From Gammaproteobacteria bacterium (GTDB lineage: Bacteria; Pseudomonadota; Gammaproteobacteria; Pseudomonadales; Pseudohongiellaceae), in the NCBI GenBank assembly GCA_029253585.1, contig JAQWZF010000008.1, positions 37,980 through 101,979 on the forward strand: a stretch of 64,000 nt of DNA. Reading direction: 5' to 3'. A program made the position numbers and the translations under genes. This document shows, piece after piece, positions 1-64,000 of the stretch. A model generated the notes under the pieces. The model was not told the DNA's origin, made no database searches, and worked only from the letters and a program-made list of their open reading frames with translations. How positions within the stretch are numbered: position 1 is the stretch's first letter; each line of letters begins with the position of its first letter.

Positions 1-101
1 TAAGCGGTGATATATGCAGATAAGGCTGGCACGATACGGCAAAGAGCTGGCCGAAATAAGTGAAGTAACGTTATTTAACGTTAAGGAAGGCCTGAATTGG
101 C

Positions 102-1283
102 CTAGATTGGCTGCTGCGCCGCGAGGCGGGTCTCAGCTGTAGGCCGCGGATGGTCTGGTATGAGCTGGGAAAGCAGCAAGGAGCCGCAGGCGATACCGGC
201 ACCGACCAGAAAGACGGCACTGTGATTGATTACCCAGACCAGTCCCAATGCTGCTGGCAGTAGAACCGCGGCGATGTGATTGATGGTGAAGCTAATGCTG
301 GAGGTTGCAGCGATATCCGCTGGGTCGGCGATTTTCTGAAAATAAGTCTTGATTGCGATGGCCATGGCGAAAAACATATGGTCGAGCAGATAGAGCGCGA
401 TCGCGAATTCTATGGTGTCTACGAAGGCATAGCTGACGAAGATGACGATCAGGCCAATATACTCCAGTGTCAGCGCACGGCGCTCGCCGATGTAGCTGAT
501 CAGGCGGCCAATCTTCGGCGCGAGAAAGAAGGTTAGTGCCGCGTTGACCAGCGTCAGCATGACCACGTCTTCGATGGGGAAATTAAATTTCTCTACCAGA
601 AGGAATCCGGCAAATACGACGAATATCTGACGTCGTGCACCGGCGAAGAAAGTCAGCAGATAATACAGCCAATATTTCTTGCGCAGGAATAACGTTTTTT
701 CCTGTACGACGCCGTCTTCGAAATGGGGTATGGCGACCCAACAGAAAACGCCGATGACCATCGCAGTGCCGCCCGCTAGCAGGTAGATGATATTGTAGTT
801 CGCGGCAAAGAACATCAGATAGATATAGAGCGTGCCGAGGATGGCGAAATTACACAGAGCGCGCACGCTGAGAATCTTGCCCATCACGCGCGGAGCTTCG
901 TTTATGCTGAGCCACTGCAGGCTGAGTGAGTTGTGTAAGGTTTCCAGGTAGTGGAAGCCGATGGACATGAGCACGGTACTGAAATAGAGCCACAGTGCCG
1001 CCGGATAGAAAGCGGTAATAGCGGTACCTAGACCAAGAGTTAGTAAGGCCAGTATGGCAAAGGTCTGCTGTCTTATGAATAGCATCACCAGAATGGCCGT
1101 GAAGGCGAGGAATCCGGGGACTTCGCGAAGGCTTTGCAGAATTCCGATCTCTTCGCCAGTAAAAGCCGCGTGCTCAATCGCAAAGTTGTTCAGCATTACC
1201 TGCCAGGTAACGAAGGCTATCGTATTGCCTATCGCTAACAGATAGAGAAGGGTCTTGCGCTCTTGAAGCAGCTTGCTGGGCAT
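102..1283 (-). CDS. Multi-pass membrane transporter, MFS-like
   Basis: 393-aa ORF, hydrophobic throughout with about 10-12 helix-length segments. General MFS-like architecture; no diagnostic motif recognised. Confidence 0.55.
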   Translation of the reverse strand: MPSKLLQERKTLLYLLAIGNTIAFVTWQVMLNNFAIEHAAFTGEEIGILQSLREVPGFLAFTAILVMLFIRQQTFAILALLTLGLGTAITAFYPAALWLYFSTVLMSIGFHYLETLHNSLSLQWLSINEAPRVMGKILSVRALCNFAILGTLYIYLMFFAANYNIIYLLAGGTAMVIGVFCWVAIPHFEDGVVQEKTLFLRKKYWLYYLLTFFAGARRQIFVVFAGFLLVEKFNFPIEDVVMLTLVNAALTFFLAPKIGRLISYIGERRALTLEYIGLIVIFVSYAFVDTIEFAIALYLLDHMFFAMAIAIKTYFQKIADPADIAATSSISFTINHIAAVLLPAALGLVWVINHSAVFLVGAGIACGSLLLSQLIPDHPRPTAETRLAAQQPI

Positions 1284-1408
1284 AGTATTGCTTACGCAGT
1301 TCGGCAGTGGTGTGGTAATGATTCAGTAAGTGGCTTGGTTCTTCGCGCCTCAAGCGATGCGTAATGGCTATGGCGTGAGAACGCTGGCGATTATATCATT
1401 ACCGCCTC

Positions 1409-2479
1409 ATGTCATCTCTCTCAATTTTCGCAGGCAGCCACGCATTGCAACGTATTCGCAGTGAGGGCATTAATGCCGATCAATTTAGCATCATGTTGGC
1501 TGCCTCCGGGGGTCCAAAATGGTTTGTGCTGTATGGGCTCGATCGCTATCTCTTCGGTGAGTTCTTTGCCGGGCGTCAGCGCGAGCTGATTACGCTTGGC
1601 TCTTCCGCCGGGGCATGGCGAATGTGTTGTCTTGCCACGAAGAATCCAGTGGCCTCCATCGAGCGACTCGCGAAACGCTATAGCGAGGAGCGCTATTCCG
1701 AGCAGCCCACCACCGATGAGATCACAGACAAGGCCAAGGAAATGCTCGCCGATATGCTAGGTGCTAGCGGGGTTACCGAGATCGTTCATAATGAGGTGTT
1801 CAGGACCCATATCATCGCCGACCGGGCGCGAGGAATCGGCTCATCGCAGCTAAAGGCTGCCCGCATGTTGCAATTAATGAGTAGTGCGCTCCTCAATACC
1901 CTTAGCAGGAAGACGCTCTCGCTCTTCTTCGAGCGCACTATCTTCAGCAATATGGGACAAATGTCGCCCTGGCGGGATGTAGCTGACTTAAAGACCGCCA
2001 TCGTCGGGATGAATGAGGACAACTTGGTGGATGCGATGATGGCGAGCGGATCGATTCCCTTCGTGCTCAATGGGGTGCGCGATATAGTCGGTGCGAATCA
2101 GGGTTTATATTGGGATGGAGGCATAACCGACTACCATTTTGATTTTCCATTCCCTGCTGACAACGACCTGGTCCTGTACCCGCATTTTTCACCCACAGTG
2201 ATTCCCGGCTGGTTTGACAAGCGTGTACCCTGGCGCAGAGTAAACCTCGAAAACTTTAAGAATGTTGTGTTGGTGGTGCCGTCTGCGGAATTTGTAGCTG
2301 ATCTGCCCCATGGCAAGATACCCGACAGAACCGATTTCGAGACCCTCGACTATGACAGTCGCCTTGCCTATTGGAATACCGTTCTCGAGAAGAGTAAGCA
2401 CCTGGCTGAGGATTTCTCGGCGCTGGTTAACGCAGGAGCCGGCATCGAAGACGCGCAGCCCTTTACCGGACAACGCTGA
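1409..2479 (+). CDS. Patatin-like phospholipase family protein
   Basis: GxSxG nucleophile elbow (LGSSAGAW) and downstream Asp motif (WDGGITDY), giving the Ser-Asp dyad typical of patatin-like lipases. N-terminal Gly-rich AASGGPKW. Confidence 0.7.
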   Translation: MSSLSIFAGSHALQRIRSEGINADQFSIMLAASGGPKWFVLYGLDRYLFGEFFAGRQRELITLGSSAGAWRMCCLATKNPVASIERLAKRYSEERYSEQPTTDEITDKAKEMLADMLGASGVTEIVHNEVFRTHIIADRARGIGSSQLKAARMLQLMSSALLNTLSRKTLSLFFERTIFSNMGQMSPWRDVADLKTAIVGMNEDNLVDAMMASGSIPFVLNGVRDIVGANQGLYWDGGITDYHFDFPFPADNDLVLYPHFSPTVIPGWFDKRVPWRRVNLENFKNVVLVVPSAEFVADLPHGKIPDRTDFETLDYDSRLAYWNTVLEKSKHLAEDFSALVNAGAGIEDAQPFTGQR

Positions 2480-2493
2480 TACTGAGCCTATCT

Positions 2494-3000
2494 ATGAACC
2501 GGATTAATGAGTTAGAACAGATACGTCCTGTAGAGACTGCAGATGCGCCTGTTATCGCAGCCATCTATAACTGGTATATCGCGCATAGCCGTTGCACCTT
2601 CGAACAGCAGCAAGTCAGTGATGCAGACATGGGGCGGAGGATCGCAGCGGCGGGTGCGAGCATGCCCTGGCTGGTCTTGGAGGAGGGCGGTATTGTGCTG
2701 GGCTATGCCTATGCCTCGGTTTGGAAGGCAAGAGCTGCCTACGACCGCTCGCGGGAGGTGACGGTCTATCTGCATCATAATGCTACTGGCAAGGGACGTG
2801 GCAGAAGGCTATACCAGCAACTTGTTGATGAATTAGGTAATACGCCGATACATAGTCTAATTGCCAGCATCGCGCTTCCGAATGCAGGCAGTGTCGCTTT
2901 GCATGAAAGTCTGGGATTCGAAAAGGTAGGTCAGTTTTCCAAGATTGGTTTCAAGTTTGGCGAATTCGTGGATGTGGGTTATTGGCAACTTAATTTATGA
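2494..3000 (+). CDS. GNAT family N-acetyltransferase (phosphinothricin-acetyltransferase-like)
   Basis: 168 aa. N-terminus (IRPVETADAPVIAAIYNWYI..STFE) and the acetyl-CoA-binding style segment (GKGRGRRLYQQL) resemble PAT/GNAT proteins. Confidence 0.7.
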   Translation: MNRINELEQIRPVETADAPVIAAIYNWYIAHSRCTFEQQQVSDADMGRRIAAAGASMPWLVLEEGGIVLGYAYASVWKARAAYDRSREVTVYLHHNATGKGRGRRLYQQLVDELGNTPIHSLIASIALPNAGSVALHESLGFEKVGQFSKIGFKFGEFVDVGYWQLNL

Positions 3001-3197
3001 AACAGTTCAACCGGTACGCTATGCACAGAAAGAGACTAAGAATTCCATTGCTTTTTGCGCTGTGTCTGCTGTTGTCTTCCTGTGTCGGAATGGCAGTTGG
3101 TGCGGCGGTAGATACGACGATTGAGATAGCGAAAGTGCCGTTTAAGGTTGCTGGTGCAGTTGTGGATCTAGCAGTGCCTGACAATGACGACGAATAA
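2997..3197 (+). CDS. Small putative lipoprotein
   Basis: 66 aa. Basic N-terminus, hydrophobic stretch and lipobox-like LLSSC. 4-nt overlap with the upstream gene (ATGA) suggests translational coupling. Confidence 0.4.
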   Translation: MKQFNRYAMHRKRLRIPLLFALCLLLSSCVGMAVGAAVDTTIEIAKVPFKVAGAVVDLAVPDNDDE

Positions 3198-3220
3198 GAC
3201 GACCGAATAGAGAAGTAGAT

Positions 3221-3640
3221 ATGAGTTTAAAAGCAGAAGACTACGCAATTGATTCCAACTATCGTCATTGGGAAGGAGATAAGGCCGAAGATTATATCGG
3301 GCCATTCTTCTTCATCATGGATGGCGAAAACCCCAGAACTGCCTTTCGCGTTAAAGAGCATCATTGCAATGCCCACGATACCTTGCATGGAGGTGTGATG
3401 ATGGCGTTGGCAGACTACACGCTCTGCCTATGCGCCAACGGGGGTGAGACCGAGAGCGTGGTGACGGTAAGCTGCAATAGCGAGTTCATCGCGCCGGCCT
3501 TTAAGGGTGATTTGGTTGAAGGACGTGGTGAACTGGTGAAGCGCGGCGGCTCCATAGTCTTCTCGCGCTGCGAACTGTTTGTTGGTGACACCGTGGTGCT
3601 AACCAGTAGCGCCGTTATCAAACGGCTGCGCAAGAAATAA
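3221..3640 (+). CDS. PaaI-family hotdog-fold thioesterase
   Basis: 139 aa. The motif HCNAHDTLHGGVMMALADYT matches the PaaI/4HBT-type signature (..N..G.lHGG....l.D). Confidence 0.75.
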   Translation: MSLKAEDYAIDSNYRHWEGDKAEDYIGPFFFIMDGENPRTAFRVKEHHCNAHDTLHGGVMMALADYTLCLCANGGETESVVTVSCNSEFIAPAFKGDLVEGRGELVKRGGSIVFSRCELFVGDTVVLTSSAVIKRLRKK

Positions 3641-3644
3641 CTTT

Positions 3645-4292
3645 TCACATCCTGTCGATTAGCGCCGCTGTCAGCTGCGCAGGTGTCTCGACGATAAAGA
3701 CAGACTTTTCTTTCGTCAGTTCCTCAGAGCTTCCATAGCCCCACAGTACGCCGGCGGAACTTAGCCCTGTCAGCCGTGCCGATATCAGATCGATGTCTCT
3801 ATCGCCTATCATTAGCGAATTCTGTTTCACTATGTCCTTATCTACTAGCTCGCGCAGCTGGTCTGACTTGGTCATTCCGTAATTTCCGCATCCGCTGACA
3901 AATTCGAAGTACTTGTCGAGTTCGAATTCCTGCAAGATCTTAATGGCATACTTCTCAAACTTTGAAGTGCAAACACCTAGCCGGTAACCCTTAGATCTAA
4001 GTGTGTCCAGCAGCTCATAGATGCCGTTATAGACGACATTCTCCGCATAGCCAAATTCGCCGTAACGTTCTCTGTAGGTCGACACTAGTTCCTTGATGTG
4101 GTCTTCGTCATCACTGCCGGACAGCTCGCCTAGTGCTATTTCCAGAGGTGGGCCTATATAGGGTTTGATTTCCTGCTCCGACCTTGGCTGGTAATTATGA
4201 CTGCTCAGCGCATAGTTCATGCAGCGCACGATGCCGGTCAGCGGGTCTGTCAAAGTGCCGTCCAGATCGAAAATCAAGCTGTGGTAAGACAT
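3645..4292 (-). CDS. HAD-superfamily hydrolase (phosphoglycolate-phosphatase-like)
   Basis: HAD motif I (FDLDGTLTD) at the N-terminus, motif II (CTSK) and motif IV-like (GDRDID). Confidence 0.8.
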   Translation of the reverse strand: MSYHSLIFDLDGTLTDPLTGIVRCMNYALSSHNYQPRSEQEIKPYIGPPLEIALGELSGSDDEDHIKELVSTYRERYGEFGYAENVVYNGIYELLDTLRSKGYRLGVCTSKFEKYAIKILQEFELDKYFEFVSGCGNYGMTKSDQLRELVDKDIVKQNSLMIGDRDIDLISARLTGLSSAGVLWGYGSSEELTKEKSVFIVETPAQLTAALIDRM

Positions 4293-4294
4293 GT

Positions 4295-5326
4295 CTAGTC
4301 CTGGAGGCTATATACCTTTTCTGCAGTGCCATAAAACATGGCATGCTTTTCCGGTTCGCTGAAATCTGCAATCATCTTCTTGTAGGCATTAAACAAGACA
4401 TGGTAATTAATTGATAGTCGATCTACGGGGAAGTTGCTCTCAAACATGCATCGCTCGGGGCCGAAGCATTCGATGGCGTGCATATAATACTTCTGCTGTG
4501 CCTTTATAAATTCATCGGAGCTTGGGGGGCTGTCTTGTAGATGCCATCCGAAACCATTGTCGGGCATTGCCAGGCCGCCTAGTTTTGCATAGACATTGGG
4601 GCAGCGAGCTATTTCTGCGATTTCCTGCTTCCACTCCCCAAAGATTTCATCTGCACAGTGCTTGTAAATGCCGACTCCCAGGGGTGTACCGAAATGATCG
4701 AGAATCATTGTGCACTCAGGAACCGCACGCGCGAGATCCAAGAAGCCTAGATTCTGATGGTGATAGTGCCAGGTATCATAGGTTAGGCCCTGATCTGCTA
4801 TGATGCGCAGTCCCTTACGAAACGATTCCTTGCCATGAAGATAGGGAGGTGCAGCGCTCACGATAAGCAAGTCTTCCGGGCGTCGGTCTCGCGCGGCCGA
4901 ATGGCGAATCCCGCGTAGGAGGCCATCGCCTGCACTGCGATGTTGCTCCAGGGCTTCCAGTAAGAGCTCTGTAGAATCTCCCCCAAGTGTTAAGTCACAG
5001 TGAGCGACTATGCCAGAAATTCTCGCCTTGTTCTCAGTATCTGCCCGACTCTCGGCCGCTAGCTTCGCTATGAATTCTGTTTCTCCCACCGATTTCAGAT
5101 GTTCCGCTCCATCGTGTCGGTAGAACGCTCGGCACTCCATGAAGACAGTCTTGACGACGTTATGCCCCGAGCCGGTATCGGCCCATAATTCCGGTAGCAG
5201 ATAGTCGCGATTAAAGCGCTTCTTCCAAAGGTGGTGATGAGGATCGATGATCGCGCGATCTGGATCGATGATCTCTTCTTTGATCTGAGCTAGCCATTGA
5301 TCGGAACCCGGTTCGATATCAGACAT
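4295..5326 (-). CDS. Amidohydrolase-2 family metal-dependent hydrolase
   Basis: IIDPHHHLW metal-binding motif near the N-terminus. The ATG at 5326 is preceded by GAAGGAAG, so I prefer it over the longer ORF-track start at 5371. Confidence 0.7.
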   Translation of the reverse strand: MSDIEPGSDQWLAQIKEEIIDPDRAIIDPHHHLWKKRFNRDYLLPELWADTGSGHNVVKTVFMECRAFYRHDGAEHLKSVGETEFIAKLAAESRADTENKARISGIVAHCDLTLGGDSTELLLEALEQHRSAGDGLLRGIRHSAARDRRPEDLLIVSAAPPYLHGKESFRKGLRIIADQGLTYDTWHYHHQNLGFLDLARAVPECTMILDHFGTPLGVGIYKHCADEIFGEWKQEIAEIARCPNVYAKLGGLAMPDNGFGWHLQDSPPSSDEFIKAQQKYYMHAIECFGPERCMFESNFPVDRLSINYHVLFNAYKKMIADFSEPEKHAMFYGTAEKVYSLQD

Positions 5327-5574
5327 AGTTCTTCCTTCTCTAGTTCGATGCGTCAGGGCGCAAGTTACCATCAGCCAGTTATCAGGGGAATAGCTGTGAG
5401 CCCTATGGGTTGCTGAGTTTGTTGTCGCCTTTTTGTTGCCTTACTATTGCCGTCGTGTAGTATGCCTTGGGGTAGAAAAAATAGGTTGATGCAAATCAGT
5501 GCGGCTGGTAAATGTCCCTTCGATGGGTGCTCAACAGTTTAGTGAACAAGTAGAAAAAAGAGTCGGAGTAATAA

Positions 5575-7116
5575 ATGGGTTTGTCTGCTTATGTGATCCT
5601 CGGGTATTTAGTGTTCTTCATCGCCGTGGGTATTTATATCAGTAGTGGCAATAGAAGTTCTGCCGACTGGGCAATAGGCGGAGGCACTCTGGGGGTAGGT
5701 ATGCTTGCGGCCGGCGTGGCTGGCACGCGCATCGGTGGCGCTGGAACCTATGGTGTGGCGGGCGATGTCATCAGCGAGGGCATTGGCCACCTCTGGTACG
5801 GAGTGAATTCATTCGCCGCCCTATTTCTGGTGGGGCTGTTCTTCGCAATCCCCTACCGCAAGCTCAAACTCTCCAGTGTGGGAGAAGTTTTCGATAGGCG
5901 CTTCGGCTCGCGCCGTTGTCAGTCTCTAACCAGCCTCTGTGTGCAGGCTGAGTATCTGGTCGTGAATATTATTGAGCCCTATGTTATCGCTACTATAGTT
6001 AGCGGTGTGACCGGCTGGCCGTTCTGGCTGTGTGTGATCATAGGTGGAATAGTGATTGTGCTGTTCACAGTAACCGGGGGTTTAAAGGGTACTGCCATAA
6101 CCAATATCGTGCATTGCACGGTGATTATCTTTGGCCTGGGTGCCGTTGGCTTTGTCGCTATGCAAAATCTGGGGGGCTGGGATTCTGTTGTCGCTCAGTC
6201 TGAGGTGATGCTGGCGGAGTCCGGTAAAGACATTCCCTCGTGGTGGAGTTTTACCGGCATAGGCTGGGCAACGATTATCGCCCTGTTCATATCTGCCACG
6301 ATTCACACACCGGCGGCTTCGGTGTATGCGAACTATGCGAGCTCGGCGGCGAAGCAGGAATATCTGATACCGGGCTTTTTTCTGGCCGGGGTAATTGCGG
6401 CCTTGATGCCATTAGTGGCAGGGTTTATCGGAATTCTTACCATGGTGAACTATGGTTCTGAGTCTGGACTCTCGGGCTATCTGAATATCGCGCAGCTTGC
6501 GATAGATACCGGGCCATTGCTTGGCGGTATAGCACTGGCAGCTGTCTTGGCGGCGGTAATATCTTCAGGTGCCCCAATTTTGCTGGCTAGCGCAACCATG
6601 TTGGTCAATGATTGGATACCGGCATCCAAAAATTACTCCAGCGACAAAAAGCTGCGTGCCTACAAGCTCGTCACTATTATCTATGGCTCCAGCGCCGCAT
6701 TCTGTGCCTGGTATTTTAATTTCGGTTCGGTCCTTCAGTTTCTGCTGCTCGGCTTCGCTATGGTGGTGCCGCCAGCGATTGCGGTGACCTATGTGTTCTA
6801 TTGGAAGAGAACCACTGAGCAGGCTGCATTCTGGGGAATATTGATTGGTTTTGTGGGGGGGCTTCTGATGTGGCTACTTAACAACGCATTTTCCGATGCA
6901 GATAATGCCGACGTCGGTGGTTTTGCCCAATACTGGTATGAACTCTGCCTGGCTCTTGGGGAATGGCGCGATCCGTCTTTTGTGACACTATTGTTGCCAC
7001 TATTTAGTATTCCACTGATCTCCATCTTGTTCCCGAACAAGGTGGATGATTCAGCGATGTCCGCTACCTTCTATGAAAAACTGGGCAGGATTCAACGTAA
7101 CTTTACCTGGGCTTAG
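5575..7116 (+). CDS. Sodium:solute symporter (SSS) family transporter
   Basis: 513 aa with about 13 hydrophobic helices. Gly-rich helices typical of the SSS family; AGGAG-like RBS (GAGTCGGAG) upstream. Confidence 0.75.
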   Translation: MGLSAYVILGYLVFFIAVGIYISSGNRSSADWAIGGGTLGVGMLAAGVAGTRIGGAGTYGVAGDVISEGIGHLWYGVNSFAALFLVGLFFAIPYRKLKLSSVGEVFDRRFGSRRCQSLTSLCVQAEYLVVNIIEPYVIATIVSGVTGWPFWLCVIIGGIVIVLFTVTGGLKGTAITNIVHCTVIIFGLGAVGFVAMQNLGGWDSVVAQSEVMLAESGKDIPSWWSFTGIGWATIIALFISATIHTPAASVYANYASSAAKQEYLIPGFFLAGVIAALMPLVAGFIGILTMVNYGSESGLSGYLNIAQLAIDTGPLLGGIALAAVLAAVISSGAPILLASATMLVNDWIPASKNYSSDKKLRAYKLVTIIYGSSAAFCAWYFNFGSVLQFLLLGFAMVVPPAIAVTYVFYWKRTTEQAAFWGILIGFVGGLLMWLLNNAFSDADNADVGGFAQYWYELCLALGEWRDPSFVTLLLPLFSIPLISILFPNKVDDSAMSATFYEKLGRIQRNFTWA

Positions 7117-7130
7117 GGCAAGCCCAGGTA
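7104..7130. terminator. 11-bp perfect hairpin between convergent genes
   Basis: TACCTGGGCTT-AGGGC-AAGCCCAGGTA overlaps the symporter stop codon. There is no clear U-run, so function is uncertain. Confidence 0.4.
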
Positions 7131-7147
7131 TAGCTTTCAGTGAAGTG

Positions 7148-8713
7148 TTATCTCTGCAGTTCAGCGTTAGCCTGAATTAGAAACGGGCCGGGTGTCTCAT
7201 AACTTTTCTCCAGCAAGCTGGACAGCTCTTCGGCAGTATCCGCAGTCGCGCCCGGCACTCCGAAGCTCTTGGCCATATCGACCCAATTGATCTCTGGATT
7301 GCCAATATCAAACAGGCCGGCGGCAATATCCCCAATCTCGGTGACGCCTAGTCGTGCATATTCGACGTTAAGAATATTATAGGAGCGGTTTGCAAAGACA
7401 ACCGTTGTTACATTCAGGCCTTCTCTGGCTTGAGTCCAGAAACTCTGATTGGTATAGGCCGCGCCACCATCACCAAGCAATGCCAGGACCTGTCGGTCCG
7501 GACAGGCTAGGGCAGCACCCGTTGCGCAGGGGCCACCTTGACCAATTGCGCCGCCAGTTAGGCTGAGCCAGGTATTAGCCGCCGAATTTTGGCAGTAGGG
7601 ATAGGCTGCATTACCGCCACCGGAATCGGTGGCTACGATCACATTCTCAGGCAGGGTAGCCGCCACAGATTGAACAATAGATCTCGTATCCAGTTCGCCG
7701 CCAGGCTTGGCAATCTCAACTTTTTCGAAGTTCTTTACGGGTTCGTTCTGTGCGCTCAGGCGCTCTGCCATGCGCTGCAGGGCGTCTATGGCATCTTCCT
7801 CAATGTGGCTCAGACGGCTGACTTTACATCCTTCGGGGATGAGTTGCCCTGGCACTCCCTTATAGGCAAAGAAACTGGCGGGGATCTGGCCGCCTACTAA
7901 AATTAGATTTTCTACGCCCTTCAATGTTGCCAATACCTGTTCTGGAAAATAAGGCAGGCGTTCTACGGCAGCCGCACCTGGCCCACCATCAACACGCCCT
8001 GGAAAGGTGCCAGTCATCAGGCGGCAGCCAGTCTTGCTTGCAATCTTATTGGCTAGCGCGAGAGCGGCAGGGTCGGTTCCATGATGTTCGAGAAGCAGCA
8101 TATTGCTTCCGCCTTTCTCCAGTAGCGGGGCGAGCTTTTGAATTGTCTGCTCATCGATCTTGCTACGTTGGGGTAGGGCATTCGGCATTACCGGCCCCGT
8201 ACTTTCGCCCCAAGCCGCATCGGCACCCATTATCAGGGTGGCGATCTGGCCGGCAGAGCCGGGACTCTGCCTGAGGGTCGCGCTATAGGCATCGGCGCCA
8301 TCCTGTGCGAGTGTGTCATTGGTGCTGCAAGACTTGATCCAGGAAGAATAATTCCTGGCGAGGGTGTCGATATCTGAAGTAAGCGGGGCATCGAAACCGA
8401 TATGATAACTAGGGTGATTGCCAATGATGTTAATCATCGGCGAGTTTGCCCGGCGCGCGTTGTGTAGGTTGGCGATGCCATTCGCCAGTCCTGGCCCAAG
8501 ATGCAGTAGTGTAGCCGCAGGTCTGCCGGTCATTCTTGCGTAGCCATCGGCGGCGCCAGTACAGACGCCCTCGAAGAGTGCGAGTACCGACTTCATCTTT
8601 GGAACACTGTCTAGAGCCTGAACGAGATGCATCTCCGAAGTGCCGGGGTTTGCGATGCAAAGCTCGACTCCACAGTCTGCCAATGTTTCGATTAATGCGG
8701 TTGCTCCATTCAT
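7148..8713 (-). CDS. Thiamine-diphosphate-dependent enzyme (acetolactate-synthase-large-subunit-like)
   Basis: N-terminal pyrimidine-binding domain (GVELCIANPGTSEMHLVQAL) and C-terminal ThDP motif (GDGGAAY...N). 521 aa. Confidence 0.8.
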   Translation of the reverse strand: MNGATALIETLADCGVELCIANPGTSEMHLVQALDSVPKMKSVLALFEGVCTGAADGYARMTGRPAATLLHLGPGLANGIANLHNARRANSPMINIIGNHPSYHIGFDAPLTSDIDTLARNYSSWIKSCSTNDTLAQDGADAYSATLRQSPGSAGQIATLIMGADAAWGESTGPVMPNALPQRSKIDEQTIQKLAPLLEKGGSNMLLLEHHGTDPAALALANKIASKTGCRLMTGTFPGRVDGGPGAAAVERLPYFPEQVLATLKGVENLILVGGQIPASFFAYKGVPGQLIPEGCKVSRLSHIEEDAIDALQRMAERLSAQNEPVKNFEKVEIAKPGGELDTRSIVQSVAATLPENVIVATDSGGGNAAYPYCQNSAANTWLSLTGGAIGQGGPCATGAALACPDRQVLALLGDGGAAYTNQSFWTQAREGLNVTTVVFANRSYNILNVEYARLGVTEIGDIAAGLFDIGNPEINWVDMAKSFGVPGATADTAEELSSLLEKSYETPGPFLIQANAELQR

Positions 8714-8819
8714 GTTGAGGCTCTCCTTCTGGCTACAAGCACCCGCGAAATTTGTTCGCGGAAAAGCTGGTTATCATAGCATCAAAGGCAGAGTCGGCAA
8801 GTATCAGAGGGTTGGCGAA

Positions 8820-9169
8820 TTGGCACTAAGTAAAGAGCAGCGCGAGTATGTCGCGCACATTGTCGACCTGTTGCAAGTCATCGGTCCGGTGGCTTCGGGT
8901 TATTTATGGAAGGCTTGATGTTCGGCCTTATCGCCGACAATGAACTCTATCTGAAAGTCGATGCGCAGAATCTGCAGGACTATGAAGACTTGGGCTTGCA
9001 GGCATTTAGCTATGGCTAGAGTGGGAAGGAATTTAAGATGAGTTACTTTCAGGCGCCGGAAGAGGCGATGGATGACAGTGAGTTGTTAAGCGTCTGGGCA
9101 TCCAATGCCTATGGTGCTGCAATGCGGGCTGCCGCGAAGAAGGGAAAACACGCTAAGACCAAGAAATAG
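8820..9169 (+). pseudogene. TfoX/Sxy-family (N-terminal-domain type) gene, disrupted
   Basis: Frame A reads ALSKEQREYVAHIVDLLQVIGPV. Frame +2 continues GGFGLFMEGLMFGLIADNELYLKVDAQNLQDYEDLGLQAFSYG, then TAG at 9017..9019, then in-frame SGKEFKMSYFQAPEEAMDDSELLSVWASNAY. That is one frameshift near 8880-8895 plus one internal stop. Confidence 0.6.
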
Positions 9170-9226
9170 TGCTACCTGAATTGATGAGGGGCTGTAGATG
9201 TTTTGTATCGATGAGAAACTTGGGGC

Positions 9227-9270
9227 AGGTGTTTATAGGGTGGGTGTTTATCGGGTAGGTGTTTAATAGA
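9227..9270 (+). repeat. Three direct repeats of GGTGTTTA at exact 15-nt spacing
   Basis: AGGTGTTTATAGGG / TGGGTGTTTATCGGG / TAGGTGTTTAATAGA. Located about 70 nt upstream of the 9341 CDS. Confidence 0.6.
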
Positions 9271-9340
9271 TGCCAGCCCTTATTTGGTTTACACTCCACA
9301 GCAGTTATTTTAGTAATTTTACAGTCTATGGGAGAACGCC

Positions 9341-10336
9341 ATGAAAATTCGAAATCTTTGTTTCAGTGCTCTTGCGGCGGCGGGGCTGAGTGTTCCCGTG
9401 ACTGGCGTACAGGCACAAGACAGTGACTATGTGGTGCCGCGAACGGAATACGGGCAGCCCGACCTGAGTGGTGTATGGAATTTTAGTTCATTCGTCCCTA
9501 TGCAGCGCCCCCGGCAATTTGCCGACAAGGAGTTTCTGACTCCGGAAGATATCGCCGCCATAGCGAATCAGACTGAGGCGGGTCTGGAGGCGCTGAATAA
9601 TATCGGAGTGGGTGGCTACAACACCTTCTGGGTAGAAAATGCAGGTCGTGGTGACAATACGCGCACTTCGCTGATTAACTACCCGGAGAACGGAAGAGTC
9701 CCAGAAACGGTTGAGGGTGTGCCCGTGCAGATCGGCGGTCTTGGACCGGACGAACCAGGCATGCGACCCGTGCGTATGACTGTGGGTGGAATAGCGAAAG
9801 ATGGCCCGGAAGATAGAGGCCTGTCAGAGCGTTGTATCGTTGGTTTTAATTCGGGACCGCCTTTTACTCCTAATCTGTACAATAACAATGTGCAACTGGT
9901 GCAGAGTAAAGATCACGTCGTGATAATGACCGAGATGATCCACGATGCGCGCATCGTTCCCTTGGATGGTCGTGATCATATCGATGACAGTATTCGGCAA
10001 TGGTCGGGCGACTCTCGTGGATATTGGGATGGCGATACGCTCGTTGTCGAAACCAGAAACTTCAATGATTTGACGCAGAGCTTCAGTGTCTTTGGTAGTT
10101 CCCTCGATAAGGTGCTGACGGAAAAATTCACCCGCGTGGATGAGTTTACAGTTGATTATGAGTTTACCGTAGAAGACCCGAGTACTTTTAAAGACAAGAT
10201 AACGGTACTGCTGCCAATGGCCAAGGTCGATGGCCTGATGTACGAATATGCCTGCCATGAAGGCAACTATGGCATGGTTAACATCCTGCGCGGTGAGCGT
10301 ATGGAAGAGCAGCGTGCAAGTGAGGGTGCTAGATAG
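9341..10336 (+). CDS. Exported protein of unknown function
   Basis: Sec signal peptide (MKIRNLCFSALAAAGLSVPVTGVQA|QD) and GGAGAA RBS. C-terminal YEYACHEGNYGM motif. No family recognised. Confidence 0.6.
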   Translation: MKIRNLCFSALAAAGLSVPVTGVQAQDSDYVVPRTEYGQPDLSGVWNFSSFVPMQRPRQFADKEFLTPEDIAAIANQTEAGLEALNNIGVGGYNTFWVENAGRGDNTRTSLINYPENGRVPETVEGVPVQIGGLGPDEPGMRPVRMTVGGIAKDGPEDRGLSERCIVGFNSGPPFTPNLYNNNVQLVQSKDHVVIMTEMIHDARIVPLDGRDHIDDSIRQWSGDSRGYWDGDTLVVETRNFNDLTQSFSVFGSSLDKVLTEKFTRVDEFTVDYEFTVEDPSTFKDKITVLLPMAKVDGLMYEYACHEGNYGMVNILRGERMEEQRASEGAR

Positions 10337-10405
10337 CTAAGTGCTGGTCGGAACATGGATCTTCCAGCCGGCCAGCCAAACAGCCAAACAGAAAGAAAGA
10401 CAGAA

Positions 10406-10443
10406 GAAAAAGGCGAGGAGCTTCAAACTTACTCGCCTTTTTT
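10406..10443. terminator. Bidirectional rho-independent terminator
   Basis: AGGCGAG-14 nt loop-CTCGCCT, flanked by an A-run upstream and T6 downstream, between convergent genes. Confidence 0.6.
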
Positions 10444-10447
10444 GTGT

Positions 10448-11430
10448 CTAGGAACCTTCCGGGTCTAGCGAGATCATGTGAGATTTGGCGTAACGATCAC
10501 CGTGCACTTTATCTCCACTAAATATCTCTCCCGCCAGAGCGAGATCTTCTGCAGCGATCGATAGTTCTGACGCCTTCGCGTTTTCCTCAACGAATTTCAC
10601 ATGTTTGGTGCCGGGTATTGGCACGAAGTTCGGGTCTTGTGCCAGCACCCAGGCTAGTGCGAGCTGTGCCATAGTGCATGAGTAGGATTCGGCCATCTCC
10701 CGCAGGGCTGCTAACTGCTTGAGGTTCTGTTGAAAGCTTTCACCCAGAAACCTAGACATGGTCTGTCGCATGTCATCTTCGCCTAACACAGACATATCGC
10801 TTATCACGCCGGCGAGAAACGCTCTGCCTAGCGGGCTGAAGGGCACAAAGCCTATGCCCAGTTCTCTGCAGCAATCGAACACCTTGTGTTCGGGCTCGCG
10901 AGACCACAGTGAATATTCAGACTGCACGGCACAGATCGGATGTTCGCGGTGGGCTTTGCTGATAGTGCTTGAAGAGCATTCAGACAGACCGATATAACGA
11001 ATCTTGCCGGAAGCGACGCAGTCGGCGAGTGCGCCCACGCTCTCTTCGATGGGAACGTTGAAGTCGCGGTGATGAAGATAGTAGAGGTCGATGACATCGG
11101 TGTTTAGTCGGCGCAGGCTTTATCACAGGTTTTCTTAACGTTATCGGGGGTGCAATCGACTGCTCGCTTGCCATCACGGTTTACTATGCCGCACTTGCTG
11201 GCAAGAACGAACTCCTCGCTCCTGCCCGGCAGGACTTCGCCTATCAAAGTCTCATTGTGGCCAAGCCCATAGAGGCTTGGGGTGTCCAGGAAGGTGTAGC
11301 CGACATCCAGAGCCCGGTGCAGGGCGCGCTCCGACTCTTCCCGATTTGCGGCGCCGTAGGATTGGGACATGCTCATGCAGCCCAGACCCAGAGCCGATAC
11401 CTGTAATTCTCCGAGTTGGCGTGTCTGCAT
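10448..11430 (-). pseudogene. Aldo/keto reductase, frameshifted
   Basis: The N-terminal fragment (11104..11430) ends ...[12 protein letters not shown]. The C-terminal frame reads [47 protein letters not shown]..., immediately preceded by TGA TAA. The junction lies at an A3 run (about 11113-11115), and one extra A would restore ...[12 protein letters not shown].... Confidence 0.75.
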
Positions 11431-11674
11431 ATCGATTTCTCCCTGTGTGATTTAGTGTCTTCAGCCCGCTGGATAGCCCTGAATACCAGCATGATTATCT
11501 AGCTTGCCTGCCGCTGCGTTAGCTGCCCTGATACAAATGAATGCTTGTTCAGATTCTGTTCAGACTTGCTCGCGTATAGTTGGGTTGTTAGCAAAAGAGC
11601 CCTAGCGACAGGCAAGCCTCACAAACCCCACTTTTTCTTTAGCCTGTTTGCTGGTAGCACTGTCTGCCGCAAAT

Positions 11675-11714
11675 CCTCACTCAACTAATGGCGGTTAGGG
11701 AGTGGGGATTTTTT
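11675..11714 (+). terminator. Orphan terminator-like hairpin with U-run in an intergenic region
   Basis: CCTCACTC (11675..11682) pairs with GAGTGGGG (11700..11707; one G.U), followed by A and T6 (11709..11714). No + strand CDS lies upstream of it. Confidence 0.4.
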
Positions 11715-11724
11715 ATTTCAGCAG

Positions 11725-13254
11725 GTGCCTCAGGCACTGACCCCATTGACCGATTCTATTACGAGAGAAACCCTCTCATCCTCTTGTTTGATCGGCAGTA
11801 AATCTTTGATAAGATTGCAAATGCCTCGCAATCACAATAACAAGACAGTGGCTCTCAACGTTCGGATGAATTTTCCCTCTCATGCAGGCCGCTATTCACC
11901 TAACTGGCAGACAGTAAGGGCTTTTGCATCGGTGCTGCTGATGCTCGGTCTGTTTATCCTGCCCCTAAGCCGAGTTGTCGCCCTAGAGGCTATCGAATCC
12001 CCCGATCAGTCCACGCTGCCTGCGGATATGAGTGCCGTGCACTTCTATTTAATCACCGTAGATGTCGGTGACAGGATATGGGACAACTTCGGTCATACCG
12101 CGCTGCGTGTCATCGACGAGGATGCAAATATCGACCTGGTGTTTAACTGGGGGCTTTTTCGTATCAATGGCGGTCCCGTCGCCTTCTCCTACAATTTTTT
12201 CAAGGGGATTATGAATTACGAGTTGGGCACAAAACCGCCTAATCAGGAATTCGCGATGTATCGCGCGCAGGAGCGCAGTGTCTGGCAGGACAAGATTAAT
12301 CTCACCAACCCGCAGAAAGAAATTCTCTACACTCGTCTGTTATGGAACTCGCAGCCCGAGAACATCGTCTACCCCTATCAATACTTCTTCGATAATTGTA
12401 CGACCCGTGTACGGGACTATCTGGATGAGGCTCTTTCCGGTCGACTGGCGGTATTCAAGGATGGCTTAACTGATTCTACGTTCCGCGACCAAGTACGAGC
12501 GCACTATGAATCCGTGGCGCTTATTGATTTCTCCCTCGATGTATTGATGAACAGCAATATCGATAGACCGATGACTGAGTGGGAAGCTATGTTCCTGCCG
12601 CTTACTTTAAGAGAACAGCTCTATCTGGTCGAATCCGATGTGGCGGAGGACGGAGTGCGTAATATGCTGCTCTCCGGTTCGCAGCAGATTATGCTGTTTC
12701 CTCCACCTACGGTTGAGACGGACCCTTACCAGATAGCGTCGATAACACTATTGGCGCCAGTGCTGCTGTTATTCCTGATGTTGAAGAAGATTCCCATGTC
12801 GTATTTTGCAACACACTCGCGCTTAGGCTTGAATCTACCCGGAATCAATTTTCGCCTACTTGGTTTGCTGGGTATTCTGGTGGCTCTATTCAGCGGTGTC
12901 TACGGTATCTTGATGTTGGGCAGCTGGTTTGTGTCAGGCCACCTGGATCTGCACCACAATATCAACCTGCTTCTGTTCTGGCCGACGGATCTGCTGGGTA
13001 TCTTCGTCGCACTGCGTTGGCTTATTTTTTGTAGGCCATGGCCCATGACGCGCAATAGCGCGCCATTCTTGAATTACTACATGATGGCCCATGTGTTTGG
13101 TATGGCCGTTTATGCGGCCGTGACATTCTTGCAGCTGGCGGGTCAATCTACTTTGAATATCAGCTTATATGTTCTGCCCGGCCTAACACTGTTCACTGTG
13201 CTTGTCTGGCTGGTTGGATTCGAGCCGGCGAAACCCAGGAATAGTTTTTTCTAG
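11725..13254 (+). CDS. DUF4105-like (Lnb N-terminal domain) membrane protein
   Basis: The segment FYLITVDVGDRIWDNFGHTALRV resembles DUF4105. The C-terminal half has several TM helices. The true start is probably internal (ATG at about 11821 or 11866, before the hydrophobic signal/anchor). Confidence 0.55.
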   Translation: MPQALTPLTDSITRETLSSSCLIGSKSLIRLQMPRNHNNKTVALNVRMNFPSHAGRYSPNWQTVRAFASVLLMLGLFILPLSRVVALEAIESPDQSTLPADMSAVHFYLITVDVGDRIWDNFGHTALRVIDEDANIDLVFNWGLFRINGGPVAFSYNFFKGIMNYELGTKPPNQEFAMYRAQERSVWQDKINLTNPQKEILYTRLLWNSQPENIVYPYQYFFDNCTTRVRDYLDEALSGRLAVFKDGLTDSTFRDQVRAHYESVALIDFSLDVLMNSNIDRPMTEWEAMFLPLTLREQLYLVESDVAEDGVRNMLLSGSQQIMLFPPPTVETDPYQIASITLLAPVLLLFLMLKKIPMSYFATHSRLGLNLPGINFRLLGLLGILVALFSGVYGILMLGSWFVSGHLDLHHNINLLLFWPTDLLGIFVALRWLIFCRPWPMTRNSAPFLNYYMMAHVFGMAVYAAVTFLQLAGQSTLNISLYVLPGLTLFTVLVWLVGFEPAKPRNSFF

Positions 13255-13274
13255 ATCCGACCCCTGAGTTCAGG

Positions 13275-14255
13275 ATGCCCTATTACATGACGAAACTAAT
13301 TAGCTCAGTAGCGCAACGAGCAGATGAGTTACATCCGATGGCGGCGAAAGTCGCCAGGGCTGCCGCCAGGCAGAAGCCTCTGGGTGAATGCACCGCCGTG
13401 GAGGCCAGAGCCATGCGCGAGGAGCGCGGCAATCCCTTTGCGCCAGAAGCTGTTGCGATGGAAAGTATTACGGATCATTGGCTGCCTGGCGGCGCGGGGC
13501 AGTTGCGGGTGCGGCGCTATCAGCCCATGGCGACTCAGTCCGAGCTGCAGCCGGCTCTCCTTTATTTTCATGGGGGTGGTCATGTGCTGGGTACGCTAGA
13601 CGGCTATGACACCGTCGCCCAGCAGCTGGCGCTATTAGGAAATTGCGTGGTGTTTTCGGCTGAATATCGACTGGCGCCGGAGACGAAGTCTGCGGACATC
13701 TATCAAGATGGCCTCGATATCTACAATTGGCTACTCCACGGCGGCTCCGATTTAGGCATAGACCCGAATCGTATCGCGATAGGCGGTGACAGCGCCGGCG
13801 GCAACATCTCCATTGCGGTAATGCTGCAGTGCAAGCAGCAGAACATCGCGCAGCCTTGCTATCAGATTCTGATATATCCGGCCATAGACTATCGCATGGC
13901 GTATCCGTCCATCGACGAGTTTGCAGAAGGGTATTTTCTGACCAAGGCCGATAAGCAATGGTTTCGAAGTCAGTTTCTTGAGTCAGACGAGCGGGCGAGC
14001 AACCCTCTGGTGTCATCTATACTCGCAGATCTTGGCGGCCTGCCTCCAGCACTGGTAATTACGGCGGGCTTCGACCCCTTGCGTGATGAGGGCGAAGCCT
14101 TCGCAAAACGTTTAGCGGATCATGGCGTGCCGGTTGAACATGTTTGCTATATGGATATGATTCACGCCTTCGTGTCGTTTGCCGGCGGAATTCCTGCGGG
14201 AATGTCGGCCTTGGAGCGCATCGGCGCGAAGCTGCAGAAAGCCTTTAGCAACTAA
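13275..14255 (+). CDS. Alpha/beta hydrolase, HSL-type esterase/lipase
   Basis: Oxyanion HGGG motif (LLYFHGGGHVLG), nucleophile elbow GDSAGG and a C-terminal DPLRDEG / His region. Confidence 0.8.
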   Translation: MPYYMTKLISSVAQRADELHPMAAKVARAAARQKPLGECTAVEARAMREERGNPFAPEAVAMESITDHWLPGGAGQLRVRRYQPMATQSELQPALLYFHGGGHVLGTLDGYDTVAQQLALLGNCVVFSAEYRLAPETKSADIYQDGLDIYNWLLHGGSDLGIDPNRIAIGGDSAGGNISIAVMLQCKQQNIAQPCYQILIYPAIDYRMAYPSIDEFAEGYFLTKADKQWFRSQFLESDERASNPLVSSILADLGGLPPALVITAGFDPLRDEGEAFAKRLADHGVPVEHVCYMDMIHAFVSFAGGIPAGMSALERIGAKLQKAFSN

Positions 14256-14287
14256 CTTGTCTTCGCTGCCCTTCTCTAAATTGCAGA

Positions 14288-14318
14288 CAAAAAAAGGCCG
14301 AACACTAAGGCTCGGCCT
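14288..14318 (-). terminator. Rho-independent terminator of the OmpA/Pal-like gene
   Basis: On the - strand: AGGCCGA-loop-TCGGCCT followed by T7. Confidence 0.7.
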
Positions 14319-14391
14319 AACTTCCAAACTGATATTATGCAGTCGATATTTTTAACTAGTTTCTCTTTGCTAATCGTTCCGTGAGGATCGG

Positions 14392-14931
14392 TTAAGGAGT
14401 GACTATTTCTACTCGGCGATTCTGCTGATAGGCACGCTCATTGGTGGCGCGATCCGCAGGGCGCTCTTCGCCATAGCTCACCATCTCTATCTGGCTGCGC
14501 GATGCACCGTTAACGATTAGGTAGTTAAGAATGCCTTCGGCACGACGCTCGCCTAGTGCCAAGTTGTATTCTCTAGTGCCGCGCTCATCAGCATGGCCTT
14601 CAAGGCGGATTCTCTTGTTAGAGTTCGAGGCAAGGTCTCTTGCGTGATAGGTCAACACATTGCGGTCTGCTTGACGGAATTCAGACACGTCGAAGTCGAA
14701 GTAGAAGACGCTGGTATTAAGTGCGGCAGCTGCTATGCGTTCTTCGGCAGCAGCGGCTCGAGCACGTGCCTCGGCTTCCAGCTCTTGTGTGCGACGGGTG
14801 GTCGCATCGATGCCCGACTCGGTTTCGGCTACTACTTCGCTGCTCGCTTCATCGCTGGTTGAGCTACAAGCGGCTAGGCTGAAAAGGGCAATAAAAAGCA
14901 GGGTAAATTTAGTTGATCTAGAGAATTTCAT
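14392..14931 (-). CDS. OmpA-family peptidoglycan-associated lipoprotein (Pal-like)
   Basis: Lipobox LAAC|SS. OmpA_C signature: FDFDVSEF......L......R..LEGHADERGTREYNLALGERRA......L...G. Confidence 0.8.
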   Translation of the reverse strand: MKFSRSTKFTLLFIALFSLAACSSTSDEASSEVVAETESGIDATTRRTQELEAEARARAAAAEERIAAAALNTSVFYFDFDVSEFRQADRNVLTYHARDLASNSNKRIRLEGHADERGTREYNLALGERRAEGILNYLIVNGASRSQIEMVSYGEERPADRATNERAYQQNRRVEIVTP

Positions 14932-15256
14932 GGCATCTCCTAAAAGGTATCTAGTGGAAGTCTGTGTGCAGACTGATATTCTGCAATTTTTTTTGTAAAT
15001 ACAGTATGTTAAAAAGAGGGCGAAGGATACCGTAATTGCGGCTTTAAATCCAACGAGACAATCGATTTTAATGGTAAATTTTGCAGAAAATTGCAGCAGA
15101 TCAACGCGATTCTAGGGGTCTGTGATCTTCCGAGCAATCGTTCGATTATTGCTTATCAAGGGCGGGGAATAATGGTAATCTTCGCCTTCTTCGAAATTCG
15201 AGTACACCCGCCGCGGGCTTGTTTTAGTCCGGATATCAAGGGTAGCCCAGGGCATT

Positions 15257-16483
15257 TTGGCCCGGAACAACAGGAGATTTACATTGAACGCTGATTTTAC
15301 CGCTGAAGAACTGCAATTCGAGCAGGAAGTTCGGGAGTTTTTGCAGAATGATTTTCCAGCTGAGTACCGAGAGAAGGTCGATGCTGGCATTCGCCTGAGC
15401 AAAGAGGAACTGGTGCACTGGCAGAAGATTCTCTATAAGAAGGGCTGGGCAGCCCCAAATTGGCCGGCCGAATACGGTGGTACCGGCTGGACGGCTACAA
15501 AGAAGCATATCTTCGCGACGGAAATGGGCCTTATCGGTGCGCCGGAACCCGTTCCATTTGGTATGAAGATGGTTGCTCCAGTAATCATGGCTTACGGCTC
15601 GGATGAGCAGAAGCAGCGTTTTCTTCCCGATATTCTGGAAAGCAATGTGTGGTGGTGTCAGGGTTATTCCGAGCCCAATGCAGGTTCCGATCTGGCGTCA
15701 TTAAAGACGTCTGCGGTGCGAGATGGTGATGAATATGTAGTCAATGGCAGCAAGACCTGGAACACCTACGGCCAGTATGCTGACTGGATTTTCTGCCTGG
15801 TACGCACCGACAACAGCGTGAAGAAGCAAGAAGGTATTAGTTTTCTGCTAATAGACATGAAGACCCCAGGTATAACTCTCAAGCCTATCGTGTTGTTAGA
15901 CGGTCATGCAGAAGTTAACGAAGTATTCTTCGATGACGTCAGGGTGCCGGCTAACAATCTTATCGGTGAAGAGAACAAGGGTTGGACCTACGCCAAAGTA
16001 TTGCTTACCCATGAACGTACAAATATCTCGGGCGTACCCCGCGGTAAGCGCCGACTTGCAGCGCTCAAGCGTCTCGCTAAGAATACCGACGATGGTTTCG
16101 GTAGCACGATGTTGGACAATGCGTCATTTAGGACGAAGTTGGCCGAGCTTGAGATTGAGCTACAGGCACTGGAATATTCTGAGCTGCGGACTCTTGCCGC
16201 CTTGAGCGTAGGTAATGCGCCTGGCCCTGAGTCGTCGATTTTAAAGATTGTCGGAACAGAACTCGCCCAGGAAATGGATGAAATGTTCGTCGACCTGGCT
16301 GGCTACCATTGTCTGCCTTTCGTACCTGAACAGTTTGAAGACGGTTTCCAGGGAGAGGCTATAGGCCCCGGTAACTCGGCGGCTGCGGCACTGACCTATT
16401 TTAATAACCGCAAGCTGTCGATATTCGGTGGCTCTAACGAAATTCAACGTAACATTATCAGCAAGGCTGTATTGGGTCTGTAA
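15257..16483 (+). CDS. Acyl-CoA dehydrogenase family protein (first of tandem pair 1)
   Basis: ACAD hallmarks: WPAEYGG, WCQGYSEPNAGSDLASL, VNGSKTWNT, GGSNEIQRNII. The likely true start is TTG at 15284, after CAGGAG. Confidence 0.85.
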   Translation: MARNNRRFTLNADFTAEELQFEQEVREFLQNDFPAEYREKVDAGIRLSKEELVHWQKILYKKGWAAPNWPAEYGGTGWTATKKHIFATEMGLIGAPEPVPFGMKMVAPVIMAYGSDEQKQRFLPDILESNVWWCQGYSEPNAGSDLASLKTSAVRDGDEYVVNGSKTWNTYGQYADWIFCLVRTDNSVKKQEGISFLLIDMKTPGITLKPIVLLDGHAEVNEVFFDDVRVPANNLIGEENKGWTYAKVLLTHERTNISGVPRGKRRLAALKRLAKNTDDGFGSTMLDNASFRTKLAELEIELQALEYSELRTLAALSVGNAPGPESSILKIVGTELAQEMDEMFVDLAGYHCLPFVPEQFEDGFQGEAIGPGNSAAAALTYFNNRKLSIFGGSNEIQRNIISKAVLGL

Positions 16484-16539
16484 TAGATTCGATGAGTGCC
16501 TTGGGCTGACAACGTAGATAGATTTAAAGAGGGATTATT

Positions 16540-17673
16540 GTGGATTTTTCGAACACAGAAGAACAGCAGATGCTGCAAGAGAGCGTGCAGAAGTTCGTTT
16601 ACAAAAGTTATGACTTCGATACGCGCAACAAAATCATTGCTACAGAAAAAGGCTTCAGTGATGAAAACTGGGAGCTTTTTGCGGAGCTGGGTTGGTTGAC
16701 CGTTCCTTTTCAGGAAGAAGATGGTGGCTTCGGTGGGTCTGCCGTCGACCTCGTCGTAATGATGGAAGAATTTGGCAAGGCAATGTTGGTTGAACCCTTC
16801 GTCGCGACGACTGTTCTAGCGGGCGGGCTGATCAGCGAACAGGGTAGTGCGCAGCAGAAGGCTGAGCTGTTGCCCAAGATTATGGAAGGTAAGCTGCAGC
16901 TGGCCTGTGCCTATGCAGAGCCGGGTAGTCGCTTCAATCTGGCGAACATCAAAACTTTGGCAGTAGCAGACGGCGACAACATTGTTCTTAATGGAAGCAA
17001 GACAGCGGTTCTGAACGGTTCGAATGCTGAAGTTCTGTTGGTCGTGGCGCGTGAATCAGGTGCGGTAACCGATACCACGGGCGTTTCGGTCTTCATGGTA
17101 GATGCGACAAGTGACGGGGTTTCGATTCAGGCCTTCGCTAACGTGGATGGCAAGAAGTCAGCCGAGATTACGCTTAAAGACGTCAGTGTGCCGGCGACGG
17201 CTAGGTTAGGCGAGGCTGAATCAGCCCTGCCTGCGCTGACTGCCGTTGTCGCTCGTGCAACGCTGGCGGTAAGTGCCGAGGCGGTAGGCGCGATGGAAGC
17301 AATGCTGCATAAGACTGTGGAATATAGTAAGACACGCAAGCAATTTGGTACGGCGATTGGTACGTTCCAGGCACTGCAGCACCGTATGGCGGATATGTTC
17401 ATCGAATGCCAGTTGGCACGTTCCATCGTAATCATGGCAGCCATGAAATTGGATGGCGGTGAAGACGCGATGGAGAAGAGCAAGGCAGTCTCTGCAGCCA
17501 AGAGTCGCATTGGCAAGGCGATAAACAATGTCGGTCAGGAAGCTATTCAGATTCATGGCGGCATTGCCATGACAGAAGAACTGGATGTCGGACATCTCTT
17601 CAAGCTGGTTACCGCTGCGGAAATCATGTTCGGGAATACCGATTATCACACCGAACGATTCGCGTCGCTTTAA
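16540..17673 (+). CDS. Acyl-CoA dehydrogenase family protein (second of tandem pair 1)
   Basis: ACAD fold motifs (EEDGGFGG, LNGSKT, IQIHGGIAMTEE). No Glu at either usual catalytic-base position in my by-eye alignment. Confidence 0.85.
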   Translation: MDFSNTEEQQMLQESVQKFVYKSYDFDTRNKIIATEKGFSDENWELFAELGWLTVPFQEEDGGFGGSAVDLVVMMEEFGKAMLVEPFVATTVLAGGLISEQGSAQQKAELLPKIMEGKLQLACAYAEPGSRFNLANIKTLAVADGDNIVLNGSKTAVLNGSNAEVLLVVARESGAVTDTTGVSVFMVDATSDGVSIQAFANVDGKKSAEITLKDVSVPATARLGEAESALPALTAVVARATLAVSAEAVGAMEAMLHKTVEYSKTRKQFGTAIGTFQALQHRMADMFIECQLARSIVIMAAMKLDGGEDAMEKSKAVSAAKSRIGKAINNVGQEAIQIHGGIAMTEELDVGHLFKLVTAAEIMFGNTDYHTERFASL

Positions 17674-17725
17674 GAGAGGTCTTCATGTCTCTCAGTGCTA
17701 TTCCCCGCGTGTGGCTATCTGAACC

Positions 17726-18436
17726 GTGAGCGAAATCATCTTGGTTCGCCACGGACAGGCATCATTCGGTGCAGATTCCTACGATAAATTGAGCGATAAG
17801 GGTGTCGAGCAAGTCAAAGTGCTTGCTCGACACTGGCAGGAAGTGGGCGAGCAATTCGACCATGTGTACAGCGGCACCTTGCTGAGACAGAAAGAGACAG
17901 CGAACGAGTTGCTCGCTCTGGTCAAGGGTGCCCCAAGCGCTTCTACTGAAAACCCCTCCTTCAATGAATACAATGGTGATCCCCTCATGCGTGTGTATCT
18001 TCGTGATCACGCAGCGCAGGAGGGATTCGACGTGCCGATTGGCTGGCCTATTAAAGATGAGCGCCTATTCCAAAGAATATTCGAAGCCGCCTGTGCGAAA
18101 TGGATACGCGGGGAGCTAACACCTAGTAGTGAGGAAGCAAATTTCGAGTATTGGGTAGACTTTCAAGATCGTGTTCATACTGCCGTCGATGAGATCATGG
18201 CCAGGCATAACGAGGGTGCGCGGGTATTAGTCTCCACCTCTGGCGGCGTCATAGCCATGGTGCTGCAAAGAGTATTACAATTCCCCGACGATGCCGTTAT
18301 CACCACAAATTGGATGGTGCGCAATAGTTCGGTGAGCCGTATTAAATACGGGCGAGGAAAGGTATCCTTGACTCAATTCAACAGCTTACCCCATCTTGAA
18401 AGAGCGGGTTTGCAGCAAATGATCACCTATAGATAG
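17726..18436 (+). CDS. Histidine phosphatase (phosphoglycerate-mutase) family protein
   Basis: RHG motif at the N-terminus (ILVRHGQASF). GTG start. Confidence 0.8.
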   Translation: MSEIILVRHGQASFGADSYDKLSDKGVEQVKVLARHWQEVGEQFDHVYSGTLLRQKETANELLALVKGAPSASTENPSFNEYNGDPLMRVYLRDHAAQEGFDVPIGWPIKDERLFQRIFEAACAKWIRGELTPSSEEANFEYWVDFQDRVHTAVDEIMARHNEGARVLVSTSGGVIAMVLQRVLQFPDDAVITTNWMVRNSSVSRIKYGRGKVSLTQFNSLPHLERAGLQQMITYR

Positions 18437-18452
18437 AGCAAAGGATTTCGTT

Positions 18453-19532
18453 TTGACGAACAATGAACTAGTCGATCAAGCCGGAAGTATGCGTGAGGGT
18501 GAGGAACTGGATCTGGATTGTCTCAGGCAATATCTTGAGCCAGTTCTCGGCAGTGCCGCTGCATCTCTGGAGGCCAAACAATTCCCCGGTGGCTTCTCCA
18601 ATCTTACCTATCTGCTTAGCAGCGGCGATGAGAAGTGGGTGCTACGCCGACCTCCATTTGGCAGTAAGGTTAAGTCTGCTCATGATATGTCGCGCGAGTA
18701 CAAGATTCTCTCGGCTCTGCAAAAAGTCTATTCCTACGGGCCGGTTCCCCTCCATTTCTGTGAAGATCATGACGTGCTGGGCTGTGATTTTTATTTGATG
18801 ACATACATCGAAGGCTTGGTGATTCGTCGCGAGTATCCGGCGAGCTTGAACATGAGCCCGAATCAGATTCGGCAGCAATTGTTTAATTTCTTCGATGTGT
18901 TGAGTGAGTTGCACTCCGTGGATCTGGTTGAGGCTGGCCTGGAAACATTCGGGCGCCCAGAAGGTTATGTTATGCGACAGGTTGAAGGGTGGTGCAAGCG
19001 CTGGGGCGATGCGGTGACCCCGGATACAGTAAATTGCGATGCAATAATGCAATGGTTGAATGACAATATGCCTGCCGAAAGCGGCAAGGCAAGCGTTATA
19101 CATAACGATTATAAGATGGATAACGTTATATTCTCCTTGGAGAATCCCCTTGAGGTGATCGGCGTCTTGGACTGGGAGATGGCAACCGTTGGCGATCCCC
19201 TGATGGACCTGGGTTGCACCCTTGGTTACTGGGTTCAAACTTCAGATCCAGATTTCTTCCGCGAATACAGAACAATGCCGAGCGATATCGAGGGTGCGCC
19301 TACTCGCGCCGAGATCGTTGCTCGCTTTCAAGAGAAGACAGGCCTACCCGTAGACAACTTCCCCTTCTACTTTTGTTTCGGTCTGTTTCGTTTAGCCGTA
19401 ATTGGTCAGCAAATTTACTACCGTTATTATCAGGGCCTGACGAAGGACAAACGTTTTGCGATGATGGTTAAGAAAACCCACATTCTGCAGCAGATGTGTG
19501 AACTGATTATTGCCGGCAAGGTAACTACATAA
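18453..19532 (+). CDS. Phosphotransferase-family kinase (APH / ACAD10-11 kinase-domain-like)
   Basis: Catalytic loop HNDYKMDNVIF and DWEMATVGDPLMDLG, both typical of the APH/choline-kinase fold. TTG start. Confidence 0.8.
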   Translation: MTNNELVDQAGSMREGEELDLDCLRQYLEPVLGSAAASLEAKQFPGGFSNLTYLLSSGDEKWVLRRPPFGSKVKSAHDMSREYKILSALQKVYSYGPVPLHFCEDHDVLGCDFYLMTYIEGLVIRREYPASLNMSPNQIRQQLFNFFDVLSELHSVDLVEAGLETFGRPEGYVMRQVEGWCKRWGDAVTPDTVNCDAIMQWLNDNMPAESGKASVIHNDYKMDNVIFSLENPLEVIGVLDWEMATVGDPLMDLGCTLGYWVQTSDPDFFREYRTMPSDIEGAPTRAEIVARFQEKTGLPVDNFPFYFCFGLFRLAVIGQQIYYRYYQGLTKDKRFAMMVKKTHILQQMCELIIAGKVTT

Positions 19533-19583
19533 GTTCGCTACTAAGAACTAGAATACATACTCCCAAGATTCAGGAATAAAGCG

Positions 19584-20369
19584 ATGGCCTTCGATATAAG
19601 TGAACTGTTCTCCGTGTCCGGTAAGGTGGCAATAGTTACGGGTGGCTCGAGGGGTATTGGTAAGATGATCGCCGAAGGCTATGTGGCGAACGGCGTAAAG
19701 ACCTATATCACCGCACGAAAAGCCGAGGCCTGTGAGGCGACGGCACAAGAGTTGTCGGCTCAGGGAGAGTGTATAGCTATCCCCGCGGACCTCTCTACCA
19801 AGGCTGGCAGGGATTCGTTCGTCAGTGAAATTAAGCAGCGCGAATCGGAGATCGATATCCTGGTAAATAATGCCGGCGCTGCCTGGGGAGCCCCGTTCGA
19901 GGAATATCCGGACGAAGGCTATGACAAGGTAATGGATATCAATGTGAAGGCCGTGTTTACCTTGACGCGAGACCTGATGCCTCTCCTTTGTAAGGATGCC
20001 AGCCCGGAACAGCCGAGTCGTGTAATCAATATTGGTTCTATCGATGGGTTGCGTGTCTCTAGCATGGATAATTTTGCCTATGGTGCCAGCAAGGCTGCCG
20101 TGCATTTCCTTACTAAGAACCTGGCAGTACGTTTGGCGCCTAAAGGTATTACGGTGAATGCGATCGCCCCTGGTGCTTTCGAGAGTCAGATGATGGATCA
20201 CACGTTGAGCCAATTTCGAGACAAGATAGAAACGGAGAATCCGCTGGGCAGAATAGGCAGGCCTACCGATATGGCAGGGCTTGCGCTCTATCTGGCCTGT
20301 AATGCCTCCAAATATATGACGGGGCAGGTGATCGCCATAGACGGCGGCCGCCACCTGGGTTCCCGCTAG
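19584..20369 (+). CDS. SDR-family oxidoreductase
   Basis: TGGSRGIG cofactor motif, NNAG, and catalytic YGASKAA. Confidence 0.85.
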   Translation: MAFDISELFSVSGKVAIVTGGSRGIGKMIAEGYVANGVKTYITARKAEACEATAQELSAQGECIAIPADLSTKAGRDSFVSEIKQRESEIDILVNNAGAAWGAPFEEYPDEGYDKVMDINVKAVFTLTRDLMPLLCKDASPEQPSRVINIGSIDGLRVSSMDNFAYGASKAAVHFLTKNLAVRLAPKGITVNAIAPGAFESQMMDHTLSQFRDKIETENPLGRIGRPTDMAGLALYLACNASKYMTGQVIAIDGGRHLGSR

Positions 20370-20473
20370 CCATCCCCTGGCGAGCGAAGCACCAGAGGCA
20401 AAATTTCGCCTTCTCTCCAAAGTTTTGGTTATCTAGCGAGAGTGCGGGGGCGGTTTGTTGTGAAACCCTTCCA

Positions 20474-21187
20474 ATGGCGCGCGCTTCAATGGTACTTTTA
20501 GAGCCCTCCATAATTAGAAGGTTTGCTAAGCCCGTGAATTCAGTCAGTCTGCCCAGAATAGTCGTAATCAGTGTCGCTTTCGTAAGCGGGTTTAGCATCA
20601 TGACTATCGAGATGCTCGGTGCGCGTATCATGGCGCCTTATTTCGGTGGAAGTATTTCCGTATGGGGAAGTCTCATCACTGTCTTCATGCTTGCGCTGTC
20701 GGTGGGGTATTTAATCGGTGGCCGGCTATCGACTCGCAATCCCAATCCCAAGACATTTGCACTGTTCTTCATTTCGGCGGCTATTTTTTCCATCCCAATC
20801 ATCGTTTTCGCCGATGCGATTATGCGACCAATATTTCTAGCCATAGAAGACCCGCGCTATGGTTCGCTGTTTGCCTCAATATTTTTGTATTTTATTCCAA
20901 CCAGCATACTGGGAATGATCTCTCCCTATTCTGTTCGTCTGATGGTGGATTCCCATGAGCATAGCGGTCATATGGCTGGGCAATTGTTTTTCGTCTCAAC
21001 CATTGGAAGTGCTGGCGGCACTCTGGCGACTAGTTTCTATTTTGTATTATGGTTCGACGTGAACCGGATCCTTTGGGGTGCTGTCGCGGTTCTTCTTCTG
21101 GCGGGCTCACTAATTCTGTTCATAAACTTTTTACTTCAGAAAAATGCTGCAGTCTCAAAGGTACCGGCTTATGAAAAACAAACTTAG
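20474..21187 (+). CDS. Polytopic membrane protein resembling the N-terminal membrane module of 'fused MFS/spermidine synthase' proteins
   Basis: About 6 TM helices. The segment EMLGARIMAPYFGGSISVWGSLITVFMLALSVGY resembles that module. Confidence 0.5.
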   Translation: MARASMVLLEPSIIRRFAKPVNSVSLPRIVVISVAFVSGFSIMTIEMLGARIMAPYFGGSISVWGSLITVFMLALSVGYLIGGRLSTRNPNPKTFALFFISAAIFSIPIIVFADAIMRPIFLAIEDPRYGSLFASIFLYFIPTSILGMISPYSVRLMVDSHEHSGHMAGQLFFVSTIGSAGGTLATSFYFVLWFDVNRILWGAVAVLLLAGSLILFINFLLQKNAAVSKVPAYEKQT

Positions 21188-22079
21188 GCATCTGCTAGGT
21201 GGTGCGCTAATTGGTGGCGTTGCGGCATTGCTGCAACTCCCGTTGATTGCGGCAGAAACTATTCACGAAGAAAAATCGTTGTATCGAGATATCAACGTCG
21301 TTCAGACGGGTAGCCGTCGTTGCCTTATTTTCAATGTACATCGCGGCGATAGGAATCAAACCTGTGTGGATGTAAATAACCGCGACGAGTTAATATTTAG
21401 CTATACCAAGATGAGTTTCGCCGGCCTGTTAATGAACCCCGAGCCGAGGAAGATTCTCATTGCCGGATTGGGCGGGGGAACGCTGCCTTTGGCATTCAAT
21501 GACCTATTCCCCGATGCGCAGATCGATATCGTTGAGGTCGACCAGGCTGTTGTCAATGTCGCGAAACAATTCTTTTTCTTTGAAGAGAATGAGAACATGA
21601 CGGTGGCCGTAAATGATGCCAGAGTGTTCGTGAAGCGGGCTGGAATTCTCGGTGAGAAGTACGACTTTATAATTCTCGATGCATTCGGTGGCGATTACAT
21701 CCCCGAGCATCTGTTAACGCGGGAGTTTCTTGAAGAGGTCAAACAGATCATGACCGAAGACGCCGTGTTAGTTGCTAATACTTTTTCCACGAGTCGGTTC
21801 TATGACCATGAGTCAGTGACCTATCAGCGCGTGTTTGGTGAGTTCTTTAACTTTAAGTTACCCGCTAGTGGCAATCGTATGATCATTACCCAGCTAGATC
21901 CCTTGCCGCCCCGGGGCAGTCTGATTACCCGGGCGCAGGCTCTGACTCCATCGCTTGATAAGTACGGCGTTCCCTTGCTCGAATACCCGAACCGGCTTTC
22001 CACCCGAGTTGACTGGGATATGAGTAGACGTGTTCTTACCGATCAATACGCGCCAGCGAATCTTCTGCAAGACGATTAG
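21171..22079 (+). CDS. Spermidine-synthase-like (class I methyltransferase fold) protein with N-terminal signal/anchor
   Basis: ILIAGLGGGTLP and IDIVEVD motifs. The ATG at 21171 precedes a hydrophobic leader (MKNKLRHLLGGALIGGVAALLQLPLIAA). 17-nt overlap with the upstream gene. Confidence 0.7.
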   Translation: MKNKLRHLLGGALIGGVAALLQLPLIAAETIHEEKSLYRDINVVQTGSRRCLIFNVHRGDRNQTCVDVNNRDELIFSYTKMSFAGLLMNPEPRKILIAGLGGGTLPLAFNDLFPDAQIDIVEVDQAVVNVAKQFFFFEENENMTVAVNDARVFVKRAGILGEKYDFIILDAFGGDYIPEHLLTREFLEEVKQIMTEDAVLVANTFSTSRFYDHESVTYQRVFGEFFNFKLPASGNRMIITQLDPLPPRGSLITRAQALTPSLDKYGVPLLEYPNRLSTRVDWDMSRRVLTDQYAPANLLQDD

Positions 22080-22195
22080 TAGCAACAGACCTTAGGTAAA
22101 CTCTTCTTCAGATAGGCGCTTCAAGATACGTATCGCTATGGCAGTGCAGCACTAGCGATTTTCTATGTTTGCGGAGCGGGAGGGGGGAGCTGAAC

Positions 22196-22355
22196 TAGGT
22201 GCTGCTGATGATGTCGCGCAGACTTTGAATGTTGAGTAGTTCGATCTCTCGGTTCTTAACGCTGATTAAACCTTTTTTCTGAAGAGAGGTAAATTTCTGC
22301 TGACTGTCTCTACCGTTAGGCCCAGATATTCGCCAATGCATGAAGAGGGCGAGTA
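22196..22355 (-). pseudogene. Remnant of the C-terminal HTH of a Crp/Fnr-family regulator
   Basis: The - strand reads ..SSCIGEYLGLTVETVSR, then after a frameshift FTSLQKKGLISVKNREIELLNIQSLRDIISST*. No N-terminal cNMP-binding domain is present, and a stop lies immediately upstream. Confidence 0.45.
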
Positions 22356-22363
22356 TTAGCAGC

Positions 22364-23197
22364 TTATTTCTGATGAATTAGATTACCGCAATATTTACAG
22401 TGGCGGGCATCCAGGTCATGACCGGTTGCCTTGCAGCTGGTACATTCGCTTCCCTCTAGTTTAGGATTCTTGCTTCGCTCTTGAACCTGTTGCATGAGTT
22501 CTGCGCCGATAATTCCGGTTGGAACCGCAATGATGGCGTAACCGGAAATCATAGCTATTCCAGCGATGAATTGCCCCAGTGGTGTTTGCGGAACAATGTC
22601 TCCGTAGCCAACCGTGGTGATGGTGACGATCGCCCAGTAGATCGATTGCGGAATGTTGTCGAAACCATTTTTACCGCCCTCGATGATAAACATTAGCGCG
22701 CCGAAAATAATGATGAGCGTGGTAACTGAGAACAGAAATACCAGGATCTTTCGGCGCGCTTGCAGCAGCGCTGCGTACAGCATATTTGCCTCGCCCATAT
22801 AGCGCAGCAATTTCAGAATGCGGAAGACGCGCAGTACGCGCATGATGCGCACTACGATCAGGTAAACCGCAGACGGATAGAAAAAGGCGATATAGGTGGG
22901 CAGTATGGAGAGCAGATCCACTACACCATAGAAACTGAATATATAGCGCCGTTTATCTGGCGTGCTGTATAGCCTGAGCAGGTATTCAACGGTGAACAGA
23001 ATGGTGAACAGCCATTCCAGTCGATACAGCAAGGCGCCATAACGTTCGTGTAGCGAGGCAATCGAGTCCAGCAGAACCGCGATGACACTAACGATGATCA
23101 GAAGTATAAGTACAATGTCGAACCAGCGTCCCGCCTTCGACTCATAGCCGAAGATCACATCATAGATTTTCTTCTGTGCTTTGCTAGTGTCGTTCAA
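22364..23197 (-). CDS. Voltage-gated-type (6TM) potassium channel
   Basis: S4-like RIMRVLRVFRILKLLRY and selectivity filter TTVGYGD. C-terminal CxxC...CxxC (CTSCKATGHDLDARHCKYCG) zinc-ribbon-like tail. Confidence 0.85.
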   Translation of the reverse strand: MNDTSKAQKKIYDVIFGYESKAGRWFDIVLILLIIVSVIAVLLDSIASLHERYGALLYRLEWLFTILFTVEYLLRLYSTPDKRRYIFSFYGVVDLLSILPTYIAFFYPSAVYLIVVRIMRVLRVFRILKLLRYMGEANMLYAALLQARRKILVFLFSVTTLIIIFGALMFIIEGGKNGFDNIPQSIYWAIVTITTVGYGDIVPQTPLGQFIAGIAMISGYAIIAVPTGIIGAELMQQVQERSKNPKLEGSECTSCKATGHDLDARHCKYCGNLIHQK

Positions 23198-23200
23198 TGT

Positions 23201-24349
23201 CTACTGTGCATCCCTAATCATATTGCGCGCGATAATGATCTGCTGAATCTGGCTGGTGCCCTCGTAGAGGCGAAACAGGCGGACATCGCGATAGAATCTT
23301 TCGACAGCATATTCTGACATATAACCTGCTCCACCATGAATCTGCACGGCGCGATCGGCAACGCGACCAACCATTTCTGTGGCGAAAAGTTTGCAGGCAG
23401 AAGACTCCGTGCTGACACTCTCGCCATTGTCTCGCTTTCGTGCCGTTTCCATCACCATGCACTCGGCGGCATAGGTCTCTGTCTGGGAATCGGCGAGCAT
23501 GGCCTGAATGAGTTGTTGGTCGGATAGGGGGACGCCAAACTGCTTGCGCTGCATCGCATAATCGAGGGCGTCCTTGATCAGCCGTTTGGCAACCCCGACA
23601 CAAAGGCCAGATATATGTAGTCGACCTCGATCCAGCACCTTCATCGCGGTGATGAAGCCAGTGCCTTCTTCGCCAATAATGTTTTCGGCGGGAACCGGAC
23701 AGTCTTCGAAAATGACGTCGCAGGTCATGGAGCCGGACTGGCCCATTTTTTTATCGATCGGACCTAGTGTAATGCCGGGTGAGCCTTTCTCGACTATAAA
23801 AGAGGAGATACCCCGGGCACCTTTGATGTCGGGATTCGTCCTCGCCATTACGTTGAAGGTGTCGGCAACAGCTGCATTGGTAATGTAGCGCTTGGTGCCA
23901 TTGAGTATGTAGTGATCGCCTTCGCGCCTTGCGGTGGTCCTCAGTGAGGCGGCGTCTGAGCCGGACTCCGGTTCAGTAAGACAGAAACAGCTCACCCATT
24001 CTCCGCTGGCATACTTGGGCAGGTATTTTTGTTTCTGCTCCTCGGTGCCGGCGAATACGATGGCTGCCGAGCCGATGCCGTTGTTAGTGCCTATAATCGA
24101 GCGAAAAGCAGGGGAGGTATGACCCAAGGCAATGGTGACCAGGATCTCTTCTTCCATGGTTAAGCCTAGGCCGCCGTATTCTTCTGGAATGGTAAGGCCG
24201 AATAAGCCCAGCTCCTTCATCTCCTGAAGCAGCCCGTCTGGCATCTTCGCTTCCTCTGCCAGTTGGTTTTCGGCGGGAATCAATCTCTCGCTTACGAAGC
24301 GTTCGATTAAATCCACTAGTTGTTTGAGTGTTTCCGGGTCTCGTATCAT
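23201..24349 (-). CDS. Acyl-CoA dehydrogenase (canonical short/medium-chain type)
   Basis: CLTEPESGSDA, LNGTKRYITN, and a canonical C-terminal YEGTSQIQ carrying the catalytic Glu. Confidence 0.9.
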   Translation of the reverse strand: MIRDPETLKQLVDLIERFVSERLIPAENQLAEEAKMPDGLLQEMKELGLFGLTIPEEYGGLGLTMEEEILVTIALGHTSPAFRSIIGTNNGIGSAAIVFAGTEEQKQKYLPKYASGEWVSCFCLTEPESGSDAASLRTTARREGDHYILNGTKRYITNAAVADTFNVMARTNPDIKGARGISSFIVEKGSPGITLGPIDKKMGQSGSMTCDVIFEDCPVPAENIIGEEGTGFITAMKVLDRGRLHISGLCVGVAKRLIKDALDYAMQRKQFGVPLSDQQLIQAMLADSQTETYAAECMVMETARKRDNGESVSTESSACKLFATEMVGRVADRAVQIHGGAGYMSEYAVERFYRDVRLFRLYEGTSQIQQIIIARNMIRDAQ

Positions 24350-24794
24350 TGAATATTTGCCTGAATTCCTGATTAATGGTGGAGCAAAATCCTGAGCCAG
24401 TCATGAAATGATGTGCCCACATCGAAGCACATGCCAAGGCTCAGCTGCTATCCGCTTTAAGCTAGCATATTTGTCTATTCGAAGCGACTGCATGCACCGT
24501 AATTACTGGACCTTGGCCCAATACCCTAGGTGGATTTGCTATGCTAGAATGATCGACCTCGCGCTAGTGGTGCCGGTATTTTCAGGCATAAACGCCGAGG
24601 CTTGGCAGTGGTTTCAGGGGGATTCCAGGGCCAATATCGTGAAGGCTGGTATTACCGGTACTTGTTACCAGTAAGAATGCTCGGCGATAAGCAAGAAGGG
24701 TAGGGCTAGAAAGCATAGAAAGATAGAAAGCAACAAGCCAGCAAGAGCCTAAGCTATTCCATCTCTACTAAATCTCCCCAAGCTAATAACCAGA

Positions 24795-26027
24795 GTGAGT
24801 GTGAACATGCCCGATAATTCTCCGCGCGATGCATTTATTTATGACGGTGGTCGTACCGCCTTTGGCCGACATGCAGGAGCGCTTTCTCCGATACGCCCCG
24901 ATGACCTGTTGGCTCACGCAATCAAATCTGTCGTCGAGCGAAATGCCTTCGAAGCCGCTGCCTATGAAGATGTCATCATAGGCAATACCAACGGGGCCGG
25001 TGAGGACTGTCGCAATGTTGCGCGCTTTGCCTTGCTCAGGGCCGGTATGCCCACCTCGGTGGCAGGGTTAACAGTGAATCGCCTATGCGGCTCCGGGCTG
25101 GCGGCGACCCTGGATGCCGCCCGAGGAGTCAAGGCAGGCGAGGGTGAGTTGTTTCTGGCAGGTGGCGTTGAGTCTATGAGTAGAGCCCCGATCGTCATGT
25201 CGAAGGCGCATACTGCGTTCGATCGTGGGCAGCTGATAGCGGACAGTACATTAGGTGCCAGGTTTACCAATCCTGCTTACGCGGCTGCCTACGGAAACGA
25301 TACGATGCCGGAGACTGCAGACAACATTGCGAGTGACCTGGGTATCACCAGAGAGGAGAGCGATACTTTCGCGGCGGCTTCTCAGTCCAGATACGAGGCG
25401 GCAAGAGCCGATGGCTTTTTCAAAGACGAGATTGTGCCCATAGACGTGCCCCAGGGCCGCAAGAAGCCCGATCTCACTGTCGATGCCGATGAGCATCCGC
25501 GGCCTTCCTCTACGCTAGAGGTTCTGGGTGGTTTGCGCGCTCTGGCTGCAGAGGGTGTAGTCACAGCGGGCAATGCCAGTGGCATTAACGATGGCGCGGC
25601 GGCGCTTATCGTGGGTAGTGCAGCCATAGGCGAAAAATATTCGGTTAAGCCCCGGGTACGCATCATCGCTGGTGCCGTTGCCGGTGTTGAACCACGGGTC
25701 ATGGGATTGGGTCCTGTATTCGCTATCCGCAAGGCCTTGCAGCGAACAAATCTGGAGCTTGCCGATATGGATATCATCGAGATCAATGAGGCATTCGCAT
25801 CGCAGGTGCTTGGCTGTCTCAAGATGTTGGAAGTGGACTTCAGCGACTCACGCGTAAATCCTAACGGTGGGGCAATAGCGTTGGGCCATCCCCTGGGTGC
25901 GTCTGGCGCAAGAATTGCCATTACCGCCATGCGTCAGCTGGAAAGAACCGGCGGACGCTATGCTGCTATCAGTCTGTGTATTGGTATCGGCCAGGGTGTC
26001 GCAGCGATTCTCGAGCGAGTCGAATAA
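24795..26027 (+). CDS. Acetyl-CoA C-acyltransferase (thiolase; PcaF/PaaJ-like)
   Basis: Active-site Cys region (VNRLCGSGL), NEAFA, and the C-terminal GGAIALGHPLGASG...CIGIGQG. Confidence 0.9.
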   Translation: MSVNMPDNSPRDAFIYDGGRTAFGRHAGALSPIRPDDLLAHAIKSVVERNAFEAAAYEDVIIGNTNGAGEDCRNVARFALLRAGMPTSVAGLTVNRLCGSGLAATLDAARGVKAGEGELFLAGGVESMSRAPIVMSKAHTAFDRGQLIADSTLGARFTNPAYAAAYGNDTMPETADNIASDLGITREESDTFAAASQSRYEAARADGFFKDEIVPIDVPQGRKKPDLTVDADEHPRPSSTLEVLGGLRALAAEGVVTAGNASGINDGAAALIVGSAAIGEKYSVKPRVRIIAGAVAGVEPRVMGLGPVFAIRKALQRTNLELADMDIIEINEAFASQVLGCLKMLEVDFSDSRVNPNGGAIALGHPLGASGARIAITAMRQLERTGGRYAAISLCIGIGQGVAAILERVE

Positions 26028-26090
26028 CGTCTACTTTGAAAAAGAGTGAGCAGTACTCCTTACACGTAAATCAGTAAACAGGAATTAAAC

Positions 26091-28196
26091 ATGGCGAATG
26101 TCGTAAGTTATGAGTTAGTAGGAAATATTGGTGTTATCAGTGTCAACAGCCCGCCAGTCAATGCGCTTTCACAGGCCGTACGCGAAGGCATATTGAATGC
26201 AGTCAACGCGGCGCAGGAAGACGGCTCCGAGGCTATCGTATTGCGCTGCGAAGGTCGTACCTTTATCGCAGGTGCAGATATTACCGAATTTGGAAAGCCG
26301 CCTATGGAACCAGGCTTGCCCGAGGTGCTTGGGGCAATCGAAAATTCCAAGAAGCCGGTGATAGCGGCTATACATGGCACCGCACTGGGCGGTGGATTTG
26401 AAGTGGCTCTGGCCTGTCACTATCGCTGTGCGATCGCGTCAGCGAAGGTGGGTCTCCCAGAAGTTAAGTTAGGCCTGTTGCCGGGCGCGGGTGGAACACA
26501 ACGCGTGCCACGTGTGGCTGGTGTGCAAGTGGCACTGGACATGATCACGAGTGGTAACCCTGTTGCGGCAGCTAAAGCAAACAGCATGGGATTGTTGGAT
26601 GAGGTCGTCGACGGCGATGATCTGCAAGCAGCCGCGATAAAATATGCCACTGATCTGCTTGAGTCTGGCGCGCCATTGAAGCGTATTCGTGACATCACTA
26701 TCGACCCGGCTACTATCGAGCCTGGTTTCTTCGATGCGGCCAGAAAGAAGTTGGCCCAGCGTGCGCGTGGACAGATCGCTCCTGACAAGATTGTGTCCTG
26801 CATAGAGGCGGCGGTGAACCTGCCCATGGAACAGGGATTGGAACGCGAGCGTGAATTATTTCGCGAACTGGTCACCTCGCCAGAATCGGCGGCGATGCGT
26901 CACATCTTCTTTGCGGAACGCCAGGCGGCGAAGATTAAAGACTTGCCTAAAGATACGCCACTGCGCGACATCAAGAAGGTAGCTATCATCGGTGGCGGAA
27001 CAATGGGCGGTGGTATCGCCATGTGTTTCGCGAATGTTGGCATTCCTGTAGTCATGCTTGAGATTAACGATGAAGCGCTTGAGCGTGGCATGAATATAAT
27101 CCGCAAGAACTACACGATTACTGTACAGAAAGGAAAGCTCCCTGCGGACAAGATGGAGCAGTTGATCAGCACAATCTCGGGAACCACAGACTATGCAGAT
27201 CTTGGCGATGTCGATCTGGTTATCGAGGCTGTCTTCGAAAATTTAGATCTAAAGAAAGAAATATTCGCGAAGTTGGATGCCGTCTGCAAGCCAGGTGCAA
27301 TTTTGGCAACGAATACCTCCTATCAGGATGTCGATGCCATCGCCGAGGCGACAAGTCGACCACAAGATGTACTGGGCCTGCATTTCTTTAGCCCGGCGAA
27401 TGTGATGAAGTTGCTGGAGATCGTTCGCGGCGCTAAGACTGCAGACGATGCATTAGCGACTTCCATGCAGATAGGCAAGAAGATCGGCAAGGTCTGCGCG
27501 CTTTCTAGGGTGTGTTACGGCTTTATCGGTAATCGTATGCTGGGTGGCTATGGCCGCGAGGCGCAGATGCTGTTAATGGACGGTTGCACTCCCGCACAGG
27601 TGGATTCAGCCCTGGAGAAATTTGGTATGGCGATGGGTCCTCTCGCGATGGGCGATCTTGCCGGTTTGGATGTTGGCTATAAGGCGCGTCAGGCTCGCAC
27701 TGACCTGCCAGACGATCCCAAGCTGTATCGCATGGGCACTCTGCTGGTCGAGATGGGCAGACATGGACAGAAAACCGGAGCCGGATTCTATAAGTACGAC
27801 CCGCAGACGCGACGTCGCATGTCCGACCCTGAGATCGAATCTATGATCAAGGAAGAAGCGGCGAAGTTAGGAATCGAGCAGCGCGATATATCAGACGAAG
27901 AGATTCTGCAGCGTTGTTTCTATCCGTTAATTAATGAGGGCGCGTTGATTCTCGAAGAGGGGATTGCGCAGCGCCCTAGTGATATCGATGTAGTGTACGT
28001 GTTTGGCTACGCATTCCCGGCAGCCAAGGGCGGGCCTATGCACTATGCCGATCATGTTGGCCTGAAGAATGTCTATGACAAGATCTGCGAATTCAGAGAT
28101 ATGTATGGCGAGCAATACTGGAAGCCGGCGCCGCTACTGGAAAAATTGGCGAAAGAAGGAAAGACCTTCGCCGAATGGGGGCGCGAGAACGGATAG
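26091..28196 (+). CDS. Multifunctional enoyl-CoA hydratase / 3-hydroxyacyl-CoA dehydrogenase (FadB/FadJ-like)
   Basis: N-terminal crotonase domain (FIAGADI..., AIHGTALGGGFE). Central NAD Rossmann (VAIIGGGTMGGGIA). 701 aa. Confidence 0.9.
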   Translation: MANVVSYELVGNIGVISVNSPPVNALSQAVREGILNAVNAAQEDGSEAIVLRCEGRTFIAGADITEFGKPPMEPGLPEVLGAIENSKKPVIAAIHGTALGGGFEVALACHYRCAIASAKVGLPEVKLGLLPGAGGTQRVPRVAGVQVALDMITSGNPVAAAKANSMGLLDEVVDGDDLQAAAIKYATDLLESGAPLKRIRDITIDPATIEPGFFDAARKKLAQRARGQIAPDKIVSCIEAAVNLPMEQGLERERELFRELVTSPESAAMRHIFFAERQAAKIKDLPKDTPLRDIKKVAIIGGGTMGGGIAMCFANVGIPVVMLEINDEALERGMNIIRKNYTITVQKGKLPADKMEQLISTISGTTDYADLGDVDLVIEAVFENLDLKKEIFAKLDAVCKPGAILATNTSYQDVDAIAEATSRPQDVLGLHFFSPANVMKLLEIVRGAKTADDALATSMQIGKKIGKVCALSRVCYGFIGNRMLGGYGREAQMLLMDGCTPAQVDSALEKFGMAMGPLAMGDLAGLDVGYKARQARTDLPDDPKLYRMGTLLVEMGRHGQKTGAGFYKYDPQTRRRMSDPEIESMIKEEAAKLGIEQRDISDEEILQRCFYPLINEGALILEEGIAQRPSDIDVVYVFGYAFPAAKGGPMHYADHVGLKNVYDKICEFRDMYGEQYWKPAPLLEKLAKEGKTFAEWGRENG

Positions 28197-28263
28197 AGCG
28201 CGTTCAGATAAGTCTATCTGATTACATCCTTTGCTATTGAGTATCTACTGAAGAGAAGAAAAT

Positions 28264-29304
28264 ATGATTGCATATCAAACCACAACGCCAGGTGCGGCTC
28301 TGGTAGAAGTTGAATCACAAACGCCGGTCCCTCAGGGTACGGGAGTGTTGGTCAAGACAGTTGCCTGCGGTGTCTGTCATTCGGATATACATATGCACGA
28401 CGGTGTCTTCAATCTTGGTAATGGCAAGCAACTCGAGGTAGGTCGCGAAGGCATGGTATTAGGCCATGAAATCTTTGGCGAAGTAGTTGCCGTTGGGCCC
28501 GATGCGGAGGGTGTTCAGATTGGCGATCGACGCGTCGTCTACCCCTGGATTGGTTGCGGTGAATGTGCGGCATGTAAGCGAGGCGAGGAACAATTATGTA
28601 CCCCCGGCCGCGCTCTGGGAATTGTGGTTCATGGCGGCTTCGCCGACCACGTTCTCATCCCTCACAGTCGTTATTTGTTCGACAAGGGAGACGTGGCAGA
28701 TTCCCTTGCAGCTACCTATGCCTGCTCCGGACTCACTGCCTATGCCGCACTTAAGAAGGTAGGCGATCTTCACGCAGACGATGCCGTGGTTATTATAGGC
28801 GCCGGCGGTGTCGGCATGATGGCTATTCAGATCGCGATTTCAGCCATGGGTATAGATCCAATAGTTGTCGACATCGACGATGCCAAGCTGCAGGCGGCTC
28901 AAGAGATTGGGGTTAGCCGAACTTTCAATTCATCTGATCCACAGACGGCGAAAGCCTTGCGTAATGCTACCGGTGGTGCCTACGCGGTACTGGATTTTGT
29001 TGGAGCCGAAGCTTCTGTTAATTATGGCCTAGGCTGTCTGCGTAAAGGCGGCATGCTAGTGATTGTGGGTCTGTACGGTGGTGCCTTGAATTTACCAATT
29101 CCCTTTATTCCGATGAATGCACGCATTATTCAGGGTAGCTATGTGGGCACACCTCAAGACATGGCCGAGCTTATGGAGCTAGTGCGCGCAGGCAAGATTG
29201 CGCCTATCGACATTCACGAACGGCCGCTGTCGGAAGCCGGCGCGGCACTTGCAGATTTGAAGGCGGGGAAGGTTCAAGGGCGTCAGGTATTAGTCACAGG
29301 CTAG
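28264..29304 (+). CDS. Zinc-dependent alcohol dehydrogenase family protein
   Basis: GVCHSDIH and GHEIFGEV zinc-ligand motifs, structural-zinc Cys cluster (CGECAACKRGEEQLC) and GAGGVG. Confidence 0.85.
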   Translation: MIAYQTTTPGAALVEVESQTPVPQGTGVLVKTVACGVCHSDIHMHDGVFNLGNGKQLEVGREGMVLGHEIFGEVVAVGPDAEGVQIGDRRVVYPWIGCGECAACKRGEEQLCTPGRALGIVVHGGFADHVLIPHSRYLFDKGDVADSLAATYACSGLTAYAALKKVGDLHADDAVVIIGAGGVGMMAIQIAISAMGIDPIVVDIDDAKLQAAQEIGVSRTFNSSDPQTAKALRNATGGAYAVLDFVGAEASVNYGLGCLRKGGMLVIVGLYGGALNLPIPFIPMNARIIQGSYVGTPQDMAELMELVRAGKIAPIDIHERPLSEAGAALADLKAGKVQGRQVLVTG

Positions 29305-29369
29305 GCTTGTACTCAGCTAATACTGAAATTTGAATACTAGATAGTCATTTAAGACAGAGGAGGGTTGCC

Positions 29370-30599
29370 TTGCAGTCCCTACAAGATTTTCGAGAAGAAA
29401 CTCGCAGCTGGCTGGAGCAGAATTGCCCCGAGTCGATGCGCACAGCGATGGTACAGGAAGAAGTCGTCTGGGGTGGCCGCAATGCGCAGTTCACCAATCC
29501 CGACAGCAAGATTTGGTTAGAGCGTCTGGCGCTGAAGGGCTGGACCTGTCCGACCTGGCCCGCCGAATACGGTGGTGGCGGCTTGGACAAAGATCAGGCA
29601 ATTATACTGAACGAGGAATTGGTGCGTATCAATGCGCGCCCGGGGCTGACCAGTTTTGGCATTAGTATGCTGGGTCCCGTGCTGCTTGAATACGGTAATC
29701 ATGAACAGAAGCTGGAGCATATTCCGAAGATAGTGCGTGGAGAGATTCGTTGGTGCCAGGGATATTCTGAGCCGGGCTCCGGTTCGGACCTTGCCAGCCT
29801 CGCGACCAAGGCAGAGTTACAGGGCGATACCTATCTGATTAATGGATCCAAGGTGTGGACTTCCTATGCCGACAAGGCAGATTGGATTTTTTGTCTGGTG
29901 CGCACCGACTTCGAGGTGCCCAAGCATGCGGGTATTAGCTTCATATTGTTCGATATGGCTAGCGAGGGCATCTCCACTAAACCGATCCAGTTGATTAGCG
30001 GCTCCTCGCCCTTCTGTGAGACATTCTTCGATGATGTCAAAGTGCCAGCAAGCAATCTCGTTGGGCGTCTTAACGAAGGCTGGACCATTGCCAAGCGCCT
30101 GCTACAACATGAGCGCACCATGATTTCTGGCTTCGGGCTAAGCTCGGGCCAGTCAGACAATGGCGGCACTACATCGACCATCTCCAGCCTGGAAGGTACG
30201 GCGATGAGCTACCGCGGCGATAGTGAGAAATTATCCGACCCGGTGCTGCGTGACCAGATTGCACAGTTCAAGATCGACAGTGACGCGTTTGCCTATACTT
30301 CTAGACGCTCGATCGAAGAGTCCAAGCAGGGGCAGGGGCCGAATGCGACTTCCTCCATGCTCAAGAATTACGGCTGCGAGCTGAACAAGCGTCGTTATGA
30401 ATTAATGTTGCAGGCAATCGGTAGTCAGGGACTGGGCTGGGAAGGAAAAGGTTTCAATGACGAGGAATTACAGTTAACTCGCGAGTGGTTGCGTTCCAAA
30501 GCAAACTCTATCGAAGGTGGTACATCGGAAGTTCAATTGAATGTAATCGCCAAGAGAGTATTGGGGCTGCCCGATATTCTGAGTATGGCTCAGAAATAA
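29370..30599 (+). CDS. Acyl-CoA dehydrogenase family protein (first of tandem pair 2; paralogue of 15257..16483)
   Basis: Shares WPAEYGG, WCQGYSEPGSGSDLASL, INGSKVWTSYADKADWIFCLVRTD and LLQHERT with the pair-1 protein. TTG start. Confidence 0.85.
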   Translation: MQSLQDFREETRSWLEQNCPESMRTAMVQEEVVWGGRNAQFTNPDSKIWLERLALKGWTCPTWPAEYGGGGLDKDQAIILNEELVRINARPGLTSFGISMLGPVLLEYGNHEQKLEHIPKIVRGEIRWCQGYSEPGSGSDLASLATKAELQGDTYLINGSKVWTSYADKADWIFCLVRTDFEVPKHAGISFILFDMASEGISTKPIQLISGSSPFCETFFDDVKVPASNLVGRLNEGWTIAKRLLQHERTMISGFGLSSGQSDNGGTTSTISSLEGTAMSYRGDSEKLSDPVLRDQIAQFKIDSDAFAYTSRRSIEESKQGQGPNATSSMLKNYGCELNKRRYELMLQAIGSQGLGWEGKGFNDEELQLTREWLRSKANSIEGGTSEVQLNVIAKRVLGLPDILSMAQK

Positions 30600-30641
30600 G
30601 TAAGACAACATAGAACGGTGTTTGTAAGGAAGAATTTGAAA

Positions 30642-31790
30642 ATGGCTTTAGTGTTAAGTGAAGACCAGCAATTACTGAAAGACTCGGCAAAGAGTTTCTG
30701 TGAACAGATTGCGCCCGTTTCCCTGTTGCGTAAACTGCGCGACAGTAAAGATGAGCAAGGCTATGACCAAGCTGTCTGGGCGCAGATGATCGAGCTGGGC
30801 TGGGGCGGTATGGCTGTGCCCGAATCCTATGGCGGTTTCGAATTTGGCTATGGTGGCCTGGGTGTTGTGTTGGAGGAGTCTGGCAGAACGCTGCTTAGCT
30901 CTCCGCTAATCTCTACCGTATTGATCGGCGCTACAGCCATCTTCGAACTTGGCAATGAGACCCAGAAACAGCAACTGCTGCCGCAAATTGTCGCCGGTGA
31001 ACTGCTCACAGCCTTGGCTCTCGATGAACACACGACTCATCGTCCAAGCAGGGTAGCCACCACAGCCACCAAGGTCGAAGGTGGTTACAGCTTAAGCGGT
31101 AGCAAGACCTTCGTACTCGATGGGCATATTGCAAACAAGCTTATCACCGTAGCGCGAACATCGGGTGAGACCGATAGCGAGCAAGGACTGTCTGTCTTTC
31201 TCGTGGACGCCGCTGCCGAGGGCGTTAGCATTAAGCGCACAATCATGGTCGACAGTCGCAATTCTTCCAATGTTCAGTTTAGCGATGTGCGGGTTCCCTC
31301 CGAGGCGCTGCTAGGCGACTTCGATGGTGCTTTTGAGAGCCTAAGCAAGGTGCTGGATATCGCGCGAATAGGTGTGGCAGCGGAGATGTTAGGCAGCATG
31401 CAAGCCGTCTTCGAAAGCATCCTGGTCTATCTAAAGCAGCGCGAGCAGTTCGGTGTTCTGATTGGTTCCTTTCAGGGGTTGCAGCACCGTGCCGCCGAGA
31501 TGTATAGCGAAATCGAGCTGTGTAAGTCAGCCGTGCGCGCTGCGTTATCGGCTCTGGACGATCCCGAAAAATCGTCGCGAGAGATCGCAGTGATTGCCAG
31601 CATGGCCAAGGCAAAACTCTCCGAAGTGTTCTTCCTGGTGAGCAATGAAGGCATACAGATGCACGGCGGTATTGGTATGACCGACGAGTTCGATGTAGGC
31701 TTTTACATCAAGCGTGCGCGGGTAGCTCAGCAATTCCTTGGCGATGCAGCATTCCATCGTGATCGCTATGCAAGCCTGAACGGCTTTTAG
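30642..31790 (+). CDS. Acyl-CoA dehydrogenase family protein (second of tandem pair 2; paralogue of 16540..17673)
   Basis: ACAD fold (ESYGGFEFG, LSGSKTF, IQMHGGIGMTDE). The ATG at 30642 after AAGGAAG is preferred to the ORF-track start at 30618. Confidence 0.85.
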   Translation: MALVLSEDQQLLKDSAKSFCEQIAPVSLLRKLRDSKDEQGYDQAVWAQMIELGWGGMAVPESYGGFEFGYGGLGVVLEESGRTLLSSPLISTVLIGATAIFELGNETQKQQLLPQIVAGELLTALALDEHTTHRPSRVATTATKVEGGYSLSGSKTFVLDGHIANKLITVARTSGETDSEQGLSVFLVDAAAEGVSIKRTIMVDSRNSSNVQFSDVRVPSEALLGDFDGAFESLSKVLDIARIGVAAEMLGSMQAVFESILVYLKQREQFGVLIGSFQGLQHRAAEMYSEIELCKSAVRAALSALDDPEKSSREIAVIASMAKAKLSEVFFLVSNEGIQMHGGIGMTDEFDVGFYIKRARVAQQFLGDAAFHRDRYASLNGF

Positions 31791-32014
31791 TCGAAGGAAT
31801 AAGTGCCAAGATGGCGCCAGAGGTTTGCTCTTTGGCGGCAATGTCGGACATCTTCAAGGCCTTAACGATGGTGTTCTAGAAGTAGACGGCGCAAATTAGG
31901 CATGCAAATCTTGCTTTAAAGAGCAGGAGTGTCAGACTCAACTACAATTCGAATCGGGCTAGAAAATTTCGGCCCACCTTCCAAATTCAGTTGCGTAATT
32001 TAACGAGATAAAAC

Positions 32015-32614
32015 ATGCCTCTGCTAATTATAGGTGAATTACTGGCGATACTGGTCTACGCGCCCAGTTTTTGGGTGCGCCGGGTAATGGCCAAACACAG
32101 CAAAGAAATAGCAGGGCTACCCGGCACAGGCGGTGAGCTGGCACTGCACCTAATCGAGCGCTTCGAATTAACAGGAATCAAGGTCGAAGAGACTGCAGCC
32201 AATACGGATCATTTCGATCCATCGGGGCCCACGGTTCGACTGAGCCCGCTCAATCTAAACGGAAAATCCTTAGCCGCTATAGCTGTCGCCGCCCATGAGG
32301 TGGGTCATGCGATTCAGTTCTATCGCCGTGAAAAAGTATTTGAACTGCGCACGCCACTGGCGATTGGTGGGCTAATATGCATAAGCTTGTTGCTTCAGCT
32401 TGGTGGCGCTTTTGCCTATCTGATTATTTCGCCTGAAGAATGGGACGCAAGTTTCAACAAGGCGCTGCCGGTGTTAGTCGAAGGCGAATACGTGGATGCG
32501 TCTCAATTGCCTGCGATTCGGCAGGTATTAAAGGCTGCAGCGTTAACTTACTTTGCCGCCGCACTTGCGAATGTCTTGCATATAGGTCGCTGGTTTATGA
32601 TTCTGAAAATGTGA
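32015..32614 (+). CDS. Membrane zinc metallopeptidase (Zn_peptidase_2-like)
   Basis: HExxH (AAHEVGHAIQ), flanking TM segments and EWDAS near the C-terminus. Confidence 0.65.
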   Translation: MPLLIIGELLAILVYAPSFWVRRVMAKHSKEIAGLPGTGGELALHLIERFELTGIKVEETAANTDHFDPSGPTVRLSPLNLNGKSLAAIAVAAHEVGHAIQFYRREKVFELRTPLAIGGLICISLLLQLGGAFAYLIISPEEWDASFNKALPVLVEGEYVDASQLPAIRQVLKAAALTYFAAALANVLHIGRWFMILKM

Positions 32615-32624
32615 GGGAGAAGTT

Positions 32625-32996
32625 ATGGATGATTCGCTAAACGTATTCGATGAGGACTTGGTTCCCTGTGGTACCGATCCTATTACCGGGTTCTATCGCG
32701 ATGGCTGTTGCAACAGCAGCGATGAAGACCTCGGTTCCCATACCGTTTGCGTGCGGGTAGATGAACGCTTCTTACAATACTCTAGATTTCGGGGGAACGA
32801 TCTCTCTACGCCGATGCCAGACTTCGGCTTTCCTGGTCTCAACCCCGGTGATAGCTGGTGTCTTTGCGCCGCGCGCTGGCTGGAGGCCTATGAGCAGGAT
32901 ATGGCGCCCAAGGTCTATCTCACACGCACACACAAGCGAGCGCTGGATATAGTGAGCATTGATAAGTTGAAGGAATTTGCGGTTGATCTTAACTAG
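32625..32996 (+). CDS. DUF2237-family protein
   Basis: 123 aa. GFYRDGCC...GSHTVC...GNDLSTP...PGDSWCLCAARW matches my memory of the DUF2237 pattern. Confidence 0.7.
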   Translation: MDDSLNVFDEDLVPCGTDPITGFYRDGCCNSSDEDLGSHTVCVRVDERFLQYSRFRGNDLSTPMPDFGFPGLNPGDSWCLCAARWLEAYEQDMAPKVYLTRTHKRALDIVSIDKLKEFAVDLN

Positions 32997-33117
32997 TGTC
33001 TGTAGGTTGAAGTAAAAAAAGAGCTGGGCTATGGGCGTTTGTCTGCTTGCGCGAAAGTAGTATGCTGAGAAAATAAAATATCTATTAAGAAGACTCTGCA
33101 GCTGAAGGGAGTACACC

Positions 33118-33291
33118 ATGATTAGAAATCTAACACTATTGCTTGACTTTTTACTCTTTTTTTTGGCAATTGGCTTCAACGGAGCGATCGCGGAAAAAGC
33201 TACAAACACGTATCTTTTATTGAATGTTGAACCCGATGGAGTGATGGTGGCAAGAGACTTGGTCTTCACCACTGTGGAGACAGGCGCCTAG
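33118..33291 (+). CDS. Possible 57-aa exported peptide (below the ORF-track cutoff)
   Basis: ATG 7 nt after GAAGGGAG. Reads MIRNLTLLLDFLLFFLAIGFNGAIAEKATNTYLLLNVEPDGVMVARDLVFTTVETGA*. Lies in an AT-rich gap. Confidence 0.3.
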   Translation: MIRNLTLLLDFLLFFLAIGFNGAIAEKATNTYLLLNVEPDGVMVARDLVFTTVETGA

Positions 33292-33451
33292 GTGTGGGTT
33301 CGAGATCTGTTGAGTTTGGGCAGGGTGGGTTCGCGGAAGTATAGGCTGCAACCCGGAGCAGCCGGTGAGTACTATCTAAGTAGCATCTACCCTGTAGTGA
33401 AACATACGCGTTAACTTTGAAAATAAAAAGTAATAAGAAAAAGGTGAAGCC

Positions 33452-34156
33452 ATGAAAAAAATTGAAATTAATAGTGCAGTAAAGACAATATTCTTTCTAG
33501 GGTTGTCAGTGTTCGCCTCGCTCGCGGCCGCGCAGAATCTGGATCCAAACCGATTCGAGGATTCTATACTCGCGTTCGAGGCGCAAGATGCAAAGTCGCA
33601 GCCAGCAGAAGGAGCTATCTTGCTGACCGGCAGCTCCAGCATCGCGCGTTGGAACGATCAGGCTGAAGCAGCTCTTGCGCCTCTTTCGGTAATACCCCGA
33701 GGCTTCGGTGGCAGCGTGATGGGCGATGTATTGCACTATCTGGATCGAGTCGCTTTTAGCTACAAGCCGCGCGCAATTTTGATTTATGAGGGCGACAACG
33801 ATACCTGGTACAAGCTGCCCAATGACAAGATCGTCAGTCAGTTTGAGGAAATTGTGGCCAGAGTTCATCAGGCTCTGCCCGAGACTCGTGTGTATGCGCT
33901 CTCGGTCAAGCCCAGCCTGGCTCGTGTCGATGTCTGGCCTGCAGCGCAACAGGTAAGCGCGCGCCTGCAAGCTATCGCCGAGGCCGACCCGCTGGTGCAC
34001 TATATCGATGTGGCTACGCCCTTTCTAAAATCCGACGGCACGGTAATGACCGATATCTTCATCGAGGATGGCCTGCATCTGAATGACAAGGGTAACGTAA
34101 TATGGGGTCGGGCAATCAAGGCTGGCCTCATGCAGATTGAAGCACAATTCGAATAG
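33452..34156 (+). CDS. Exported SGNH/GDSL-type hydrolase
   Basis: Signal peptide, block I (ILLTGSSSIARW), block III (YEGDND) and block V (DGLHLN). Confidence 0.75.
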   Translation: MKKIEINSAVKTIFFLGLSVFASLAAAQNLDPNRFEDSILAFEAQDAKSQPAEGAILLTGSSSIARWNDQAEAALAPLSVIPRGFGGSVMGDVLHYLDRVAFSYKPRAILIYEGDNDTWYKLPNDKIVSQFEEIVARVHQALPETRVYALSVKPSLARVDVWPAAQQVSARLQAIAEADPLVHYIDVATPFLKSDGTVMTDIFIEDGLHLNDKGNVIWGRAIKAGLMQIEAQFE

Positions 34157-34376
34157 ATACGAATTAAGCATTTGGAAGAGTCATAGATTTTCTATTACTC
34201 CTTGAAGCAATCATCGAGCTAGGCATTCCTAGGTGATTATTAGCTGGATCATCTTCACCTTACTGTAAGATGGCTGTGATCTTGATAGAAACGCGGACAG
34301 AAAATCTGTCGAGGCCCAGGTCAAGAAGAAAAAGAAGTCGTTCAGAAAAAATAAGCATAGCGGCGACTCGAACTAC

Positions 34377-34724
34377 ATGATGGAGAAGTGTGTGTGGTTC
34401 GGTAGCGGTTTCTATGGGCTGGCGGGGTTATGGACATTTGCCGTTATCGAGATCGGCGATGTGCTGCAAGTCATCTTCAATCCCTCGTCGATCCCCGAGT
34501 CCTTCGGCCACGGGTTTGTAACCGCTGTTGTAGAGCTGGTGTTGAATCAACTTGGTAATCTGATCACGGCGTTTTTGTGGTTTAGCTACTGGGCCGATAA
34601 CGAAGTTATCACGTGGTTGCTCGTCGCCTATGTGGTTTACTGGATAGGTGTCGAGTTGGCCAGGCGCGGCGAAGATATGCCGCTGCAGGTGATGCTGCGC
34701 AAGTTCAGATCAATGCTGCCCTAG
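34377..34724 (+). CDS. Small membrane protein, unknown function
   Basis: 115 aa with 3 hydrophobic segments. No motif recognised. Confidence 0.4.
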   Translation: MMEKCVWFGSGFYGLAGLWTFAVIEIGDVLQVIFNPSSIPESFGHGFVTAVVELVLNQLGNLITAFLWFSYWADNEVITWLLVAYVVYWIGVELARRGEDMPLQVMLRKFRSMLP

Positions 34725-35941
34725 TTAGCCAAAATCTGGTCGCGATCTATCTCTACACCCAGGCCAGGGCCGCTGGGCATCGCCATAAACCCCTCGCTAT
34801 CCACGATCGGCGCATTGTTCATGACGGCGAAGCCATTGCTATAGGGTGAGATAGGTGGGTCGTTGAGTATCTCTATCCACGGACAGTGTGGCCATGTTCC
34901 TATCATATGCAATTGCGCTACCGTGCCTAACTGCCCGCCTCCGTGGTGTGGTATCACCAGCTTGTGATTCGCAAGCGCGAGTGCTGCTACCGCACGTAAT
35001 CCTTGTACGCCTTCTGTAACCAATATCTCCGGCTGCAGAATATCGTAGACACCACGCTCTAACATCCACTGGAATTCCTGCACGCCCTGATTGTTCTCGC
35101 CGCCGGCGAGGGGAATGTCGACCATGCGATTTAATTCGCTGAGACCGTCGAAGTCGTAGCGTCGCAGGGGCTCCTCGAGCCAATACACGTCCAAGTCCTT
35201 CAGCGCTTTGGCAGTGTCAAGTGCGCGGGTAAAATCCCATTGCACACCCGGTTGCCAGATGCCGCTGGACTGTGCCTGGTTGGCATCGGTCATGATGGTG
35301 AAGTCATCGCCTACAGCGTCTCTTACCATCTCGATCGTTCTGATATCTTCCTTCATGTCCAGGTGATGAAGGCGAATCTTTATTCCCTGCCAACCCTCAG
35401 CTTGTAATTTTGCTGCCGTTTCTGCCCGCTCTTGGGGCGTCGATAGTTGAATCATGCTGGCGTAAGCTGGCACTTTTTCTTTTTGTGCGCCCCATAGCTT
35501 GTAAAGAGGTTGACCTGCTACCTTTCCAACGATATCCCAGAGGGCTATCTCGATGCAGCCTACGTCTCTCCAGTTATTTGCGGCGCCATTGGTGTAGCGC
35601 ATCTGGTGTCCAAGTGCCTCGTTGTCGAAGGGGTCTTGGCCGGCCAGGATTTGTTTCATGCGGTCGATATTTGCCGGATTCATGCCCGGCGCGATGCCGG
35701 TTATGCCCTGATCGGTCAGGATCTCGGTGAAGCTGCCACCGCCGATTCTGCGCATATAGGGGCGCCCCGGAGCCCAGGCAGACTCCATGATTCCCGTCTC
35801 GCCCAGGGTGCGCAGTCGATGCACGCGAATATCAGTGATGCGCGGCCGCTCGTTCTGGCCAAGTGCGATGCCTGACACAGACAGTGAGGCTAGTGCAGCC
35901 GCACCGGAAGAAAGGCCGGAAAGAAATTGTCGACGCTTCAT
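34721..35941 (-). CDS. Enolase-superfamily (mandelate racemase/muconate lactonizing enzyme-like) protein with a Tat signal peptide
   Basis: N-terminal MKRRQFLSGLSSGAAALASL (twin-arginine consensus). Metal-ligand pattern TDANQA / WLEEP / AGGEN. Confidence 0.8.
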   Translation of the reverse strand: MKRRQFLSGLSSGAAALASLSVSGIALGQNERPRITDIRVHRLRTLGETGIMESAWAPGRPYMRRIGGGSFTEILTDQGITGIAPGMNPANIDRMKQILAGQDPFDNEALGHQMRYTNGAANNWRDVGCIEIALWDIVGKVAGQPLYKLWGAQKEKVPAYASMIQLSTPQERAETAAKLQAEGWQGIKIRLHHLDMKEDIRTIEMVRDAVGDDFTIMTDANQAQSSGIWQPGVQWDFTRALDTAKALKDLDVYWLEEPLRRYDFDGLSELNRMVDIPLAGGENNQGVQEFQWMLERGVYDILQPEILVTEGVQGLRAVAALALANHKLVIPHHGGGQLGTVAQLHMIGTWPHCPWIEILNDPPISPYSNGFAVMNNAPIVDSEGFMAMPSGPGLGVEIDRDQILAN

Positions 35942-35972
35942 GATGAGTCCTGATTGATAGGTTTAGCGCTGA

Positions 35973-36776
35973 TTAGAAGTCGTCATAGCCTTCGGTCAAC
36001 TCGATATAACCACCCCAGGGATCTGTGATGAAAGCAATCTTTAAGCCTATGGCTGGAATATCACGAAACGGTACATCGAATTCAATACCCTTTGCCGTCA
36101 GTTCATCGCAAAAAGCCTTAAGGTTATCGAACTCAAAACCGATGTGATCCAGTGCGGCACCCCGGGTTGCTTGTCTTGGGGTATTTGAATTGCCAAAACT
36201 GATGTTCATTCCAGGCGCATTCGTGGTGGTCTGAATAGTGCCGCGCGGCTTAACCTCGAGTGAGAAAATATCGGTGTACCAGGCGAGCATTTCTTCATAG
36301 TTGGGCGAGATAAAATGAATGTGGTAGCCAGTGATTTCTTCGGACAGTCCCTGATCTTCCTGCATCTCAACGTAGACATTGCCGGGGAGCATGATGTAGG
36401 CATTAGTCTGCCCCTCGGCGCCAATAAATACACGACCGACTTCCAGGCCATCTGCGCGCCATTTAGCGAGAAAGCTTTCCATGTTGCGAACCTTGAAACC
36501 AAAATGATCCATCACGGTGTCCTGCATCGCCAGAGCGGGCTCCTGCTCCTGTTCTGTCAAGGCAACGAGCATATTTGGCAATCGCACTGCAGTAAGAGGC
36601 CCCTTCTGAACAACTGCACCATTGAAGTGCTCTACCCAAATCTCTTTGTGTCTATCCATGTCCACTACATTCAGGTGTACATGGCCGTAGGTCAGGCCGG
36701 CTGGATTAGGTGTGGCAAGTTGCGCTTGCGCGTTAGTGGCCAGAGCCAGAAGCAGTAAAGCGAATAGAAGTCTCAT
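35973..36776 (-). CDS. Exported two-domain VOC (glyoxalase/dioxygenase-fold) protein
   Basis: Sec signal (MRLLFALLLLALATNAQA|Q). Two repeats of a VOC-like module (HVHLNV..., HIHFIS.../LDHIGFEF). Confidence 0.65.
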   Translation of the reverse strand: MRLLFALLLLALATNAQAQLATPNPAGLTYGHVHLNVVDMDRHKEIWVEHFNGAVVQKGPLTAVRLPNMLVALTEQEQEPALAMQDTVMDHFGFKVRNMESFLAKWRADGLEVGRVFIGAEGQTNAYIMLPGNVYVEMQEDQGLSEEITGYHIHFISPNYEEMLAWYTDIFSLEVKPRGTIQTTTNAPGMNISFGNSNTPRQATRGAALDHIGFEFDNLKAFCDELTAKGIEFDVPFRDIPAIGLKIAFITDPWGGYIELTEGYDDF

Positions 36777-36928
36777 TGTGCTAGATCCTTTCTTATTGTA
36801 GAGCTTATGAAAAAAGCAATCGAAGTAAATATAACCGAATTAAGAATAGTAGCTTGTGGACGCCGAGTCTATGCATTCGCAAAGCCGCCGTGTTAATTTT
36901 GAAGAATATAGGAGGTTGAAATCGATGC

Positions 36929-37930
36929 TTACCAAATGTCGGCGAGTAGTTCGTAAGAGCGGCGCCGGGCCTCATTATCGTGGGTGATCGTCACTAGCAT
37001 GATCTCGTCAGCCTGAAACTGTTCGGCCAGGCTCAACAGTTTTACTTTTACCTGGTCGGGCGTGCCGACGACGCGTTTTCCTCTGTTTTCCTCAAGCGTT
37101 CCTAGCTCTGCAGCTGAGTAGGGGTAGTCCAGTGCCTCCTGCACGGAAGGAAAGGGGCCGGGGTTGCCTTGTAGTAAGCGGCAGTACCACAGGTCACGGC
37201 TGCGGGACAGGCGCTGTGCCTCTTCCTCGGTCTCGGCGGTGATACTAAAAAGAGTGATACAGGTCAGCGGCGCATCCAAATTAGGGCCCGGTGTGAACCG
37301 CTCGCAATAGATGTCGAAAATATCTGGCCTGATATTGGGGTTGATGAAATACGCGAAGTTGTAGGGCAAGCCGGTCAGAGCCGCCAACATAGCGCTGTCT
37401 TCGCTAGAGCCTAGCATCCACATCTCTGGTGGGGTTGATATCTTTGGAAAGGCGCGGGCATTTTCCATGCCCGGCGTGCGTGGATCACTGTCATTGAGAA
37501 GGGCCTGTAGGTCCACGACCATATTGGGAAAGTGTTCCGCACCAACTCGTGAACCATAGCGAATGGCCGCTGCGGTAAAGGGGTCGGTGCCCGGCGCGCG
37601 ACCGACACCCAGATCCATGCGGTCCGGATAAAGTGTCTGTAGAATCTTGAAATTTTCTGCGACCTTGTAGGGGCTGTAATACGGCAGCATGATACCGCCG
37701 GAGCCCAGGCGAATCTGTTTAGTCTCTGCGCCAAGTCTACCAAGCAGGACCTCTGGAGAGCACCCTGCCAGCGCGTCAGAGGCATGGTGCTCCGCGACCC
37801 AGTAGCGATGAAAACCCAGGCGGTCGCATAAGCGTGCCAGCTCGATAGTTTCCTGGAGTGCATCGGCGGGGTTGGAGCCCTGTTTGACGGGGGACTGGTC
37901 TAGCGCAGACAGCTTAATTACATTCTTCAT
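36929..37930 (-). CDS. LLM-class flavin-dependent oxidoreductase (luciferase family, group-1-like)
   Basis: MKNVIKLSALDQSPV....ALQETIELARLCDRLGFHRYWVAEHH is typical of this group. I prefer the ATG at 37930. Confidence 0.8.
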   Translation of the reverse strand: MKNVIKLSALDQSPVKQGSNPADALQETIELARLCDRLGFHRYWVAEHHASDALAGCSPEVLLGRLGAETKQIRLGSGGIMLPYYSPYKVAENFKILQTLYPDRMDLGVGRAPGTDPFTAAAIRYGSRVGAEHFPNMVVDLQALLNDSDPRTPGMENARAFPKISTPPEMWMLGSSEDSAMLAALTGLPYNFAYFINPNIRPDIFDIYCERFTPGPNLDAPLTCITLFSITAETEEEAQRLSRSRDLWYCRLLQGNPGPFPSVQEALDYPYSAAELGTLEENRGKRVVGTPDQVKVKLLSLAEQFQADEIMLVTITHDNEARRRSYELLADIW

Positions 37931-38227
37931 ATTTACTTTTTTGAGGATTTTAGCGAGCGGAAACCTATTTGGATTTAGAGAATTCGACAAAGTGTGTCGC
38001 ATGGTAACACAATTGCCGCAAGTACCGAGAAATAAGACATAAAAAAGGTGAATCGGGGTGGAAACATTTAGTAACTAGGGCTGTTCTGGTTTACCATCCG
38101 AGAGTCCGGGAACGTCTAATTCGTCCTGAGATATACTGGCTAAACCTAAAATATAAGAGCCAGACCCACAGGAGTTTTTAACAAAATTTATAAGTAGGTT
38201 TACTTCAAAGAAACAAAGGGGAGAAGT

Positions 38228-41200
38228 ATGAACAATAAATTTCCTAGTAGGCGCAAGGCAATTACCATAGGGGTAATTCTTGCGGGGCTATCCGCTCCAG
38301 TAGTCGCTCAGGACGCAGATATCGAAGAGGTGGTAGTCACGGGTTCTTATATTCGAGGCAGTGCACTTGATGCGCCATCGCCCGTAACCGTAATTGATCG
38401 CGATAGTATTACAGCTCAAGGCGCATCTCAAATCTGGGACGTGATCAGAAACCTGGAGGTTAATCAAGGGTCGGACACTAACGTTCAAGGAGCCAATGCA
38501 GGCGCTGGCTCTCAGAATACAGGAACAGCTGGAGTTAACTTGCGAAACTTGGGTGGCAACTCCACGCTCACTTTAATAAACGGGAAAAGGTCAGTGCCAG
38601 CTGCGGTTGTAACCGCCTCAGGGCAAGAGAGTGTTAACTTAAATTCGATTCCACTCGTGATGACTGAGAGAGTTGAGGTGCTTACTGACGGGGGCTCGGC
38701 TCTCTACGGGGCTGACGCGGTAGCTGGTGTGGTTAACATTATCATGCGTACTGATTTTGAAGGGTTTGAATTGTACGCAGATGCCCAAGGCATCCAAGAA
38801 GCTGGTGGCACCTATGAAAATACCATCAGTGGTATTTGGGGGACTAATTGGAATGATGGAGATACTCGCCTGGTTCTTTCCGGTGAGTATTTTGAGAGAG
38901 ATCCTCAAGCACTCGAGGATTCTCAGTATTATGAAGAAGGTAGGATCATATCTAACAGCCGCGTGGGTGCATTTGCACCCACTAGTCCCCTTGGCGCGAG
39001 TTTTAATTTAGCCTACCTCGATATGGCATTGACGGGGCAGAATAAGGCTGAAAGAGCATCCATCGGAGAGGGCTTCGGAGGCACGCAGGGCTTTGCTTAC
39101 TCTGACCCTAATTGCGAATCGGGCTCAGGTAATTTTGGTTCTTTCTATGTAGACAATACATACTCAGATTTCGCTCGTCAGAGTGGACAATGTTCTGAAA
39201 ATAACCTGGACAATCAGTTCATGACTTATGGCTCGGAGCGCTATAGTATTGCGGGCTCTTTTGAGCACACGTTTTCAGATAATGCTGAATTTTATTCGTT
39301 CTTCAATCACTCAGATTCAGAGGTTACTCGTGAGTGGGATGGGAGATCTTTCTCGCGGACCTTACATGTTTTCTGGTCACCAGCTCAGCTTGGGTCGCTG
39401 GCAACTTTTGTAGGTAACGCGCCAGCAACACCATCCGCCAATAATCCACACCTTACATCTAATGGCGGTTTTGGGCAGGGGTGGTACGGTGGCGGCGTAG
39501 CAACTGGTTGGCCAACTGACAGAACGGAAGGTCTGCCAACGGAACAAAAGGAATCTAATGTGCAGGCAGGCCTTCGTGGCAACTTTGAGGGCTTCGGTAG
39601 AAACCTTGAATTCGACGTTAGCGCTGCTTGGAGTGAATCGAGCATAGAGCAAGAAGTTTCCACTCTAATACGAGATAGGACCGAGCTTGCACTTAATGGG
39701 CTTGGAGGTCCTAACTGCACTCCAAACGGTAACTCCGAGCTTAACTTCATGGCGATTCCAGATTTTGGGCCGCTTGGCGGATTATTTGGTTTGGTGTTTC
39801 CGAACTATGTGCTGAACACTTATGATAATAATGCTCTTGCACTTACCAGTAATAACCACGGTAGGGGTGGTTGTGAGTTCTTTAATCCGTACATAACTTC
39901 GTTGACCGATCCTAATTTGGCGAATAGCCCTGAGTTGATAGATTGGATGTCAACAACGATTAATAGGGCCGATAAGAGGAATCAGCTTTTTGTAGTCGAC
40001 GCCGTTGTTAATGGTGATCTATTTGAAATGGCTGGTGGCACTGCGGCCTTTGCGACTGGCCTCCAGTACAGAAAAAGAAGTGCATCAGGTAGGGCGCCAG
40101 AGATTAACTTGCCTGGAATCAGCCCGATTAAAAGCTACATGTCAGGTCTGCCATTTCCGCAGAGTCTCTTTGCTCCGGTCACCGAGCGTTACTCAGAAAT
40201 AACGAATAACTTGGAATGTGCTAACTGCATTTTCAATTTCGATGATGAAAGATCTATCAGCTCGGTGTTTGCTGAGGTATCGCTACCGTTCGCTGAGAAC
40301 GTGGAGACGCAGTTTGCCCTCAGATACGAGGACTATCAGGATATTGGCAGCGCGCTTTCACCAAAGGCTGCTATCAGCTGGCGTCCAGTCGAGGAACTCT
40401 TGCTTCGTGCATCTTGGTCTCAATCCTTTCGAGCACCGAACATTGGTGTAGTAAATCAGGCTTTTGAAGCCAACGGGACTACTATCCAAGACCCACTCAG
40501 AAATCAGAGGGTGAGAGCGGGTTTATTGCCAGCGACTAATGAAAATGCGCAAGGTAACTTTTTCTATACGAAAGGCAGGCCGAATCCTGACCTGGATCCT
40601 GAATACGCAGATACCTTTAACGTTGGTTTTCAGTGGACGCCAAGCGGTAGTCTTGACGGGCTGTCGGTTGGAGCAGATGTCTGGCGATTTGAGGTCTCGG
40701 ATCGAGTATTACCTCAAGTCCCAAGGTCTACCATCGACCCAGAGATAGCGAGGTTCAATTCGGTTGTTGGTGATGAAAATAACTACGTGCTTAACGACAC
40801 TGTTCCGCTTGATTCTAGAGACGCGAGCGGTGGTTACACCTCCTGCTCTCCAAGTACGTTGGCGGCTCAATTTGGCGCAAATTCAGATGAGCGACTAAAT
40901 TGTGTTGTCAATCCAGACCTATACTTTGCAGATGGCGTGCAGAGGCTTTATGGAAGTGCTGATGCTGCGGGCGTAACGCTCGAGTTACCGGCTGTGAATG
41001 CCGGTACTTATGATGTTCAAGGCATTGATCTGAGAGCTGGTTACACTTGGGACAACGACTATGGAACGTTCGCTGTAGGTCTAAACTACACCCACGTGGA
41101 CAGATTTGTTGTTGATATTCCGGGTCTAGACCTCGGTCTTCAAGCTACTGGTGAGATGGATGCGGCTGGCGGTGACGGCGAACAGAATATCGTGAGGCCT

Positions 41201-41557
41201 GTCCCAGACAATAAGGGTACTCTGAACTTCTCTTGGAATCGGGACAATCATCGCGTATCTATCTTTAACCGACACCTCGGTTCTATTAAGGTCTTGAGTC
41301 ATGATGACTTTATGAGTAATCCAAATAGTTCAGAAATTAATAAATCTTATGCTAGGTCTAAGACAGAGAGTTACAGCACTTGGGATGTTCAATATAATTA
41401 CACTCGGGCTTGGGGCGACAGCACCTCGATCTTTACACTTGGTGTAATTGATATGACTAATGAAGATGTGCCTCTGTTCAGAACGGCCTCCTACCATACT
41501 TCTATGTTTGATCCTCGCGGTCGACGCTGGTATGCAAGGGTTCTTTGGCAGTTCTAA
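38228..41557 (+). CDS. TonB-dependent receptor (large, 1109 aa)
   Basis: Signal peptide, then plug region (IEEVVVTGSYIRGS..., NLRNLGGNSTLTLINGKR, ERVEVLTDGGSALYGADAVAGVVNII) and a C-terminal aromatic residue (..VLWQF). Confidence 0.9.
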   Translation: MNNKFPSRRKAITIGVILAGLSAPVVAQDADIEEVVVTGSYIRGSALDAPSPVTVIDRDSITAQGASQIWDVIRNLEVNQGSDTNVQGANAGAGSQNTGTAGVNLRNLGGNSTLTLINGKRSVPAAVVTASGQESVNLNSIPLVMTERVEVLTDGGSALYGADAVAGVVNIIMRTDFEGFELYADAQGIQEAGGTYENTISGIWGTNWNDGDTRLVLSGEYFERDPQALEDSQYYEEGRIISNSRVGAFAPTSPLGASFNLAYLDMALTGQNKAERASIGEGFGGTQGFAYSDPNCESGSGNFGSFYVDNTYSDFARQSGQCSENNLDNQFMTYGSERYSIAGSFEHTFSDNAEFYSFFNHSDSEVTREWDGRSFSRTLHVFWSPAQLGSLATFVGNAPATPSANNPHLTSNGGFGQGWYGGGVATGWPTDRTEGLPTEQKESNVQAGLRGNFEGFGRNLEFDVSAAWSESSIEQEVSTLIRDRTELALNGLGGPNCTPNGNSELNFMAIPDFGPLGGLFGLVFPNYVLNTYDNNALALTSNNHGRGGCEFFNPYITSLTDPNLANSPELIDWMSTTINRADKRNQLFVVDAVVNGDLFEMAGGTAAFATGLQYRKRSASGRAPEINLPGISPIKSYMSGLPFPQSLFAPVTERYSEITNNLECANCIFNFDDERSISSVFAEVSLPFAENVETQFALRYEDYQDIGSALSPKAAISWRPVEELLLRASWSQSFRAPNIGVVNQAFEANGTTIQDPLRNQRVRAGLLPATNENAQGNFFYTKGRPNPDLDPEYADTFNVGFQWTPSGSLDGLSVGADVWRFEVSDRVLPQVPRSTIDPEIARFNSVVGDENNYVLNDTVPLDSRDASGGYTSCSPSTLAAQFGANSDERLNCVVNPDLYFADGVQRLYGSADAAGVTLELPAVNAGTYDVQGIDLRAGYTWDNDYGTFAVGLNYTHVDRFVVDIPGLDLGLQATGEMDAAGGDGEQNIVRPVPDNKGTLNFSWNRDNHRVSIFNRHLGSIKVLSHDDFMSNPNSSEINKSYARSKTESYSTWDVQYNYTRAWGDSTSIFTLGVIDMTNEDVPLFRTASYHTSMFDPRGRRWYARVLWQF

Positions 41558-41572
41558 TACTCTTGGATTATT

Positions 41573-41606
41573 AAAAAAGGCGGTGAGAAATCACCGCCTT
41601 TTTTTG
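41573..41606 (+). terminator. Rho-independent terminator
   Basis: GGCGGTGA-GAAA-TCACCGCC followed by T7. Confidence 0.85.
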
Positions 41607-41952
41607 TTAAGAAAAATCTTAGGCCATCCGTCGTCACAGTCCTTGCCGTGCTAACAGATTATGAGGACATTGGTAACGTCATTTTTGTTGGCTTCGAAGA
41701 GACATTCAATGCCGGGCGCCAGCACTCACTAGTAGCGAAGACCGTTCCCCAGTGTCTGCGGATGACCGCCAGAACCGAAGGTAACAAGGTGATGGCGGTT
41801 CAGTATACTAGCCTGCCCATACATGCGGTGCTGTCTTACCCGGAGTCGATCGAAAGTCTGCAGGACTCGGCTGGACACAACCTAATACGTAACGTTGTTA
41901 AAACTGGTAGCTCGGGGGTAATTCGATAAAGCCGGCTTCCTAGAGAGCTGAC

Positions 41953-42996
41953 CTACAGCTTATCTTCGAACCATAGTGCTAGCCGGCGGCCGGCGAGTGC
42001 CAACCGCAGGCGCGTATGAACCTTCATCGCATCGACGTAGCTCTCGCTCAGAGTGAATTCACGCAGGCGCCCAGTAGAGCTATCGAATCGAGCTATAGCA
42101 ATTTTCATCTGCTGTGTGTAAACGGTATTGAGTAGCAGGGCGCGACTCTCCTGCATCCACACAGACCAGTCAGCGCCGTCTTGTTGATTCATGTTGGCTA
42201 GAGTTGCCGAGTGTTGCATCAGCAAAGTCTCGAGTGCGGTATTAACACTCTCGCTGCGCAGTGCCCTATCCCAGCGGGCATGAAGATTTCCGCTATCGGT
42301 CTGAATGCCATTGCCACCACGATCGCCGCTGGCGAATCGGTTCTTGCTGTACAGCGACCCCACGTGCAGGGGCTGATGAATATCGCCTACCAAGTGCAAG
42401 ACCCAGCATAATGCAACCGCTCGTTGTGACATTGTCGCATCGGTATTTCCCAGCAGGGCAGTATTGTAGTCCAGTGCTGTCATCACATTGTCTGCGTTGG
42501 ATTCGGCTCGAATCGTAGCTGCACTGGATCCCAATATGTCGTCGAAGGGGGCGACGGCGATGTAGGTATTGCCTTGAATCGTTGATTCGCCGCGCAGCCA
42601 GGCGCCATCGATATAGTGCCAGTTAGCTCGATTGTATTTGTCTCTCTCTGAACCTGGTAACCCGCGTGTCATATCAGGCCAGATGGCAGCCTGGCCCAGT
42701 AACCATTCGAACTGATTGGCGTCATTCCCGCGGGCAATCGAGGCCGGCATCTGTTCGAGAAAGTCTTTCTCATAACGCGGATGCTGCAGAAGTATACGAG
42801 TCAACTCATTCCTGACGGAATCACTTAGGTAGTGGTTGGCAACGGCGGCGCTGAGTCTGTGGCCTACGGAGTCCCAAGCCAATGCATTTTTTGCAAGCAG
42901 GCAGCTTACAAAGAGTAGGCTGTATACGAGTCGTGGTTTGAATGTGCCTGGCATTGTATTCAATGGGTAGTTTCCCGAAATGTCTGTGCGTAGCAA
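41953..42996 (-). CDS. S1/P1-family nuclease, exported
   Basis: After a hydrophobic leader, the mature N-terminus is W-D-SVGHRLSAAVA (S1/P1 enzymes start W-G..GH). Also HLVGDIHQPLH and NWHY motifs. Confidence 0.8.
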   Translation of the reverse strand: MLRTDISGNYPLNTMPGTFKPRLVYSLLFVSCLLAKNALAWDSVGHRLSAAVANHYLSDSVRNELTRILLQHPRYEKDFLEQMPASIARGNDANQFEWLLGQAAIWPDMTRGLPGSERDKYNRANWHYIDGAWLRGESTIQGNTYIAVAPFDDILGSSAATIRAESNADNVMTALDYNTALLGNTDATMSQRAVALCWVLHLVGDIHQPLHVGSLYSKNRFASGDRGGNGIQTDSGNLHARWDRALRSESVNTALETLLMQHSATLANMNQQDGADWSVWMQESRALLLNTVYTQQMKIAIARFDSSTGRLREFTLSESYVDAMKVHTRLRLALAGRRLALWFEDKL

Positions 42997-43005
42997 TCGT
43001 GCACT

Positions 43006-43197
43006 CTACTGTTTTTTCGTGAAATAGGAGTGCCCCAAATAGAGTTCGATCATTAAGAAAATCAGGATAAAAGTTACTGCGCGTATTATGCCGATAACGG
43101 GAGAAATAGCTAAGAATTGTGAGGTCAGTGAGGAGCCTGCCAACTCGGTGTACTGCACAATCAGGGTGGACATCGCGTAGTATCTGGCTACAAACAT
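43006..43197 (-). CDS. Small hydrophobic ORF, possibly the 3' part of a disrupted gene
   Basis: 63 aa with 2 hydrophobic segments. A 52-codon ORF (43386 down to about 43228; MDQLFSSFELAELLIGVTQQ...) lies just upstream in another frame. Confidence 0.25.
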   Translation of the reverse strand: MFVARYYAMSTLIVQYTELAGSSLTSQFLAISPVIGIIRAVTFILIFLMIELYLGHSYFTKKQ

Positions 43198-43518
43198 TAT
43201 CGAGACATGAAGGAGAGGTTTCCTACCTAAAGGCTTATCGGAAGGTTGAAGTGATCTCTGCCTATATAGACGCTAATCACCACAGCAAAGAATGCCGACA
43301 TCCAGTGATTGAATAAGGAGTCCGTCTGCTGTGTCACGCCGATGAGCAGTTCGGCGAGTTCAAACGAAGAAAATAATTGATCCATAATTTCCTGCTTGGC
43401 AAAATTGGTTGTTGTGTAGAGAGAGTATCTGTTATGAACAGAAAATATCGTTATGTATAAAAAGCAATGTTATGCATAGACTCGGTCAGAATCAGACCTT
43501 TGATTCCTGGCGCGCTGC

Positions 43519-44025
43519 TCAGTTCAATGGGCCTAGCGGAGAAGCCGCGCAGTTCGGTCGCTGAATGGTCCACATCGCGTGACTAATTTTCCACTCATCA
43601 TCAGTCTTAATTAGGTTCAGTACGTCGATACCGCAATGGGAGAATTCGCCGTTGACATGAAAATCGTAGGGCGCCCAGAATACGGCGAATGCATTCGATA
43701 TAAGTAATTGCTCGTCCCAATAGCGTTCGGTGAGCTGACTGTCTGCACTGACATTATCACTTTCGAACCAGCTTCTTTGCAGGAATTCATATTCCCCGGA
43801 GGTGTCTTCCCTAATGTTAAGAATCTGGGCTCCTTCCAATTCAAGGCCAGCTAACAGTTCACCGTTGCCCGTATTAATACTCTCAAAGAAGTGGTCTATT
43901 ACCTGCTTTACGGCAGGGTACTCTAGATGGGACTGCTGGGCGTTGCTGGTTAGAGATGTGACTAGCAATAAGCTGGCGGCTAGTATTCTGCCAGCGGTTT
44001 TTAGAATAAGTTTGTAATTTTTCAT
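43519..44025 (-). CDS. Exported NTF2-like (SnoaL/DUF4440-like) protein
   Basis: Signal peptide. About 140-aa mature domain with a pattern (VIDHFFESINTGNGELL...W.....H) reminiscent of the NTF2 fold. Confidence 0.55.
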   Translation of the reverse strand: MKNYKLILKTAGRILAASLLLVTSLTSNAQQSHLEYPAVKQVIDHFFESINTGNGELLAGLELEGAQILNIREDTSGEYEFLQRSWFESDNVSADSQLTERYWDEQLLISNAFAVFWAPYDFHVNGEFSHCGIDVLNLIKTDDEWKISHAMWTIQRPNCAASPLGPLN

Positions 44026-44107
44026 CCCATCATCCTGCTATTTTTGAAATACTATTGGCAAAAGACACTTTTTATCCAGAAGTCGATGTGTTGGAACAGT
44101 TAACACT

Positions 44108-44485
44108 CTAAGCTACTGGCGCGTTATGTGTCGACCGCGATATTCTTTTTTTTCTCTGTCCCAAACTAATTAATGCATCAACATATTCTGTGAAGCTAGC
44201 GTCCAGGGCGAATGGTTGAGTTTGCCACCAGGCTAATACACCGGGCCGGCTTATATAGAATTTAATATTATGTTCAATAGAATTCCAGAAACCCGAATCT
44301 AGGCGGCCTTGTTTGTGCATGGTGCAGTGCTGATTAAAATCACAGAATATGGCTACCATTAATGAGCCAAATTGCCATCTCTCATCGGTGTTGAGTTGCT
44401 GCGTGTCTTCGCAGCCGCGGCGATACAGGTTGGCTATTATCCCGTCGCTGCCAACCAAGCGGCCTATCTCGGTATTGTGTTGCAT
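44108..44485 (-). CDS. Hypothetical protein
   Basis: 125-aa ORF. No motif recognised. Confidence 0.35.
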   Translation of the reverse strand: MQHNTEIGRLVGSDGIIANLYRRGCEDTQQLNTDERWQFGSLMVAIFCDFNQHCTMHKQGRLDSGFWNSIEHNIKFYISRPGVLAWWQTQPFALDASFTEYVDALISLGQRKKRISRSTHNAPVA

Positions 44486-44603
44486 GCTTTACGCTTTCAT
44501 AGTGCTGAGTCTAGCCCGTTATCTGTTGAATTAAAACAGGTATTCCAGAAGGAGGGGCCAGCTTCGGGGTTTTGGATATGCTAGCTGGAGGATGCCGACA
44601 ACC

Positions 44604-44652
44604 TATCAACTTAAGAAACTCAATAGCGGCTAATGTAGCTGTTAAGTTGATA
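44604..44652. terminator. 11-bp perfect inverted repeat downstream of the ABC operon
   Basis: TATCAACTTAA-27 nt-TTAAGTTGATA. The loop is large and there is no U-run, so its role is uncertain. Confidence 0.3.
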
Positions 44653-44692
44653 AGTTGTCAGTGTCTCGTGTTTTTCTGCTTTTGGTATCTAC

Positions 44693-45400
44693 CTAGACTT
44701 CCAGCCATTCGCCGCGCACGTCGTCGGCCTTGAGCAGGCTTTCGGGGGTGCCTTCGTAGACGATCTTGCCGTGGCCCATGACGTAAAGACGCTTGGATAT
44801 CTTCAGTGCGATGGAGAGCTTCTGTTCTACCAGCAAGATGGAGACGCCGCGGTTGGCGATCTCCTGTAGCAATTGAGCCAGTTGCTCGACGATCTTCGGA
44901 GCTAGGCCTTCGGTGGGCTCGTCGATCATGATCATATCGGGGTCGCCCATTAGGGTTCGGCACATACATAACATCTGCTGTTCGCCACCACTGAGTGCGC
45001 CGCCATGAACGTCGCCGCGTTCGGCAAGGTTTGGAAACATACTGAATATCTCTTCTAAGTTCCAGCGACCCTGAGGCTTGTTCGATTTCATGCCGAGAAC
45101 CAGGTTCTGTCGCACCGTCAGTGACGGAAAGATATCTCGATTTTCCGGTACATAGCCCAGACCTAGATGGGCGATCTCGAAACTCTTCTTGCCGGCAATT
45201 TCCTGCCCCTTAAATTCTATAGACCCCTGTGGAGCGACTTCACCCATTATAGTCTTGACCGTTGTCGAACGGCCTACGCCGTTGCGTCCTAACAGACTGA
45301 CTATCTCTCCCTTACCGACGTGAAAGTTCACACCTTGTAAGATGTGGCTCTTTCCGTAGTAGGCGTGAAGGTCGCTGACTTTAAGCACTGGGCACCTCAC
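44693..45400 (-). CDS. ABC transporter ATP-binding protein (LivF-like)
   Basis: Walker A GRNGVGRST, signature LSGGEQQM, Walker B MIMIDEP. Confidence 0.9.
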   Translation of the reverse strand: MRCPVLKVSDLHAYYGKSHILQGVNFHVGKGEIVSLLGRNGVGRSTTVKTIMGEVAPQGSIEFKGQEIAGKKSFEIAHLGLGYVPENRDIFPSLTVRQNLVLGMKSNKPQGRWNLEEIFSMFPNLAERGDVHGGALSGGEQQMLCMCRTLMGDPDMIMIDEPTEGLAPKIVEQLAQLLQEIANRGVSILLVEQKLSIALKISKRLYVMGHGKIVYEGTPESLLKADDVRGEWLEV

Positions 45401-46130
45401 CGAGATAGGCTTCCTGCACCTTGGGGTTGGCGCGAATATTTTCGGGTTTGTCGGTGGCGATGATTTCTCCGTAGACGAGTACAGAGATGCGATCGGCTAC
45501 GTCGAATACAATATTCATATCGTGCTCGACCATGACCAGGGTCTTGCCTTCGGTAATATTGCGAATGAGTTGCACTGAGCTCTCGGCCTCGCTATGACTC
45601 ATGCCTGCTACCGGCTCGTCTAACATGATCAGCTCGGCACCGCTGGCGATAGCGATGCCCAGCTCTAATGCTCTTTGCTGTGCGTAGCCCAATTCTCCCG
45701 AAGGGAGCAGGGCCTTATCTTTGAGGCCTATCTGTTCCAATACATCCATGGCCTTATCATTTAATTCCCTTTGGCGTCCTAATAGATGCCAGAACGAATA
45801 GCGGTAGCCCTTAGACCAGAGAAGGGCGCAACGCACATTCTCGAACACATTCATGCGCGGGAAGATATTGGTAACCTGAAAGCTGCGTGCCAGGCCCATT
45901 CTCGCGATCTCATAGGGTGGCAGGTTCTCTATCTGGTCTTGCTTGAAGCGGATGTTGCCGGAAGTCAGCTGATAACGGCCACTAATAAGATGGAACAGGG
46001 TCGATTTTCCGGCGCCGTTCGGTCCAATGATCGCGTGTTTCTCTCCCTCGACTATGTCCAGGGAGACACCGCGTATGATCTGGGTTTCACCAAAATTTTT
46101 CTGCACATTGGTTAGGGAGAGTATGGTCAT
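45381..46130 (-). CDS. ABC transporter ATP-binding protein (LivG-like)
   Basis: Walker A GPNGAGKST, Walker B LIMLDEP and the LivG-type C-terminal extension (NPKVQEAYLG). Confidence 0.9.
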   Translation of the reverse strand: MTILSLTNVQKNFGETQIIRGVSLDIVEGEKHAIIGPNGAGKSTLFHLISGRYQLTSGNIRFKQDQIENLPPYEIARMGLARSFQVTNIFPRMNVFENVRCALLWSKGYRYSFWHLLGRQRELNDKAMDVLEQIGLKDKALLPSGELGYAQQRALELGIAIASGAELIMLDEPVAGMSHSEAESSVQLIRNITEGKTLVMVEHDMNIVFDVADRISVLVYGEIIATDKPENIRANPKVQEAYLGEVPSA

Positions 46131-46132
46131 TT

Positions 46133-47368
46133 CTAGGTCTGCTCATCTTTGGAGATTGCGTTCGCAGTCTCCCATGCCTCATTGAGCTGGCCTAGCGATT
46201 TTCTGGTCGCAAAGAAGGTGCAGCCGAAAAGTGCCAACGCTACCACCCATGTGACTGAGCTTGATGTATTCAAGGCCATGCCGAGGAAGTGAAATATTTC
46301 ATCTTCGGTATGGCTCATCTCAATCAATAAGATTGCGGTTAGGGTAAACAGAATCGCAGGAACACCCGTGATAATGTAGGGCTTAATCAACAGCGTCAAA
46401 GTGCCGCGAACCCATGCCACCTGATGCATCATGATGAGCCCGGCAAAGCCCCTGGGTAGAAACATAACCGTTAGCAAGAACATGATGCCCAAATAGAGCA
46501 TCCACAGTTCTGAATAATTACTGAGTAGAGAGTTCATCAGTGTAAGAATCACCGCGCCGATTATCGGGCCGATGAAATAGCCCAGGCCACCGATGTATGC
46601 CATCAGCAATACGCGACCCGAAGTCGCTGCGTTCAGATTTTCCTCGGTGATGAACTCGTAGTTGAGGGCAAACAGTCCGCCGGCAATGCCAGCGAACAGG
46701 CCCGACGCGCAGAACGAAATGAAGCGCACTTTACGTGCGCTGTAGCCGATAAACTCGGCGCGTTCGGGATTGTCACGAACGGCATTCGCCATGCGCCCGG
46801 CAGGTGTTTGCGTGAACAGATACATGAACAGGGTGGCGAGAAAGACCCAGAATGTAGCAACGTAGTAGATGTCTATGTTCTGGGTGAAGTCGACGCCGAA
46901 GAACGTGGGGCCAAAGGTGCGATCGCCACTGATGCCAGCCTCGCCGCCGAAGAAGCTGGAGAAGATGAGTGACGAGGCGGCGATGAGTTCGCCTATGCCT
47001 AGTGAGATCATCGCGAATACGGTGCCGGCCTTGCGTGTGGAGAAGCTGCCGATAAAGAGTCCGGCGAGAAGTCCAAACAGCCCTCCAATCAACGGTATCC
47101 ATAGTATGGAAAATACCATGGTCTCGAACTCGATGAGTATCAGGGCGTGTACCGACAGAAACCCTCCCAGCCCGAAGTAGACCGCATGGCCAAAAGACAG
47201 CATGCCGCCCTGGCCTAGCAACATGTTGTAGCTGAGGGCGAAGACTATCGCTATCGCCATCTGATTCAGGATGGAGATGGCTAGTATGGTATCGAATATC
47301 TGCGGCATCCCGAGGAGTGCGACGGCGAAGGCAATCCAGATTGCTGATTTCTTAAGCATCGCCATCAT
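46133..47368 (-). CDS. Branched-chain-amino-acid-type ABC permease (LivM-like)
   Basis: 411-aa polytopic protein. Contains GQGGMLSFGHAVYFGLGGF, typical of LivM-family permeases. Confidence 0.85.
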   Translation of the reverse strand: MMAMLKKSAIWIAFAVALLGMPQIFDTILAISILNQMAIAIVFALSYNMLLGQGGMLSFGHAVYFGLGGFLSVHALILIEFETMVFSILWIPLIGGLFGLLAGLFIGSFSTRKAGTVFAMISLGIGELIAASSLIFSSFFGGEAGISGDRTFGPTFFGVDFTQNIDIYYVATFWVFLATLFMYLFTQTPAGRMANAVRDNPERAEFIGYSARKVRFISFCASGLFAGIAGGLFALNYEFITEENLNAATSGRVLLMAYIGGLGYFIGPIIGAVILTLMNSLLSNYSELWMLYLGIMFLLTVMFLPRGFAGLIMMHQVAWVRGTLTLLIKPYIITGVPAILFTLTAILLIEMSHTEDEIFHFLGMALNTSSSVTWVVALALFGCTFFATRKSLGQLNEAWETANAISKDEQT

Positions 47369-48315
47369 TCTTCTCGCTTGCCTAATAAACCTGTGGGCCG
47401 GAATATCAGCACCAGGACCAAGAGCAGAAACGGTAATACCGGTGCAATCTGCGGCAGGTTTATTGTCCAGAGGTCGTTCAGTGGATGGTCTCTGGCGAAT
47501 GAGATGCCGAGCAAGTTAAGTAAATCAGGCATGCCCACATCGGAGGCGATGGCATAGGATTGCAGCAGGCCGATCATTAATGATGCGATGAACGCGCCGG
47601 CGAGTGAGCCCAGGCCACCGATGACGACGATTACAAACACGATACTACCTAACACCGTCGCCATACCTGGGAATGTCGTAAGCACTGGTCCGGCGATTAC
47701 GCCAGCCAATCCGGCGAGTGCTGTCCCGACGCCGAATACGCCCATGAATATCAGCGGCACATTGTGGCCGAGATTGGCGACCGTCTGTGGATGTGTGATG
47801 GCGGCCTGAATGATGATGCCGACACGGCTCTTGGTCAGTACGTAGTAAAGGGCGATAAAGATGCCGATAGAGATCGTCATCATGAAACCGCGATAGGCAG
47901 AAAATTCCTGCCCGAACAATGTGAACAGAGGGAAGTCCAGAAGGTCTGGCGTCTGATAATTTTTGGTGTCGCGGCCCCAGAAAAATTGCACGGCCTCTTC
48001 GATGAGAAAGGCGAGCCCGAAGGTAAACACGAGTTCCGCTACATGTCCTGACTGGTGAACCCGTCTCAGGCCATAGCGTTCGATGAGGGCGCCAAGCAAG
48101 CCGACTATCAGTGGGGCGAAAATGAGGCCGGTCCAGAAACCGAAGTAGAGGCTAATAGAATAGGCGACGTAGGCACCTAGCATATAGAAGCTGGCGTGGG
48201 CGAAATTCAGAACGCCCATCATGCTGAATATGAGAGTTAGGCCGCTGGCTAACATAAACAATAGAAAGCCGGTAACTAGGCCATTAAGTGTGGCGAAAAT
48301 GAATACTTCTAGCAT
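47365..48315 (-). CDS. Branched-chain-amino-acid-type ABC permease (LivH-like)
   Basis: 316-aa polytopic protein. Contains GVLNFAHASFYMLGAY. 4-nt overlap with the downstream permease. Confidence 0.85.
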   Translation of the reverse strand: MLEVFIFATLNGLVTGFLLFMLASGLTLIFSMMGVLNFAHASFYMLGAYVAYSISLYFGFWTGLIFAPLIVGLLGALIERYGLRRVHQSGHVAELVFTFGLAFLIEEAVQFFWGRDTKNYQTPDLLDFPLFTLFGQEFSAYRGFMMTISIGIFIALYYVLTKSRVGIIIQAAITHPQTVANLGHNVPLIFMGVFGVGTALAGLAGVIAGPVLTTFPGMATVLGSIVFVIVVIGGLGSLAGAFIASLMIGLLQSYAIASDVGMPDLLNLLGISFARDHPLNDLWTINLPQIAPVLPFLLLVLVLIFRPTGLLGKREE

Positions 48316-48383
48316 GCTGGCCTTGGCGCTTACCTGATTTCGTGTGTTTTACAGCACTTTTTTCGTTGTCGGTCTCAGAAATT

Positions 48384-49673
48384 TTAACGCCGTGGTGGTC
48401 TCATCTTGCAACTGCTTTCAACGATAGTATCTTCCTTGGGTACCTGGTATTCGGTACGCAGTCCCCATCCGGAATTGTCAGCATCGAATTCTATGTCCTC
48501 ATCGGTATGCACCGAGATACTAAGTGACTGGAAAATCTGATGATCGTCGCCTCGCATCCAGATCTCCTCGTTGCCTATAGTGGTGAAGCGCATATCCTCC
48601 AGCGCCACAGCAATGTCATAAGGGTCGGTACTCTGGGTCTGTTCCATCGCCGTAACCACCATTTGCAGGGCGTTGAGTATGCGCGGTTGGGTTACATCGA
48701 AGTTTGGATTCTCTGCTTTAAAGTCGTGATTAAACTGTTTGCGTTCTTCGCTTGGCAGCGGATTGGCGACTCCGTTGTGAATCAGTCTGATCCTGTTCTT
48801 GCCGCCTTCGCCCAGTGTCGCGGTAATTCCATCGTAGGCCGCATAGAAAGTATAGATAGGTATGTCCAGGCCAGAGTCGATGATCGATCTGGCGAGGGAG
48901 ACCATATCGGCACCAAAGTTGCCGGTAATCACGGCGTCGGCGCCGGAGGAGACTATCTTGGTTACGTAGGGCGTAAAGTCTTTCACCTGACCGATGGGGT
49001 GGAACTCGTTGCCCACTATTTCGATGTCGGGGCGCTTCTGTTTCAACAATTCTATGGAGGTGTCTGACACTACCTGACCGAATGAATAGTCCTGGCCGAT
49101 GATATACATGCTCTTTATATCAGGGTCGGCAGCGATATAGTCGGTAAGGATGTTTAGCTTCATGTTGGCGTGTGCATCGAAACGGAAGTGCCAGAAGCTG
49201 CAGTTCTCTTCTGTGAGAATAGGGTCTACGGCAGAGTAATTTATCTGCAGGACTTCTTGTCCGGGGTTGCGCCGATTATGTCTGGATATAGTTTGGTTTA
49301 GTGTGTTGGCAACGGCCGAGCTATTACCCTGAAATATTATTTGGATGTCATCGCTGACAGCTCTGCGAAATTGTAGCTGAGTCTCGTTGGGGCTCTGCTT
49401 ATTGTCGAGAGGCACGATTTCAATCATGCGCCCTCCCAATATGCCGCCTCTGGAATTGTAGTAGTAGTCTGCCGAGAACTGCAGAATTTTCAAGCCTGTG
49501 TTACCTATCGATGCAAAGGTGCCAGACAGAGGATCCATGAAGGCGATGCGCACGGGTTCCTGGGCGGTACTTAGACTGCCCAGGCTCAGGGTGCTGACCA
49601 GACTAAGCGTCGTTAGCAGCTTGCGAATAGGCTGGGAAATGACAATAAGGGCTTGGAAGTTTCTCATAGGCAA
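48384..49673 (-). CDS. Periplasmic substrate-binding protein (type I PBP, LIV family)
   Basis: Signal peptide, then VRIAFMDPLSG... First gene of the five-gene - strand operon. The ATG at 49667 is an alternative start. Confidence 0.8.
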   Translation of the reverse strand: MPMRNFQALIVISQPIRKLLTTLSLVSTLSLGSLSTAQEPVRIAFMDPLSGTFASIGNTGLKILQFSADYYYNSRGGILGGRMIEIVPLDNKQSPNETQLQFRRAVSDDIQIIFQGNSSAVANTLNQTISRHNRRNPGQEVLQINYSAVDPILTEENCSFWHFRFDAHANMKLNILTDYIAADPDIKSMYIIGQDYSFGQVVSDTSIELLKQKRPDIEIVGNEFHPIGQVKDFTPYVTKIVSSGADAVITGNFGADMVSLARSIIDSGLDIPIYTFYAAYDGITATLGEGGKNRIRLIHNGVANPLPSEERKQFNHDFKAENPNFDVTQPRILNALQMVVTAMEQTQSTDPYDIAVALEDMRFTTIGNEEIWMRGDDHQIFQSLSISVHTDEDIEFDADNSGWGLRTEYQVPKEDTIVESSCKMRPPRR

Positions 49674-50045
49674 TGTAGTTCTTTTTAGATTAATTAGTAA
49701 GCTGGTTTTTTGTGCCTTAGTACATGCTTCGATCGAGCCTAAGGCCAGCGAATATCGACAGTAACCTAGTAGCCAGTCCGAATCAAGATGTCCTCACTAC
49801 TCTGCTTCGACTGTGTGGGAGTCTGTGCCGGATCGCAGAATAAATTCATTAAATTCAATGAGTTGTGAGCTATAAATTTTATGGGAGGATGCTGCAGACA
49901 GGAGTAGGTCGAGCCGAAGATGATCGCTGGACTGGGCTATGCTGACTGGCATAAAAACCCCAAGCGAATATACTTCTACTTCAGTCGCCCATTTGGCCCA
50001 GACCACTTATTCAATGGTTGTCTGCGCTAGCTCCCATGCCACTAC

Positions 50046-50456
50046 ATGCTTATGATAAAAATTGCAGTAACTGAAGTCGAATTTGTTGCCATCCGTGCCA
50101 GCGGCCCCGGCGGACAAAATGTGAATAAAGTGTCGACTGCCGTACAGCTGAGATTCGATGTGCGCCGTTCCAGCCTGCCCCGCGAGATCAAAGAGCGGTT
50201 GTTAGCGCATGCCGATGCCCGTATAAACAGCGAGGGCTGTGTCGTGATAAGGGCACAACGCTTTAGAAGTCAGGAGAAGAACAAGCAAGATGCAATAGAG
50301 AGATTGCAGAATTTGATAGCAGCGGCAGCGCACGAGGACAAGAAGAGAATTGCGACCAGGCCGGGTAGGGCGTCGAAGGAGAGGCGCTTACTGCAGAAGA
50401 AGAAAACCGGCGATAAGAAAACGGGTAGGGGTTCCGTGCGTTCCTATGACCAATAG
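50046..50456 (+). CDS. arfB: Alternative ribosome-rescue factor ArfB (peptidyl-tRNA hydrolase, YaeJ-type)
   Basis: GGQ motif in RASGPGGQNVNKVSTAVQLRFD, plus a basic C-terminal tail (KKKTGDKKTGRG). Confidence 0.85.
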   Translation: MLMIKIAVTEVEFVAIRASGPGGQNVNKVSTAVQLRFDVRRSSLPREIKERLLAHADARINSEGCVVIRAQRFRSQEKNKQDAIERLQNLIAAAAHEDKKRIATRPGRASKERRLLQKKKTGDKKTGRGSVRSYDQ

Positions 50457-50482
50457 TATTTGCATAAATTGCGAAGTCGACG

Positions 50483-50866
50483 ATGGCTATTAATCGAGTT
50501 TCACATATAACGGTATATGTTGCCGATCAGGATGAAGCCCTTACCTGGTATCAGGAAAAGCTTGGCTTCGAAGTATGCATGGACAACGATGCGGTAGTGC
50601 CGGGTATGCGCTGGCTGACTGTATGCCCTGCTGGCAATCATGCTACGCAGTTCGTCTTGGTGCAGGTACGTGAAGAATCAGACGTCAGTAGGGTGGGCAC
50701 TAATCTGATGACAGTCTTGAGTAGCACCGATTGCATAGGCGACATGGCCAGATTGGCTAGAGAGGGAGTAGAAATTGTCGGCCCTCCGGAAGAGGTCCCC
50801 TGGGGTATCTCGGGAGTCATTCGAGACCTCTATGGGAACCCGTACAACTTGGTAGGTCCAGGCTAA
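50483..50866 (+). CDS. VOC-family (glyoxalase-fold) protein
   Basis: 127 aa. VSHITVYVADQDEALTWYQEKLGFE and a C-terminal DLYGNPYNLV. Confidence 0.75.
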   Translation: MAINRVSHITVYVADQDEALTWYQEKLGFEVCMDNDAVVPGMRWLTVCPAGNHATQFVLVQVREESDVSRVGTNLMTVLSSTDCIGDMARLAREGVEIVGPPEEVPWGISGVIRDLYGNPYNLVGPG

Positions 50867-50891
50867 TTCGAGCCGGCTTAGGAAAAGCATA

Positions 50892-51425
50892 ATGAGAAAA
50901 CCTTTATCCGCTGCGCAAGCGGCCTGCTTTGCACTTGTTCTTCTGGTATCCGGGCTGTTGGTCGCGGCAGAAAATGCGGCGGATGCTGGGGCGAGTTTTA
51001 AGTATATTGCCAGTACACTGCAAACCTTTCGCGGCAGCGGCAGACTGGTAAACAATCCCGGTATCGATGGTGCCGATCTAGAATATTTTATCGCGCTATT
51101 GGAAGAGGCCTATCAGGGCTTTAGTCGTGACTTTAATAGTGAGAGTGCCATGTGTCGTTTCTATAGAGATCCAGAGAACGGCAAAATGACAATTCAGGAC
51201 AGGGCGCAGTTGAGTTATAGCTTTTTGCGAGATCCAGCTGCTCGGTTAGAAAAAATAAATTTGGCGAATGCCGATTTCAAAGAGGCGGTTGAGGATCAGT
51301 TTGGTCGCATCGTTCTGGACAACATCAATGTTGTGAAACAGAACTCAGTGAGTTATCAACAGCTGCCACCATCGGGCCTCGATGAGGCAGCCATGATTAA
51401 CTTTCTTGATGCGATGTGTAGCTAG
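50892..51425 (+). CDS. Exported hypothetical protein
   Basis: Signal-like N-terminus. No motif recognised. Confidence 0.45.
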   Translation: MRKPLSAAQAACFALVLLVSGLLVAAENAADAGASFKYIASTLQTFRGSGRLVNNPGIDGADLEYFIALLEEAYQGFSRDFNSESAMCRFYRDPENGKMTIQDRAQLSYSFLRDPAARLEKINLANADFKEAVEDQFGRIVLDNINVVKQNSVSYQQLPPSGLDEAAMINFLDAMCS

Positions 51426-52610
51426 TTAGTAGACCTCGAACAGCCCAGCAGCACCCATGCCACCGCCAACACACATCGTGCAGACTACATACTTTGCGCC
51501 ACGACGCTTGCCTTCAATAAGCGCGTGTCCGACCATGCGTGCACCACTCATACCGTAGGGGTGGCCGATAGAGATGGCGCCACCGTTTACGTTGAGAAGT
51601 TCATTAGGTATGCCAAGCTTGTCACGGCAGTAAATAACCTGCACCGCGAATGCTTCGTTCAGCTCCCACAGGCCGATGTCATCCATCTTCAAGTTGTTGC
51701 GTTCTAACAGCTTGGGTATAGCGTAGATTGGGCCGATTCCCATCTCATCCGGGTCCAGACCTGCAACTGCCATGCCGCGGTAGGCGCCCAGGGGTTGTAG
51801 GCCTTTCTGCTCGGCTAGCTTGCTGTCCATAATCACAGAAGCCGATGCGCCATCTGATAATTGACTGGCGTTGCCTGCGGTGATTACGCCGCTATCGAAA
51901 ACCGGCTTCAAACCTTGCAGACCCTCGAGCGTAGTAGAGGGACGGTTGCCCTCATCTTTCTCTAGCTTGGTGTCGTGGACGCTTTGCTGTTTTGTTTCCT
52001 TGTCCATGAACAGCATCTTCGATGCCATAGGCACGATCTCGTCGTCGAAAGCGCCTTCCTGTTGTGCAGCCGCTGTGCGTTGCTGCGACTGAAACGCATA
52101 CTCGTCCATCTGATCGCGCGACACATTGTAGCGCTTGGCAACAATCTCGGCCGTCTCTAGCATAGACATATAGGCATGCTCAGATTTGGCAATCACGTTA
52201 GGATCCTGTGCGCGATAGGCATTGCGGTGCTCGTTCTGTACCAGGGAGATAGAGTCCAGACCACCACCGACAACGATGGGCATGCCGTCACTGATAACCT
52301 GCTTCGCGGCCGTGGCGATAGCCATCATGCCCGAGGCGCATTGGCGGTCCATGCTCATGCCAGCGACAGAACTTGGCAAACCGGCAGCAACTCCTGCCGT
52401 GCGTCCGATGTTATAACCGGAGGAACCTTGCTGCATCGCACAGCCTATTACCACATCATCTACTTCGCCCGGATCGATACCGGCACGTTCAACCGCTGCA
52501 GCAATTGCATGGCCTCCCAGAGTAGGGGCATCGGTGTCATTGAAGGCACCTCTATAAGCTTTGCCTATGGGAGTGCGTGCTGTTGATACAATTACTGCTT
52601 CTTTGGACAT
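51426..52610 (-). CDS. Acetyl-CoA C-acetyltransferase (thiolase II)
   Basis: MDRQCASGM active-site Cys, [21 protein letters not shown] and CVGGGMG. The ATG at 52610 follows GGAGA. Confidence 0.9.
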
Positions 52611-52687
52611 TCTATTCTCCATCTATAGTAAAAATTTGTGCGGACAGGCCGCAACAATCTTGAAACTCTAGTAAACTGCTCTTGAAA

Positions 52688-53215
52688 CTACTTCTTGCCA
52701 CAGATCAATGCGGTGACCGCCTCGATCGAATCTTCTGCCAGCTTCGCCATTTCCTCATTGGTGCGATCTTGAATGGGATGGGCGACGAACACGTTCAGAG
52801 GCGATATGCCCAGAGACTTGCCTTGGGCCGCGGCGGCATCGACAAATTCTTCCGATGCTACAAAGCCGGAAGGAACTCCTCTACTTTCTAAGTCCATGAT
52901 GTCATGCAAACTGCACGAGGTACATGAGCCTCAGTCGGCGAGTCCTTCGATTACTGCGTCACATTCGACGCTAATACGCTGTGTTAATTCCGTTGGCGCA
53001 ACCCGTGTGAAGGTTGGCTTGGAATAGCGTTTAACCTTGGCGCCGGCCTGTTCCAGGTGCTTCTGGACTTCGTCCAGAAATTCTTTGCCGCGGGGCTTGG
53101 AAATATCGAGCAGGCCGATAGTAGCGCCCGCAAGACTCGCTAGCCGTGGCAATAGCTGTCTTGCCGACGTCTGTAGCTCTGCTGTCGGATCCAGAAGGGT
53201 TGTTGGGCTTTGCAT
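52688..53215 (-). CDS. Candidate selenoprotein with U-G-S-C motif (TGA at 52931..52933 read as Sec); UGSC-type (seleno)protein
   Basis: ORF-track fragments 52931..53215 and 52688..52909 share one frame, separated by TGA plus 7 sense codons. Read-through gives ...ISVECDAVIEGLAD-U-GSCTSCSLHDIMDLESRG.... The ATG at 53215 has an AGAGGA RBS, while the downstream fragment has no ATG or RBS of its own. Confidence 0.65.
52902..52927 (-). promoter_or_regulatory. Candidate SECIS-like hairpin 3' of the in-frame UGA
   Basis: In the - strand RNA, UCAUGUA (52927..52921) pairs with UGCAUGA (52908..52902). That is 7 bp including one G.U, which would be a C.A mismatch on the other strand. The 12-nt apical region contains GU, and the stem begins 6 nt after the UGA. 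Confidence 0.35.
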
Positions 53216-53263
53216 ATTTTTCCTCTTTCTTTCAGTTATTTCGTTTAACTGCGGTCTATTGTC

Positions 53264-54724
53264 TTACAACTTCGTTGATACGAGCTGGCTGCCGCGTTCT
53301 CCAGAGGCTACCCAGCCTCCGATGATGGCGGAAAACATTCCGGCTGTGCCACCGGTGGTAACGATGTGTAGTCCATCGTCGCGAAACTTGTTGAGTACCT
53401 TGTCTTTAAATTTTTCCGGCATGCCCTCCGCGATGTCATTTGCGCCGCGTACGATCTCAGTACCAGGTGTCATTAATTTTTCGTAGAGCGCCTTGCGTAA
53501 ATCTTCTTTATTCCAGCCGCCCTCGCGGAAGACGCGGCGGTGTTCCGGGCAGACGACTAGAATTGCGTCTGCCAGCCCAAATACTTTTGTGTGCGCTACG
53601 CTGCGCAGACTCATCGCCATGCTCTTTGCCAGAGACTGTGGCGTGCGTGATTGCTGATCGAGTATCGGTTGCAGGCCATCACCAGCGAAGAGACTGATCA
53701 CAGAATCCGCTCTATCGAAACCTCGGTCCATCGACAGGCTTGCCCAGTTTTCATCGCTTTCATCTTCGGCGAAACAGTAGGTATATTTCCCCGGGTTGCC
53801 CATATTCGCACGGTCGATGCCGCCAGGAACACCACCACCGACATTGCGAATAATCAATTGCAGTGCCCGGCCAATTGTCGCATTCGCTCTATTGCCTTGC
53901 CCTAATGCATTGATGCCAGAGTTCATGCCGATCTGTTTGACGACCGGCCCGCTTACCACCATGACAGGAGAGGAGAAATACGTTGTGCACAGCAGGCCAT
54001 GCATGCAGAAACGATCTTGCAATGCGGCCTCGACGCTGGCGATAACCACCGGAAAGTATTCCGGCTTGCAGCCAGCCATGACGGCATTGATTGCTATCTT
54101 CTCGATAGAGCAGGACACGTTGTCCGGTGGAACTTTACCGATAATTTCAGCGGCGTCTCGGTCGCTGCCGTTTAGCATTCGCATAACCCGCAGGGGTGTT
54201 GGAGGAACCACCGGCAGGCCATCGCTCCAGCCTCTGTCATAGCAGGCCTCCATGATATCTTCGGCCTCCGCCAATTCAACCGCGCGAGCCTGCAGGATCT
54301 GCTTGCCGAAGCGCAGGGCGAGTACTTCATTCATGCCGGGATCTTGTGTCTTGGATCCGCAGCCAGGTTTAAAGTCGATGAGCTCGGCACCGAGTGCTTC
54401 TATGCCGGTGAAGCTCTGCCACTGCTTCTTCTCCCAGCCGTAGATGCGGGACTCTTCGGATTGGGCATCGTTACCATCGCTTAGTCGTATAAGAGTAGGT
54501 ACTACCTCTATCTCCCGTTGGTAGGAATACTCCAGGCTAGAGTCATCGATGACATCATCTATGTCAGCCGGAAAAGACGGGTCATCCTGCACATACACTT
54601 TCAGCGAAAGAGTCTCGTTATTTGCTAATGAGTGGATCACGGGTTCGATGAGCGCGCAGGTCGGGCAGTCTTTCTTAACGACCAGCGCATAATGAGTTGT
54701 TTGGTTTGCGATTGCTTGGTTCAA
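53264..54724 (-). CDS. Thioredoxin-like (CPTC) N-terminal module fused to a large uncharacterised domain
   Basis: 486 aa. N-terminus is YALVVKKDCPTCALIEPVIHSL (Trx-fold CxxC). The remaining ~350 aa (GWSDGLPVVPPTP..., AINAVMAGCKPEYFP..., GNRANATIGRALQLIIRNVGGG) match no family I recognise. TTG start after AAGGAA. Confidence 0.7.
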   Translation of the reverse strand: MNQAIANQTTHYALVVKKDCPTCALIEPVIHSLANNETLSLKVYVQDDPSFPADIDDVIDDSSLEYSYQREIEVVPTLIRLSDGNDAQSEESRIYGWEKKQWQSFTGIEALGAELIDFKPGCGSKTQDPGMNEVLALRFGKQILQARAVELAEAEDIMEACYDRGWSDGLPVVPPTPLRVMRMLNGSDRDAAEIIGKVPPDNVSCSIEKIAINAVMAGCKPEYFPVVIASVEAALQDRFCMHGLLCTTYFSSPVMVVSGPVVKQIGMNSGINALGQGNRANATIGRALQLIIRNVGGGVPGGIDRANMGNPGKYTYCFAEDESDENWASLSMDRGFDRADSVISLFAGDGLQPILDQQSRTPQSLAKSMAMSLRSVAHTKVFGLADAILVVCPEHRRVFREGGWNKEDLRKALYEKLMTPGTEIVRGANDIAEGMPEKFKDKVLNKFRDDGLHIVTTGGTAGMFSAIIGGWVASGERGSQLVSTKL

Positions 54725-54802
54725 AAACGAGTTCCTTGAGAACGGGCCGACTTTTCGTGCGGCTAGGCGCTATGCCTGATTCATGAGTAAATTGTCGATA
54801 GC

Positions 54803-55147
54803 CTAGTAGATAAATCCTAGGGTAGAAATACCGATGAGGATGTTAATGATCATGAAAACCGAAGAGGTCCTGGACATGACCTTCCACAGCTGCGGCCCTT
54901 TATAAGCGGCTCTTACGCCAATTATGAGCACCACGGTATAGGCCATCATTGCACCCACCATGATCAAATAAGGTACCCAGCGTTGATCGTCCACAGCGCG
55001 AGAGCCAAATACGGCGAACAGGCCAGCACCGACAATATACAGGGCCCAGTATGTAATGGCGAGACCGTAGTCTCCCCCTAACATCTTGGCCAGAAGGGAC
55101 TTTTCGCCCTCTGAATCTCTATCTACTGTCTGTTCTACGTCACTCAT
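54803..55147 (-). CDS. Small membrane protein, unknown function
   Basis: 114 aa with 3-4 TM segments. Confidence 0.45.
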   Translation of the reverse strand: MSDVEQTVDRDSEGEKSLLAKMLGGDYGLAITYWALYIVGAGLFAVFGSRAVDDQRWVPYLIMVGAMMAYTVVLIIGVRAAYKGPQLWKVMSRTSSVFMIINILIGISTLGFIY

Positions 55148-55428
55148 TCAACCACTCTTGTTAAGAGCCTAAGTGTACCGCAGGCCGCTGAAATTAAGAA
55201 ATTTGGTGCCGAATAGTGGGTATCCGGCCCAGGCTTCCTGAAGAGGCCGCAGACGCTCTCCAGCCTACAATTTGTAACAAACCTGGCGCTGGCCTTCTTC
55301 TATAATCCGGAATTCAACAGATTGTAACGATTTCGGGTCAAAAAGCGGTTGCAGCCGATATCTTAAATTCAGAATCCTCTAATAGTTTTGGCTGACTCCG
55401 TGTCTGTACCCACAATGAGACCTTATCT

Positions 55429-57612
55429 ATGTGCAGTAAGTATTTTTCTTCGCGTGCAATAGCACGCCGATTTGCGACTCTTTTCCTGCTTCTCGGCATA
55501 CCTGCGGCACTTTTCGCCCAAGACAATGTAGGTGAAGAGACCACGATAATGTATCCGGCCTCCTACTTCACGGAGTTTAACCCAGTTACCATCCAGGACA
55601 TGCTGGACCGAATTCCCGGCGTGGGTTCTGCCACAGGAGGCTCGAATCAAAATTCCCGAGGGCCCGGACAGGGTGGTGGCAATGGTGGCAGAGGATTGGG
55701 CAGCGGCAGCGGTGGCAGCCAGGTCCTGATCAATGGCAAGCGCACCGCAGGCAAGAACAATCAGGCCAGCGGTCAGATGGATCGCATTACCGCGGATCAG
55801 GTTAACTACATAGAGATTATCCGCGGCACCTCGGGCGAGCTCGATGTGCGCGGTAGCGGGCAGATCGTCAACGTCGTCTTGTTCGAGGATCTCTCGGCCA
55901 ATAGTCTGAGCTATGAGGTCAATATGGACCGCTATCTCGATCATAATACTCAGCCGGGTGGCTCGGTCTCTTACAGTGGGCAGACAGGCGGTCTGAACTA
56001 CGTGCTCAGTGCTGTAGCCGAACCCCGATACGATCACAACGTCAGCAAAGAGACCAGCATACTCGCCGACTTCGCTCCGAATGACGAGGTGCGCGAGGAG
56101 AGAATTCGTGAGCAGACCAGCTACAATTTCAGCATAAATCTCGATTACGAACTTAGTTTGAAAAGCAGCCTGAGATTCAATGCGCTGTATTCGGAGAATG
56201 ATAATCCCACCGACGTGCTGCGCTATACGACGGACCTTAGAGCTACGTCCAGGGCCGCAGCAATTGAGCGCGAGGAAATACCCGGGGATAGGAACAACTG
56301 GGAAATCGGAGGCGACTACGAATACCTTAGCGAAGGTGGTAACCGGTTTAAGGTTCTATTTATCAGTAATCGAAACAATAGCGCATCGACGAGAGAGCGC
56401 TATGACGTATTTGCCGACGATAGTGAGTCGAAAGATTTATTTCTCGATCTCGGTAGCGTCACCACCGAACGCATCGTACGCGGTTCCTATACGATGGGTC
56501 TCTTCGAGGGGCAGGATATCGAATTTGGAGCAGAACGAGCTCAGACGACTCTCGACTCGAGCCTGGCGCTAGGCCTGCCGAGTTCTACGGGTACGCCGTC
56601 GGCAGATTTCGGTGGGCTGGTGCCGCAAGCCGTTAGCAATGCCAACTCTACGGTTGAGGAGATTCGCATAGAGCCGTTCATTATCCATAACTGGATAATA
56701 AATTCACGAATGACACTTGAGAGCACCTTGCTCTATGAGCTCTCGGAAATCAGCCAATCCGGTGACGTCAGCCGTACCCGCGACTTTGACTTCGTTAAAC
56801 CCAAGGTAGACTTTCGCTACAATCTAACTCCGCAACTGCAGCTGAGGGGTTCGGCCGAGAAAGTGGTGCGCCAACTCCGGTTCAGTGATTTTGTTGCCTC
56901 GAACGACCCTCAGGATAACGATTCTATTACTCTGTATGGTAATGAAAACCTGCGTCAGGAATGGTTCTGGAAGTATGATTTCTATGCTGACTATCGTCTA
57001 CCCAACGACATCGGCGTCGTCAACATGAATCTCTTCTATCACCAGCATAAAGATAGAATCGCGCGTATCGATGTGTCTCCCTCGGAGGACAATCTGCAGT
57101 CTGCCAACGGTAATATCGGTGACGGAGATGTGGTTGGTATCAGCATAAACAGCAGTATCCGTATGCGTATGATCAATCTGCCTAACCTTCTGGTTACCTC
57201 GGCGCTTAGTGTGCGAGATTCAGAAATTGAGGATCCTTTTCTGGGTATAGATCGTCGCTTTGCGCGCTTCGGTCGCGGACGCCTTACGCTGGGGTTTCGC
57301 CATGACCTGCCACGCTGGAATATGAATTATGGTCTGGAGTGGAGCAATCGTTTCGATAGCAATGAGAAAGTCTACGATATCGACGATATTGCTGATTATA
57401 TAGGCGAGCCAAATACGAACGCCTTCGTTCAGTTCGTGGATTCCCGGGGAACTACCTACAGGTTTGACGCCAGAAACGCGACCAGCAATCTGCAGTGCCG
57501 CGAAAGAACGCGCTTTGTTGGACGGATTTCGGCGAACATATTGGAAGAGATCGAAGATCGGTGCGCGACGTCTGGCCGAGTAGTGTCGCTGAAGATCAAT
57601 GGAACGTTTTAG
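55429..57612 (+). CDS. TonB-dependent receptor
   Basis: Signal peptide, plug-like motifs (FNPVTIQDMLDRIPGV, VLINGKR, IEIIRG) and a C-terminal Phe (LKINGTF). Confidence 0.85.
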   Translation: MCSKYFSSRAIARRFATLFLLLGIPAALFAQDNVGEETTIMYPASYFTEFNPVTIQDMLDRIPGVGSATGGSNQNSRGPGQGGGNGGRGLGSGSGGSQVLINGKRTAGKNNQASGQMDRITADQVNYIEIIRGTSGELDVRGSGQIVNVVLFEDLSANSLSYEVNMDRYLDHNTQPGGSVSYSGQTGGLNYVLSAVAEPRYDHNVSKETSILADFAPNDEVREERIREQTSYNFSINLDYELSLKSSLRFNALYSENDNPTDVLRYTTDLRATSRAAAIEREEIPGDRNNWEIGGDYEYLSEGGNRFKVLFISNRNNSASTRERYDVFADDSESKDLFLDLGSVTTERIVRGSYTMGLFEGQDIEFGAERAQTTLDSSLALGLPSSTGTPSADFGGLVPQAVSNANSTVEEIRIEPFIIHNWIINSRMTLESTLLYELSEISQSGDVSRTRDFDFVKPKVDFRYNLTPQLQLRGSAEKVVRQLRFSDFVASNDPQDNDSITLYGNENLRQEWFWKYDFYADYRLPNDIGVVNMNLFYHQHKDRIARIDVSPSEDNLQSANGNIGDGDVVGISINSSIRMRMINLPNLLVTSALSVRDSEIEDPFLGIDRRFARFGRGRLTLGFRHDLPRWNMNYGLEWSNRFDSNEKVYDIDDIADYIGEPNTNAFVQFVDSRGTTYRFDARNATSNLQCRERTRFVGRISANILEEIEDRCATSGRVVSLKINGTF

Positions 57613-57663
57613 GCAGTAAGTTCTATCCACTCGCGCTATTGATGTTTTTCATCGCTCCCAAAG

Positions 57664-57686
57664 CCCGTCTCTTGACGGGTTTTTTA
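57664..57686 (+). terminator. Rho-independent terminator
   Basis: CCCGTC-TCTT-GACGGG followed by T6. Confidence 0.75.
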
Positions 57687-57797
57687 ATTGCGGGCCGAAC
57701 TCGAGCATGATTAGGCTTGGTATTGCCTCAAATGCTTCGACACTCAAATAGTAAAGATTTATGATGGCATCTAAGTCCCAAGCTCAGGTCGGTACCT

Positions 57798-58680
57798 TTG
57801 GATATATGCAAAGAAATTGATAGCCAGCCGCTGACTCAAGCGTTCAGCTTCAGTAATCAGGAAGAGCGGGCGCTCTATGGCTTAAAGGGAATACTAACCG
57901 GCGTTGTGGCGGGCAAGCGTTTCAATGAGATGGAGCTTCTGTTTCTCGATACCTGGCTAAAATCACAAGAGTTTCTGTCTGAGGATGAAGATGTCCTCGC
58001 CATTTTGCGTCTGGTTGGCGAAATCCTCGAAGATGGTGAAATTAGCCCCGATGAGTTAGCGCAGATGCAGTCGCGTGTCGAGCAGGTAATTAGCAGCAAA
58101 GGCGCAGACGGATCGGAAGAAGGAGGGCATATAGAAGAACTGATTGGGTTCCTGACCGGCACCGCCTCGGATGGCGTACTCAACGATGAAGAGATCACGG
58201 GTATGTCAGCCTGGTTGGATAAAAATGAGTCCGTGAGGGAGGTGTGGCCAGCCAGCGTCATCGTTGAGCGACAGGCCAATATTCTAGATGACGGCATCAT
58301 CACCGACGAGGAAAGAGAGGATCTGCTGGTGACTGTTCGACAGGTCACGGGCACCGATACCGACGAATCCGGGTTCAGTAGCGAGGCGTCTACCGAAGTT
58401 TGGGAAGATACGGTAGAGGGTATCGAGTTTGCCGGCTCTGTTTTTTTGTCTAACGGGTGACTTTGTCACTGGCGACAGAAATTCGGTAAATACCATGCTG
58501 CGCTGTCTGGGCGCCGAAACTAAATCCAGTGTGAACAAGAGCGTCGACTATTTGGTCATAGGTACTCTAGCTAGCCGCGACTGGCTATATACGAGCCATG
58601 GCCGCAAGATTGTGAAAGCCCTGCTGATTAAGCGAGAGGGCTGTGACATCAAAGTCATCGCCGAGCGTACGCTGCTCTAA
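57798..58680 (+). pseudogene. TerB-like-repeat / BRCT-domain protein, interrupted by a +1 frameshift in a T7 run
   Basis: Frame 1 ends ...VEGIEFAGSVFLSNG*. The next frame reads CLTGDFVTGDRNSVNTMLRCLGAETKSSVNKSVDYLVIGTLAS....GRKIVKA (BRCT pattern F.G..F.lTG...R......GA....sV....dyLV.G). Shortening T7 (58441..58447) to T6 yields a continuous ...FAGSVFCLTGDF.... Confidence 0.65.
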
Positions 58681-58725
58681 TACACACGCTAGACCTTATA
58701 TCTATCTAGAAATCTTGGGGGAGCT

Positions 58726-59169
58726 ATGTCCGCCGAACTACTCTTCTCACTCTGCAACATGGCCATTATCCCGGGCTGGTTGCTATTGGTGTTCTTGCCT
58801 AAATGGAAATGGACGCTGGGATTGATTACCAGCGCCATTATTCCCTTTACCCTGGCCTTCGTTTACGGAGGTCTCTTCGTGACGCGGCTTGGCTCGATGC
58901 CGGAAGGCGGAGGCTTCGGTTCTCTTCCCGAGTTGATGATTCTTTTCTCCGACCCCTACCTGGTAACGGTGGGCTGGATACACTATCTCGCGTTCGATCT
59001 CTTCGTGGGAAGTTGGGAAGTGCAAGATGCGCAGAAGCAGGGGATTTCACACTGGTACGTGATTCCCTGTCTGGGGCTAACCCTCATGCTCGGTCCCATT
59101 GGCTTTGCGTTGTATCTGCTGCTGCGCTATGTGAGCAAGCGCAAGCTCTTGATTTTTGAGCAGGTCTGA
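58726..59169 (+). CDS. DUF4281 (ABA4-like) family membrane protein
   Basis: 147 aa, 4 TM. N-terminal LFSLCNMAIIPGWLLLVFLPKW resembles the ABA4-like family. Confidence 0.5.
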   Translation: MSAELLFSLCNMAIIPGWLLLVFLPKWKWTLGLITSAIIPFTLAFVYGGLFVTRLGSMPEGGGFGSLPELMILFSDPYLVTVGWIHYLAFDLFVGSWEVQDAQKQGISHWYVIPCLGLTLMLGPIGFALYLLLRYVSKRKLLIFEQV

Positions 59170-59185
59170 GTTCATTTTAGATTAG

Positions 59186-60034
59186 CTAGCGACCCATTAG
59201 GCCCTTAATGGCTGCGGGGATGTCTGCCGGAAACACCACAAATTTTGAATTGTCAGAGTCCGATAGATTCTGTAGCGAGCTAATGTATTTTTCGCCTAGC
59301 AGATACACAACAGGCATTTCCTTTTCGCCAATCGCTTCGGTAACTAGGGTGATAGATTTCTTACTCGCTTCGGCGAGAATCACCTGAGCCTCTGCCTCGA
59401 GCTTCGAGGCCTCGAGGGAGCCCTCCGCCTCCAGAATTACAGCCTGCTTATCGCCGTCTGCCCGGGTTACCGTTGCTCTTCGTGCGCGTTCGGCTGCCGC
59501 CTGTTCTTCCATGGCGCTTTGCATAGTCGCGGAAGGGTTGATGTCCTGAATCTCAACTGTCTTCAGTGTGATACCCCAGTCGGCGATGTCATCGGAAATT
59601 GCTGCCTTGAGCTTTGCCTTGATGTGGTCTCTGGAAGAGAGCGCAGCGTCCAGGGTCATCTCGCCTATGATGGAGCGTAGCGAGGTCTGGACGAGGGTTT
59701 GTATCGCAAAGACATAATTCTCGACACCGTACACAGCCTTCTCGGGTGATACGATATTAATATAGGCAACGGCATTAGTTATAAGTACGGCATTGTCCTT
59801 GGTGATTACTTCTTGCGAGGGAATATCCAACACAATATCTTTAGTCGTTACCTTGAAGGCGACTTTGTCAAAGAAAGGTATGATGATGTTCAGGCCCGGG
59901 TTTAGTGAGCTGTGATACTTGCCGAGACGCTGTACGACCCATTTAAAGCCCTGAGGCACCTGCCTTACGCCCTGTCCCAGAGTAGTAAGCACGAAAATAA
60001 CCAGTGCGATGGCTAGAATTGTTCCAATTTCCAT
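59186..60034 (-). CDS. SPFH/Band-7 (stomatin-like, QmcA-type) protein
   Basis: N-terminal TM, then VPQGFKWVVQRLGKYHSSLNPGLNIIIPFFD and a C-terminal coiled region rich in A/E. Confidence 0.9.
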   Translation of the reverse strand: MEIGTILAIALVIFVLTTLGQGVRQVPQGFKWVVQRLGKYHSSLNPGLNIIIPFFDKVAFKVTTKDIVLDIPSQEVITKDNAVLITNAVAYINIVSPEKAVYGVENYVFAIQTLVQTSLRSIIGEMTLDAALSSRDHIKAKLKAAISDDIADWGITLKTVEIQDINPSATMQSAMEEQAAAERARRATVTRADGDKQAVILEAEGSLEASKLEAEAQVILAEASKKSITLVTEAIGEKEMPVVYLLGEKYISSLQNLSDSDNSKFVVFPADIPAAIKGLMGR

Positions 60035-60078
60035 TTCTATTCTCCTTGGCTAAAATGCGAGACCCTGAATCGAAGTCC

Positions 60079-60531
60079 TTATGCCTTAGTCACGATTAGT
60101 GAGTTGCCAGACAGGTCCACTACGCTGACTCTATCTCCAGCGGTCAATACATCTTGAGATATGATTAACCATTCATCAGATCCGAGGACAGGAGCGGGAA
60201 AACGTAGCTTGCCAAATTTGTCGCCGTTAGGGGGATCCAGGACCTGGCCGATTTCTCCTAACAAAGCTTCTCTGGAAAAGCCTGCCTTGGTTTTATCTAG
60301 TGAAAGCGGTTTAATAATTTTGAACCAGCCGACGGCGAACAGGCTCGAAGAGAAGGTCCAAACAATAATTTGTGCCGTTTCGGACATGCCTGGGATGATC
60401 AGCATTGCTACGCCGACACTCAGCGCTCCGGCACCGAACCAGAAGATAAAGAAGGAGCCGAGAAAAATCTCGCTTAGCATGAGAATGAAGGCCAGAACTA
60501 TCCAGTGCCAATACAGAAGCTCAAACTCCAT
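60079..60531 (-). CDS. NfeD-family membrane protein
   Basis: 150 aa. Has 3 TM plus a C-terminal OB-like soluble domain. Sits immediately upstream of the SPFH gene (classic NfeD-SPFH pair). Confidence 0.85.
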   Translation of the reverse strand: MEFELLYWHWIVLAFILMLSEIFLGSFFIFWFGAGALSVGVAMLIIPGMSETAQIIVWTFSSSLFAVGWFKIIKPLSLDKTKAGFSREALLGEIGQVLDPPNGDKFGKLRFPAPVLGSDEWLIISQDVLTAGDRVSVVDLSGNSLIVTKA

Positions 60532-60810
60532 AACCGTTCTCCTTTTTTGACTTGCACATCTGTGTTGCTGTCGGCATTTGCAAGAGCTCGCAATGAGTAT
60601 CTTCTGTCTATACTGAGCTGTTTTCCTGGTCTAGTAAACAGATATGGGGTTAATTTGGCCAATTTCTACCTGGAAACTGGTAGCTTACCTTTAGCTCAGT
60701 AGTGGCGGCGCTTTTAACCACTCTATTGGGCCGCACAGACTGATAAATTCGTTCAAATCTGGCAGAATAGTGCACCTAATTACAGTAACGGAAAGTAAAG
60801 CTGCAGCCCT

Positions 60811-61653
60811 ATGACCAAGACTCCCCAATTGTCAGAGCCGCATCTTCATATGGGAGGCGAGGGCCAGGCGATGCATTTCGCCGCTGCGAATGGTTATCCG
60901 CCGGGTGCCTATCGGGCCTTTCTGGAACCGTTCGCCCAGGGCCATGAAGTCATCGCCAGTTTGCATCGGCCACTGTGGGAAACGCCGCCCGATCTGACAT
61001 CATTTTCTTCCTGGGATGTGTTGGGCGAAGATATAGGTAAGTTGGTCGATCAGATCGATAAACCGGTCATCAGTGTTGGTCATTCCATGGGTACGGCGAC
61101 AATTCTGATGGCGGCAATACAGCGTCCGGAATTGTTTAAGTCGCTGGTTCTGATCGAGCCGGTATTGGTGCCGCGTCGTTACCTTTATGCGCTGCGCTTC
61201 TTTAGTCGCTTCTCACCAAATACCGTTCCGCTCGTGAAGAAAACTTTGTCCAGGGTAGATCGCTTCTCCAGCAGGCAGGAGGCATTCGAACACTATCGAC
61301 CTAAGCATGTGTTTAGAGAAATCAGCGATACCGTACTTTGGGATTACGTTCAACATGGTACGCGAGAGGTAGAGCCGGGCATCTATACTCTATCCTATAG
61401 TCGAGACTGGGAAGCCCGCTGCTATACGCTGGTTCATAATCTCTGGCATCTATTACCAAAATTGCGTTTGCCTACGCTAGCCATACGCGCACAACATTCG
61501 AATACGCTAGGCCTTTCTTCCTGGAACAAGTGGCGTGGTATGTCATCGAACGTCGACTTTGTCGAGATCGAAGACGCGGGTCATCTAGTACCCTTTGAAA
61601 AGCCAGATGAGCTTGCCGCTGCGATCCTTTCCTGGATAGACCTTAAGAAATAG
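60811..61653 (+). CDS. Alpha/beta-fold hydrolase
   Basis: Nucleophile elbow VGHSMGT and C-terminal His region (DAGHLVPFEKP). Confidence 0.8.
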   Translation: MTKTPQLSEPHLHMGGEGQAMHFAAANGYPPGAYRAFLEPFAQGHEVIASLHRPLWETPPDLTSFSSWDVLGEDIGKLVDQIDKPVISVGHSMGTATILMAAIQRPELFKSLVLIEPVLVPRRYLYALRFFSRFSPNTVPLVKKTLSRVDRFSSRQEAFEHYRPKHVFREISDTVLWDYVQHGTREVEPGIYTLSYSRDWEARCYTLVHNLWHLLPKLRLPTLAIRAQHSNTLGLSSWNKWRGMSSNVDFVEIEDAGHLVPFEKPDELAAAILSWIDLKK

Positions 61654-62039
61654 AGCCTTAGACATAGTTCCGCAAATAACTTTATTCCTCTGCTGTGCGT
61701 CTCGTAAATCAATTGGTTCACCTTGCGTTCTATTGAGTAAGTGTTGAGCCTGTTGAGCCGCAAGTCCAAATCTTGCTCAATCAAACAATTACTTAACTAA
61801 TAGTCCATTGGTGTGCCGAACGGATACAGAGGAGACTAGGGAACGTTAAGGCTCTCACGCTTGGTGCTCATTGTGCTGGGATTCTATGTAATGTAGCCTG
61901 CCTCCTAGGCGCGGGATGTCGAAGATACAAAGGCGCTAGAAAAATAGCAGAGCCAGCGACAGGCTCAAGATAGTAGGGCGGGGACAGAGGAGTTGCGTCA
62001 ACTTGACCAGGAAGAACGCGAGGCTCACCGAGCCTAGGG

Positions 62040-62578
62040 GCACGATGTTACCGTTGTCGCCGATTTCAGCGGTGGTCTATTCTAGCTGCGGCGTTCGATT
62101 AACGGATTCACTGTCGATGTGCCTGTGTACTACAACGTTGAACTTAACACCGGCGGTGGCAGTATCAATGTTGGCGATATTAATGGCAAAGTAGAGGCTG
62201 ATACCAGCGGCGGCAGTATAAGCGCCGGCGTCGTAACTGGCGGCGACGTGAACGTGGAAACCTCAGGCGGAAGTGTCGATATCGAGAAGGTCGACGGTGA
62301 TGTAGTGGCCGATACTTCCGTAGAAAGCATAGACATAGGTGACGTTACCGGTGAAGTCAGTGGCGATAACTAGGGGGGCAAAATCACTATCAATGGCAGT
62401 GAGGGTCCGGTTGAGGCAGATAGTTACGGCGGCAATATTACTGTGAGCAATTCGCGCTCTGCTGCAAAAGCCGAGACTCTGGCAGTTATATAGAAGTTGA
62501 AATTACGGCTACATCTGGCAGCCCCATCAGCTTGCGCACTTCTAATAACGACATCCACATTGTTAGTGTTTGTAACTA
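62040..62578 (+). pseudogene. Decayed DUF4097-like beta-strand-repeat protein gene
   Basis: Periodic (T/D)(S/T)GGSI..V..V.G.V repeats: NTGGGSINVGDINGKVEADTSGGSISAGVVTGGDVNVETSGGSVDIEKVDGDVVADTS.... These are interrupted by in-frame TAGs (about 62083, 62371) and a frameshift before SGSYIEVEITATSGSPISLRTSNNDIHIV. Confidence 0.5.
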
Positions 62579-62633
62579 GGGTGTGTGTTTAGAGTATGTA
62601 CCTTTAATTTAGTAATAGTGAGTTACTACCAAT

Positions 62634-62661
62634 AAAAAGGGGCCAGTCAGGCCCCTTTTTA
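62634..62661. terminator. Bidirectional rho-independent terminator
   Basis: A5-GGGGCC-AGTCA-GGCCCC-T5, between convergent genes. Confidence 0.8.
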
Positions 62662-62689
62662 TATTTCTCAATTCTGTTTCTTCTGGCAC

Positions 62690-63466
62690 TTAGAGCCAGC
62701 TCTTGCGAATAAGCTCTTCCGGGATTTTGTCTTTAATCTTTTCATGTAGCTGCGGCAGCTTCGACCAGTGCAGCCCGCCTTTATAATGATGCGCCGTGTG
62801 GTAGCCAAGGTTTCCCGTGAACAGGTTGTACCAATAGTTCAGATTATTAAAAGAGGCTTCGAATTCATTCTTTGTATTCAGCCCGGCGTGATGCTCGTAG
62901 GTTGCCCAGGCCGTTATAAATAAACCCATGATCATAGGGAGTATAAAAAGCAATATTCCCGCGGCTGGCTTGTAGGTTACAAGACCTGTGAGGATCGAGA
63001 AGGTGATAATAAAAAAGAGGATGAAATCGCGCTGTTCCTTGGGATGTTTCTTACCAACTTGGTAGCCGCGATAGTAAGCAGTCGCGGCAATTTTCAAGCT
63101 ATATTCCAGTTCGCCCATCTGCGTGCCATCGCCTCGCGTCCAGCGACTCTCATCCATCTTTTGATCGAGAAAATTATTGTGGTGTCCATGCACATGATGC
63201 AGAGTCCACAGATTGGTTGTTACGCCGGTGTGCAGCGCATAGAAAAATTCCAGTAGCCGATTCAGTGGAGTCTGAATAAAAGTGGGTGCGTGTTGATGGT
63301 GATGATTCCATGCGCAGATTTGCGACTTGGGAATAATCATTAAGTAGAAATAGACGCCCAGTACATAAGGATTGCTAACTAAGAAATAGAGAGCAAAATC
63401 TAATGCGCTGAGGGAGAGTATGAAGAATACCGGCCAGCGGTCTGCAGAATGCTTAAACAATGCCAA
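62690..63466 (-). CDS. Membrane fatty-acid-desaturase-family protein
   Basis: Three His boxes: WNHHHQH, HHVHGHHN and HTAHHYK. Hydrophobic N-terminal helices. Confidence 0.8.
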   Translation of the reverse strand: MALFKHSADRWPVFFILSLSALDFALYFLVSNPYVLGVYFYLMIIPKSQICAWNHHHQHAPTFIQTPLNRLLEFFYALHTGVTTNLWTLHHVHGHHNNFLDQKMDESRWTRGDGTQMGELEYSLKIAATAYYRGYQVGKKHPKEQRDFILFFIITFSILTGLVTYKPAAGILLFILPMIMGLFITAWATYEHHAGLNTKNEFEASFNNLNYWYNLFTGNLGYHTAHHYKGGLHWSKLPQLHEKIKDKIPEELIRKSWL

Positions 63467-63549
63467 AACTATTTACTATTTACACTATCCATAGATTAGT
63501 AATTGTCGCGAAGATTAGCACATTCCATAGCTCGAGTGCAGTATCTGGC

Positions 63550-63867
63550 TCAACTTAGCAAGCCGGAGCTCAGATAGAGCGGTGGTAACCACAGCAGGCC
63601 GTTAAGCAGCAGGGAGCTGGTGACTAGTAAGAGTGGGCTGCTGGCGGCGAGGTGCGAGGCCATGATTCGTGGTCTAAAGCAGTAGAGCTCGGCGAGTAGT
63701 GAGCAAACCGCGAGCACGCTGCGTTTAAACTCCAGCCAGCGCTCGATTAATGCATAAGTATTTGTTTTTAAATAGTAAATAAGAAAGAGAACGGCAAATT
63801 CGGCGCCGGCTGCATCGGCGAGCAGCACGACTTCCAGGGCAAAAGGCGCCACGGCGAGAATGATCAT
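63550..63867 (-). CDS. Small hydrophobic ORF, unknown function
   Basis: 105 aa, Leu/Ala-rich TM-like segments. Weak evidence. Confidence 0.3.
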   Translation of the reverse strand: MIILAVAPFALEVVLLADAAGAEFAVLFLIYYLKTNTYALIERWLEFKRSVLAVCSLLAELYCFRPRIMASHLAASSPLLLVTSSLLLNGLLWLPPLYLSSGLLS

Positions 63868-64000
63868 GACGAAGGCTATCTTCTAATGACCCTCTTCATT
63901 GCCAGATACGCGGCATTCGGCTTCGCTGCAATGCGCAGCAGAACTTGCTGCCATCGGCAACAAGTCTGCTCTGCAGCGCGAGTGTATTACTCTACAGCTT

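Follow-up and report, generated by a model that had tools for sequence, protein, structure and literature searches.

Gene content and layout of the locus

The locus described here belongs to a Pseudohongiella-like marine bacterium and lies within the window, the whole stretch of 64,000 nucleotides that was analysed. Five intact, co-directional open reading frames on the + strand encode the large and small subunits of an alpha2beta2-type acyl-CoA dehydrogenase (ACAD), an atypical histidine-phosphatase-superfamily protein, a kinase of the ACAD10/ACAD11/LvaA type and an RhlG-like SDR. The intergenic gaps, from gene 1 to gene 5, are 56, 52, 16 and 51 nt, and a terminator scan of these four gaps found no terminator-like site. 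The initial annotation had described five tightly spaced co-directional genes, and this is confirmed by the reading frames, the Pfam matches and the gaps of 16-56 nt; the kinase motifs (HNDYKMDN, DWE) and the phosphatase RHG that it listed are also present in the sequences. It had placed the beginning of gene 1 at 15257; the reading frame is indeed open from that position on the + strand, but a TTG at 15284 is the most likely start, supported by an AGGAG 8 nt before it and by orthologues that open with the same NADFT residues. Spacing and synteny suggest that the five genes are co-transcribed as one operon.

A candidate operator, the imperfect palindrome CGAGCAATCGTTCGA (15131..15145, + strand), is located approximately 140 nt upstream of gene 1, where it overlaps the likely promoter. 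It is conserved upstream in 10 related loci and a site of this type occurs only once in the 3.35-Mb assembly. No conserved promoter-like block was seen upstream of the phosphatase gene, and together with the single conserved palindrome this implies that the genes are regulated jointly, which is usually a result of selection. Further downstream, Pfam and NCBIfam identify beta-oxidation context genes (23201..31790), comprising an ACAD (23201-24349, - strand), a thiolase (24795-26027), a FadB-type protein (26091-28196) and a Zn-ADH (28264-29304). The same region holds a second alpha2beta2 ACAD pair (29370-30599 and 30618-31790), which shares 40% and 37% identity with the first. Among the Pfam-scanned reading frames at 1-34 kb of the window, there is neither an LvaE-type CoA ligase nor an LvaR-type regulator.

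The dehydrogenase pair and the eliminase encoded in trans

Both the large (alpha) subunit gene (15284..16483, + strand) and the small (beta) subunit gene (16540..17673, + strand) match the Pfam Acyl-CoA_dh_N/M/1 domains. The large subunit scores 469 bits against NCBIfam pimC_large (cut-off 624) and the small subunit 382 bits against pimD_small (cut-off 653), and since both scores fall below the equivalog cut-offs the pair is not orthologous to PimCD. The best PDB match of the large subunit is FadE26/ChsE4 (4x28_A, 4e-61), and the small subunit matches 4x28_D (FadE27) and Tcur3481. As in Mycobacterium tuberculosis FadE26-FadE27 (ChsE4-ChsE5, 4x28) and Rhodopseudomonas palustris PimC-PimD (TIGR03204/TIGR03203), two adjacent paralogous ACAD genes are present, with a catalytic Glu on helix G of the large subunit alone. 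This Glu, in LLTHERT, aligns with that of FadE26 NHER at the helix-G (IVD/LCAD-type) base position, and a Gly occupies the MCAD-type YEG position; in the alignment of the small subunit, neither Glu nor Asp is found at either catalytic-base position. The GAPxPxPF segment that aligns with the Pro-loop of ChsE4 also has prolines. Unlike the FadE26/27 and PimC/D systems, the pair here has no steroid or pimelate gene context, and a co-operonic 4-hydroxyacyl-CoA-type kinase, as seen here, is undescribed for enzymes of those types. Genes 1 and 2 are therefore predicted to encode a conventional FAD-dependent dehydrogenase, carrying out ordinary alpha,beta-dehydrogenation, probably on bulky or substituted acyl-CoAs. 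The large subunit would hold the helix-G catalytic Glu and the substrate pocket, and the small subunit would be non-catalytic; the properties of alpha2beta2 ACADs are described in PMC11153573.

The operon ACADs had been regarded as LvaC/ACAD11-like, a view that did not survive alignment. The signature of those enzymes, an R...HCMR helix and a catalytic Asp, is absent from both proteins, which instead form a pair of the FadE26/27 and PimC/D kind. A role of the pair as phosphate eliminase was thus rejected, as it lacks the signature, resembles FadE26/27 and has an eliminase-type ACAD encoded elsewhere in the genome. This LvaC/ACAD11-type ACAD, bearing the HCMR motif, lies on contig C5 (54144-55358); it matches ACAD11 at 7e-124, with the QGRLGPGRIHHCMR and RLADGPDEVH motifs identical, and adjoins two SDRs and a CurA-like enone reductase, the SDR and enone reductase being conserved neighbours. 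The full set of activities does not, then, sit as separate genes in the cluster, as first proposed, with the LvaC equivalent on C5 instead. The genome does possess a 4-hydroxyacyl-CoA route, as had been suggested, but the operon's own ACAD pair is of the ordinary dehydrogenase type. The five complete Pseudohongiella genomes that were checked all have the HCMR eliminase, likewise unlinked to the kinase.

The kinase, its phosphatase-like neighbour and the SDR

Gene 4 (18453..19532, + strand; Pfam APH, 8e-50) encodes a predicted 4-hydroxyacyl-CoA kinase. Its closest solved structure is the Caldalkalibacillus thermarum ACAD10-kinase homologue (9o56, 4e-83, 43% identity over 328 residues), which is likewise a free-standing bacterial protein and shares the HxDxK and DWE motifs; further matches are 3dxp (5e-46) and mouse ACAD11 (1e-45, 32% identity). 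The HNDYKMDN catalytic loop, the DWE motif and an Arg aligned with the CoA-contacting R176 of ACAD11 are all conserved. It is not an antibiotic or homoserine kinase: the tree places it together with mouse ACAD11, 3dxp and the C. thermarum homologue, and a long branch (100/98 support) sets the genome's other three APH-fold proteins apart from this group. PDB matches and tree thus agree with the initial annotation of an LvaA/ACAD10-11-kind kinase, although the identity to the C. thermarum protein places it in an ACAD10-like subfamily and not demonstrably in that of LvaA. The kinase type is single-copy in the genome; the assembly is 94% complete, and a second kinase or eliminase could therefore be missing from it.

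The kinase domains of ACAD10/11 and a Burkholderia pseudomallei LvaA orthologue phosphorylate 4-hydroxyacyl-CoA (PMC12440821, PMC11342911). In a preprint, ACAD10 and the C. thermarum homologue were reported to phosphorylate 1-O-alkylglycerols (PMC13596139), so that the physiological substrate of the kinase subfamily is contested; the C. thermarum protein is described there as an acetyl-CoA-stimulated 1-O-alkylglycerol kinase, whereas a 4-hydroxyacyl-CoA kinase is predicted here. The kinase would transfer phosphate from ATP to the 4-OH group of 4-hydroxyacyl-CoAs, which beta-oxidation would produce in shortening hydroxy or oxo fatty acids, lactones or 4-hydroxyalkenal-derived acids. From the resulting 4-phosphoacyl-CoA, the HCMR-motif ACAD supplied in trans from C5 would then form 2-enoyl-CoA. 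These activities and substrates, like all others proposed here, are deduced from sequence.

The protein encoded by gene 3 (17726..18436, + strand; Pfam His_Phos_1, 7e-21) retains the phosphatase residues R8, H9, R54 and E81, which are invariant in the family alignment, and the canonical second His (HGG) is replaced by an invariant Ser (T171-S172-G173-G174). Most genomes of the order that have the kinase encode a homologue beside either it or the HCMR ACAD, and the association of this family with 4-hydroxyacyl-CoA kinases and eliminases extends across phyla. The phosphatase had been considered foreign to lva operons. This holds for the lvaABCDE cluster of Pseudomonas putida (Rand et al. 2017, as cited in PMC12440821), but not for the levulinate-induced cluster of P. 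citronellolis LA18T, in which a histidine phosphatase lies between lvaA and lvaC (lvaA-histidine phosphatase-lvaC-lvaD; PMC6692424) and adjoins the kinase, as in the operon here. The phosphatase-like protein is a conserved third partner, which may clear off-pathway phospho-intermediates or restrain the kinase.

Gene 5 (19584..20369, + strand; adh_short_C2, 6e-55) has RhlG as its best PDB match (2b4q, 1.5e-74; second-best 2e-40), and shares 48% identity with SDR1 and 35% with SDR2 of the C5 eliminase cluster. Of the 25 loci carrying the ACAD pair, 16 have an RhlG-like SDR close to the kinase, and loci L015-L024 have other genes in this position; the SDR joined the operon within a sub-clade only. 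It is not, as had been assumed, of the SDR type that usually goes with the module, which adjoins the C5 eliminase, and is a late addition that would act on some keto- or hydroxy-acyl substrate.

Pseudomonas lva clusters follow a like logic, with a kinase, an ACAD-like eliminase and an SDR acting on 4-hydroxyacyl-CoA. They carry an LvaC-type gene, whereas the operon here has its LvaC type in trans, and its SDR is RhlG-like, while the usual SDR of the module resembles SDR2 of C5. In mammalian ACAD10/ACAD11 (8v3u, 8v3v, 2wbi), the N-terminal kinase domain is homologous to the kinase here, with HxDxKxxN conserved, and the ACAD domain to the C5 protein, with the HCMR helix and catalytic Asp shared. 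These domains form one polypeptide, in contrast to the separate genes on different contigs found here. The phosphatase-fold domain of ACAD10 is of the HAD type, unrelated to the histidine-phosphatase fold, and ACAD10/11 have no counterpart of the alpha2beta2 pair.

Origin of the arrangement and alternative interpretations

The order ACAD-ACAD-phosphatase-kinase is shared by 22 related loci that are complete and by three more that finish at a contig end, and this recurrence, with kinase identities of 63 to 93% across the 25 loci, indicates conserved synteny and not chance. In distant kinase loci, an HCMR-motif ACAD is adjacent in 39 of 55, and within the order sample an ACAD of this type occurs in 20 of 22 kinase-bearing genomes, compared with 61 of 121 overall. 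The kinases linked to an ACAD pair fall into one clade (100/100) within the HCMR-linked kinases, and the arrangement originated a single time, among Pseudohongiellaceae and their close relatives. In the one complete family member that has no kinase, phosphatase, eliminase and ACADL orthologue are missing as well. The explanation that we favour, with moderate confidence, is that the operon consists of two parts of different origin, a dehydrogenase pair and, in genes 3 and 4, what would be the displaced half of a bacterial ACAD10/11-LvaA/LvaC module. The pathway is known, and the novelty is one of architecture only, the kinase and phosphatase being split from the eliminase and joined to an ACAD pair.

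It is possible, although rather unlikely, that the linkage is functionally meaningless, one rearrangement having put phosphatase and kinase after an ACAD operon unrelated to them and vertical inheritance having kept them there; the kinase would then serve the C5 eliminase and the pair would have no special link with hydroxy acids. The single origin is consistent with this, as are the ACAD-pair orthologues that are independent of the kinase elsewhere and the ordinary conserved chromosome flanks (pal upstream, an MFS/spermidine-synthase-like gene downstream). Persistence of the arrangement, with short gaps, down to 63% kinase identity argues against it, as does the shared regulation implied by the upstream palindrome. 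Conversely, conservation of the order across a family-level clade (25/25 loci), and a related pimCD-like pair placed divergently beside the canonical module in another Pseudomonadales family (L101/L102), raise the idea that the pair is a true pathway partner and not a neighbour. The pair would oxidise 4-phosphoacyl-CoA to its 2-enoyl form, with electrons passing to ETF, and loss of phosphate would yield 2,4-dienoyl-CoA; a reductase, perhaps the RhlG-like SDR gained downstream in the sub-clade, would return this product to beta-oxidation. Such a route, being redox-open, would be an alternative to the LvaC/ACAD11 reaction, which is redox-neutral and for which a transient 2,4-dienoyl intermediate has been proposed (PMC11342911). 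We consider it improbable, as the pair lacks the basic residues (R...HCMR) thought to bind phosphate, no kinase lies near its closest orthologues, which occur in other families (64-68% identity), an intact HCMR eliminase is kept in every pair-bearing genome checked, and the association of ACADL with the kinase is weak in the order sample (11/22 kinase genomes versus 44/121 overall).

Slightly less probable again is the suggestion that kinase and phosphatase act on lipids, as has been proposed for ACAD10, with substrates such as an alkylglycerol or other lipid alcohol and the corresponding phosphate, and that the ACADs are mere neighbours in a region of lipid catabolism. Several lipase or esterase genes are present in the window, and the closest solved structure is that of the C. 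thermarum protein, for which, with other prokaryotic homologues, alkylglycerol kinase activity is reported in the preprint that also describes dephosphorylation of an ether-lipid phosphate by the phosphatase domain of ACAD10 (PMC13596139). Against this, the kinase is coupled across phyla to the HCMR ACAD, whose sole known substrate is 4-phosphoacyl-CoA, and it conserves the CoA-contacting Arg of ACAD11; the acetyl-CoA stimulation reported in the same preprint itself points to a CoA-binding site.

Layout and candidate expression signals of the putative operon

Five intact, co-directional open reading frames (ORFs) occupy 15257-20369 on the + strand, as the initial annotation had claimed from the sequence, and Pfam families could be assigned to all of them. 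The first two encode three-domain acyl-CoA dehydrogenases (ACADs), a large or alpha-type protein (ACADL, 15284..16483) and a small or beta-type protein (ACADS, 16540..17673). The third (17726-18436) encodes a branch-1 histidine phosphatase (His_Phos_1, 7e-21), the fourth (18453..19532) an APH-fold phosphotransferase (APH, 8e-50), hereafter the kinase, and the fifth (19584..20369) a classical SDR. The genes are separated by 56, 52, 16 and 51 nt, and a promoter/terminator scan found no terminator-like site in any of these gaps. In that scan shuffled sequence gave promoter-like sites at least as often as the real sequence did, and a conserved promoter-like block was not seen ahead of the phosphatase gene. 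For the first gene, the TTG at 15284 is a more likely start than 15257, because AGGAG lies 8 nt upstream of it and orthologues start at the same residues. The phosphatase gene starts with GTG and has no recognisable Shine-Dalgarno sequence (window 17700-17726), which the other four genes do have, so that it may be translated weakly or by translational coupling.

Roughly 140 nt ahead of the first gene, at 15131-15145, is an imperfect palindrome, CGAGCAATCGTTCGA, which has been conserved at 10 related loci and could serve as an operator for some local regulator. The 3.35-Mb assembly has no other copy of it, and an operator common to this operon and to the distant eliminase cluster on contig C5 of the same assembly was therefore rejected.

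The kinase and its phosphatase-like partner

The route by which 4-hydroxy acids are phosphorylated by a kinase and then undergo elimination has been elucidated only lately, the Pseudomonas putida pathway in 2017 and that of ACAD10/11 in 2024-25. The top PDB matches of the kinase are 9o56 (the ACAD10-kinase homologue of C. thermarum), 3dxp (5e-46) and mouse ACAD11, with the kinase domain of which it shares 32% identity (1e-45); the next matches are at 1e-8 or weaker. Its catalytic loop IHNDYKMDN (HxDxKxxN) and its metal-binding DWE motif, LDWEMAT, match on alignment the catalytic residues of 9o56 and, in mouse ACAD11, D220 and N225, and the NCBIfam thiamine and homoserine kinase models reach only 19-36 bits. 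In a maximum-likelihood (ML) tree, a branch with 100/98 support divides the ACAD10-type kinase group from the three other APH-fold proteins of the genome. No second ACAD10-type kinase was found in the genome, the best E-value of these three proteins to the kinase being 2.1; they are presumably SrkA-, AmgK- and fructosamine-kinase-like. By tree, PDB and NCBIfam comparison the kinase is nearer to the ACAD10/11 kinase domains than to antibiotic, homoserine or other small-molecule kinases, and the clustering with antibiotic or homoserine kinases that the initial annotation had named as counting against its proposal did not occur. The sequence GYVMRQVEGW aligns with GYCKRQVSTW of ACAD11, and its Arg corresponds to R176 of mouse ACAD11, which contacts CoA (PMC12440821); since this residue is kept family-wide, it is of no use for telling kinase subfamilies apart.

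The histidine phosphatase has an incomplete active site. R8-H9-G10 (the RHG nucleophile motif), the second Arg, R54, and E81, the acidic proton donor, are invariant in 13 family members. The second active-site His is absent: where 9mmh and CobC (3hjg) have HGG, the aligned residues here are T171-S172-G173-G174 (TSGG, or SSGG in the family); this structural alignment required a family profile, a single-sequence PDB search giving no match. Ser is invariant at this position across the family, beside ACAD10-type and 3dxp-type kinases alike. The protein keeps the histidine-phosphatase fold, and yet may not act as a standard hydrolase. It may hydrolyse off-pathway phospho-intermediates, regulate the kinase or transfer phosphate. 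In P. citronellolis, too, a cluster induced by levulinate encodes a histidine phosphatase between lvaA and lvaC, and its role there was left open (PMC6692424). The HAD domain of ACAD10 is degenerate and has been reported to restrain the kinase (PMC11342911); it is unrelated to the Ser-for-His protein described here, but offers a loose parallel.

The most likely role of the kinase, together with its phosphatase-like partner, is the phosphorylation of 4-hydroxyacyl-CoAs for an eliminase encoded in trans. A preprint claims that this kinase subfamily phosphorylates alkylglycerols (PMC13596139), which tempers the prediction.

The ACAD pair, the SDR and an eliminase in trans

Arg, the HCMR motif and a catalytic Asp are specific to ACAD10/11 and LvaC (PMC12440821), and the proposal that the ACADs of the operon are eliminases of the LvaC/ACAD11 type was not borne out at these positions. 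At the HCMR helix, which adjoins the flavin, the eliminases have RLGPGRIHHCMR, ACADL has KVLLTHERTNISG and ACADS has VVARATLAVSAE, so that neither operon protein possesses the Arg and HCMR. The eliminases carry their catalytic Asp at the C-terminal, MCAD-type base position, in YDGADE or ADGPDE, for which ACADL has IFGGSNE and ACADS IMFGNTD. The best matches of the pair lie instead with pimC/pimD and FadE26/27. Among solved structures ACADL is best matched by FadE26/ChsE4 (4e-61), from the alpha2beta2 enzyme of M. tuberculosis, and ACADS matches FadE27 and Tcur3481. Equivalence to PimC and PimD was considered and rejected: ACADL scores 469 bits against the NCBIfam pimC_large model (cut-off 624) and ACADS 382 bits against pimD_small (cut-off 653), and the proteins are related only. 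In ACADL a Gly takes the position of the MCAD-type Glu, and the Glu in its LLTHERT sequence aligns with NHER of FadE26, at the helix-G base position used by LCAD and IVD (PMC11153573). Both catalytic-base positions of ACADS lack an acidic residue. In alpha2beta2 ACADs the base and pocket belong to the alpha subunit, and FAD binding is aided by the beta subunit (PMC11153573). ACADL and ACADS are encoded by adjacent genes and share 26% identity; like FadE26/27 and PimC/D, they are adjacent paralogues with the catalytic Glu in one subunit only. The pair is therefore predicted to be a conventional alpha2beta2 dehydrogenase, co-expressed with the kinase and phosphatase.

An ACAD with the features of an eliminase is encoded on C5. 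The product of C5:54144-55358 contains QGRLGPGRIHHCMR and RLADGPDEVH, both identical in ACAD11. It thereby has the Arg and HCMR as well as the catalytic Asp, and it closely resembles the ACAD domain of ACAD11; its structure matches are the ACAD11 entry 8v3u (7e-124) and 2wbi (2e-119). The gene is preceded by those for a CurA-like NADPH enone reductase and two SDRs (SDR1 and SDR2), in a cluster (C5:51408-55358) that is conserved in Pseudohongiella. The eliminase gene is present, at 86-90% identity, in all five complete Pseudohongiella genomes checked, well away from the kinase and with its neighbours unchanged. The only complete family member that lacks the kinase is also without the eliminase, the phosphatase and an ACADL orthologue. 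In two Trueperaceae loci (L039 and L042) the kinase gene is directly followed by one for this type of enone reductase, and this recurrent linkage hints that the substrates may derive from 4-hydroxy- or 4-oxo-alkenals.

Elsewhere, the eliminase is the usual neighbour of the kinase. Among 55 distant kinase relatives from many phyla (43-54% identity), 39 have an adjoining, co-directional HCMR ACAD, with RLGPGRIHHCMR and a C-terminal (Y/A)DG(A/P)DEVH; a histidine phosphatase is present at 15 of the 55 loci and an SDR of one particular type at 17. In other Pseudomonadales families with a 3dxp-type kinase (L101-L106), the order is phosphatase, HCMR ACAD, kinase and SDR. At the level of the order, 121 genomes were sampled, of which 22 bear the kinase. 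An HCMR-type ACAD is encoded in 20 of these 22, compared with 61 of the 121 overall, and the phosphatase, which is nearly always beside the kinase, in 17 of the 22 compared with 36 of the 121. Genomes with the kinase show only a weak enrichment of ACADL. That alpha2beta2 pairs accompany the kinase in general was rejected, since such a linkage is absent from the 55 distant loci. Orthologous ACAD pairs in other families (64-68% identity) have no kinase nearby.

The SDR of the operon is RhlG-like, RhlG being its best structural match at 1.5e-74 and the next at 2e-40. Its identity to SDR1 of the C5 cluster is 48%, and to SDR2 35%. The usual SDR of the module, as found in other phyla, is of the SDR2 type. 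The operon SDR was accordingly rejected as the usual SDR of the module, and its suggested equation with LvaD is not supported.

Compared with P. putida lvaABCDE, in which the kinase, LvaB, eliminase, SDR and CoA ligase form one operon under LvaR, the operon described here includes a kinase homologue and an SDR, and the eliminase is encoded in trans. Among the surrounding ORFs scanned with Pfam (window 1-34 kb) there was no regulator or CoA ligase, and neither an AMP-binding ligase nor a sigma-54 regulator.

Probable origin and significance of the split module

The order ACAD-ACAD-phosphatase-kinase is found in 25 loci, in which kinase identity falls from 93% to 63%; the closest are in Pseudohongiella, other Pseudohongiellaceae genomes and gammaproteobacterial MAGs. 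The flanks are also conserved, pal on the upstream side and a split MFS/spermidine-synthase-like gene on the downstream side. An RhlG-like SDR is encoded near the kinase in 16 of the 25, and other genes hold its position in deeper branches; these we take to encode a hotdog thioesterase or, on the other strand, a MATE transporter. In the ML tree the pair-linked kinases form one clade (100/100), nested among eliminase-linked kinases. Outside this clade a pair-kinase neighbourhood was found in one further case, in two genomes of another Pseudomonadales family. The simplest reading would be that one rearrangement split an ancestral SDR-SDR-eliminase-phosphatase-kinase module, such as that of the comparison locus L077. 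The SDRs and the eliminase would have stayed in place, and the phosphatase would have moved together with the kinase, landing behind a pre-existing ACAD pair. That the phosphatase-like protein stays with the kinase and not with the eliminase on such a split is further evidence for its being a conserved third component.

A more ambitious interpretation would make the two-subunit ACAD a dedicated partner, recruited in the Pseudohongiellaceae, of the kinase and the His-to-Ser phosphatase-like protein. Jointly, these proteins would provide a second, redox-open form of 4-phosphoacyl-CoA processing, or a dehydrogenase specialised in acyl chains that bear hydroxy or phospho substituents, with the phosphatase-like protein serving as a phosphoryl-transfer or regulatory subunit and not as a hydrolase. 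We consider this very improbable. On the preferred reading, of a conventional dehydrogenase beside a kinase that serves an eliminase in trans, the locus contributes little to the pathway itself. The 4-hydroxyacyl-CoA pathway is already known, and what is new is the split architecture and the presence of an ACAD pair in the usual place of the eliminase. Gene-neighbourhood annotation can mislead in such cases, an ACAD beside a kinase of the ACAD10/11 type not necessarily being an eliminase; the HCMR motif and catalytic Asp cleanly tell the two kinds apart. In addition, the module can be split and yet persist, which offers a natural test of the need for stoichiometric coupling of kinase and eliminase.

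A second, diverged ACAD pair is encoded in the window at 29370-31790 (40% and 37% identity to the first pair), amid ordinary beta-oxidation genes. The dense beta-oxidation run at 23201-31790 comprises genes for an ACAD, a thiolase, a FadB-type enzyme and a Zn-ADH, together with this second alpha2beta2 pair, and lipase/esterase genes are present in the window at 1409-2479, 13275-14255 and 33452-34156. At L101 (10544-12974) and L102 (3435-5839), from another Pseudomonadales family, a pimCD-like pair, 56% and 44% identical to the second pair of the window, lies divergently beside a canonical phosphatase-eliminase-kinase-SDR module, with an SDR and a thiolase following. Two of the comparison loci bear unexpected titles, namely 'SAR86 cluster bacterium' (L001, kinase identity 93%, same synteny) and 'Rhodoferax sp.' (L021, 69%). 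Both have the Pseudohongiellaceae-type cluster and flanks, and are likely to be mislabelled or mis-binned MAG contigs.

Follow-up and report, generated by a model that had tools for sequence, protein, structure and literature searches.

Does the in-frame TGA at positions 52933..52931 end a protein, or is it read as selenocysteine (Sec)? The question arises on the minus strand of the stretch of DNA analysed here (64 kb in total, hereafter the window), where the ORF list contains a 94-aa ORF (52931..53215) and a 73-aa ORF (52688..52909, with a TTG start), as a preliminary description made from the sequence had reported. According to that description the two share one frame and are separated only by the TGA and seven sense codons. 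The translation of the minus strand bears this out: the frame runs from the ATG at 53215..53213 to the TAG at 52690..52688 with the TGA as its sole internal stop, and it reads ...VECDAVIEGLAD-TGA-GSCTSCSLHDIMDLESRGVPSGF... across that codon. The whole coding sequence has 175 codons before the TAG, one for Sec (codon 95) and 174 for standard residues (Table 1). Altogether 27 pairs of ORFs joined by a TGA occur in the window. All the others are shadows of longer genes or are overlapped by annotated ORFs; this pair is neither, and it represents more than a chance arrangement. To our best explanation as a whole we give a probability of roughly 0.85, a figure weighted to the claim of recoding; that claim itself, i.e. 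that the TGA is the genuine Sec codon of a UGSC-family gene equipped with a SECIS element, we consider nearly certain.

Table 1. Positions of the gene, its predicted RNA elements and its neighbours in the window
Feature	Position	Strand	Basis or remark
g486, 486-aa partner gene	53264..54724	-	directly upstream of UGSC; Trx domain and conserved C-domain
Shine-Dalgarno-like AGAGGA	53226..53221	-	5 nt upstream of the ATG at 53215; read from the sequence
UGSC-family selenoprotein CDS, complete	52688..53215	-	single frame with one TGA; family HMMs; conservation
UGA, codon 95, almost certainly Sec	52931..52933	-	first residue of the U-G-S-C-T-S-C motif
Full predicted SECIS, lower stem engaging the UGA itself	52888..52934	-	MFE structure; pairing in relatives
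SECIS upper hairpin, predicted	52902..52918	-	fold, synonymous freeze, bSECIS criteria
Weak terminator-like hairpin (TGCGGCCTGTCCGCA then CAAATTTTTA)	52639..52653	-	35 nt after the UGSC stop
Acetyl-CoA C-acyltransferase (thiolase)	51426..52622	-	TIGR01930, 420.6 bits; Thiolase_N and Thiolase_C

The family to which the read-through product belongs could be established with profile HMMs, for which the U was replaced by C. The product scored 145.4 bits against NF041046, the 'UGSC family (seleno)protein' (cutoff 125; profile positions 2-145 of 147), and 144.8 bits against Pfam PF24696 (cutoff 25; profile positions 2-170 of 172). Each of the two alignments runs across the TGA, and the family name given in the preliminary description was the right one. 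The U/C-G-S-C motif lies at the conserved position of the family, with the TGA aligned to the Cys of the Cys-form members. The same family was described as the 'UGSC-containing protein' by Zhang & Gladyshev, who found it in aquatic bacteria, with 255 Sec versus 21 Cys forms in the GOS data, and its function is unassigned in the literature (PMC2398784, PMC1976440). Our own search returned 133 Sec-type clusters versus 14 with Cys and 2 with Ser. In its HMM scores, in the position of its motif and in the predominance of Sec over a few Cys forms the gene resembles the rest of the family, and as nothing sets it apart it is a member. The family dates back in the literature to about 2005-2008, and the gene is therefore a new, mis-annotated member rather than a new kind: the recoding call at this locus correctly identifies a known family, and no new kind of selenoprotein has been discovered.

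The TGA was found at the Sec position in all 80 related loci besides the window itself, and in all 80 it is followed in frame, at the DNA level, by GSCT[ST]C. These loci are spread over the Gammaproteobacteria, Betaproteobacteria, Alphaproteobacteria, Myxococcota, Chloroflexota, Acidimicrobiia, Latescibacterota and Hydrogenedentota. That the TGA stems from faulty sequencing or assembly, or from a nonsense mutation of recent origin (pseudogene), in one contig is a generic worry for metagenomic selenoprotein calls. It has nothing specific in its favour here, its probability is negligible, and it is refuted by the conservation of the same TGA in 80 loci, which come from independent assemblies (complete chromosomes and one cultured isolate among them), and by its presence in close relatives with 95-100% identity.

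If the TGA were a true stop, the locus would encode a 94-residue protein and the downstream frame would be either an untranslated remnant or a separate peptide of 69-73 residues. This is how public gene callers annotate the locus: as anticipated in the preliminary description they split the gene, and the public pieces (94 aa and 69 aa) each match PF24696. Moreover, TGA closes 7 of the 49 long ORFs in the window and is therefore an ordinary stop codon there, and none of selA, selB, selC and selD was found within the 64-kb window. Against a stop speaks the finding that, among 81 sequences from several phyla, the frame on both sides of the TGA is conserved as protein while synonymous sites are saturated. 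Such a pattern would not be seen in a remnant that is not translated. The family HMMs and a predicted single compact domain extend across the TGA, and the Cys forms are contiguous across this position, the ...GLAD-U-GSCTSC... of the Sec forms aligning with D-C-GSCTSC, D-C-GACSAC or D-C-GSCTSW. The Cys residues aligned to the TGA occur in real, recurrent lineages. Database homologues that end at ...GLAD do exist; because all 80 loci continue in frame at the DNA level, with the GSCT[ST]C segment conserved, these entries are gene-caller truncations. Finally, the two pieces differ in their signals for initiation as had been proposed: the upstream fragment has its ATG, with AGAGGA 5 nt before it, and the downstream fragment has neither a start codon nor a Shine-Dalgarno sequence at its beginning. 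Termination at this TGA is thus very improbable.

A similarly slight chance is given to the reading in which the UGA is translated, though not as Sec, either through a reassigned code (Trp or Gly) or through near-cognate suppression (Trp or Cys). It is suggested by a few database proteins that carry W, G or C at the Sec position. These variants have real TGG, GGA and TGT codons, which rules out that the W and G forms are products of a TGA translated under codes 4 or 25. All are found on singleton contigs, each codon is one base away from TGA, and the codons of the hairpin described below are intact. We therefore regard them as errors or recent mutants rather than as evidence of alternative decoding. 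One further database variant (P0004) has an R at the position. A reassigned code is also at odds with the use of TGA as terminator in the window, and read-through by any route other than Sec insertion leaves unexplained two features that are considered next: a SelB-type hairpin of fdhF-like geometry that is under selection and disappears when the TGA becomes TGC, and the proximity of selA, selB and selC to the UGSC gene in a cultured bacterium.

The predicted upper hairpin consists of a 5' arm at 52918..52912 (UCGUGCA), a loop at 52911..52909 (GUU) and a 3' arm at 52908..52902 (UGCAUGA). The spacer between the UGA and the hairpin is 12 nt in the window and 11 nt in most relatives, which have an extra G-C pair there, and the loop G and U are at +20/+21. 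Stem formation 3' of the UGA was part of the preliminary description, which paired 52921..52927 with 52902..52908. That 7-bp stem can form and its 3' arm is the one of the conserved hairpin, yet its 5' arm is wrong: with 52921..52927 the middle pair fails to form in 35 of 77 relatives, and the score is no better than that of shuffled controls. The conserved hairpin likewise holds a G.U pair, one that only the transcript of the coding strand can form.

The strongest indication that this hairpin is used as RNA comes from the codons at +5..+10, which are frozen (TCG in 78/79, TGC in 81/81, AGT in 79/79, TTG in 59/62 and GAC in 79/81 sequences, together with CAT in 68 and CAC in 10 of 78). The normalised synonymous entropy is 0.14 at these codons versus 0.87 elsewhere (p=2.7e-5). 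They form the 6-codon window of lowest entropy in a gene of which the synonymous sites are otherwise saturated, and their 18 nt coincide with the conserved hairpin. A Cys lineage in which TGA is replaced by TGC has the same residues, encoded by other codons, and has lost the hairpin. Within the upper stem 94% of the cells are paired, with switches between G.U and G-C. The lower helix is 78% paired across the relatives, and three of its pairs have changed on both sides (e.g. 12-41: AU 31, GU 8, CG 6, GC 2). Since the upper stem hardly varies, it offers little classical covariation, and the argument for a SECIS rests on the freezing of synonymous sites.

The hairpin was also compared with the bSECIS consensus model (PMC13188914 Fig. 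2A), which has four criteria. The model sets an apical loop of 3-9 nt, an upper stem of 4-16 bp and an MFE of at most -7.5 kcal/mol, and its loop has a G within the first two positions, usually followed by G or U (PMC13188914 Fig. 2A). The hairpin agrees with the model on all four: a loop of 3 nt is closed by a stem of 7 bp, which is extended to 8 bp in 47 of 77 relatives; the loop reads GUU in 59 of the 81 sequences, including the window, GUG in 16, GUC in 3 and GUA in 3, so that its G and U never vary; the spacing measures 19 nt; and the segment from the UGA to +43 has an MFE of -13.7 kcal/mol in the window, with none of the 81 sequences above -7.5. The upper hairpin by itself has -7.1 kcal/mol in the window and -9.4 on average. 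Hairpin energy alone did not differ significantly from shuffled sequences (z=-1.39) and was consequently not relied on. Searches of Rfam, with the whole window at the gathering threshold and with 52840-52960 at E<=10, returned no SECIS or other relevant family. In all, the identification of the hairpin as the SECIS of the UGSC gene is strongly supported by its selection at the RNA level. For binding of SelB and a need for the hairpin in UGA read-through, the synonymous freeze and the loss of the hairpin in the Cys lineage are indirect, comparative evidence.

The machinery for Sec insertion is found next to the gene elsewhere. A cultured Noviherbaspirillum (L058) has selA (580 bits), selB (420 bits) and tRNA-Sec (Rfam 72.7 bits) directly downstream of UGSC, and in the single-cell genome of a Pseudohongiella (L026) tRNA-Sec lies less than 10 kb from UGSC. 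With tblastn, selA and selB were found at the Noviherbaspirillum locus only, and in neither the window nor the other loci; selD was not found among the ORFs tested near the sel genes of the Noviherbaspirillum and the Pseudohongiella.

A second gene accompanies UGSC almost without exception. In 79 of the 80 loci the gene g486 is located directly upstream on the same strand, independent look-ups agree with this, and reverse look-ups show the two genes adjoining with a 4-nt stop/start overlap. The published accounts of UGSC that we consulted contain no description of g486 as a near-obligate partner. The g486 protein, for which more than 8000 clusters were found, starts with a thioredoxin-fold domain containing C20-P-T-C23 and the cis-Pro P76, continues with a linker motif PGC122GS, and ends with a conserved domain of about 330 aa with invariant C219, GQGNRAN, H242 and H395. 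The AF2 model (pLDDT 81.7) gave the thioredoxin fold in Foldseek at a probability of 1.0, and no significant match for the C-terminal domain. The protein has no Pfam or NCBIfam match, a permissive Pfam scan of 42 members yielded sub-threshold thioredoxin signals only, hhalign detected no relationship between g486 and UGSC, and sequence searches of the PDB gave no match for either protein. In a natural fusion (P0467, which forms a singleton cluster at 90% identity) UGSC is linked to the C-domain of g486 (E=4e-61), and one Cys lineage (P0367) has an operon of TrxB, g486 and UGSC; tblastn detected TrxB in that lineage only among the loci. Taken together, these findings indicate that UGSC and g486 probably act together.

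Clustering of the flanking genes revealed no third conserved gene, and the recurrent neighbours are of the housekeeping type (kdsB, murB, msbA/lpxK, RNase E and rluC). The thiolase gene is found downstream in only 38 of the 80 loci, all of the Pseudohongiella-like clade, and is a lineage-specific neighbour outside the conserved module. The terminator-like hairpin in front of it may possibly, as a hint, mark the end of the g486-UGSC transcript; the counts of such sites are not above the expectation from shuffling.

For a view of the fold, UGSC was modelled on a natural TGT variant (P0001), 59% identical to the window protein. The AF2 model (pLDDT 91.3) shows a single compact domain of five beta-alpha units, with the Sec/Cys after strand 3. 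The Foldseek matches in the PDB comprise lumazine synthase, the B12 domain of MttC, CheY-like proteins and flavodoxin fusions; the best 50 include no thioredoxin. The fold is therefore predicted to be flavodoxin-like and not thioredoxin-like, at variance with the 'likely Trx-like fold' that was proposed in 2008 (Zhang & Gladyshev; PMC2398784, PMC1976440).

The proposed mode of action can be outlined as follows. The UGA at codon 95 is almost certainly decoded as Sec by the standard bacterial route, in which the stem-loop within the coding sequence, (G)UCGUGCA/UGCAUGA(C) with its G-U-N loop, would serve as the SECIS and recruit SelB.GTP.Sec-tRNA(Sec) to the ribosome. In the modelled fold the Sec would be placed at the end of strand 3, at the N-terminus of a helix, and the U-x-x-C pair would cycle between the selenol/thiol and the selenenylsulfide state. 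The CxxC of the g486 Trx domain could pass reducing equivalents to or from this pair, with NADPH as the likely ultimate electron source via thioredoxin reductase, and the large conserved C-domain of g486 may be the part that handles the substrate. For a specific thiol/selenol relay between the two proteins, as the gene context suggests, we consider the odds to be about even. More tentatively, and with some doubt, we put forward that g486 and UGSC constitute a selenoenzyme of two components, widespread and self-contained, that has so far gone undescribed as such. The C-domain of some 330 residues would then be a new catalytic domain, and the flavodoxin-fold UGSC, in which Cys hardly ever stands in for Sec, its dedicated redox or carrier partner, fed by the Trx domain in cis.

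The alternative that survives best accepts UGSC as a real selenoprotein, and holds that U-x-x-C-x-x-C, together with Cys85, is the binding site of a metal or iron-sulfur cluster and that g486 either serves in maturation or delivery or is itself an Fe-S enzyme. C-x-x-C-x-x-C is a classic spacing for cluster binding, which the UGSC motif shares, and the third Cys of the motif is kept in 81/81 Sec forms. The g486 protein itself has conserved cysteines (Cys122, Cys219 and Cys317), and the only structural resemblance of its C-domain is to the class I Fe-S fumarate hydratases. That resemblance is weak (probability around 0.55) and not significant (E=5e-3, TM 0.2), and it was not relied on. In several Cys-form lineages W, A or S takes the place of the third Cys, and two Sec loci have V instead of Cys85; a site with four ligands is therefore not conserved. 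The Trx domain of g486 and the linkage with TrxB point to dithiol chemistry instead, and we consider a metal or cluster site unlikely.

The reading of UGSC as a selenoprotein has practical consequences, since this gene and thousands alike are split or truncated in the public databases: in one search, orphan C-terminal fragments made up 133 of the 150 representative clusters. The frozen 18-nt hairpin is a simple DNA signature that could serve to repair such gene calls. The function of UGSC has become testable through the specific partner gene, the natural fusion, the TrxB operon, the flavodoxin-like fold and the block of genes in the cultured Noviherbaspirillum, where g486, UGSC, selA, selB and tRNA-Sec are found together.

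Several known systems can be set beside the locus. The best-characterised bacterial SECIS is that of E. coli fdhF. Like it, the UGSC hairpin is positioned in the coding sequence directly 3' of the UGA, with a spacer of 11 nt (in most UGSC relatives), the loop G and U at +20/+21 and a 3' arm with UGCA at +23..+26; the apex is UGCA-G(G)U(C)-UGCA in fdhF and UGCA-GUU-UGCA in UGSC. The two differ in the loop, which is a tetraloop GGUC in fdhF versus a triloop GUN in UGSC, and in the 5' arm, where fdhF has a bulged U at +14, whereas UGSC lacks it and has a G.U or G-C pair inside the stem. With the selenoproteins of the thioredoxin fold (Trx-like, Prx-like and DsbA-like) UGSC shares a redox-type UxxC motif at a strand-to-helix junction. 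It differs from them in that its own modelled fold is flavodoxin/Rossmann-like and the thioredoxin fold resides in the partner g486.

The closest parallel in terms of organisation may be GrdA, the small selenoprotein that works with thioredoxin and thioredoxin reductase in glycine reductase. Both are small selenoproteins (about 17-19 kDa) with a Sec/Cys pair three residues apart, encoded beside a larger substrate-handling protein (a role proposed for g486 in the case of UGSC), and in one lineage a thioredoxin reductase with a thioredoxin module adjoins UGSC. There is no sequence relationship, as the Pfam scan of UGSC gives PF24696 only, and no homologues of GrdB, GrdC, GrdD or GrdE were found near UGSC. 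Moreover, the motif is CxxU in GrdA versus UxxC in UGSC, and GrdA belongs to anaerobes that ferment amino acids, whereas the hosts of UGSC are aerobic marine and freshwater bacteria. The analogy is thus one of working logic only and not of membership. If the two-component selenoenzyme proposed above is real, g486 and UGSC would be the counterpart, in aerobic bacteria, of the GrdA-type 'small selenoprotein shuttle', acting on a possibly abundant marine substrate.

The preliminary description proposed that an in-frame TGA in a minus-strand gene of the window is recoded as selenocysteine (Sec). The reading frame runs from an ATG, preceded at 5 nt by AGAGGA, to a TAG, with this TGA as its sole internal stop, and its read-through translation around the TGA is ...RISVECDAVIEGLAD*GSCTSCSLHDIMDLESRGVPSGF... 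In the ORF list the gene appears, exactly as had been described, as an upstream piece of 94 aa with an ATG start and a downstream piece of 73 aa with an internal TTG start. TGA terminates 7 of the 49 long ORFs in the window and is thus an ordinary stop codon here, and among the 27 TGA-joined ORF pairs this is the sole credible one. It is also the rarest stop (TAG 23, TAA 19; GC content 51%); TAG as the commonest stop is unusual in bacteria.

When U is entered as C, the read-through product matches NCBIfam NF041046 'UGSC family (seleno)protein' at 145.4 bits (cutoff 125), which bears out the family name given in the preliminary description, and Pfam PF24696 at 144.8 bits; each match extends across the TGA. 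The UGSC family is already known from selenoproteome surveys of the Sargasso Sea, GOS and Olavius, which place it among the major aquatic families of selenoproteins, with unknown function (GOS counts: 255 Sec versus 21 Cys; PMC2398784, PMC1976440). It was described there as 'likely Trx-like' and as fused at times to a domain termed 'Unknown_1' (PMC2398784), and a 2026 review still counts it as uncharacterised. The gene thus adds a mis-annotated member to a selenoprotein family that was already known, a finding of modest novelty. The in-frame TGA is real, and its interpretation as a Sec codon is supported by the family match, the conservation of the TGA and the evidence for a SECIS element.

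Features of the window and of the compared loci
Sequence	Feature	Coordinates	Strand
Window	UGSC gene	52688..53215	-
Window	UGSC start codon (ATG, first base)	53215	-
Window	UGSC in-frame TGA	52933..52931	-
Window	UGSC stop codon (TAG)	52690..52688	-
Window	g486 (partner gene)	53264..54724	-
Window	114-aa predicted membrane protein	54803..55147	-
Window	ArfB-type gene (136 aa)	50046..50456	+
Window	ABC transporter operon	44693..49673	-
L058 (NZ_JBDFLX010000001.1)	g486-UGSC-selA-selB-tRNA-Sec block	8559..14070	
L057 (Myxococcota MAG)	'tRNA-Val(cac)' call	12511..12606	-
L082 (ENA ERZ25071914 contig_11)	locus with GGA for TGA	1479..3543	
L091 (Logan SRR31724253 contig)	UGSC-g486C fusion operon	821..9678	

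Homologues in the databases are of two kinds: many have 96-106 aa and end exactly at EGLAD, and a few are of full length. Homologues consistently ending at GLAD, or a lack of conservation of the GSCTSC segment, had been named as evidence against recoding. At the DNA level, 80/80 loci have a TGA at the aligned codon and read on in frame into GSCT[ST]C; they come from Gammaproteobacteria (Pseudohongiella, SAR86, OM182, Halioglobus) as well as Noviherbaspirillum, Rhodospirillaceae, Myxococcota, Chloroflexota, Acidimicrobiia, Latescibacterota and Hydrogenedentota. Since residues are conserved over the ~75 codons 3' of the TGA while synonymous sites are saturated, this region is translated; the entries ending at GLAD are gene-caller truncations, which rules out that objection. 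In a relative of 95% identity the callers give pieces of 94 and 69 aa, both matching PF24696, which is the kind of splitting that had been foreseen. Of the best 150 representative clusters from a search with the C-terminal piece, 133 were orphan fragments, whereas 14 span the site with an aligned Cys and 2 with a Ser. The latter (P0371, SGACATC; P0460, SGSCATC) may be inactive or differently functioning paralogues, as Ser at this position should abolish the U/CxxC redox couple.

In three close 'full-length' variants the codon is TGT, TGG or GGA, each one base off TGA, and each variant is on a singleton contig with intact hairpin codons; these variants reflect errors or recent mutation, not an alternative decoding. 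In the GGA locus (L082) the upstream partner gene g486 is split into ORFs of 304 and 185 aa and a CoA-transferase is also in two pieces, so that the contig looks either indel-rich through long-read errors or like a decaying locus.

In the minimum free energy fold a hairpin lies immediately 3' of the UGA, but its energy by itself does not stand out (z=-1.39). The decisive argument comes from comparison across loci: the freezing of synonymous sites points to a SECIS element. Codons +5..+10 from the UGA (S-C-S-L-H-D) are nearly fixed as TCG (78/79), TGC (81/81), AGT (79/79), TTG (59/62), CAT (68/78, with CAC in 10/78) and GAC (79/81), whereas at other positions of the gene these amino acids are encoded by the full range of codons. 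Normalised synonymous entropy is 0.14 here versus 0.87 at 84 other conserved codons (Mann-Whitney p=2.7e-5), the lowest of any six-codon window in the gene. The 18-nt hairpin, (G)UCGUGCA-GUN-UGCAUGA(C), is 94% paired, switches between G.U and G-C at one pair and has an invariant loop G-U; the lower stem is 78% paired, with both-sided changes at three pairs. Of the stem drawn in the preliminary description the 3' arm was correct, but the 5' arm is not conserved. All four features of the published bacterial SECIS model (PMC13188914, Fig. 2A) are present: a 3-nt loop with a 7-8-bp stem, G followed by U in the loop, a spacing of 19 nt to the UGA, and an energy of -13.7 kcal/mol. An established Cys lineage (P0367) provides a natural control: it encodes the same S-C-S as TCA TGT TCG, allows only 4/7 hairpin pairs and lacks the G-U loop. 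The E. coli fdhF SECIS, as read from MG1655, has in common with the UGSC element an 11-nt spacer, G/U at +20/+21 and a 3' arm UGCA at +23..+26; in fdhF, G23 and U24 are the SelB contacts.

No tRNA, selA or selB was found in the 64-kb window. In the cultured Noviherbaspirillum sp. 1P10PC (L058), g486 (the 486-aa partner gene), UGSC, selA (TIGR00474, 580 bits), selB (TIGR00475, 420 bits) and tRNA-Sec (called by ARAGORN; Rfam RF01852, 72.7 bits) follow each other in this order on one strand. This compact block is possibly a mobile island that carries the selenoprotein with its own machinery, and its occurrence in a culturable isolate offers a ready experimental system. A tRNA-Sec (62 bits) also lies within 10 kb in a single-cell genome of Pseudohongiella, which belongs to the same clade as the window. 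A 96-nt ARAGORN 'tRNA-Val(cac)' at 2 kb from UGSC in a Myxococcota MAG is confirmed by no Rfam tRNA family and is probably a false positive.

What is conserved as a unit is the gene pair g486-UGSC. In 79/80 loci the partner gene is the immediate upstream neighbour in the same orientation (50-95% identity), and in reverse look-ups from divergent g486 homologues a split UGSC gene was in every case the next gene downstream, the two overlapping by 4 nt (stop/start). The flanks of the 80 loci contain no further gene that recurs across clades: the linkage of the downstream thiolase is limited to the Pseudohongiella-like clade (38 loci), and the membrane protein immediately upstream of g486, which has no family match, is conserved throughout that clade (37/80 loci) but not beyond it in other phyla. 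Three genes from UGSC, and probably incidental, is an ArfB-type peptidyl-tRNA hydrolase/ribosome-rescue factor with a GGQ motif (PF00472 in a close relative). The window also contains a five-gene ABC transporter operon of the urea/branched-chain amino-acid type (substrate-binding protein, two permeases, two ATPases), whose substrate is uncertain because scores are below the equivalog cutoffs.

The g486 family comprises >8000 clusters at 90% identity, is covered by neither Pfam nor NCBIfam models, and its names in public records go no further than 'thioredoxin family protein' or 'thioredoxin'. Its invariant residues include C20-x-T-C23, P76, PGC122GS, C219 (in AINAVMAGC), GQGNRAN, H242 and H395. 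In the AF2 model (pLDDT 81.7) the N-terminal domain clearly takes a thioredoxin fold; for the C-terminal domain (~330 aa) there was no significant match in the PDB, and its resemblance to class I fumarate hydratase is too weak to be used.

A natural fusion, P0467 (560 aa; a singleton at 90% identity), joins a Cys-form UGSC domain (PF24696, 152 bits) to the g486 C-terminal domain (37% identity, E=4e-61). Since its operon is intact and its domain order reverses the gene order, it is no read-through artefact, and it may correspond to the 'UGSC/Unknown_1' fusion of 2008. The fusion operon of L091 also holds an NMT1-type ABC transporter, two PGA_cap (CapA-like) genes and an MmgE/PrpD-family gene, neighbours that may hint at the substrate class. 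Another apparent fusion, the g486-UGSC read-through P0357 (651 aa, on a high-GC contig), is a mis-called ORF, a garbled Arg/Ala-rich off-frame translation over much of its length. In a recurrent Cys lineage the operon order is GntR, thioredoxin reductase (TIGR01292, 387 bits), g486, UGSC; among the compared loci TrxB linkage was seen in this lineage only.

A confident structure model built on the TGT variant P0001, 59% identical to the window protein, predicts five beta-alpha units (pLDDT 91.3) with the Sec/Cys at the strand-3/helix-3 junction. The PDB structures that it matches have flavodoxin-like folds (lumazine synthase, the MttC B12 domain, CheY-like proteins, flavodoxin fusion partners), and none of the top 50 is a thioredoxin; the predicted flavodoxin-like fold contradicts the Trx-like guess of 2008. 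The main rival for the chemistry is a metal or Fe-S site. Conservation centres on a [U/C]-G-[S/A]-C core, and the third Cys of the motif, although invariant in Sec forms, gives way to W, A or S in several Cys forms, which favours a selenenylsulfide couple. Such a selenenylsulfide pair would exchange electrons with the CxxC of the g486 thioredoxin domain and serve the g486 C-terminal domain, with thioredoxin reductase as the putative ultimate donor. Three additions, namely the definition of the SECIS, the g486-UGSC module with the evidence from the fusion and from TrxB, and the correction of the fold, jointly make the function of the UGSC family experimentally approachable. The proposed relay resembles in its working logic that of glycine reductase GrdA with Trx and TrxB, to which it has no sequence relationship.

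Follow-up and report, generated by a model that had tools for sequence, protein, structure and literature searches.

A thioredoxin-linked domain of unassigned family and the selenoprotein UGSC as a candidate two-subunit selenocysteine-dependent oxidoreductase

Domain X, which is joined through a PGCG linker to an N-terminal thioredoxin-fold CPTC domain in a 486-aa protein (Trx-X), was found to be the genomic partner of the UGSC-family selenoprotein. The co-occurrence of the two families beyond this genome was near-obligate in both directions and extended over many phyla. Trx-X and UGSC are proposed to be two subunits of one self-contained selenocysteine (Sec)-dependent oxidoreductase, and this proposal, with the roles described below, is considered to have an even chance of being correct. 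The pair was analysed in a 64-kb window, i.e., the whole stretch of 64,000 nucleotides, and its features are summarized in Table 1.

Table 1. Coordinates of the Trx-X and UGSC genes, their parts and their neighbours in the window.
Feature	Position	Strand	Basis or remark
Acetyl-CoA C-acyltransferase (thiolase)	51426..52622	(-)	NF005494, 586 bits; neighbour, non-core
UGSC-family selenoprotein gene, 175 aa including Sec95, motif U-G-S-C-T-S-C	52688..53215	(-)	PF24696, NF041046
Predicted SECIS-like hairpin, from or just 3' of the UGA	52889..52933	(-)	folding
In-frame TGA read as selenocysteine	52931..52933	(-)	homologous codon comparison
Trx-PGCG-X gene	53264..54724	(-)	ORF call; product of 486 aa
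Domain X, residues ~141-486, uncatalogued alpha/beta (~345 aa)	53267..54304	(-)	alignments, AF2 model
Linker motif P-G-C-G	54356..54367	(-)	Cys122 codon 54359-54361
Thioredoxin-fold domain, residues ~10-106	54407..54697	(-)	Foldseek, weak Pfam, conserved loop
CPTC redox motif (Cys20, Cys23)	54656..54667	(-)	both Cys in 81/81 loci
114-aa predicted membrane ORF, 5' of the Trx-X gene	54803..55147	(-)	lineage-specific neighbour

The Trx-X and UGSC genes in the window

The reading frame of Trx-X began with TTG, was preceded by AAGGAA and ended with TAA. The motifs quoted for this protein in the earlier note on this DNA (VVKKDCPTCALIEP, GWSDGLPVVPPTP, EKIAINAVMAGCKPEYFP, GNRANATIGRALQLIIRNVGGGVPGG and TTGGTAGMFSAIIGGW) were all present in its translation. 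A sequence search returned more than 8000 homologues, and an identical sequence was found among public data; hence, the reading frame is a real gene. Clustering of the X family at 50% identity gave at least 5684 clusters; the family was present in at least 590 species genomes, and Geodermatophilus obscurus DSM 43162 is a cultured carrier of both X and UGSC. The public labels for the 486-aa protein were only "thioredoxin" or "hypothetical protein".

The N-terminal CxxC segment, which had been described as Trx-like, belonged to a thioredoxin fold. The AF2 model, with a pLDDT of ~95 in this part, was used as the Foldseek query and matched thioredoxins and StoA with a probability of 1.0 and TM values (target) of 0.55-0.69. 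The Pfam Thioredoxin_2 model gave an E value of 0.02 and 15.7 bits, below its cut-off of 27, and the NCBIfam thioredoxin models did not match the 486-aa protein; two homologues (P0129 and P0168) were above the AhpC-TSA threshold. The CxxC motif occurred as CPTC, CATC, CETC or CQTC among the 81 loci, and the cis-Pro loop E-x-V-P76-T was conserved across them. The linker residue 122 was Cys in 78 of these loci; in the remaining three (L030, L035 and L050), and also in the metagenome locus L101, its codon was an in-frame TGA. In all four TGA loci the frame was kept on either side, and a hairpin was located 15-20 nt 3' of the TGA. The swap of Cys122 for TGA, a Cys/Sec pair, indicates that Cys122 is redox-active. 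The PG-U-GS form of Trx-X is a candidate extra selenoprotein form, which may be unlisted.

The UGSC gene followed on the same strand after 48 nt, the spacing that had been given before, and its in-frame TGA was confirmed. The matches of its product to PF24696 (144.8 bits, cut-off 25) and NF041046 (145.4 bits, cut-off 125) both spanned the TGA, and the readthrough product reads ...GLAD-U-GSCTSC.... In 80 related UGSC loci the Sec95 codon was TGA in 77, TAG in two and TGC in one, i.e., a Sec codon was retained in 79/80. UAG is said to have been found by Mukai in 2016 to encode Sec in Geodermatophilus. Cys-only versions were represented by L036, P0224 and P0240. The SECIS-like hairpin had an MFE of -16.6 kcal/mol and a z of -1.91, with 8/200 shuffles equally good, and its apex consisted of a 7-bp stem and a GUU loop. 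An equivalent hairpin was predicted in nearly all Sec loci and was missing at the Cys locus L036. The UGA codon led gene callers to split UGSC genes, as well as UGSC-X fusions and Trx-X genes of the Sec122 type.

The description of the pair as an undescribed system held in part. UGSC had already been named as a family (PF24696, NF041046) and has been known from the Sargasso and GOS surveys onwards, whereas domain X and its obligate pairing with UGSC appear undescribed. According to the accessible text of PMC2398784, UGSC is among the ~five most abundant selenoprotein families of ocean and freshwater metagenomes, with 255 Sec sequences from 37 GOS samples, and ranks first in several non-marine samples. 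The same text presents UGSC as an uncharacterised redox protein, probably with a Trx-like fold; it mentions neither an operon partner that is nearly always present nor the Trx-PGCG-X architecture, the Cys122/Sec pair or the relation to GrdB. The function of UGSC was still given as unknown in a 2026 review (PMC13188914).

Gene pairing, fusions and neighbourhood across genomes

The X-seeded sample comprised 81 loci from ~ten phyla, with hosts in Gamma-, Alpha-, Beta- and Deltaproteobacteria, Chloroflexota, Actinomycetota, Acidobacteriota, Myxococcota and Spirochaetes. UGSC was located directly 3' of X on the same strand in 80 of them. The reverse test gave a corresponding result: among 71 informative UGSC-seeded metagenome loci, X was directly 5' on the same strand in 67, with an intergenic distance of at most 196 nt in 64, and no adjoining X was found in the remaining four. 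The overall spacing between the two genes was 6-196 nt. The hosts of the pair were mostly aerobic bacteria of water and soil.

Moreover, a UGSC domain was fused to X, in either order, in 23 of the 59 X representatives of at least 400 aa, and some of these fusions had been cut by the gene caller exactly at the Sec codon. Natural fusions include P0224, P0240 and P0260. These UGSC-X and X-UGSC proteins are probably the UGSC/"Unknown_1" fusion that was noted in 2008 by Zhang and Gladyshev, as far as the accessible text of PMC2398784 describes it. The other Pfam domains fused to X were AhpC/TSA-type CxxC Trx folds (8), Thioredoxin_8 (2) and the ferredoxin-thioredoxin reductase catalytic chain (2); hence, apart from UGSC, the fusion partners of X were thiol-redox modules only. 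The AhpC/TSA-type domains carried CxxC as in TlpA/ResA and lacked the peroxidatic Cys context. Stand-alone X genes (L082, L085, L208 and L209) also adjoined UGSC, and their products had neither the Trx domain nor Cys122. The relay is therefore an add-on to an X+UGSC core, and what is conserved at the minimum is X with UGSC rather than Trx with UGSC. X-X fusions of ~715 aa and tandem X genes without UGSC close by were also found (L083 and L210).

The genes around the pair varied. The thiolase, placed 77 nt downstream in the earlier note, begins 77 or 65 nt beyond the UGSC gene, depending on the choice of ATG. It adjoined the pair only in eight close relatives (L001-L008) and in L128; it was ruled out as a core component on this ground. 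The thiolase is a case of lineage-specific synteny. A weak terminator-like hairpin lies before the thiolase (52653-52639), and such sites were not above chance in the region. The 114-aa ORF had tblastn matches in L001-L008 only and no match in Pfam or NCBIfam. A conserved third gene was rejected as well: the genes 3' of the pair were heterogeneous, and the pair is therefore a self-contained module. MsrA was one of the genes found there. Clusters with HhH-GPD, MaoC, SDR and hydrolase genes beside the pair were recurrent but represented clade-specific synteny. CoA_transf_3, MaoC, TctC and thiolase each recurred in ~10-12 of 209 loci, which are raw counts and not enrichment, and an acyl-CoA theme around the pair is a lead only. 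The Sec machinery adjoined the pair in a minority of cases: selA and selB flanked it in seven loci and tRNA-Sec in four, immediately so in several Actinomycetota and Proteobacteria. Most loci had no sel genes or tRNA-Sec close to the pair, and tRNA-Sec, selA and selB were not found within the 64-kb window.

Domain X and the selenocysteine module of UGSC

The earlier statement that the large domain could not be assigned to any family was borne out. When 49 diverse X members were searched against Pfam and NCBIfam, no match was found even at E<=10, and sequence and profile searches of X against the PDB were likewise blank. A literature search on the X motifs found nothing. The AF2 model of the domain had a pLDDT of 93.0 and a pTM of 0.92. 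Foldseek searches of the PDB with the full-length and X-only models gave weak matches only, to class I fumarate hydratases and to the Toblerone fold, so that Pfam, NCBIfam and Foldseek PDB gave no confident match to a characterised non-redox family. A Toblerone-fold cyclic amide hydrolase was rejected at a Foldseek probability of at most 0.47 and a TM of ~0.2. In two alignments, D168, C219 (54068-54070), R279, N281, R286, C317 (53774-53776), E320 and H395 were near-invariant; C219 was conserved in 80/81 loci and C317 in 77/81. X was the largest and best-conserved part of the protein, with polar invariant residues typical of a small-molecule active site, and had no recognisable cofactor-binding or redox signature besides the two conserved Cys and one His.

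UGSC showed local homology to the B-type selenoproteins of the glycine, sarcosine, betaine and proline reductases. Among 17 UGSC members, 15 matched the GrdB model TIGR01917 (best E 3.1e-5), 13 matched GrdF, six TIGR01918 and five GrdH. The matches to the GrdB, GrdF, GrdH and PrdB-type selenoprotein B models were centred on the Sec motif. The scores were far below the family cut-offs; for the UGSC of the window, the match to selenoprotein B was local, covered ~40 residues and reached 11.6 bits, the cut-off being 602. UGSC is remotely homologous to the Sec-bearing UxxCxxC part of selenoprotein B, a homology of the module and not family membership. The UxxCxxC motif is also present in GrdB (PMC13188914). 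The likeness to glycine/proline reductase systems raised in the earlier note was therefore real at the local level, but the relative is selenoprotein B and not the small carrier GrdA. The 49 X members did not match the Grd/Prd models, including the GrdE/PrdA pyruvoyl proprotein, even at E<=10, and a PDB search with the UGSC profile did not turn up a GrdB or PrdB relative of solved structure.

Proposed mechanism and alternative explanations

In the proposed oxidoreductase, catalysis or substrate binding would be the task of domain X. The pocket of X would be formed by C219, C317, H395, D168 and E320 together with the Arg/Asn cluster R279, N281 and R286, and would be suited to an anionic substrate, e.g., a carboxylate. 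UGSC would act as a stand-alone version of the UxxCxxC Sec module of selenoprotein B. Its selenolate would attack the X-bound substrate and a Sec95-Cys98 selenenylsulfide would be left. Re-reduction of UGSC would proceed via a relay made up, in this order, of the linker Cys122, which is Sec in some bacteria, the fused CPTC pair and a cellular reductant. That the two proteins form a physical complex, that electrons flow in this direction through a relay of this order, and that this chemistry takes place, i.e., the electron-relay and reductase mechanism as a whole, is what we infer from the genes and models. A carboxylate or acyl-CoA-linked compound as the substrate is a weak lead.

Several features of this scheme are shared with the protein B systems (GrdB/F/H with GrdE/G/I; PrdB with PrdA). 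The Sec U-x-x-C-x-x-C module is common to both, it is paired with a larger substrate-binding subunit, the role proposed for X, and the oxidised selenium centre is renewed by a thioredoxin/dithiol system, as is proposed for UGSC. However, GrdB has ~430 aa, whereas UGSC has ~175 aa and matches the Sec region alone; X has no similarity to the pyruvoyl proproteins GrdE/PrdA; and the Trx module is fused to X, unlike in glycine reductase. Hosts of X+UGSC are mostly aerobic aquatic and soil bacteria, in contrast to Stickland fermenters. A thiolase-fold enzyme adjoins the pair in the clade of the window, which recalls GrdC/D, but this neighbour, which is not conserved, is simply an acetyl-CoA C-acyltransferase. 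A more specific reading is that X+UGSC represents an unrecognised class of Sec-dependent reductase, in which a GrdB-like selenol module has joined a catalytic subunit of novel fold, equipped with a Trx/Cys(Sec)122 recycling arm, instead of the pyruvoyl subunit of the Stickland reductases, and that it catalyses the reductive cleavage of a carboxylate or CoA-linked metabolite. This reading is tentative, and the balance is against it.

Reductases with a fused thioredoxin-fold recycling domain are known, such as the Trx-MsrA/MsrB fusions and those with TlpA/ResA-type CxxC domains. In these reductases, the catalytic Cys (or Sec) is oxidised at every turnover. Trx-X resembles them in that an N-terminal CxxC Trx fold is joined to a domain for which catalysis is proposed, and the Trx domain of some X homologues is replaced by AhpC/TSA-family CxxC domains. 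It differs from them in that X is unrelated to known reductases and that the system has an extra Cys/Sec linker and a separate selenoprotein subunit.

The alternative that survives best, though improbable, is a very remote relationship of X to the catalytic domain of the class I (Fe-S) fumarate/tartrate hydro-lyases. C219, C317 and, as the third ligand, either Cys122 or a Cys/Sec of UGSC would bind an Fe-S cluster, which would serve as a Lewis acid on a di-/tricarboxylate or acyl-CoA, or in disulfide/selenenylsulfide chemistry as in ferredoxin-thioredoxin reductase or heterodisulfide reductase. The only consistent Foldseek PDB matches of X were class I fumarate hydratases (6mso, E 6.4e-4; 6upo, E 9.2e-4, probability 0.84; the M. 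jannaschii alpha subunit 7xky_A, TM (target) 0.36), and the alpha domain of class I fumarate hydratase/L-tartrate dehydratase is thus the best, though weak, structural match. The X motifs AGC-x-PEY and Y-C-F-A-E resemble, by eye, AAC-PPY and S-C-S-A-D of FumA, and the two conserved Cys are spaced by 98 residues in X and 94 in FumA. Furthermore, recurrent neighbours of the pair include TctC tricarboxylate-binding proteins, family III CoA-transferases and MaoC hydratases, and an Fe-S FTR catalytic chain is fused to X in two representatives. However, the Foldseek E values of 6e-4 to 4e-3 were accompanied by TM values of 0.2-0.36 and rmsd values of 14-17 Å, and hhalign of the X profile against a small FumA/LmFH2/TtdA alignment gave a probability of 0.3% and an E of 0.2. 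The X core has only two conserved Cys; the third, C122, is limited to the Trx-linked subfamily, and its segment is missing in stand-alone X. The signature motifs CQDTG and KGGGSANK are not present in X, and no Fe-S assembly genes were found close by.

A general antioxidant or thiol-disulfide function of the pair, e.g., in the reduction of peroxides, sulfoxides or protein disulfides, is also unlikely. In such a system, UGSC and Trx would do the chemistry and X would mainly be a scaffold or specificity domain. A redox/antioxidant role for UGSC is assumed in the literature (PMC13188914 and the accessible text of PMC2398784). Every fused partner is a Trx-fold or thiol-redox module, AhpC/TSA-family matches included, and the MsrA gene 3' of the pair and the mainly aerobic aquatic and soil hosts are consistent with such a role. 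Against it, the largest and best-conserved part is X, whose invariant D168, R279, N281, R286, E320 and H395 are of the small-molecule type. The missing peroxidatic Cys context of the fused AhpC/TSA-type domains and the X+UGSC minimal unit argue in the same direction.

It is very unlikely that the module handles selenium or sulfur itself, through selenide or persulfide delivery or detoxification tied to the Sec machinery, and not the reduction of an organic substrate. This would fit the selA, selB and tRNA-Sec genes directly by the pair in several Actinomycetota and Proteobacteria, as well as the faint resemblance of X in Foldseek to the PurM-like proteins selenophosphate synthetase and HypE (probability 0.2-0.47). 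However, sel genes are commonly clustered around the principal selenoprotein gene in a genome, and a functional link is not needed. Most loci, the window included, have none close by, Cys-only versions occur, and the SelD-like Foldseek matches are at chance level. Finally, an incidental synteny of unrelated genes is effectively refuted by the co-occurrence in both directions across phyla at short spacing and by the frequent X/UGSC fusions in both orders.

The pairing ties UGSC to one specific large domain, and with the oxidoreductase proposed here an orphan redox protein would become part of a defined two-subunit enzyme. The residues to mutate are Sec95, Cys98 and Cys101 of UGSC and Cys122 (Sec in some bacteria), C219, C317 and H395 of Trx-X. 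The analysis also exposed annotation faults, namely an X protein named "thioredoxin" and gene models split at UGA. If the more specific reading given above is true, Sec-dependent reductive cleavage would take place in aerobic marine, freshwater and soil bacteria, and the abundance of UGSC in water would be explained.

Trx-PGCG-X protein and domain X

The 486-aa protein of the window, termed Trx-PGCG-X, was composed of a thioredoxin-like CPTC module, a linker and a domain X. The gene is real: its exact sequence occurs in public data and more than 8000 homologues were scored. The nearest named relatives belonged to Pseudomonadales and Pseudohongiella MAGs, and source records name the protein only as 'thioredoxin', 'thiol reductase thioredoxin' or 'hypothetical protein'. 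Every motif quoted for this ORF in the earlier note was present in its translation, and an AAGGAA Shine-Dalgarno-like sequence was located 8-9 nt before the TTG. The 48-nt same-strand gap to the UGSC ORF, which begins with its ATG at 53215, was confirmed. The spacer separating the UGSC stop from the start of the thiolase contained a weak terminator-like hairpin (5-bp stem and T-run), a type of site no commoner than chance in this region. A further ORF with a GGQ motif (GPGGQNVNKV) had no relation to the Trx-X/UGSC pair; its L001 homologue matched the Pfam RF-1 domain, and hence the product was assigned as an ArfB-like peptidyl-tRNA hydrolase.

Features of the window and of compared loci (L numbers)
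Feature	Sequence	Position	Strand	Remarks
Trx-PGCG-X gene	window	53264..54724	-	486 aa, TTG start, TAA stop
UGSC gene	window	52688..53215	-	ATG preceded by AAGAGGA; TAG stop at 52688; 175 residues
In-frame TGA of UGSC gene	window	52931-52933	-	...GLAD-U-GSCTSC...
Terminator-like hairpin	window	52639-52653	-	
Thiolase	window	51426..52622	-	downstream of UGSC gene
GGQ ORF	window	50046-50456	+	136 aa
Trx-X gene with TGA	L030	start 6001		TGA ~360 nt into gene
Trx-X gene with TGA	L035	start 5029		TGA ~360 nt into gene
Trx-X gene with TGA	L050	start 6001		TGA ~360 nt into gene
Codon-122 TGA	L101	around 5300	-	independent metagenome contig
tRNA-Sec	L042	8309-8404		anticodon TCA
tRNA-Sec	L062	5827-5922		anticodon TCA
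tRNA-Sec	L070	5847-5942		anticodon TCA
tRNA-Sec	L074	2698-2793		anticodon TCA
UGSC (Sec)	L094	2577-3107		behind D-Ala-D-Ala dipeptidase
UGSC (Sec)	L159	187-723		behind ABC-transporter permeases
UGSC with TAG	L073	7374-7871		Geodermatophilus obscurus DSM 43162, NZ_FRDM01000002.1
UGSC with TAG	L079	1680-2132		
Tandem X genes	L210	281-2490		stop/start codons overlap
X-X fusion (P0170)	L083	6001-8154		~715 aa
Gene order	L085	623-6744		X, CoA_transf_3, UGSC, TctC, CoA_transf_3, UGSC, X
Gene order	L208	2147-5104		IclR, X, UGSC, CoA_transf_3
Gene order	L082	476-2634		MaoC, UGSC, X

The full-length protein was modelled confidently by AlphaFold2 from an alignment of 58 diverse sequences (pLDDT 93.3, pTM 0.82). 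Residues ~10-106 adopted a thioredoxin fold, which Foldseek matched to many thioredoxins and StoA with a probability of 1.0; sequence models for this segment were sub-threshold (Thioredoxin_2, E 0.02). Cys20 and Cys23 of the CPTC motif were invariant in 81/81 related loci and the cis-Pro loop was conserved, in agreement with the Trx-like CxxC segment described earlier at the N-terminus. The linker was well ordered and carried the motif [R/K]-P-G-C122-G. X (residues ~141-486) was an alpha/beta domain with pLDDT 93.0 and pTM 0.92 when modelled alone. Its near-invariant residues were D168 (GW[ST]DGLPVVPPT), C219 (NAVMAGC), R279/N281/R286 (G-x-RANATIGRA), C317/E320 (Y-x-[FY]-C-x-AE), H395 (PEH) and G458.

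No match was obtained for 49 diverse X members in Pfam and NCBIfam at E<=10, nor for X in sequence and profile searches of the PDB. Foldseek against the PDB gave only weak matches, to Toblerone-fold amide hydrolases (probability <0.5) and to class I Fe-S fumarate hydratases (E 6e-4 to 4e-3, TM 0.2-0.36, rmsd 14-17 A). On a less likely reading, X would resemble an Fe-S hydro-lyase whose cluster is bound by C219, C317 and a third ligand. When the X profile was compared with FumA, LmFH2 and TtdA, the result was non-significant (probability 0.3%). From these weak and null results, X is an uncatalogued domain, in line with the earlier note, which could assign it to no family; it has no convincing solved structural relative, and its fold is probably novel.

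Pairing of X with UGSC selenoproteins

The X family comprised 5684 clusters at 50% identity in an exhaustive HMMER scan (E<=1e-3; 1324 of them at E<=1e-30), and at least 590 relatives were confirmed in GTDB species genomes. Besides the window form, its architectures included an AhpC/TSA-type CxxC domain-PGCG-X, stand-alone X (~350 aa), tandem or fused X-X (~715 aa), UGSC-X and X-UGSC fusions, and UGSC-X fused to a ferredoxin-thioredoxin reductase catalytic chain. A UGSC domain occurred in 23 of the 59 X representatives of >=400 aa, AhpC-TSA in 8, Thioredoxin_8 in 2 and FeThRed_B in 2, and non-redox Pfam domains were not seen among them. Several UGSC/X fusion ORFs began or ended exactly at the UGSC Sec position, indicating that Sec-containing fusions were truncated by gene callers. 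X can exist without UGSC nearby, as in the available sequence of L210 and L083, and it may act as a (hetero)dimer.

UGSC was immediately downstream of X on the same strand in 80/81 X-seeded loci (80 from species genomes of about ten phyla, plus L001), the exception being a 3.3-kb contig. A UGSC-seeded set of 120 metagenome stretches was retrieved with a degenerate DNA pattern for D-U-G-S-C-T-S-C..HD. Among the first 80, X was upstream on the same strand in 67 (gap <=196 nt in 64), 9 were uninformative at contig ends and 4 were informative negatives; X was present in 29/39 remaining loci with a UGSC match. Stand-alone X genes also adjoined UGSC (L082, L209, L208, L085), in some cases with the gene order inverted and the stop codon of one gene overlapping the start codon of the other. 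The co-occurrence of both families thus extends beyond this genome, and the counts and fusions argue strongly, on comparative grounds, for X and UGSC working together. X was absent within 2.9-4.5 kb upstream of UGSC in L094 and L159. In L119, UGSC adjoined a CoA-transferase and MaoC, and the ~700 nt available upstream contained no X.

The neighbour proposed as a candidate selenoprotein read through its TGA and belonged fully to the 'UGSC family (seleno)protein' models PF24696 and NF041046. A hairpin followed this TGA (-16.6 kcal/mol, z -1.91); it recurred in Sec loci and was missing from the single Cys locus. The TAG-bearing UGSC genes of L073 and L079, where TAG stands in place of TGA at the Sec position, kept the frame and downstream hairpin, and tRNA-Sec was not found within these loci. 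The TAG codons fit a natural recoding of UAG as Sec, which Mukai and colleagues reportedly described in 2016 for Geodermatophilus and Blastococcus.

UGSC-containing proteins were discovered in the Sargasso and GOS data and ranked among the most abundant aquatic selenoproteins, with 255 Sec sequences and an uncharacterised function (PMC2398784, PMC13188914). In 2008 they were described as occurring in fusion with a domain named 'Unknown_1' (PMC2398784), which is very probably X. The GrdB model TIGR01917 was matched by 15/17 diverse UGSC proteins (best E 3.1e-5), GrdF by 13, the generic selenoprotein B model TIGR01918 by 6 and GrdH by 5, all centred on the Sec motif. Moreover, the U-x-x-C-x-x-C motif of GrdB (PMC13188914) is shared by U-G-S-C-T-S-C. 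Hence, judged by motif and model matches, UGSC is a free-standing relative of the selenol module found in Stickland-type reductases, and the likeness to glycine/proline reductases raised earlier was substantiated as local homology, with selenoprotein B as the relative. UGSC was no member of those families, and X had no similarity to their pyruvoyl subunits.

Second Cys/Sec site and Sec machinery

Linker residue 122 was Cys in 78/81 loci. Its codon was an in-frame TGA (PG-U-GS) in L030, L035 and L050 (Burkholderiales or Betaproteobacteria MAGs), and also in L101. In all four, Trx sequence upstream and X sequence downstream of the TGA shared one frame, a G-rich-loop hairpin followed after 15-20 nt, and the gene was split at this codon by gene callers. 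Exchange between Cys and Sec is known to mark a catalytic redox Cys. The PG-U-GS form matched none of the NCBIfam (seleno)protein models and is a candidate selenoprotein form of Trx-X.

Furthermore, seven loci had selA and selB adjoining the pair and four had tRNA-Sec (anticodon TCA) directly beside it, together forming a compact Sec island; the loci with selA/selB near the pair were, between them, L013, L015, L017, L025, L042, L062, L070 and L074. This arrangement suggests that the pair is a main reason why those genomes use Sec. No tRNA of any kind, tRNA-Sec included, and neither selA nor selB was found in the 64-kb window.

Proposed reductase mechanism

The conserved catalytic core would be X plus UGSC. 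The polar and Cys residues of X would form a pocket suited to an anionic small molecule, and the UGSC selenolate would attack the bound substrate to give a Sec95-Cys98 selenenylsulfide, by analogy with GrdB and PrdB. In the window subfamily, oxidised UGSC may be recycled by the fused CPTC pair and the Cys122 arm; in other lineages, AhpC/TSA-type CxxC domains or an FTR-like Fe-S domain may serve. The swapping of recycling modules argues for electrons flowing into the X/UGSC module, and hence for a reductase; we infer this whole mechanism. Less probably, the module would be a general antioxidant or disulfide reductase, or take part in selenium or sulfur trafficking. Adjacency of X and UGSC by chance is effectively excluded.

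The thiolase is adjacent in the window, as the earlier note stated; its conservation was limited to the closest relatives L001-L008 and to L128. The 114-aa upstream ORF was conserved only in L001-L008, and the gene after the pair was otherwise heterogeneous. Within ~2 kb in 209 loci, family III CoA-transferases occurred in 12, MaoC hydratases in 10, thiolases in 9 and TctC binding proteins in 8, counts that carry no background control. These recurrent neighbours give a weak lead towards a substrate in carboxylate or acyl-CoA metabolism. The acyl-CoA/organic-acid genes interleaved with stand-alone X in L085, L208 and L082 are possible substrate clues.

The earlier proposal of an undescribed system held in part: the UGSC family is already known, and work of 2008 had touched on its fusion with an unknown domain. 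Literature descriptions were not found for the near-obligate UGSC operon with the family-less X, the Trx-PGCG-X architecture, the Cys122/Sec pair or the UGSC-GrdB relationship. The pair, for which the earlier note suggested a dedicated electron relay, was rated as a putative thiol/selenol relay reductase related to Grd/Prd logic. This finding opens the function of a selenoprotein that is among the most abundant in aquatic habitats to direct testing.
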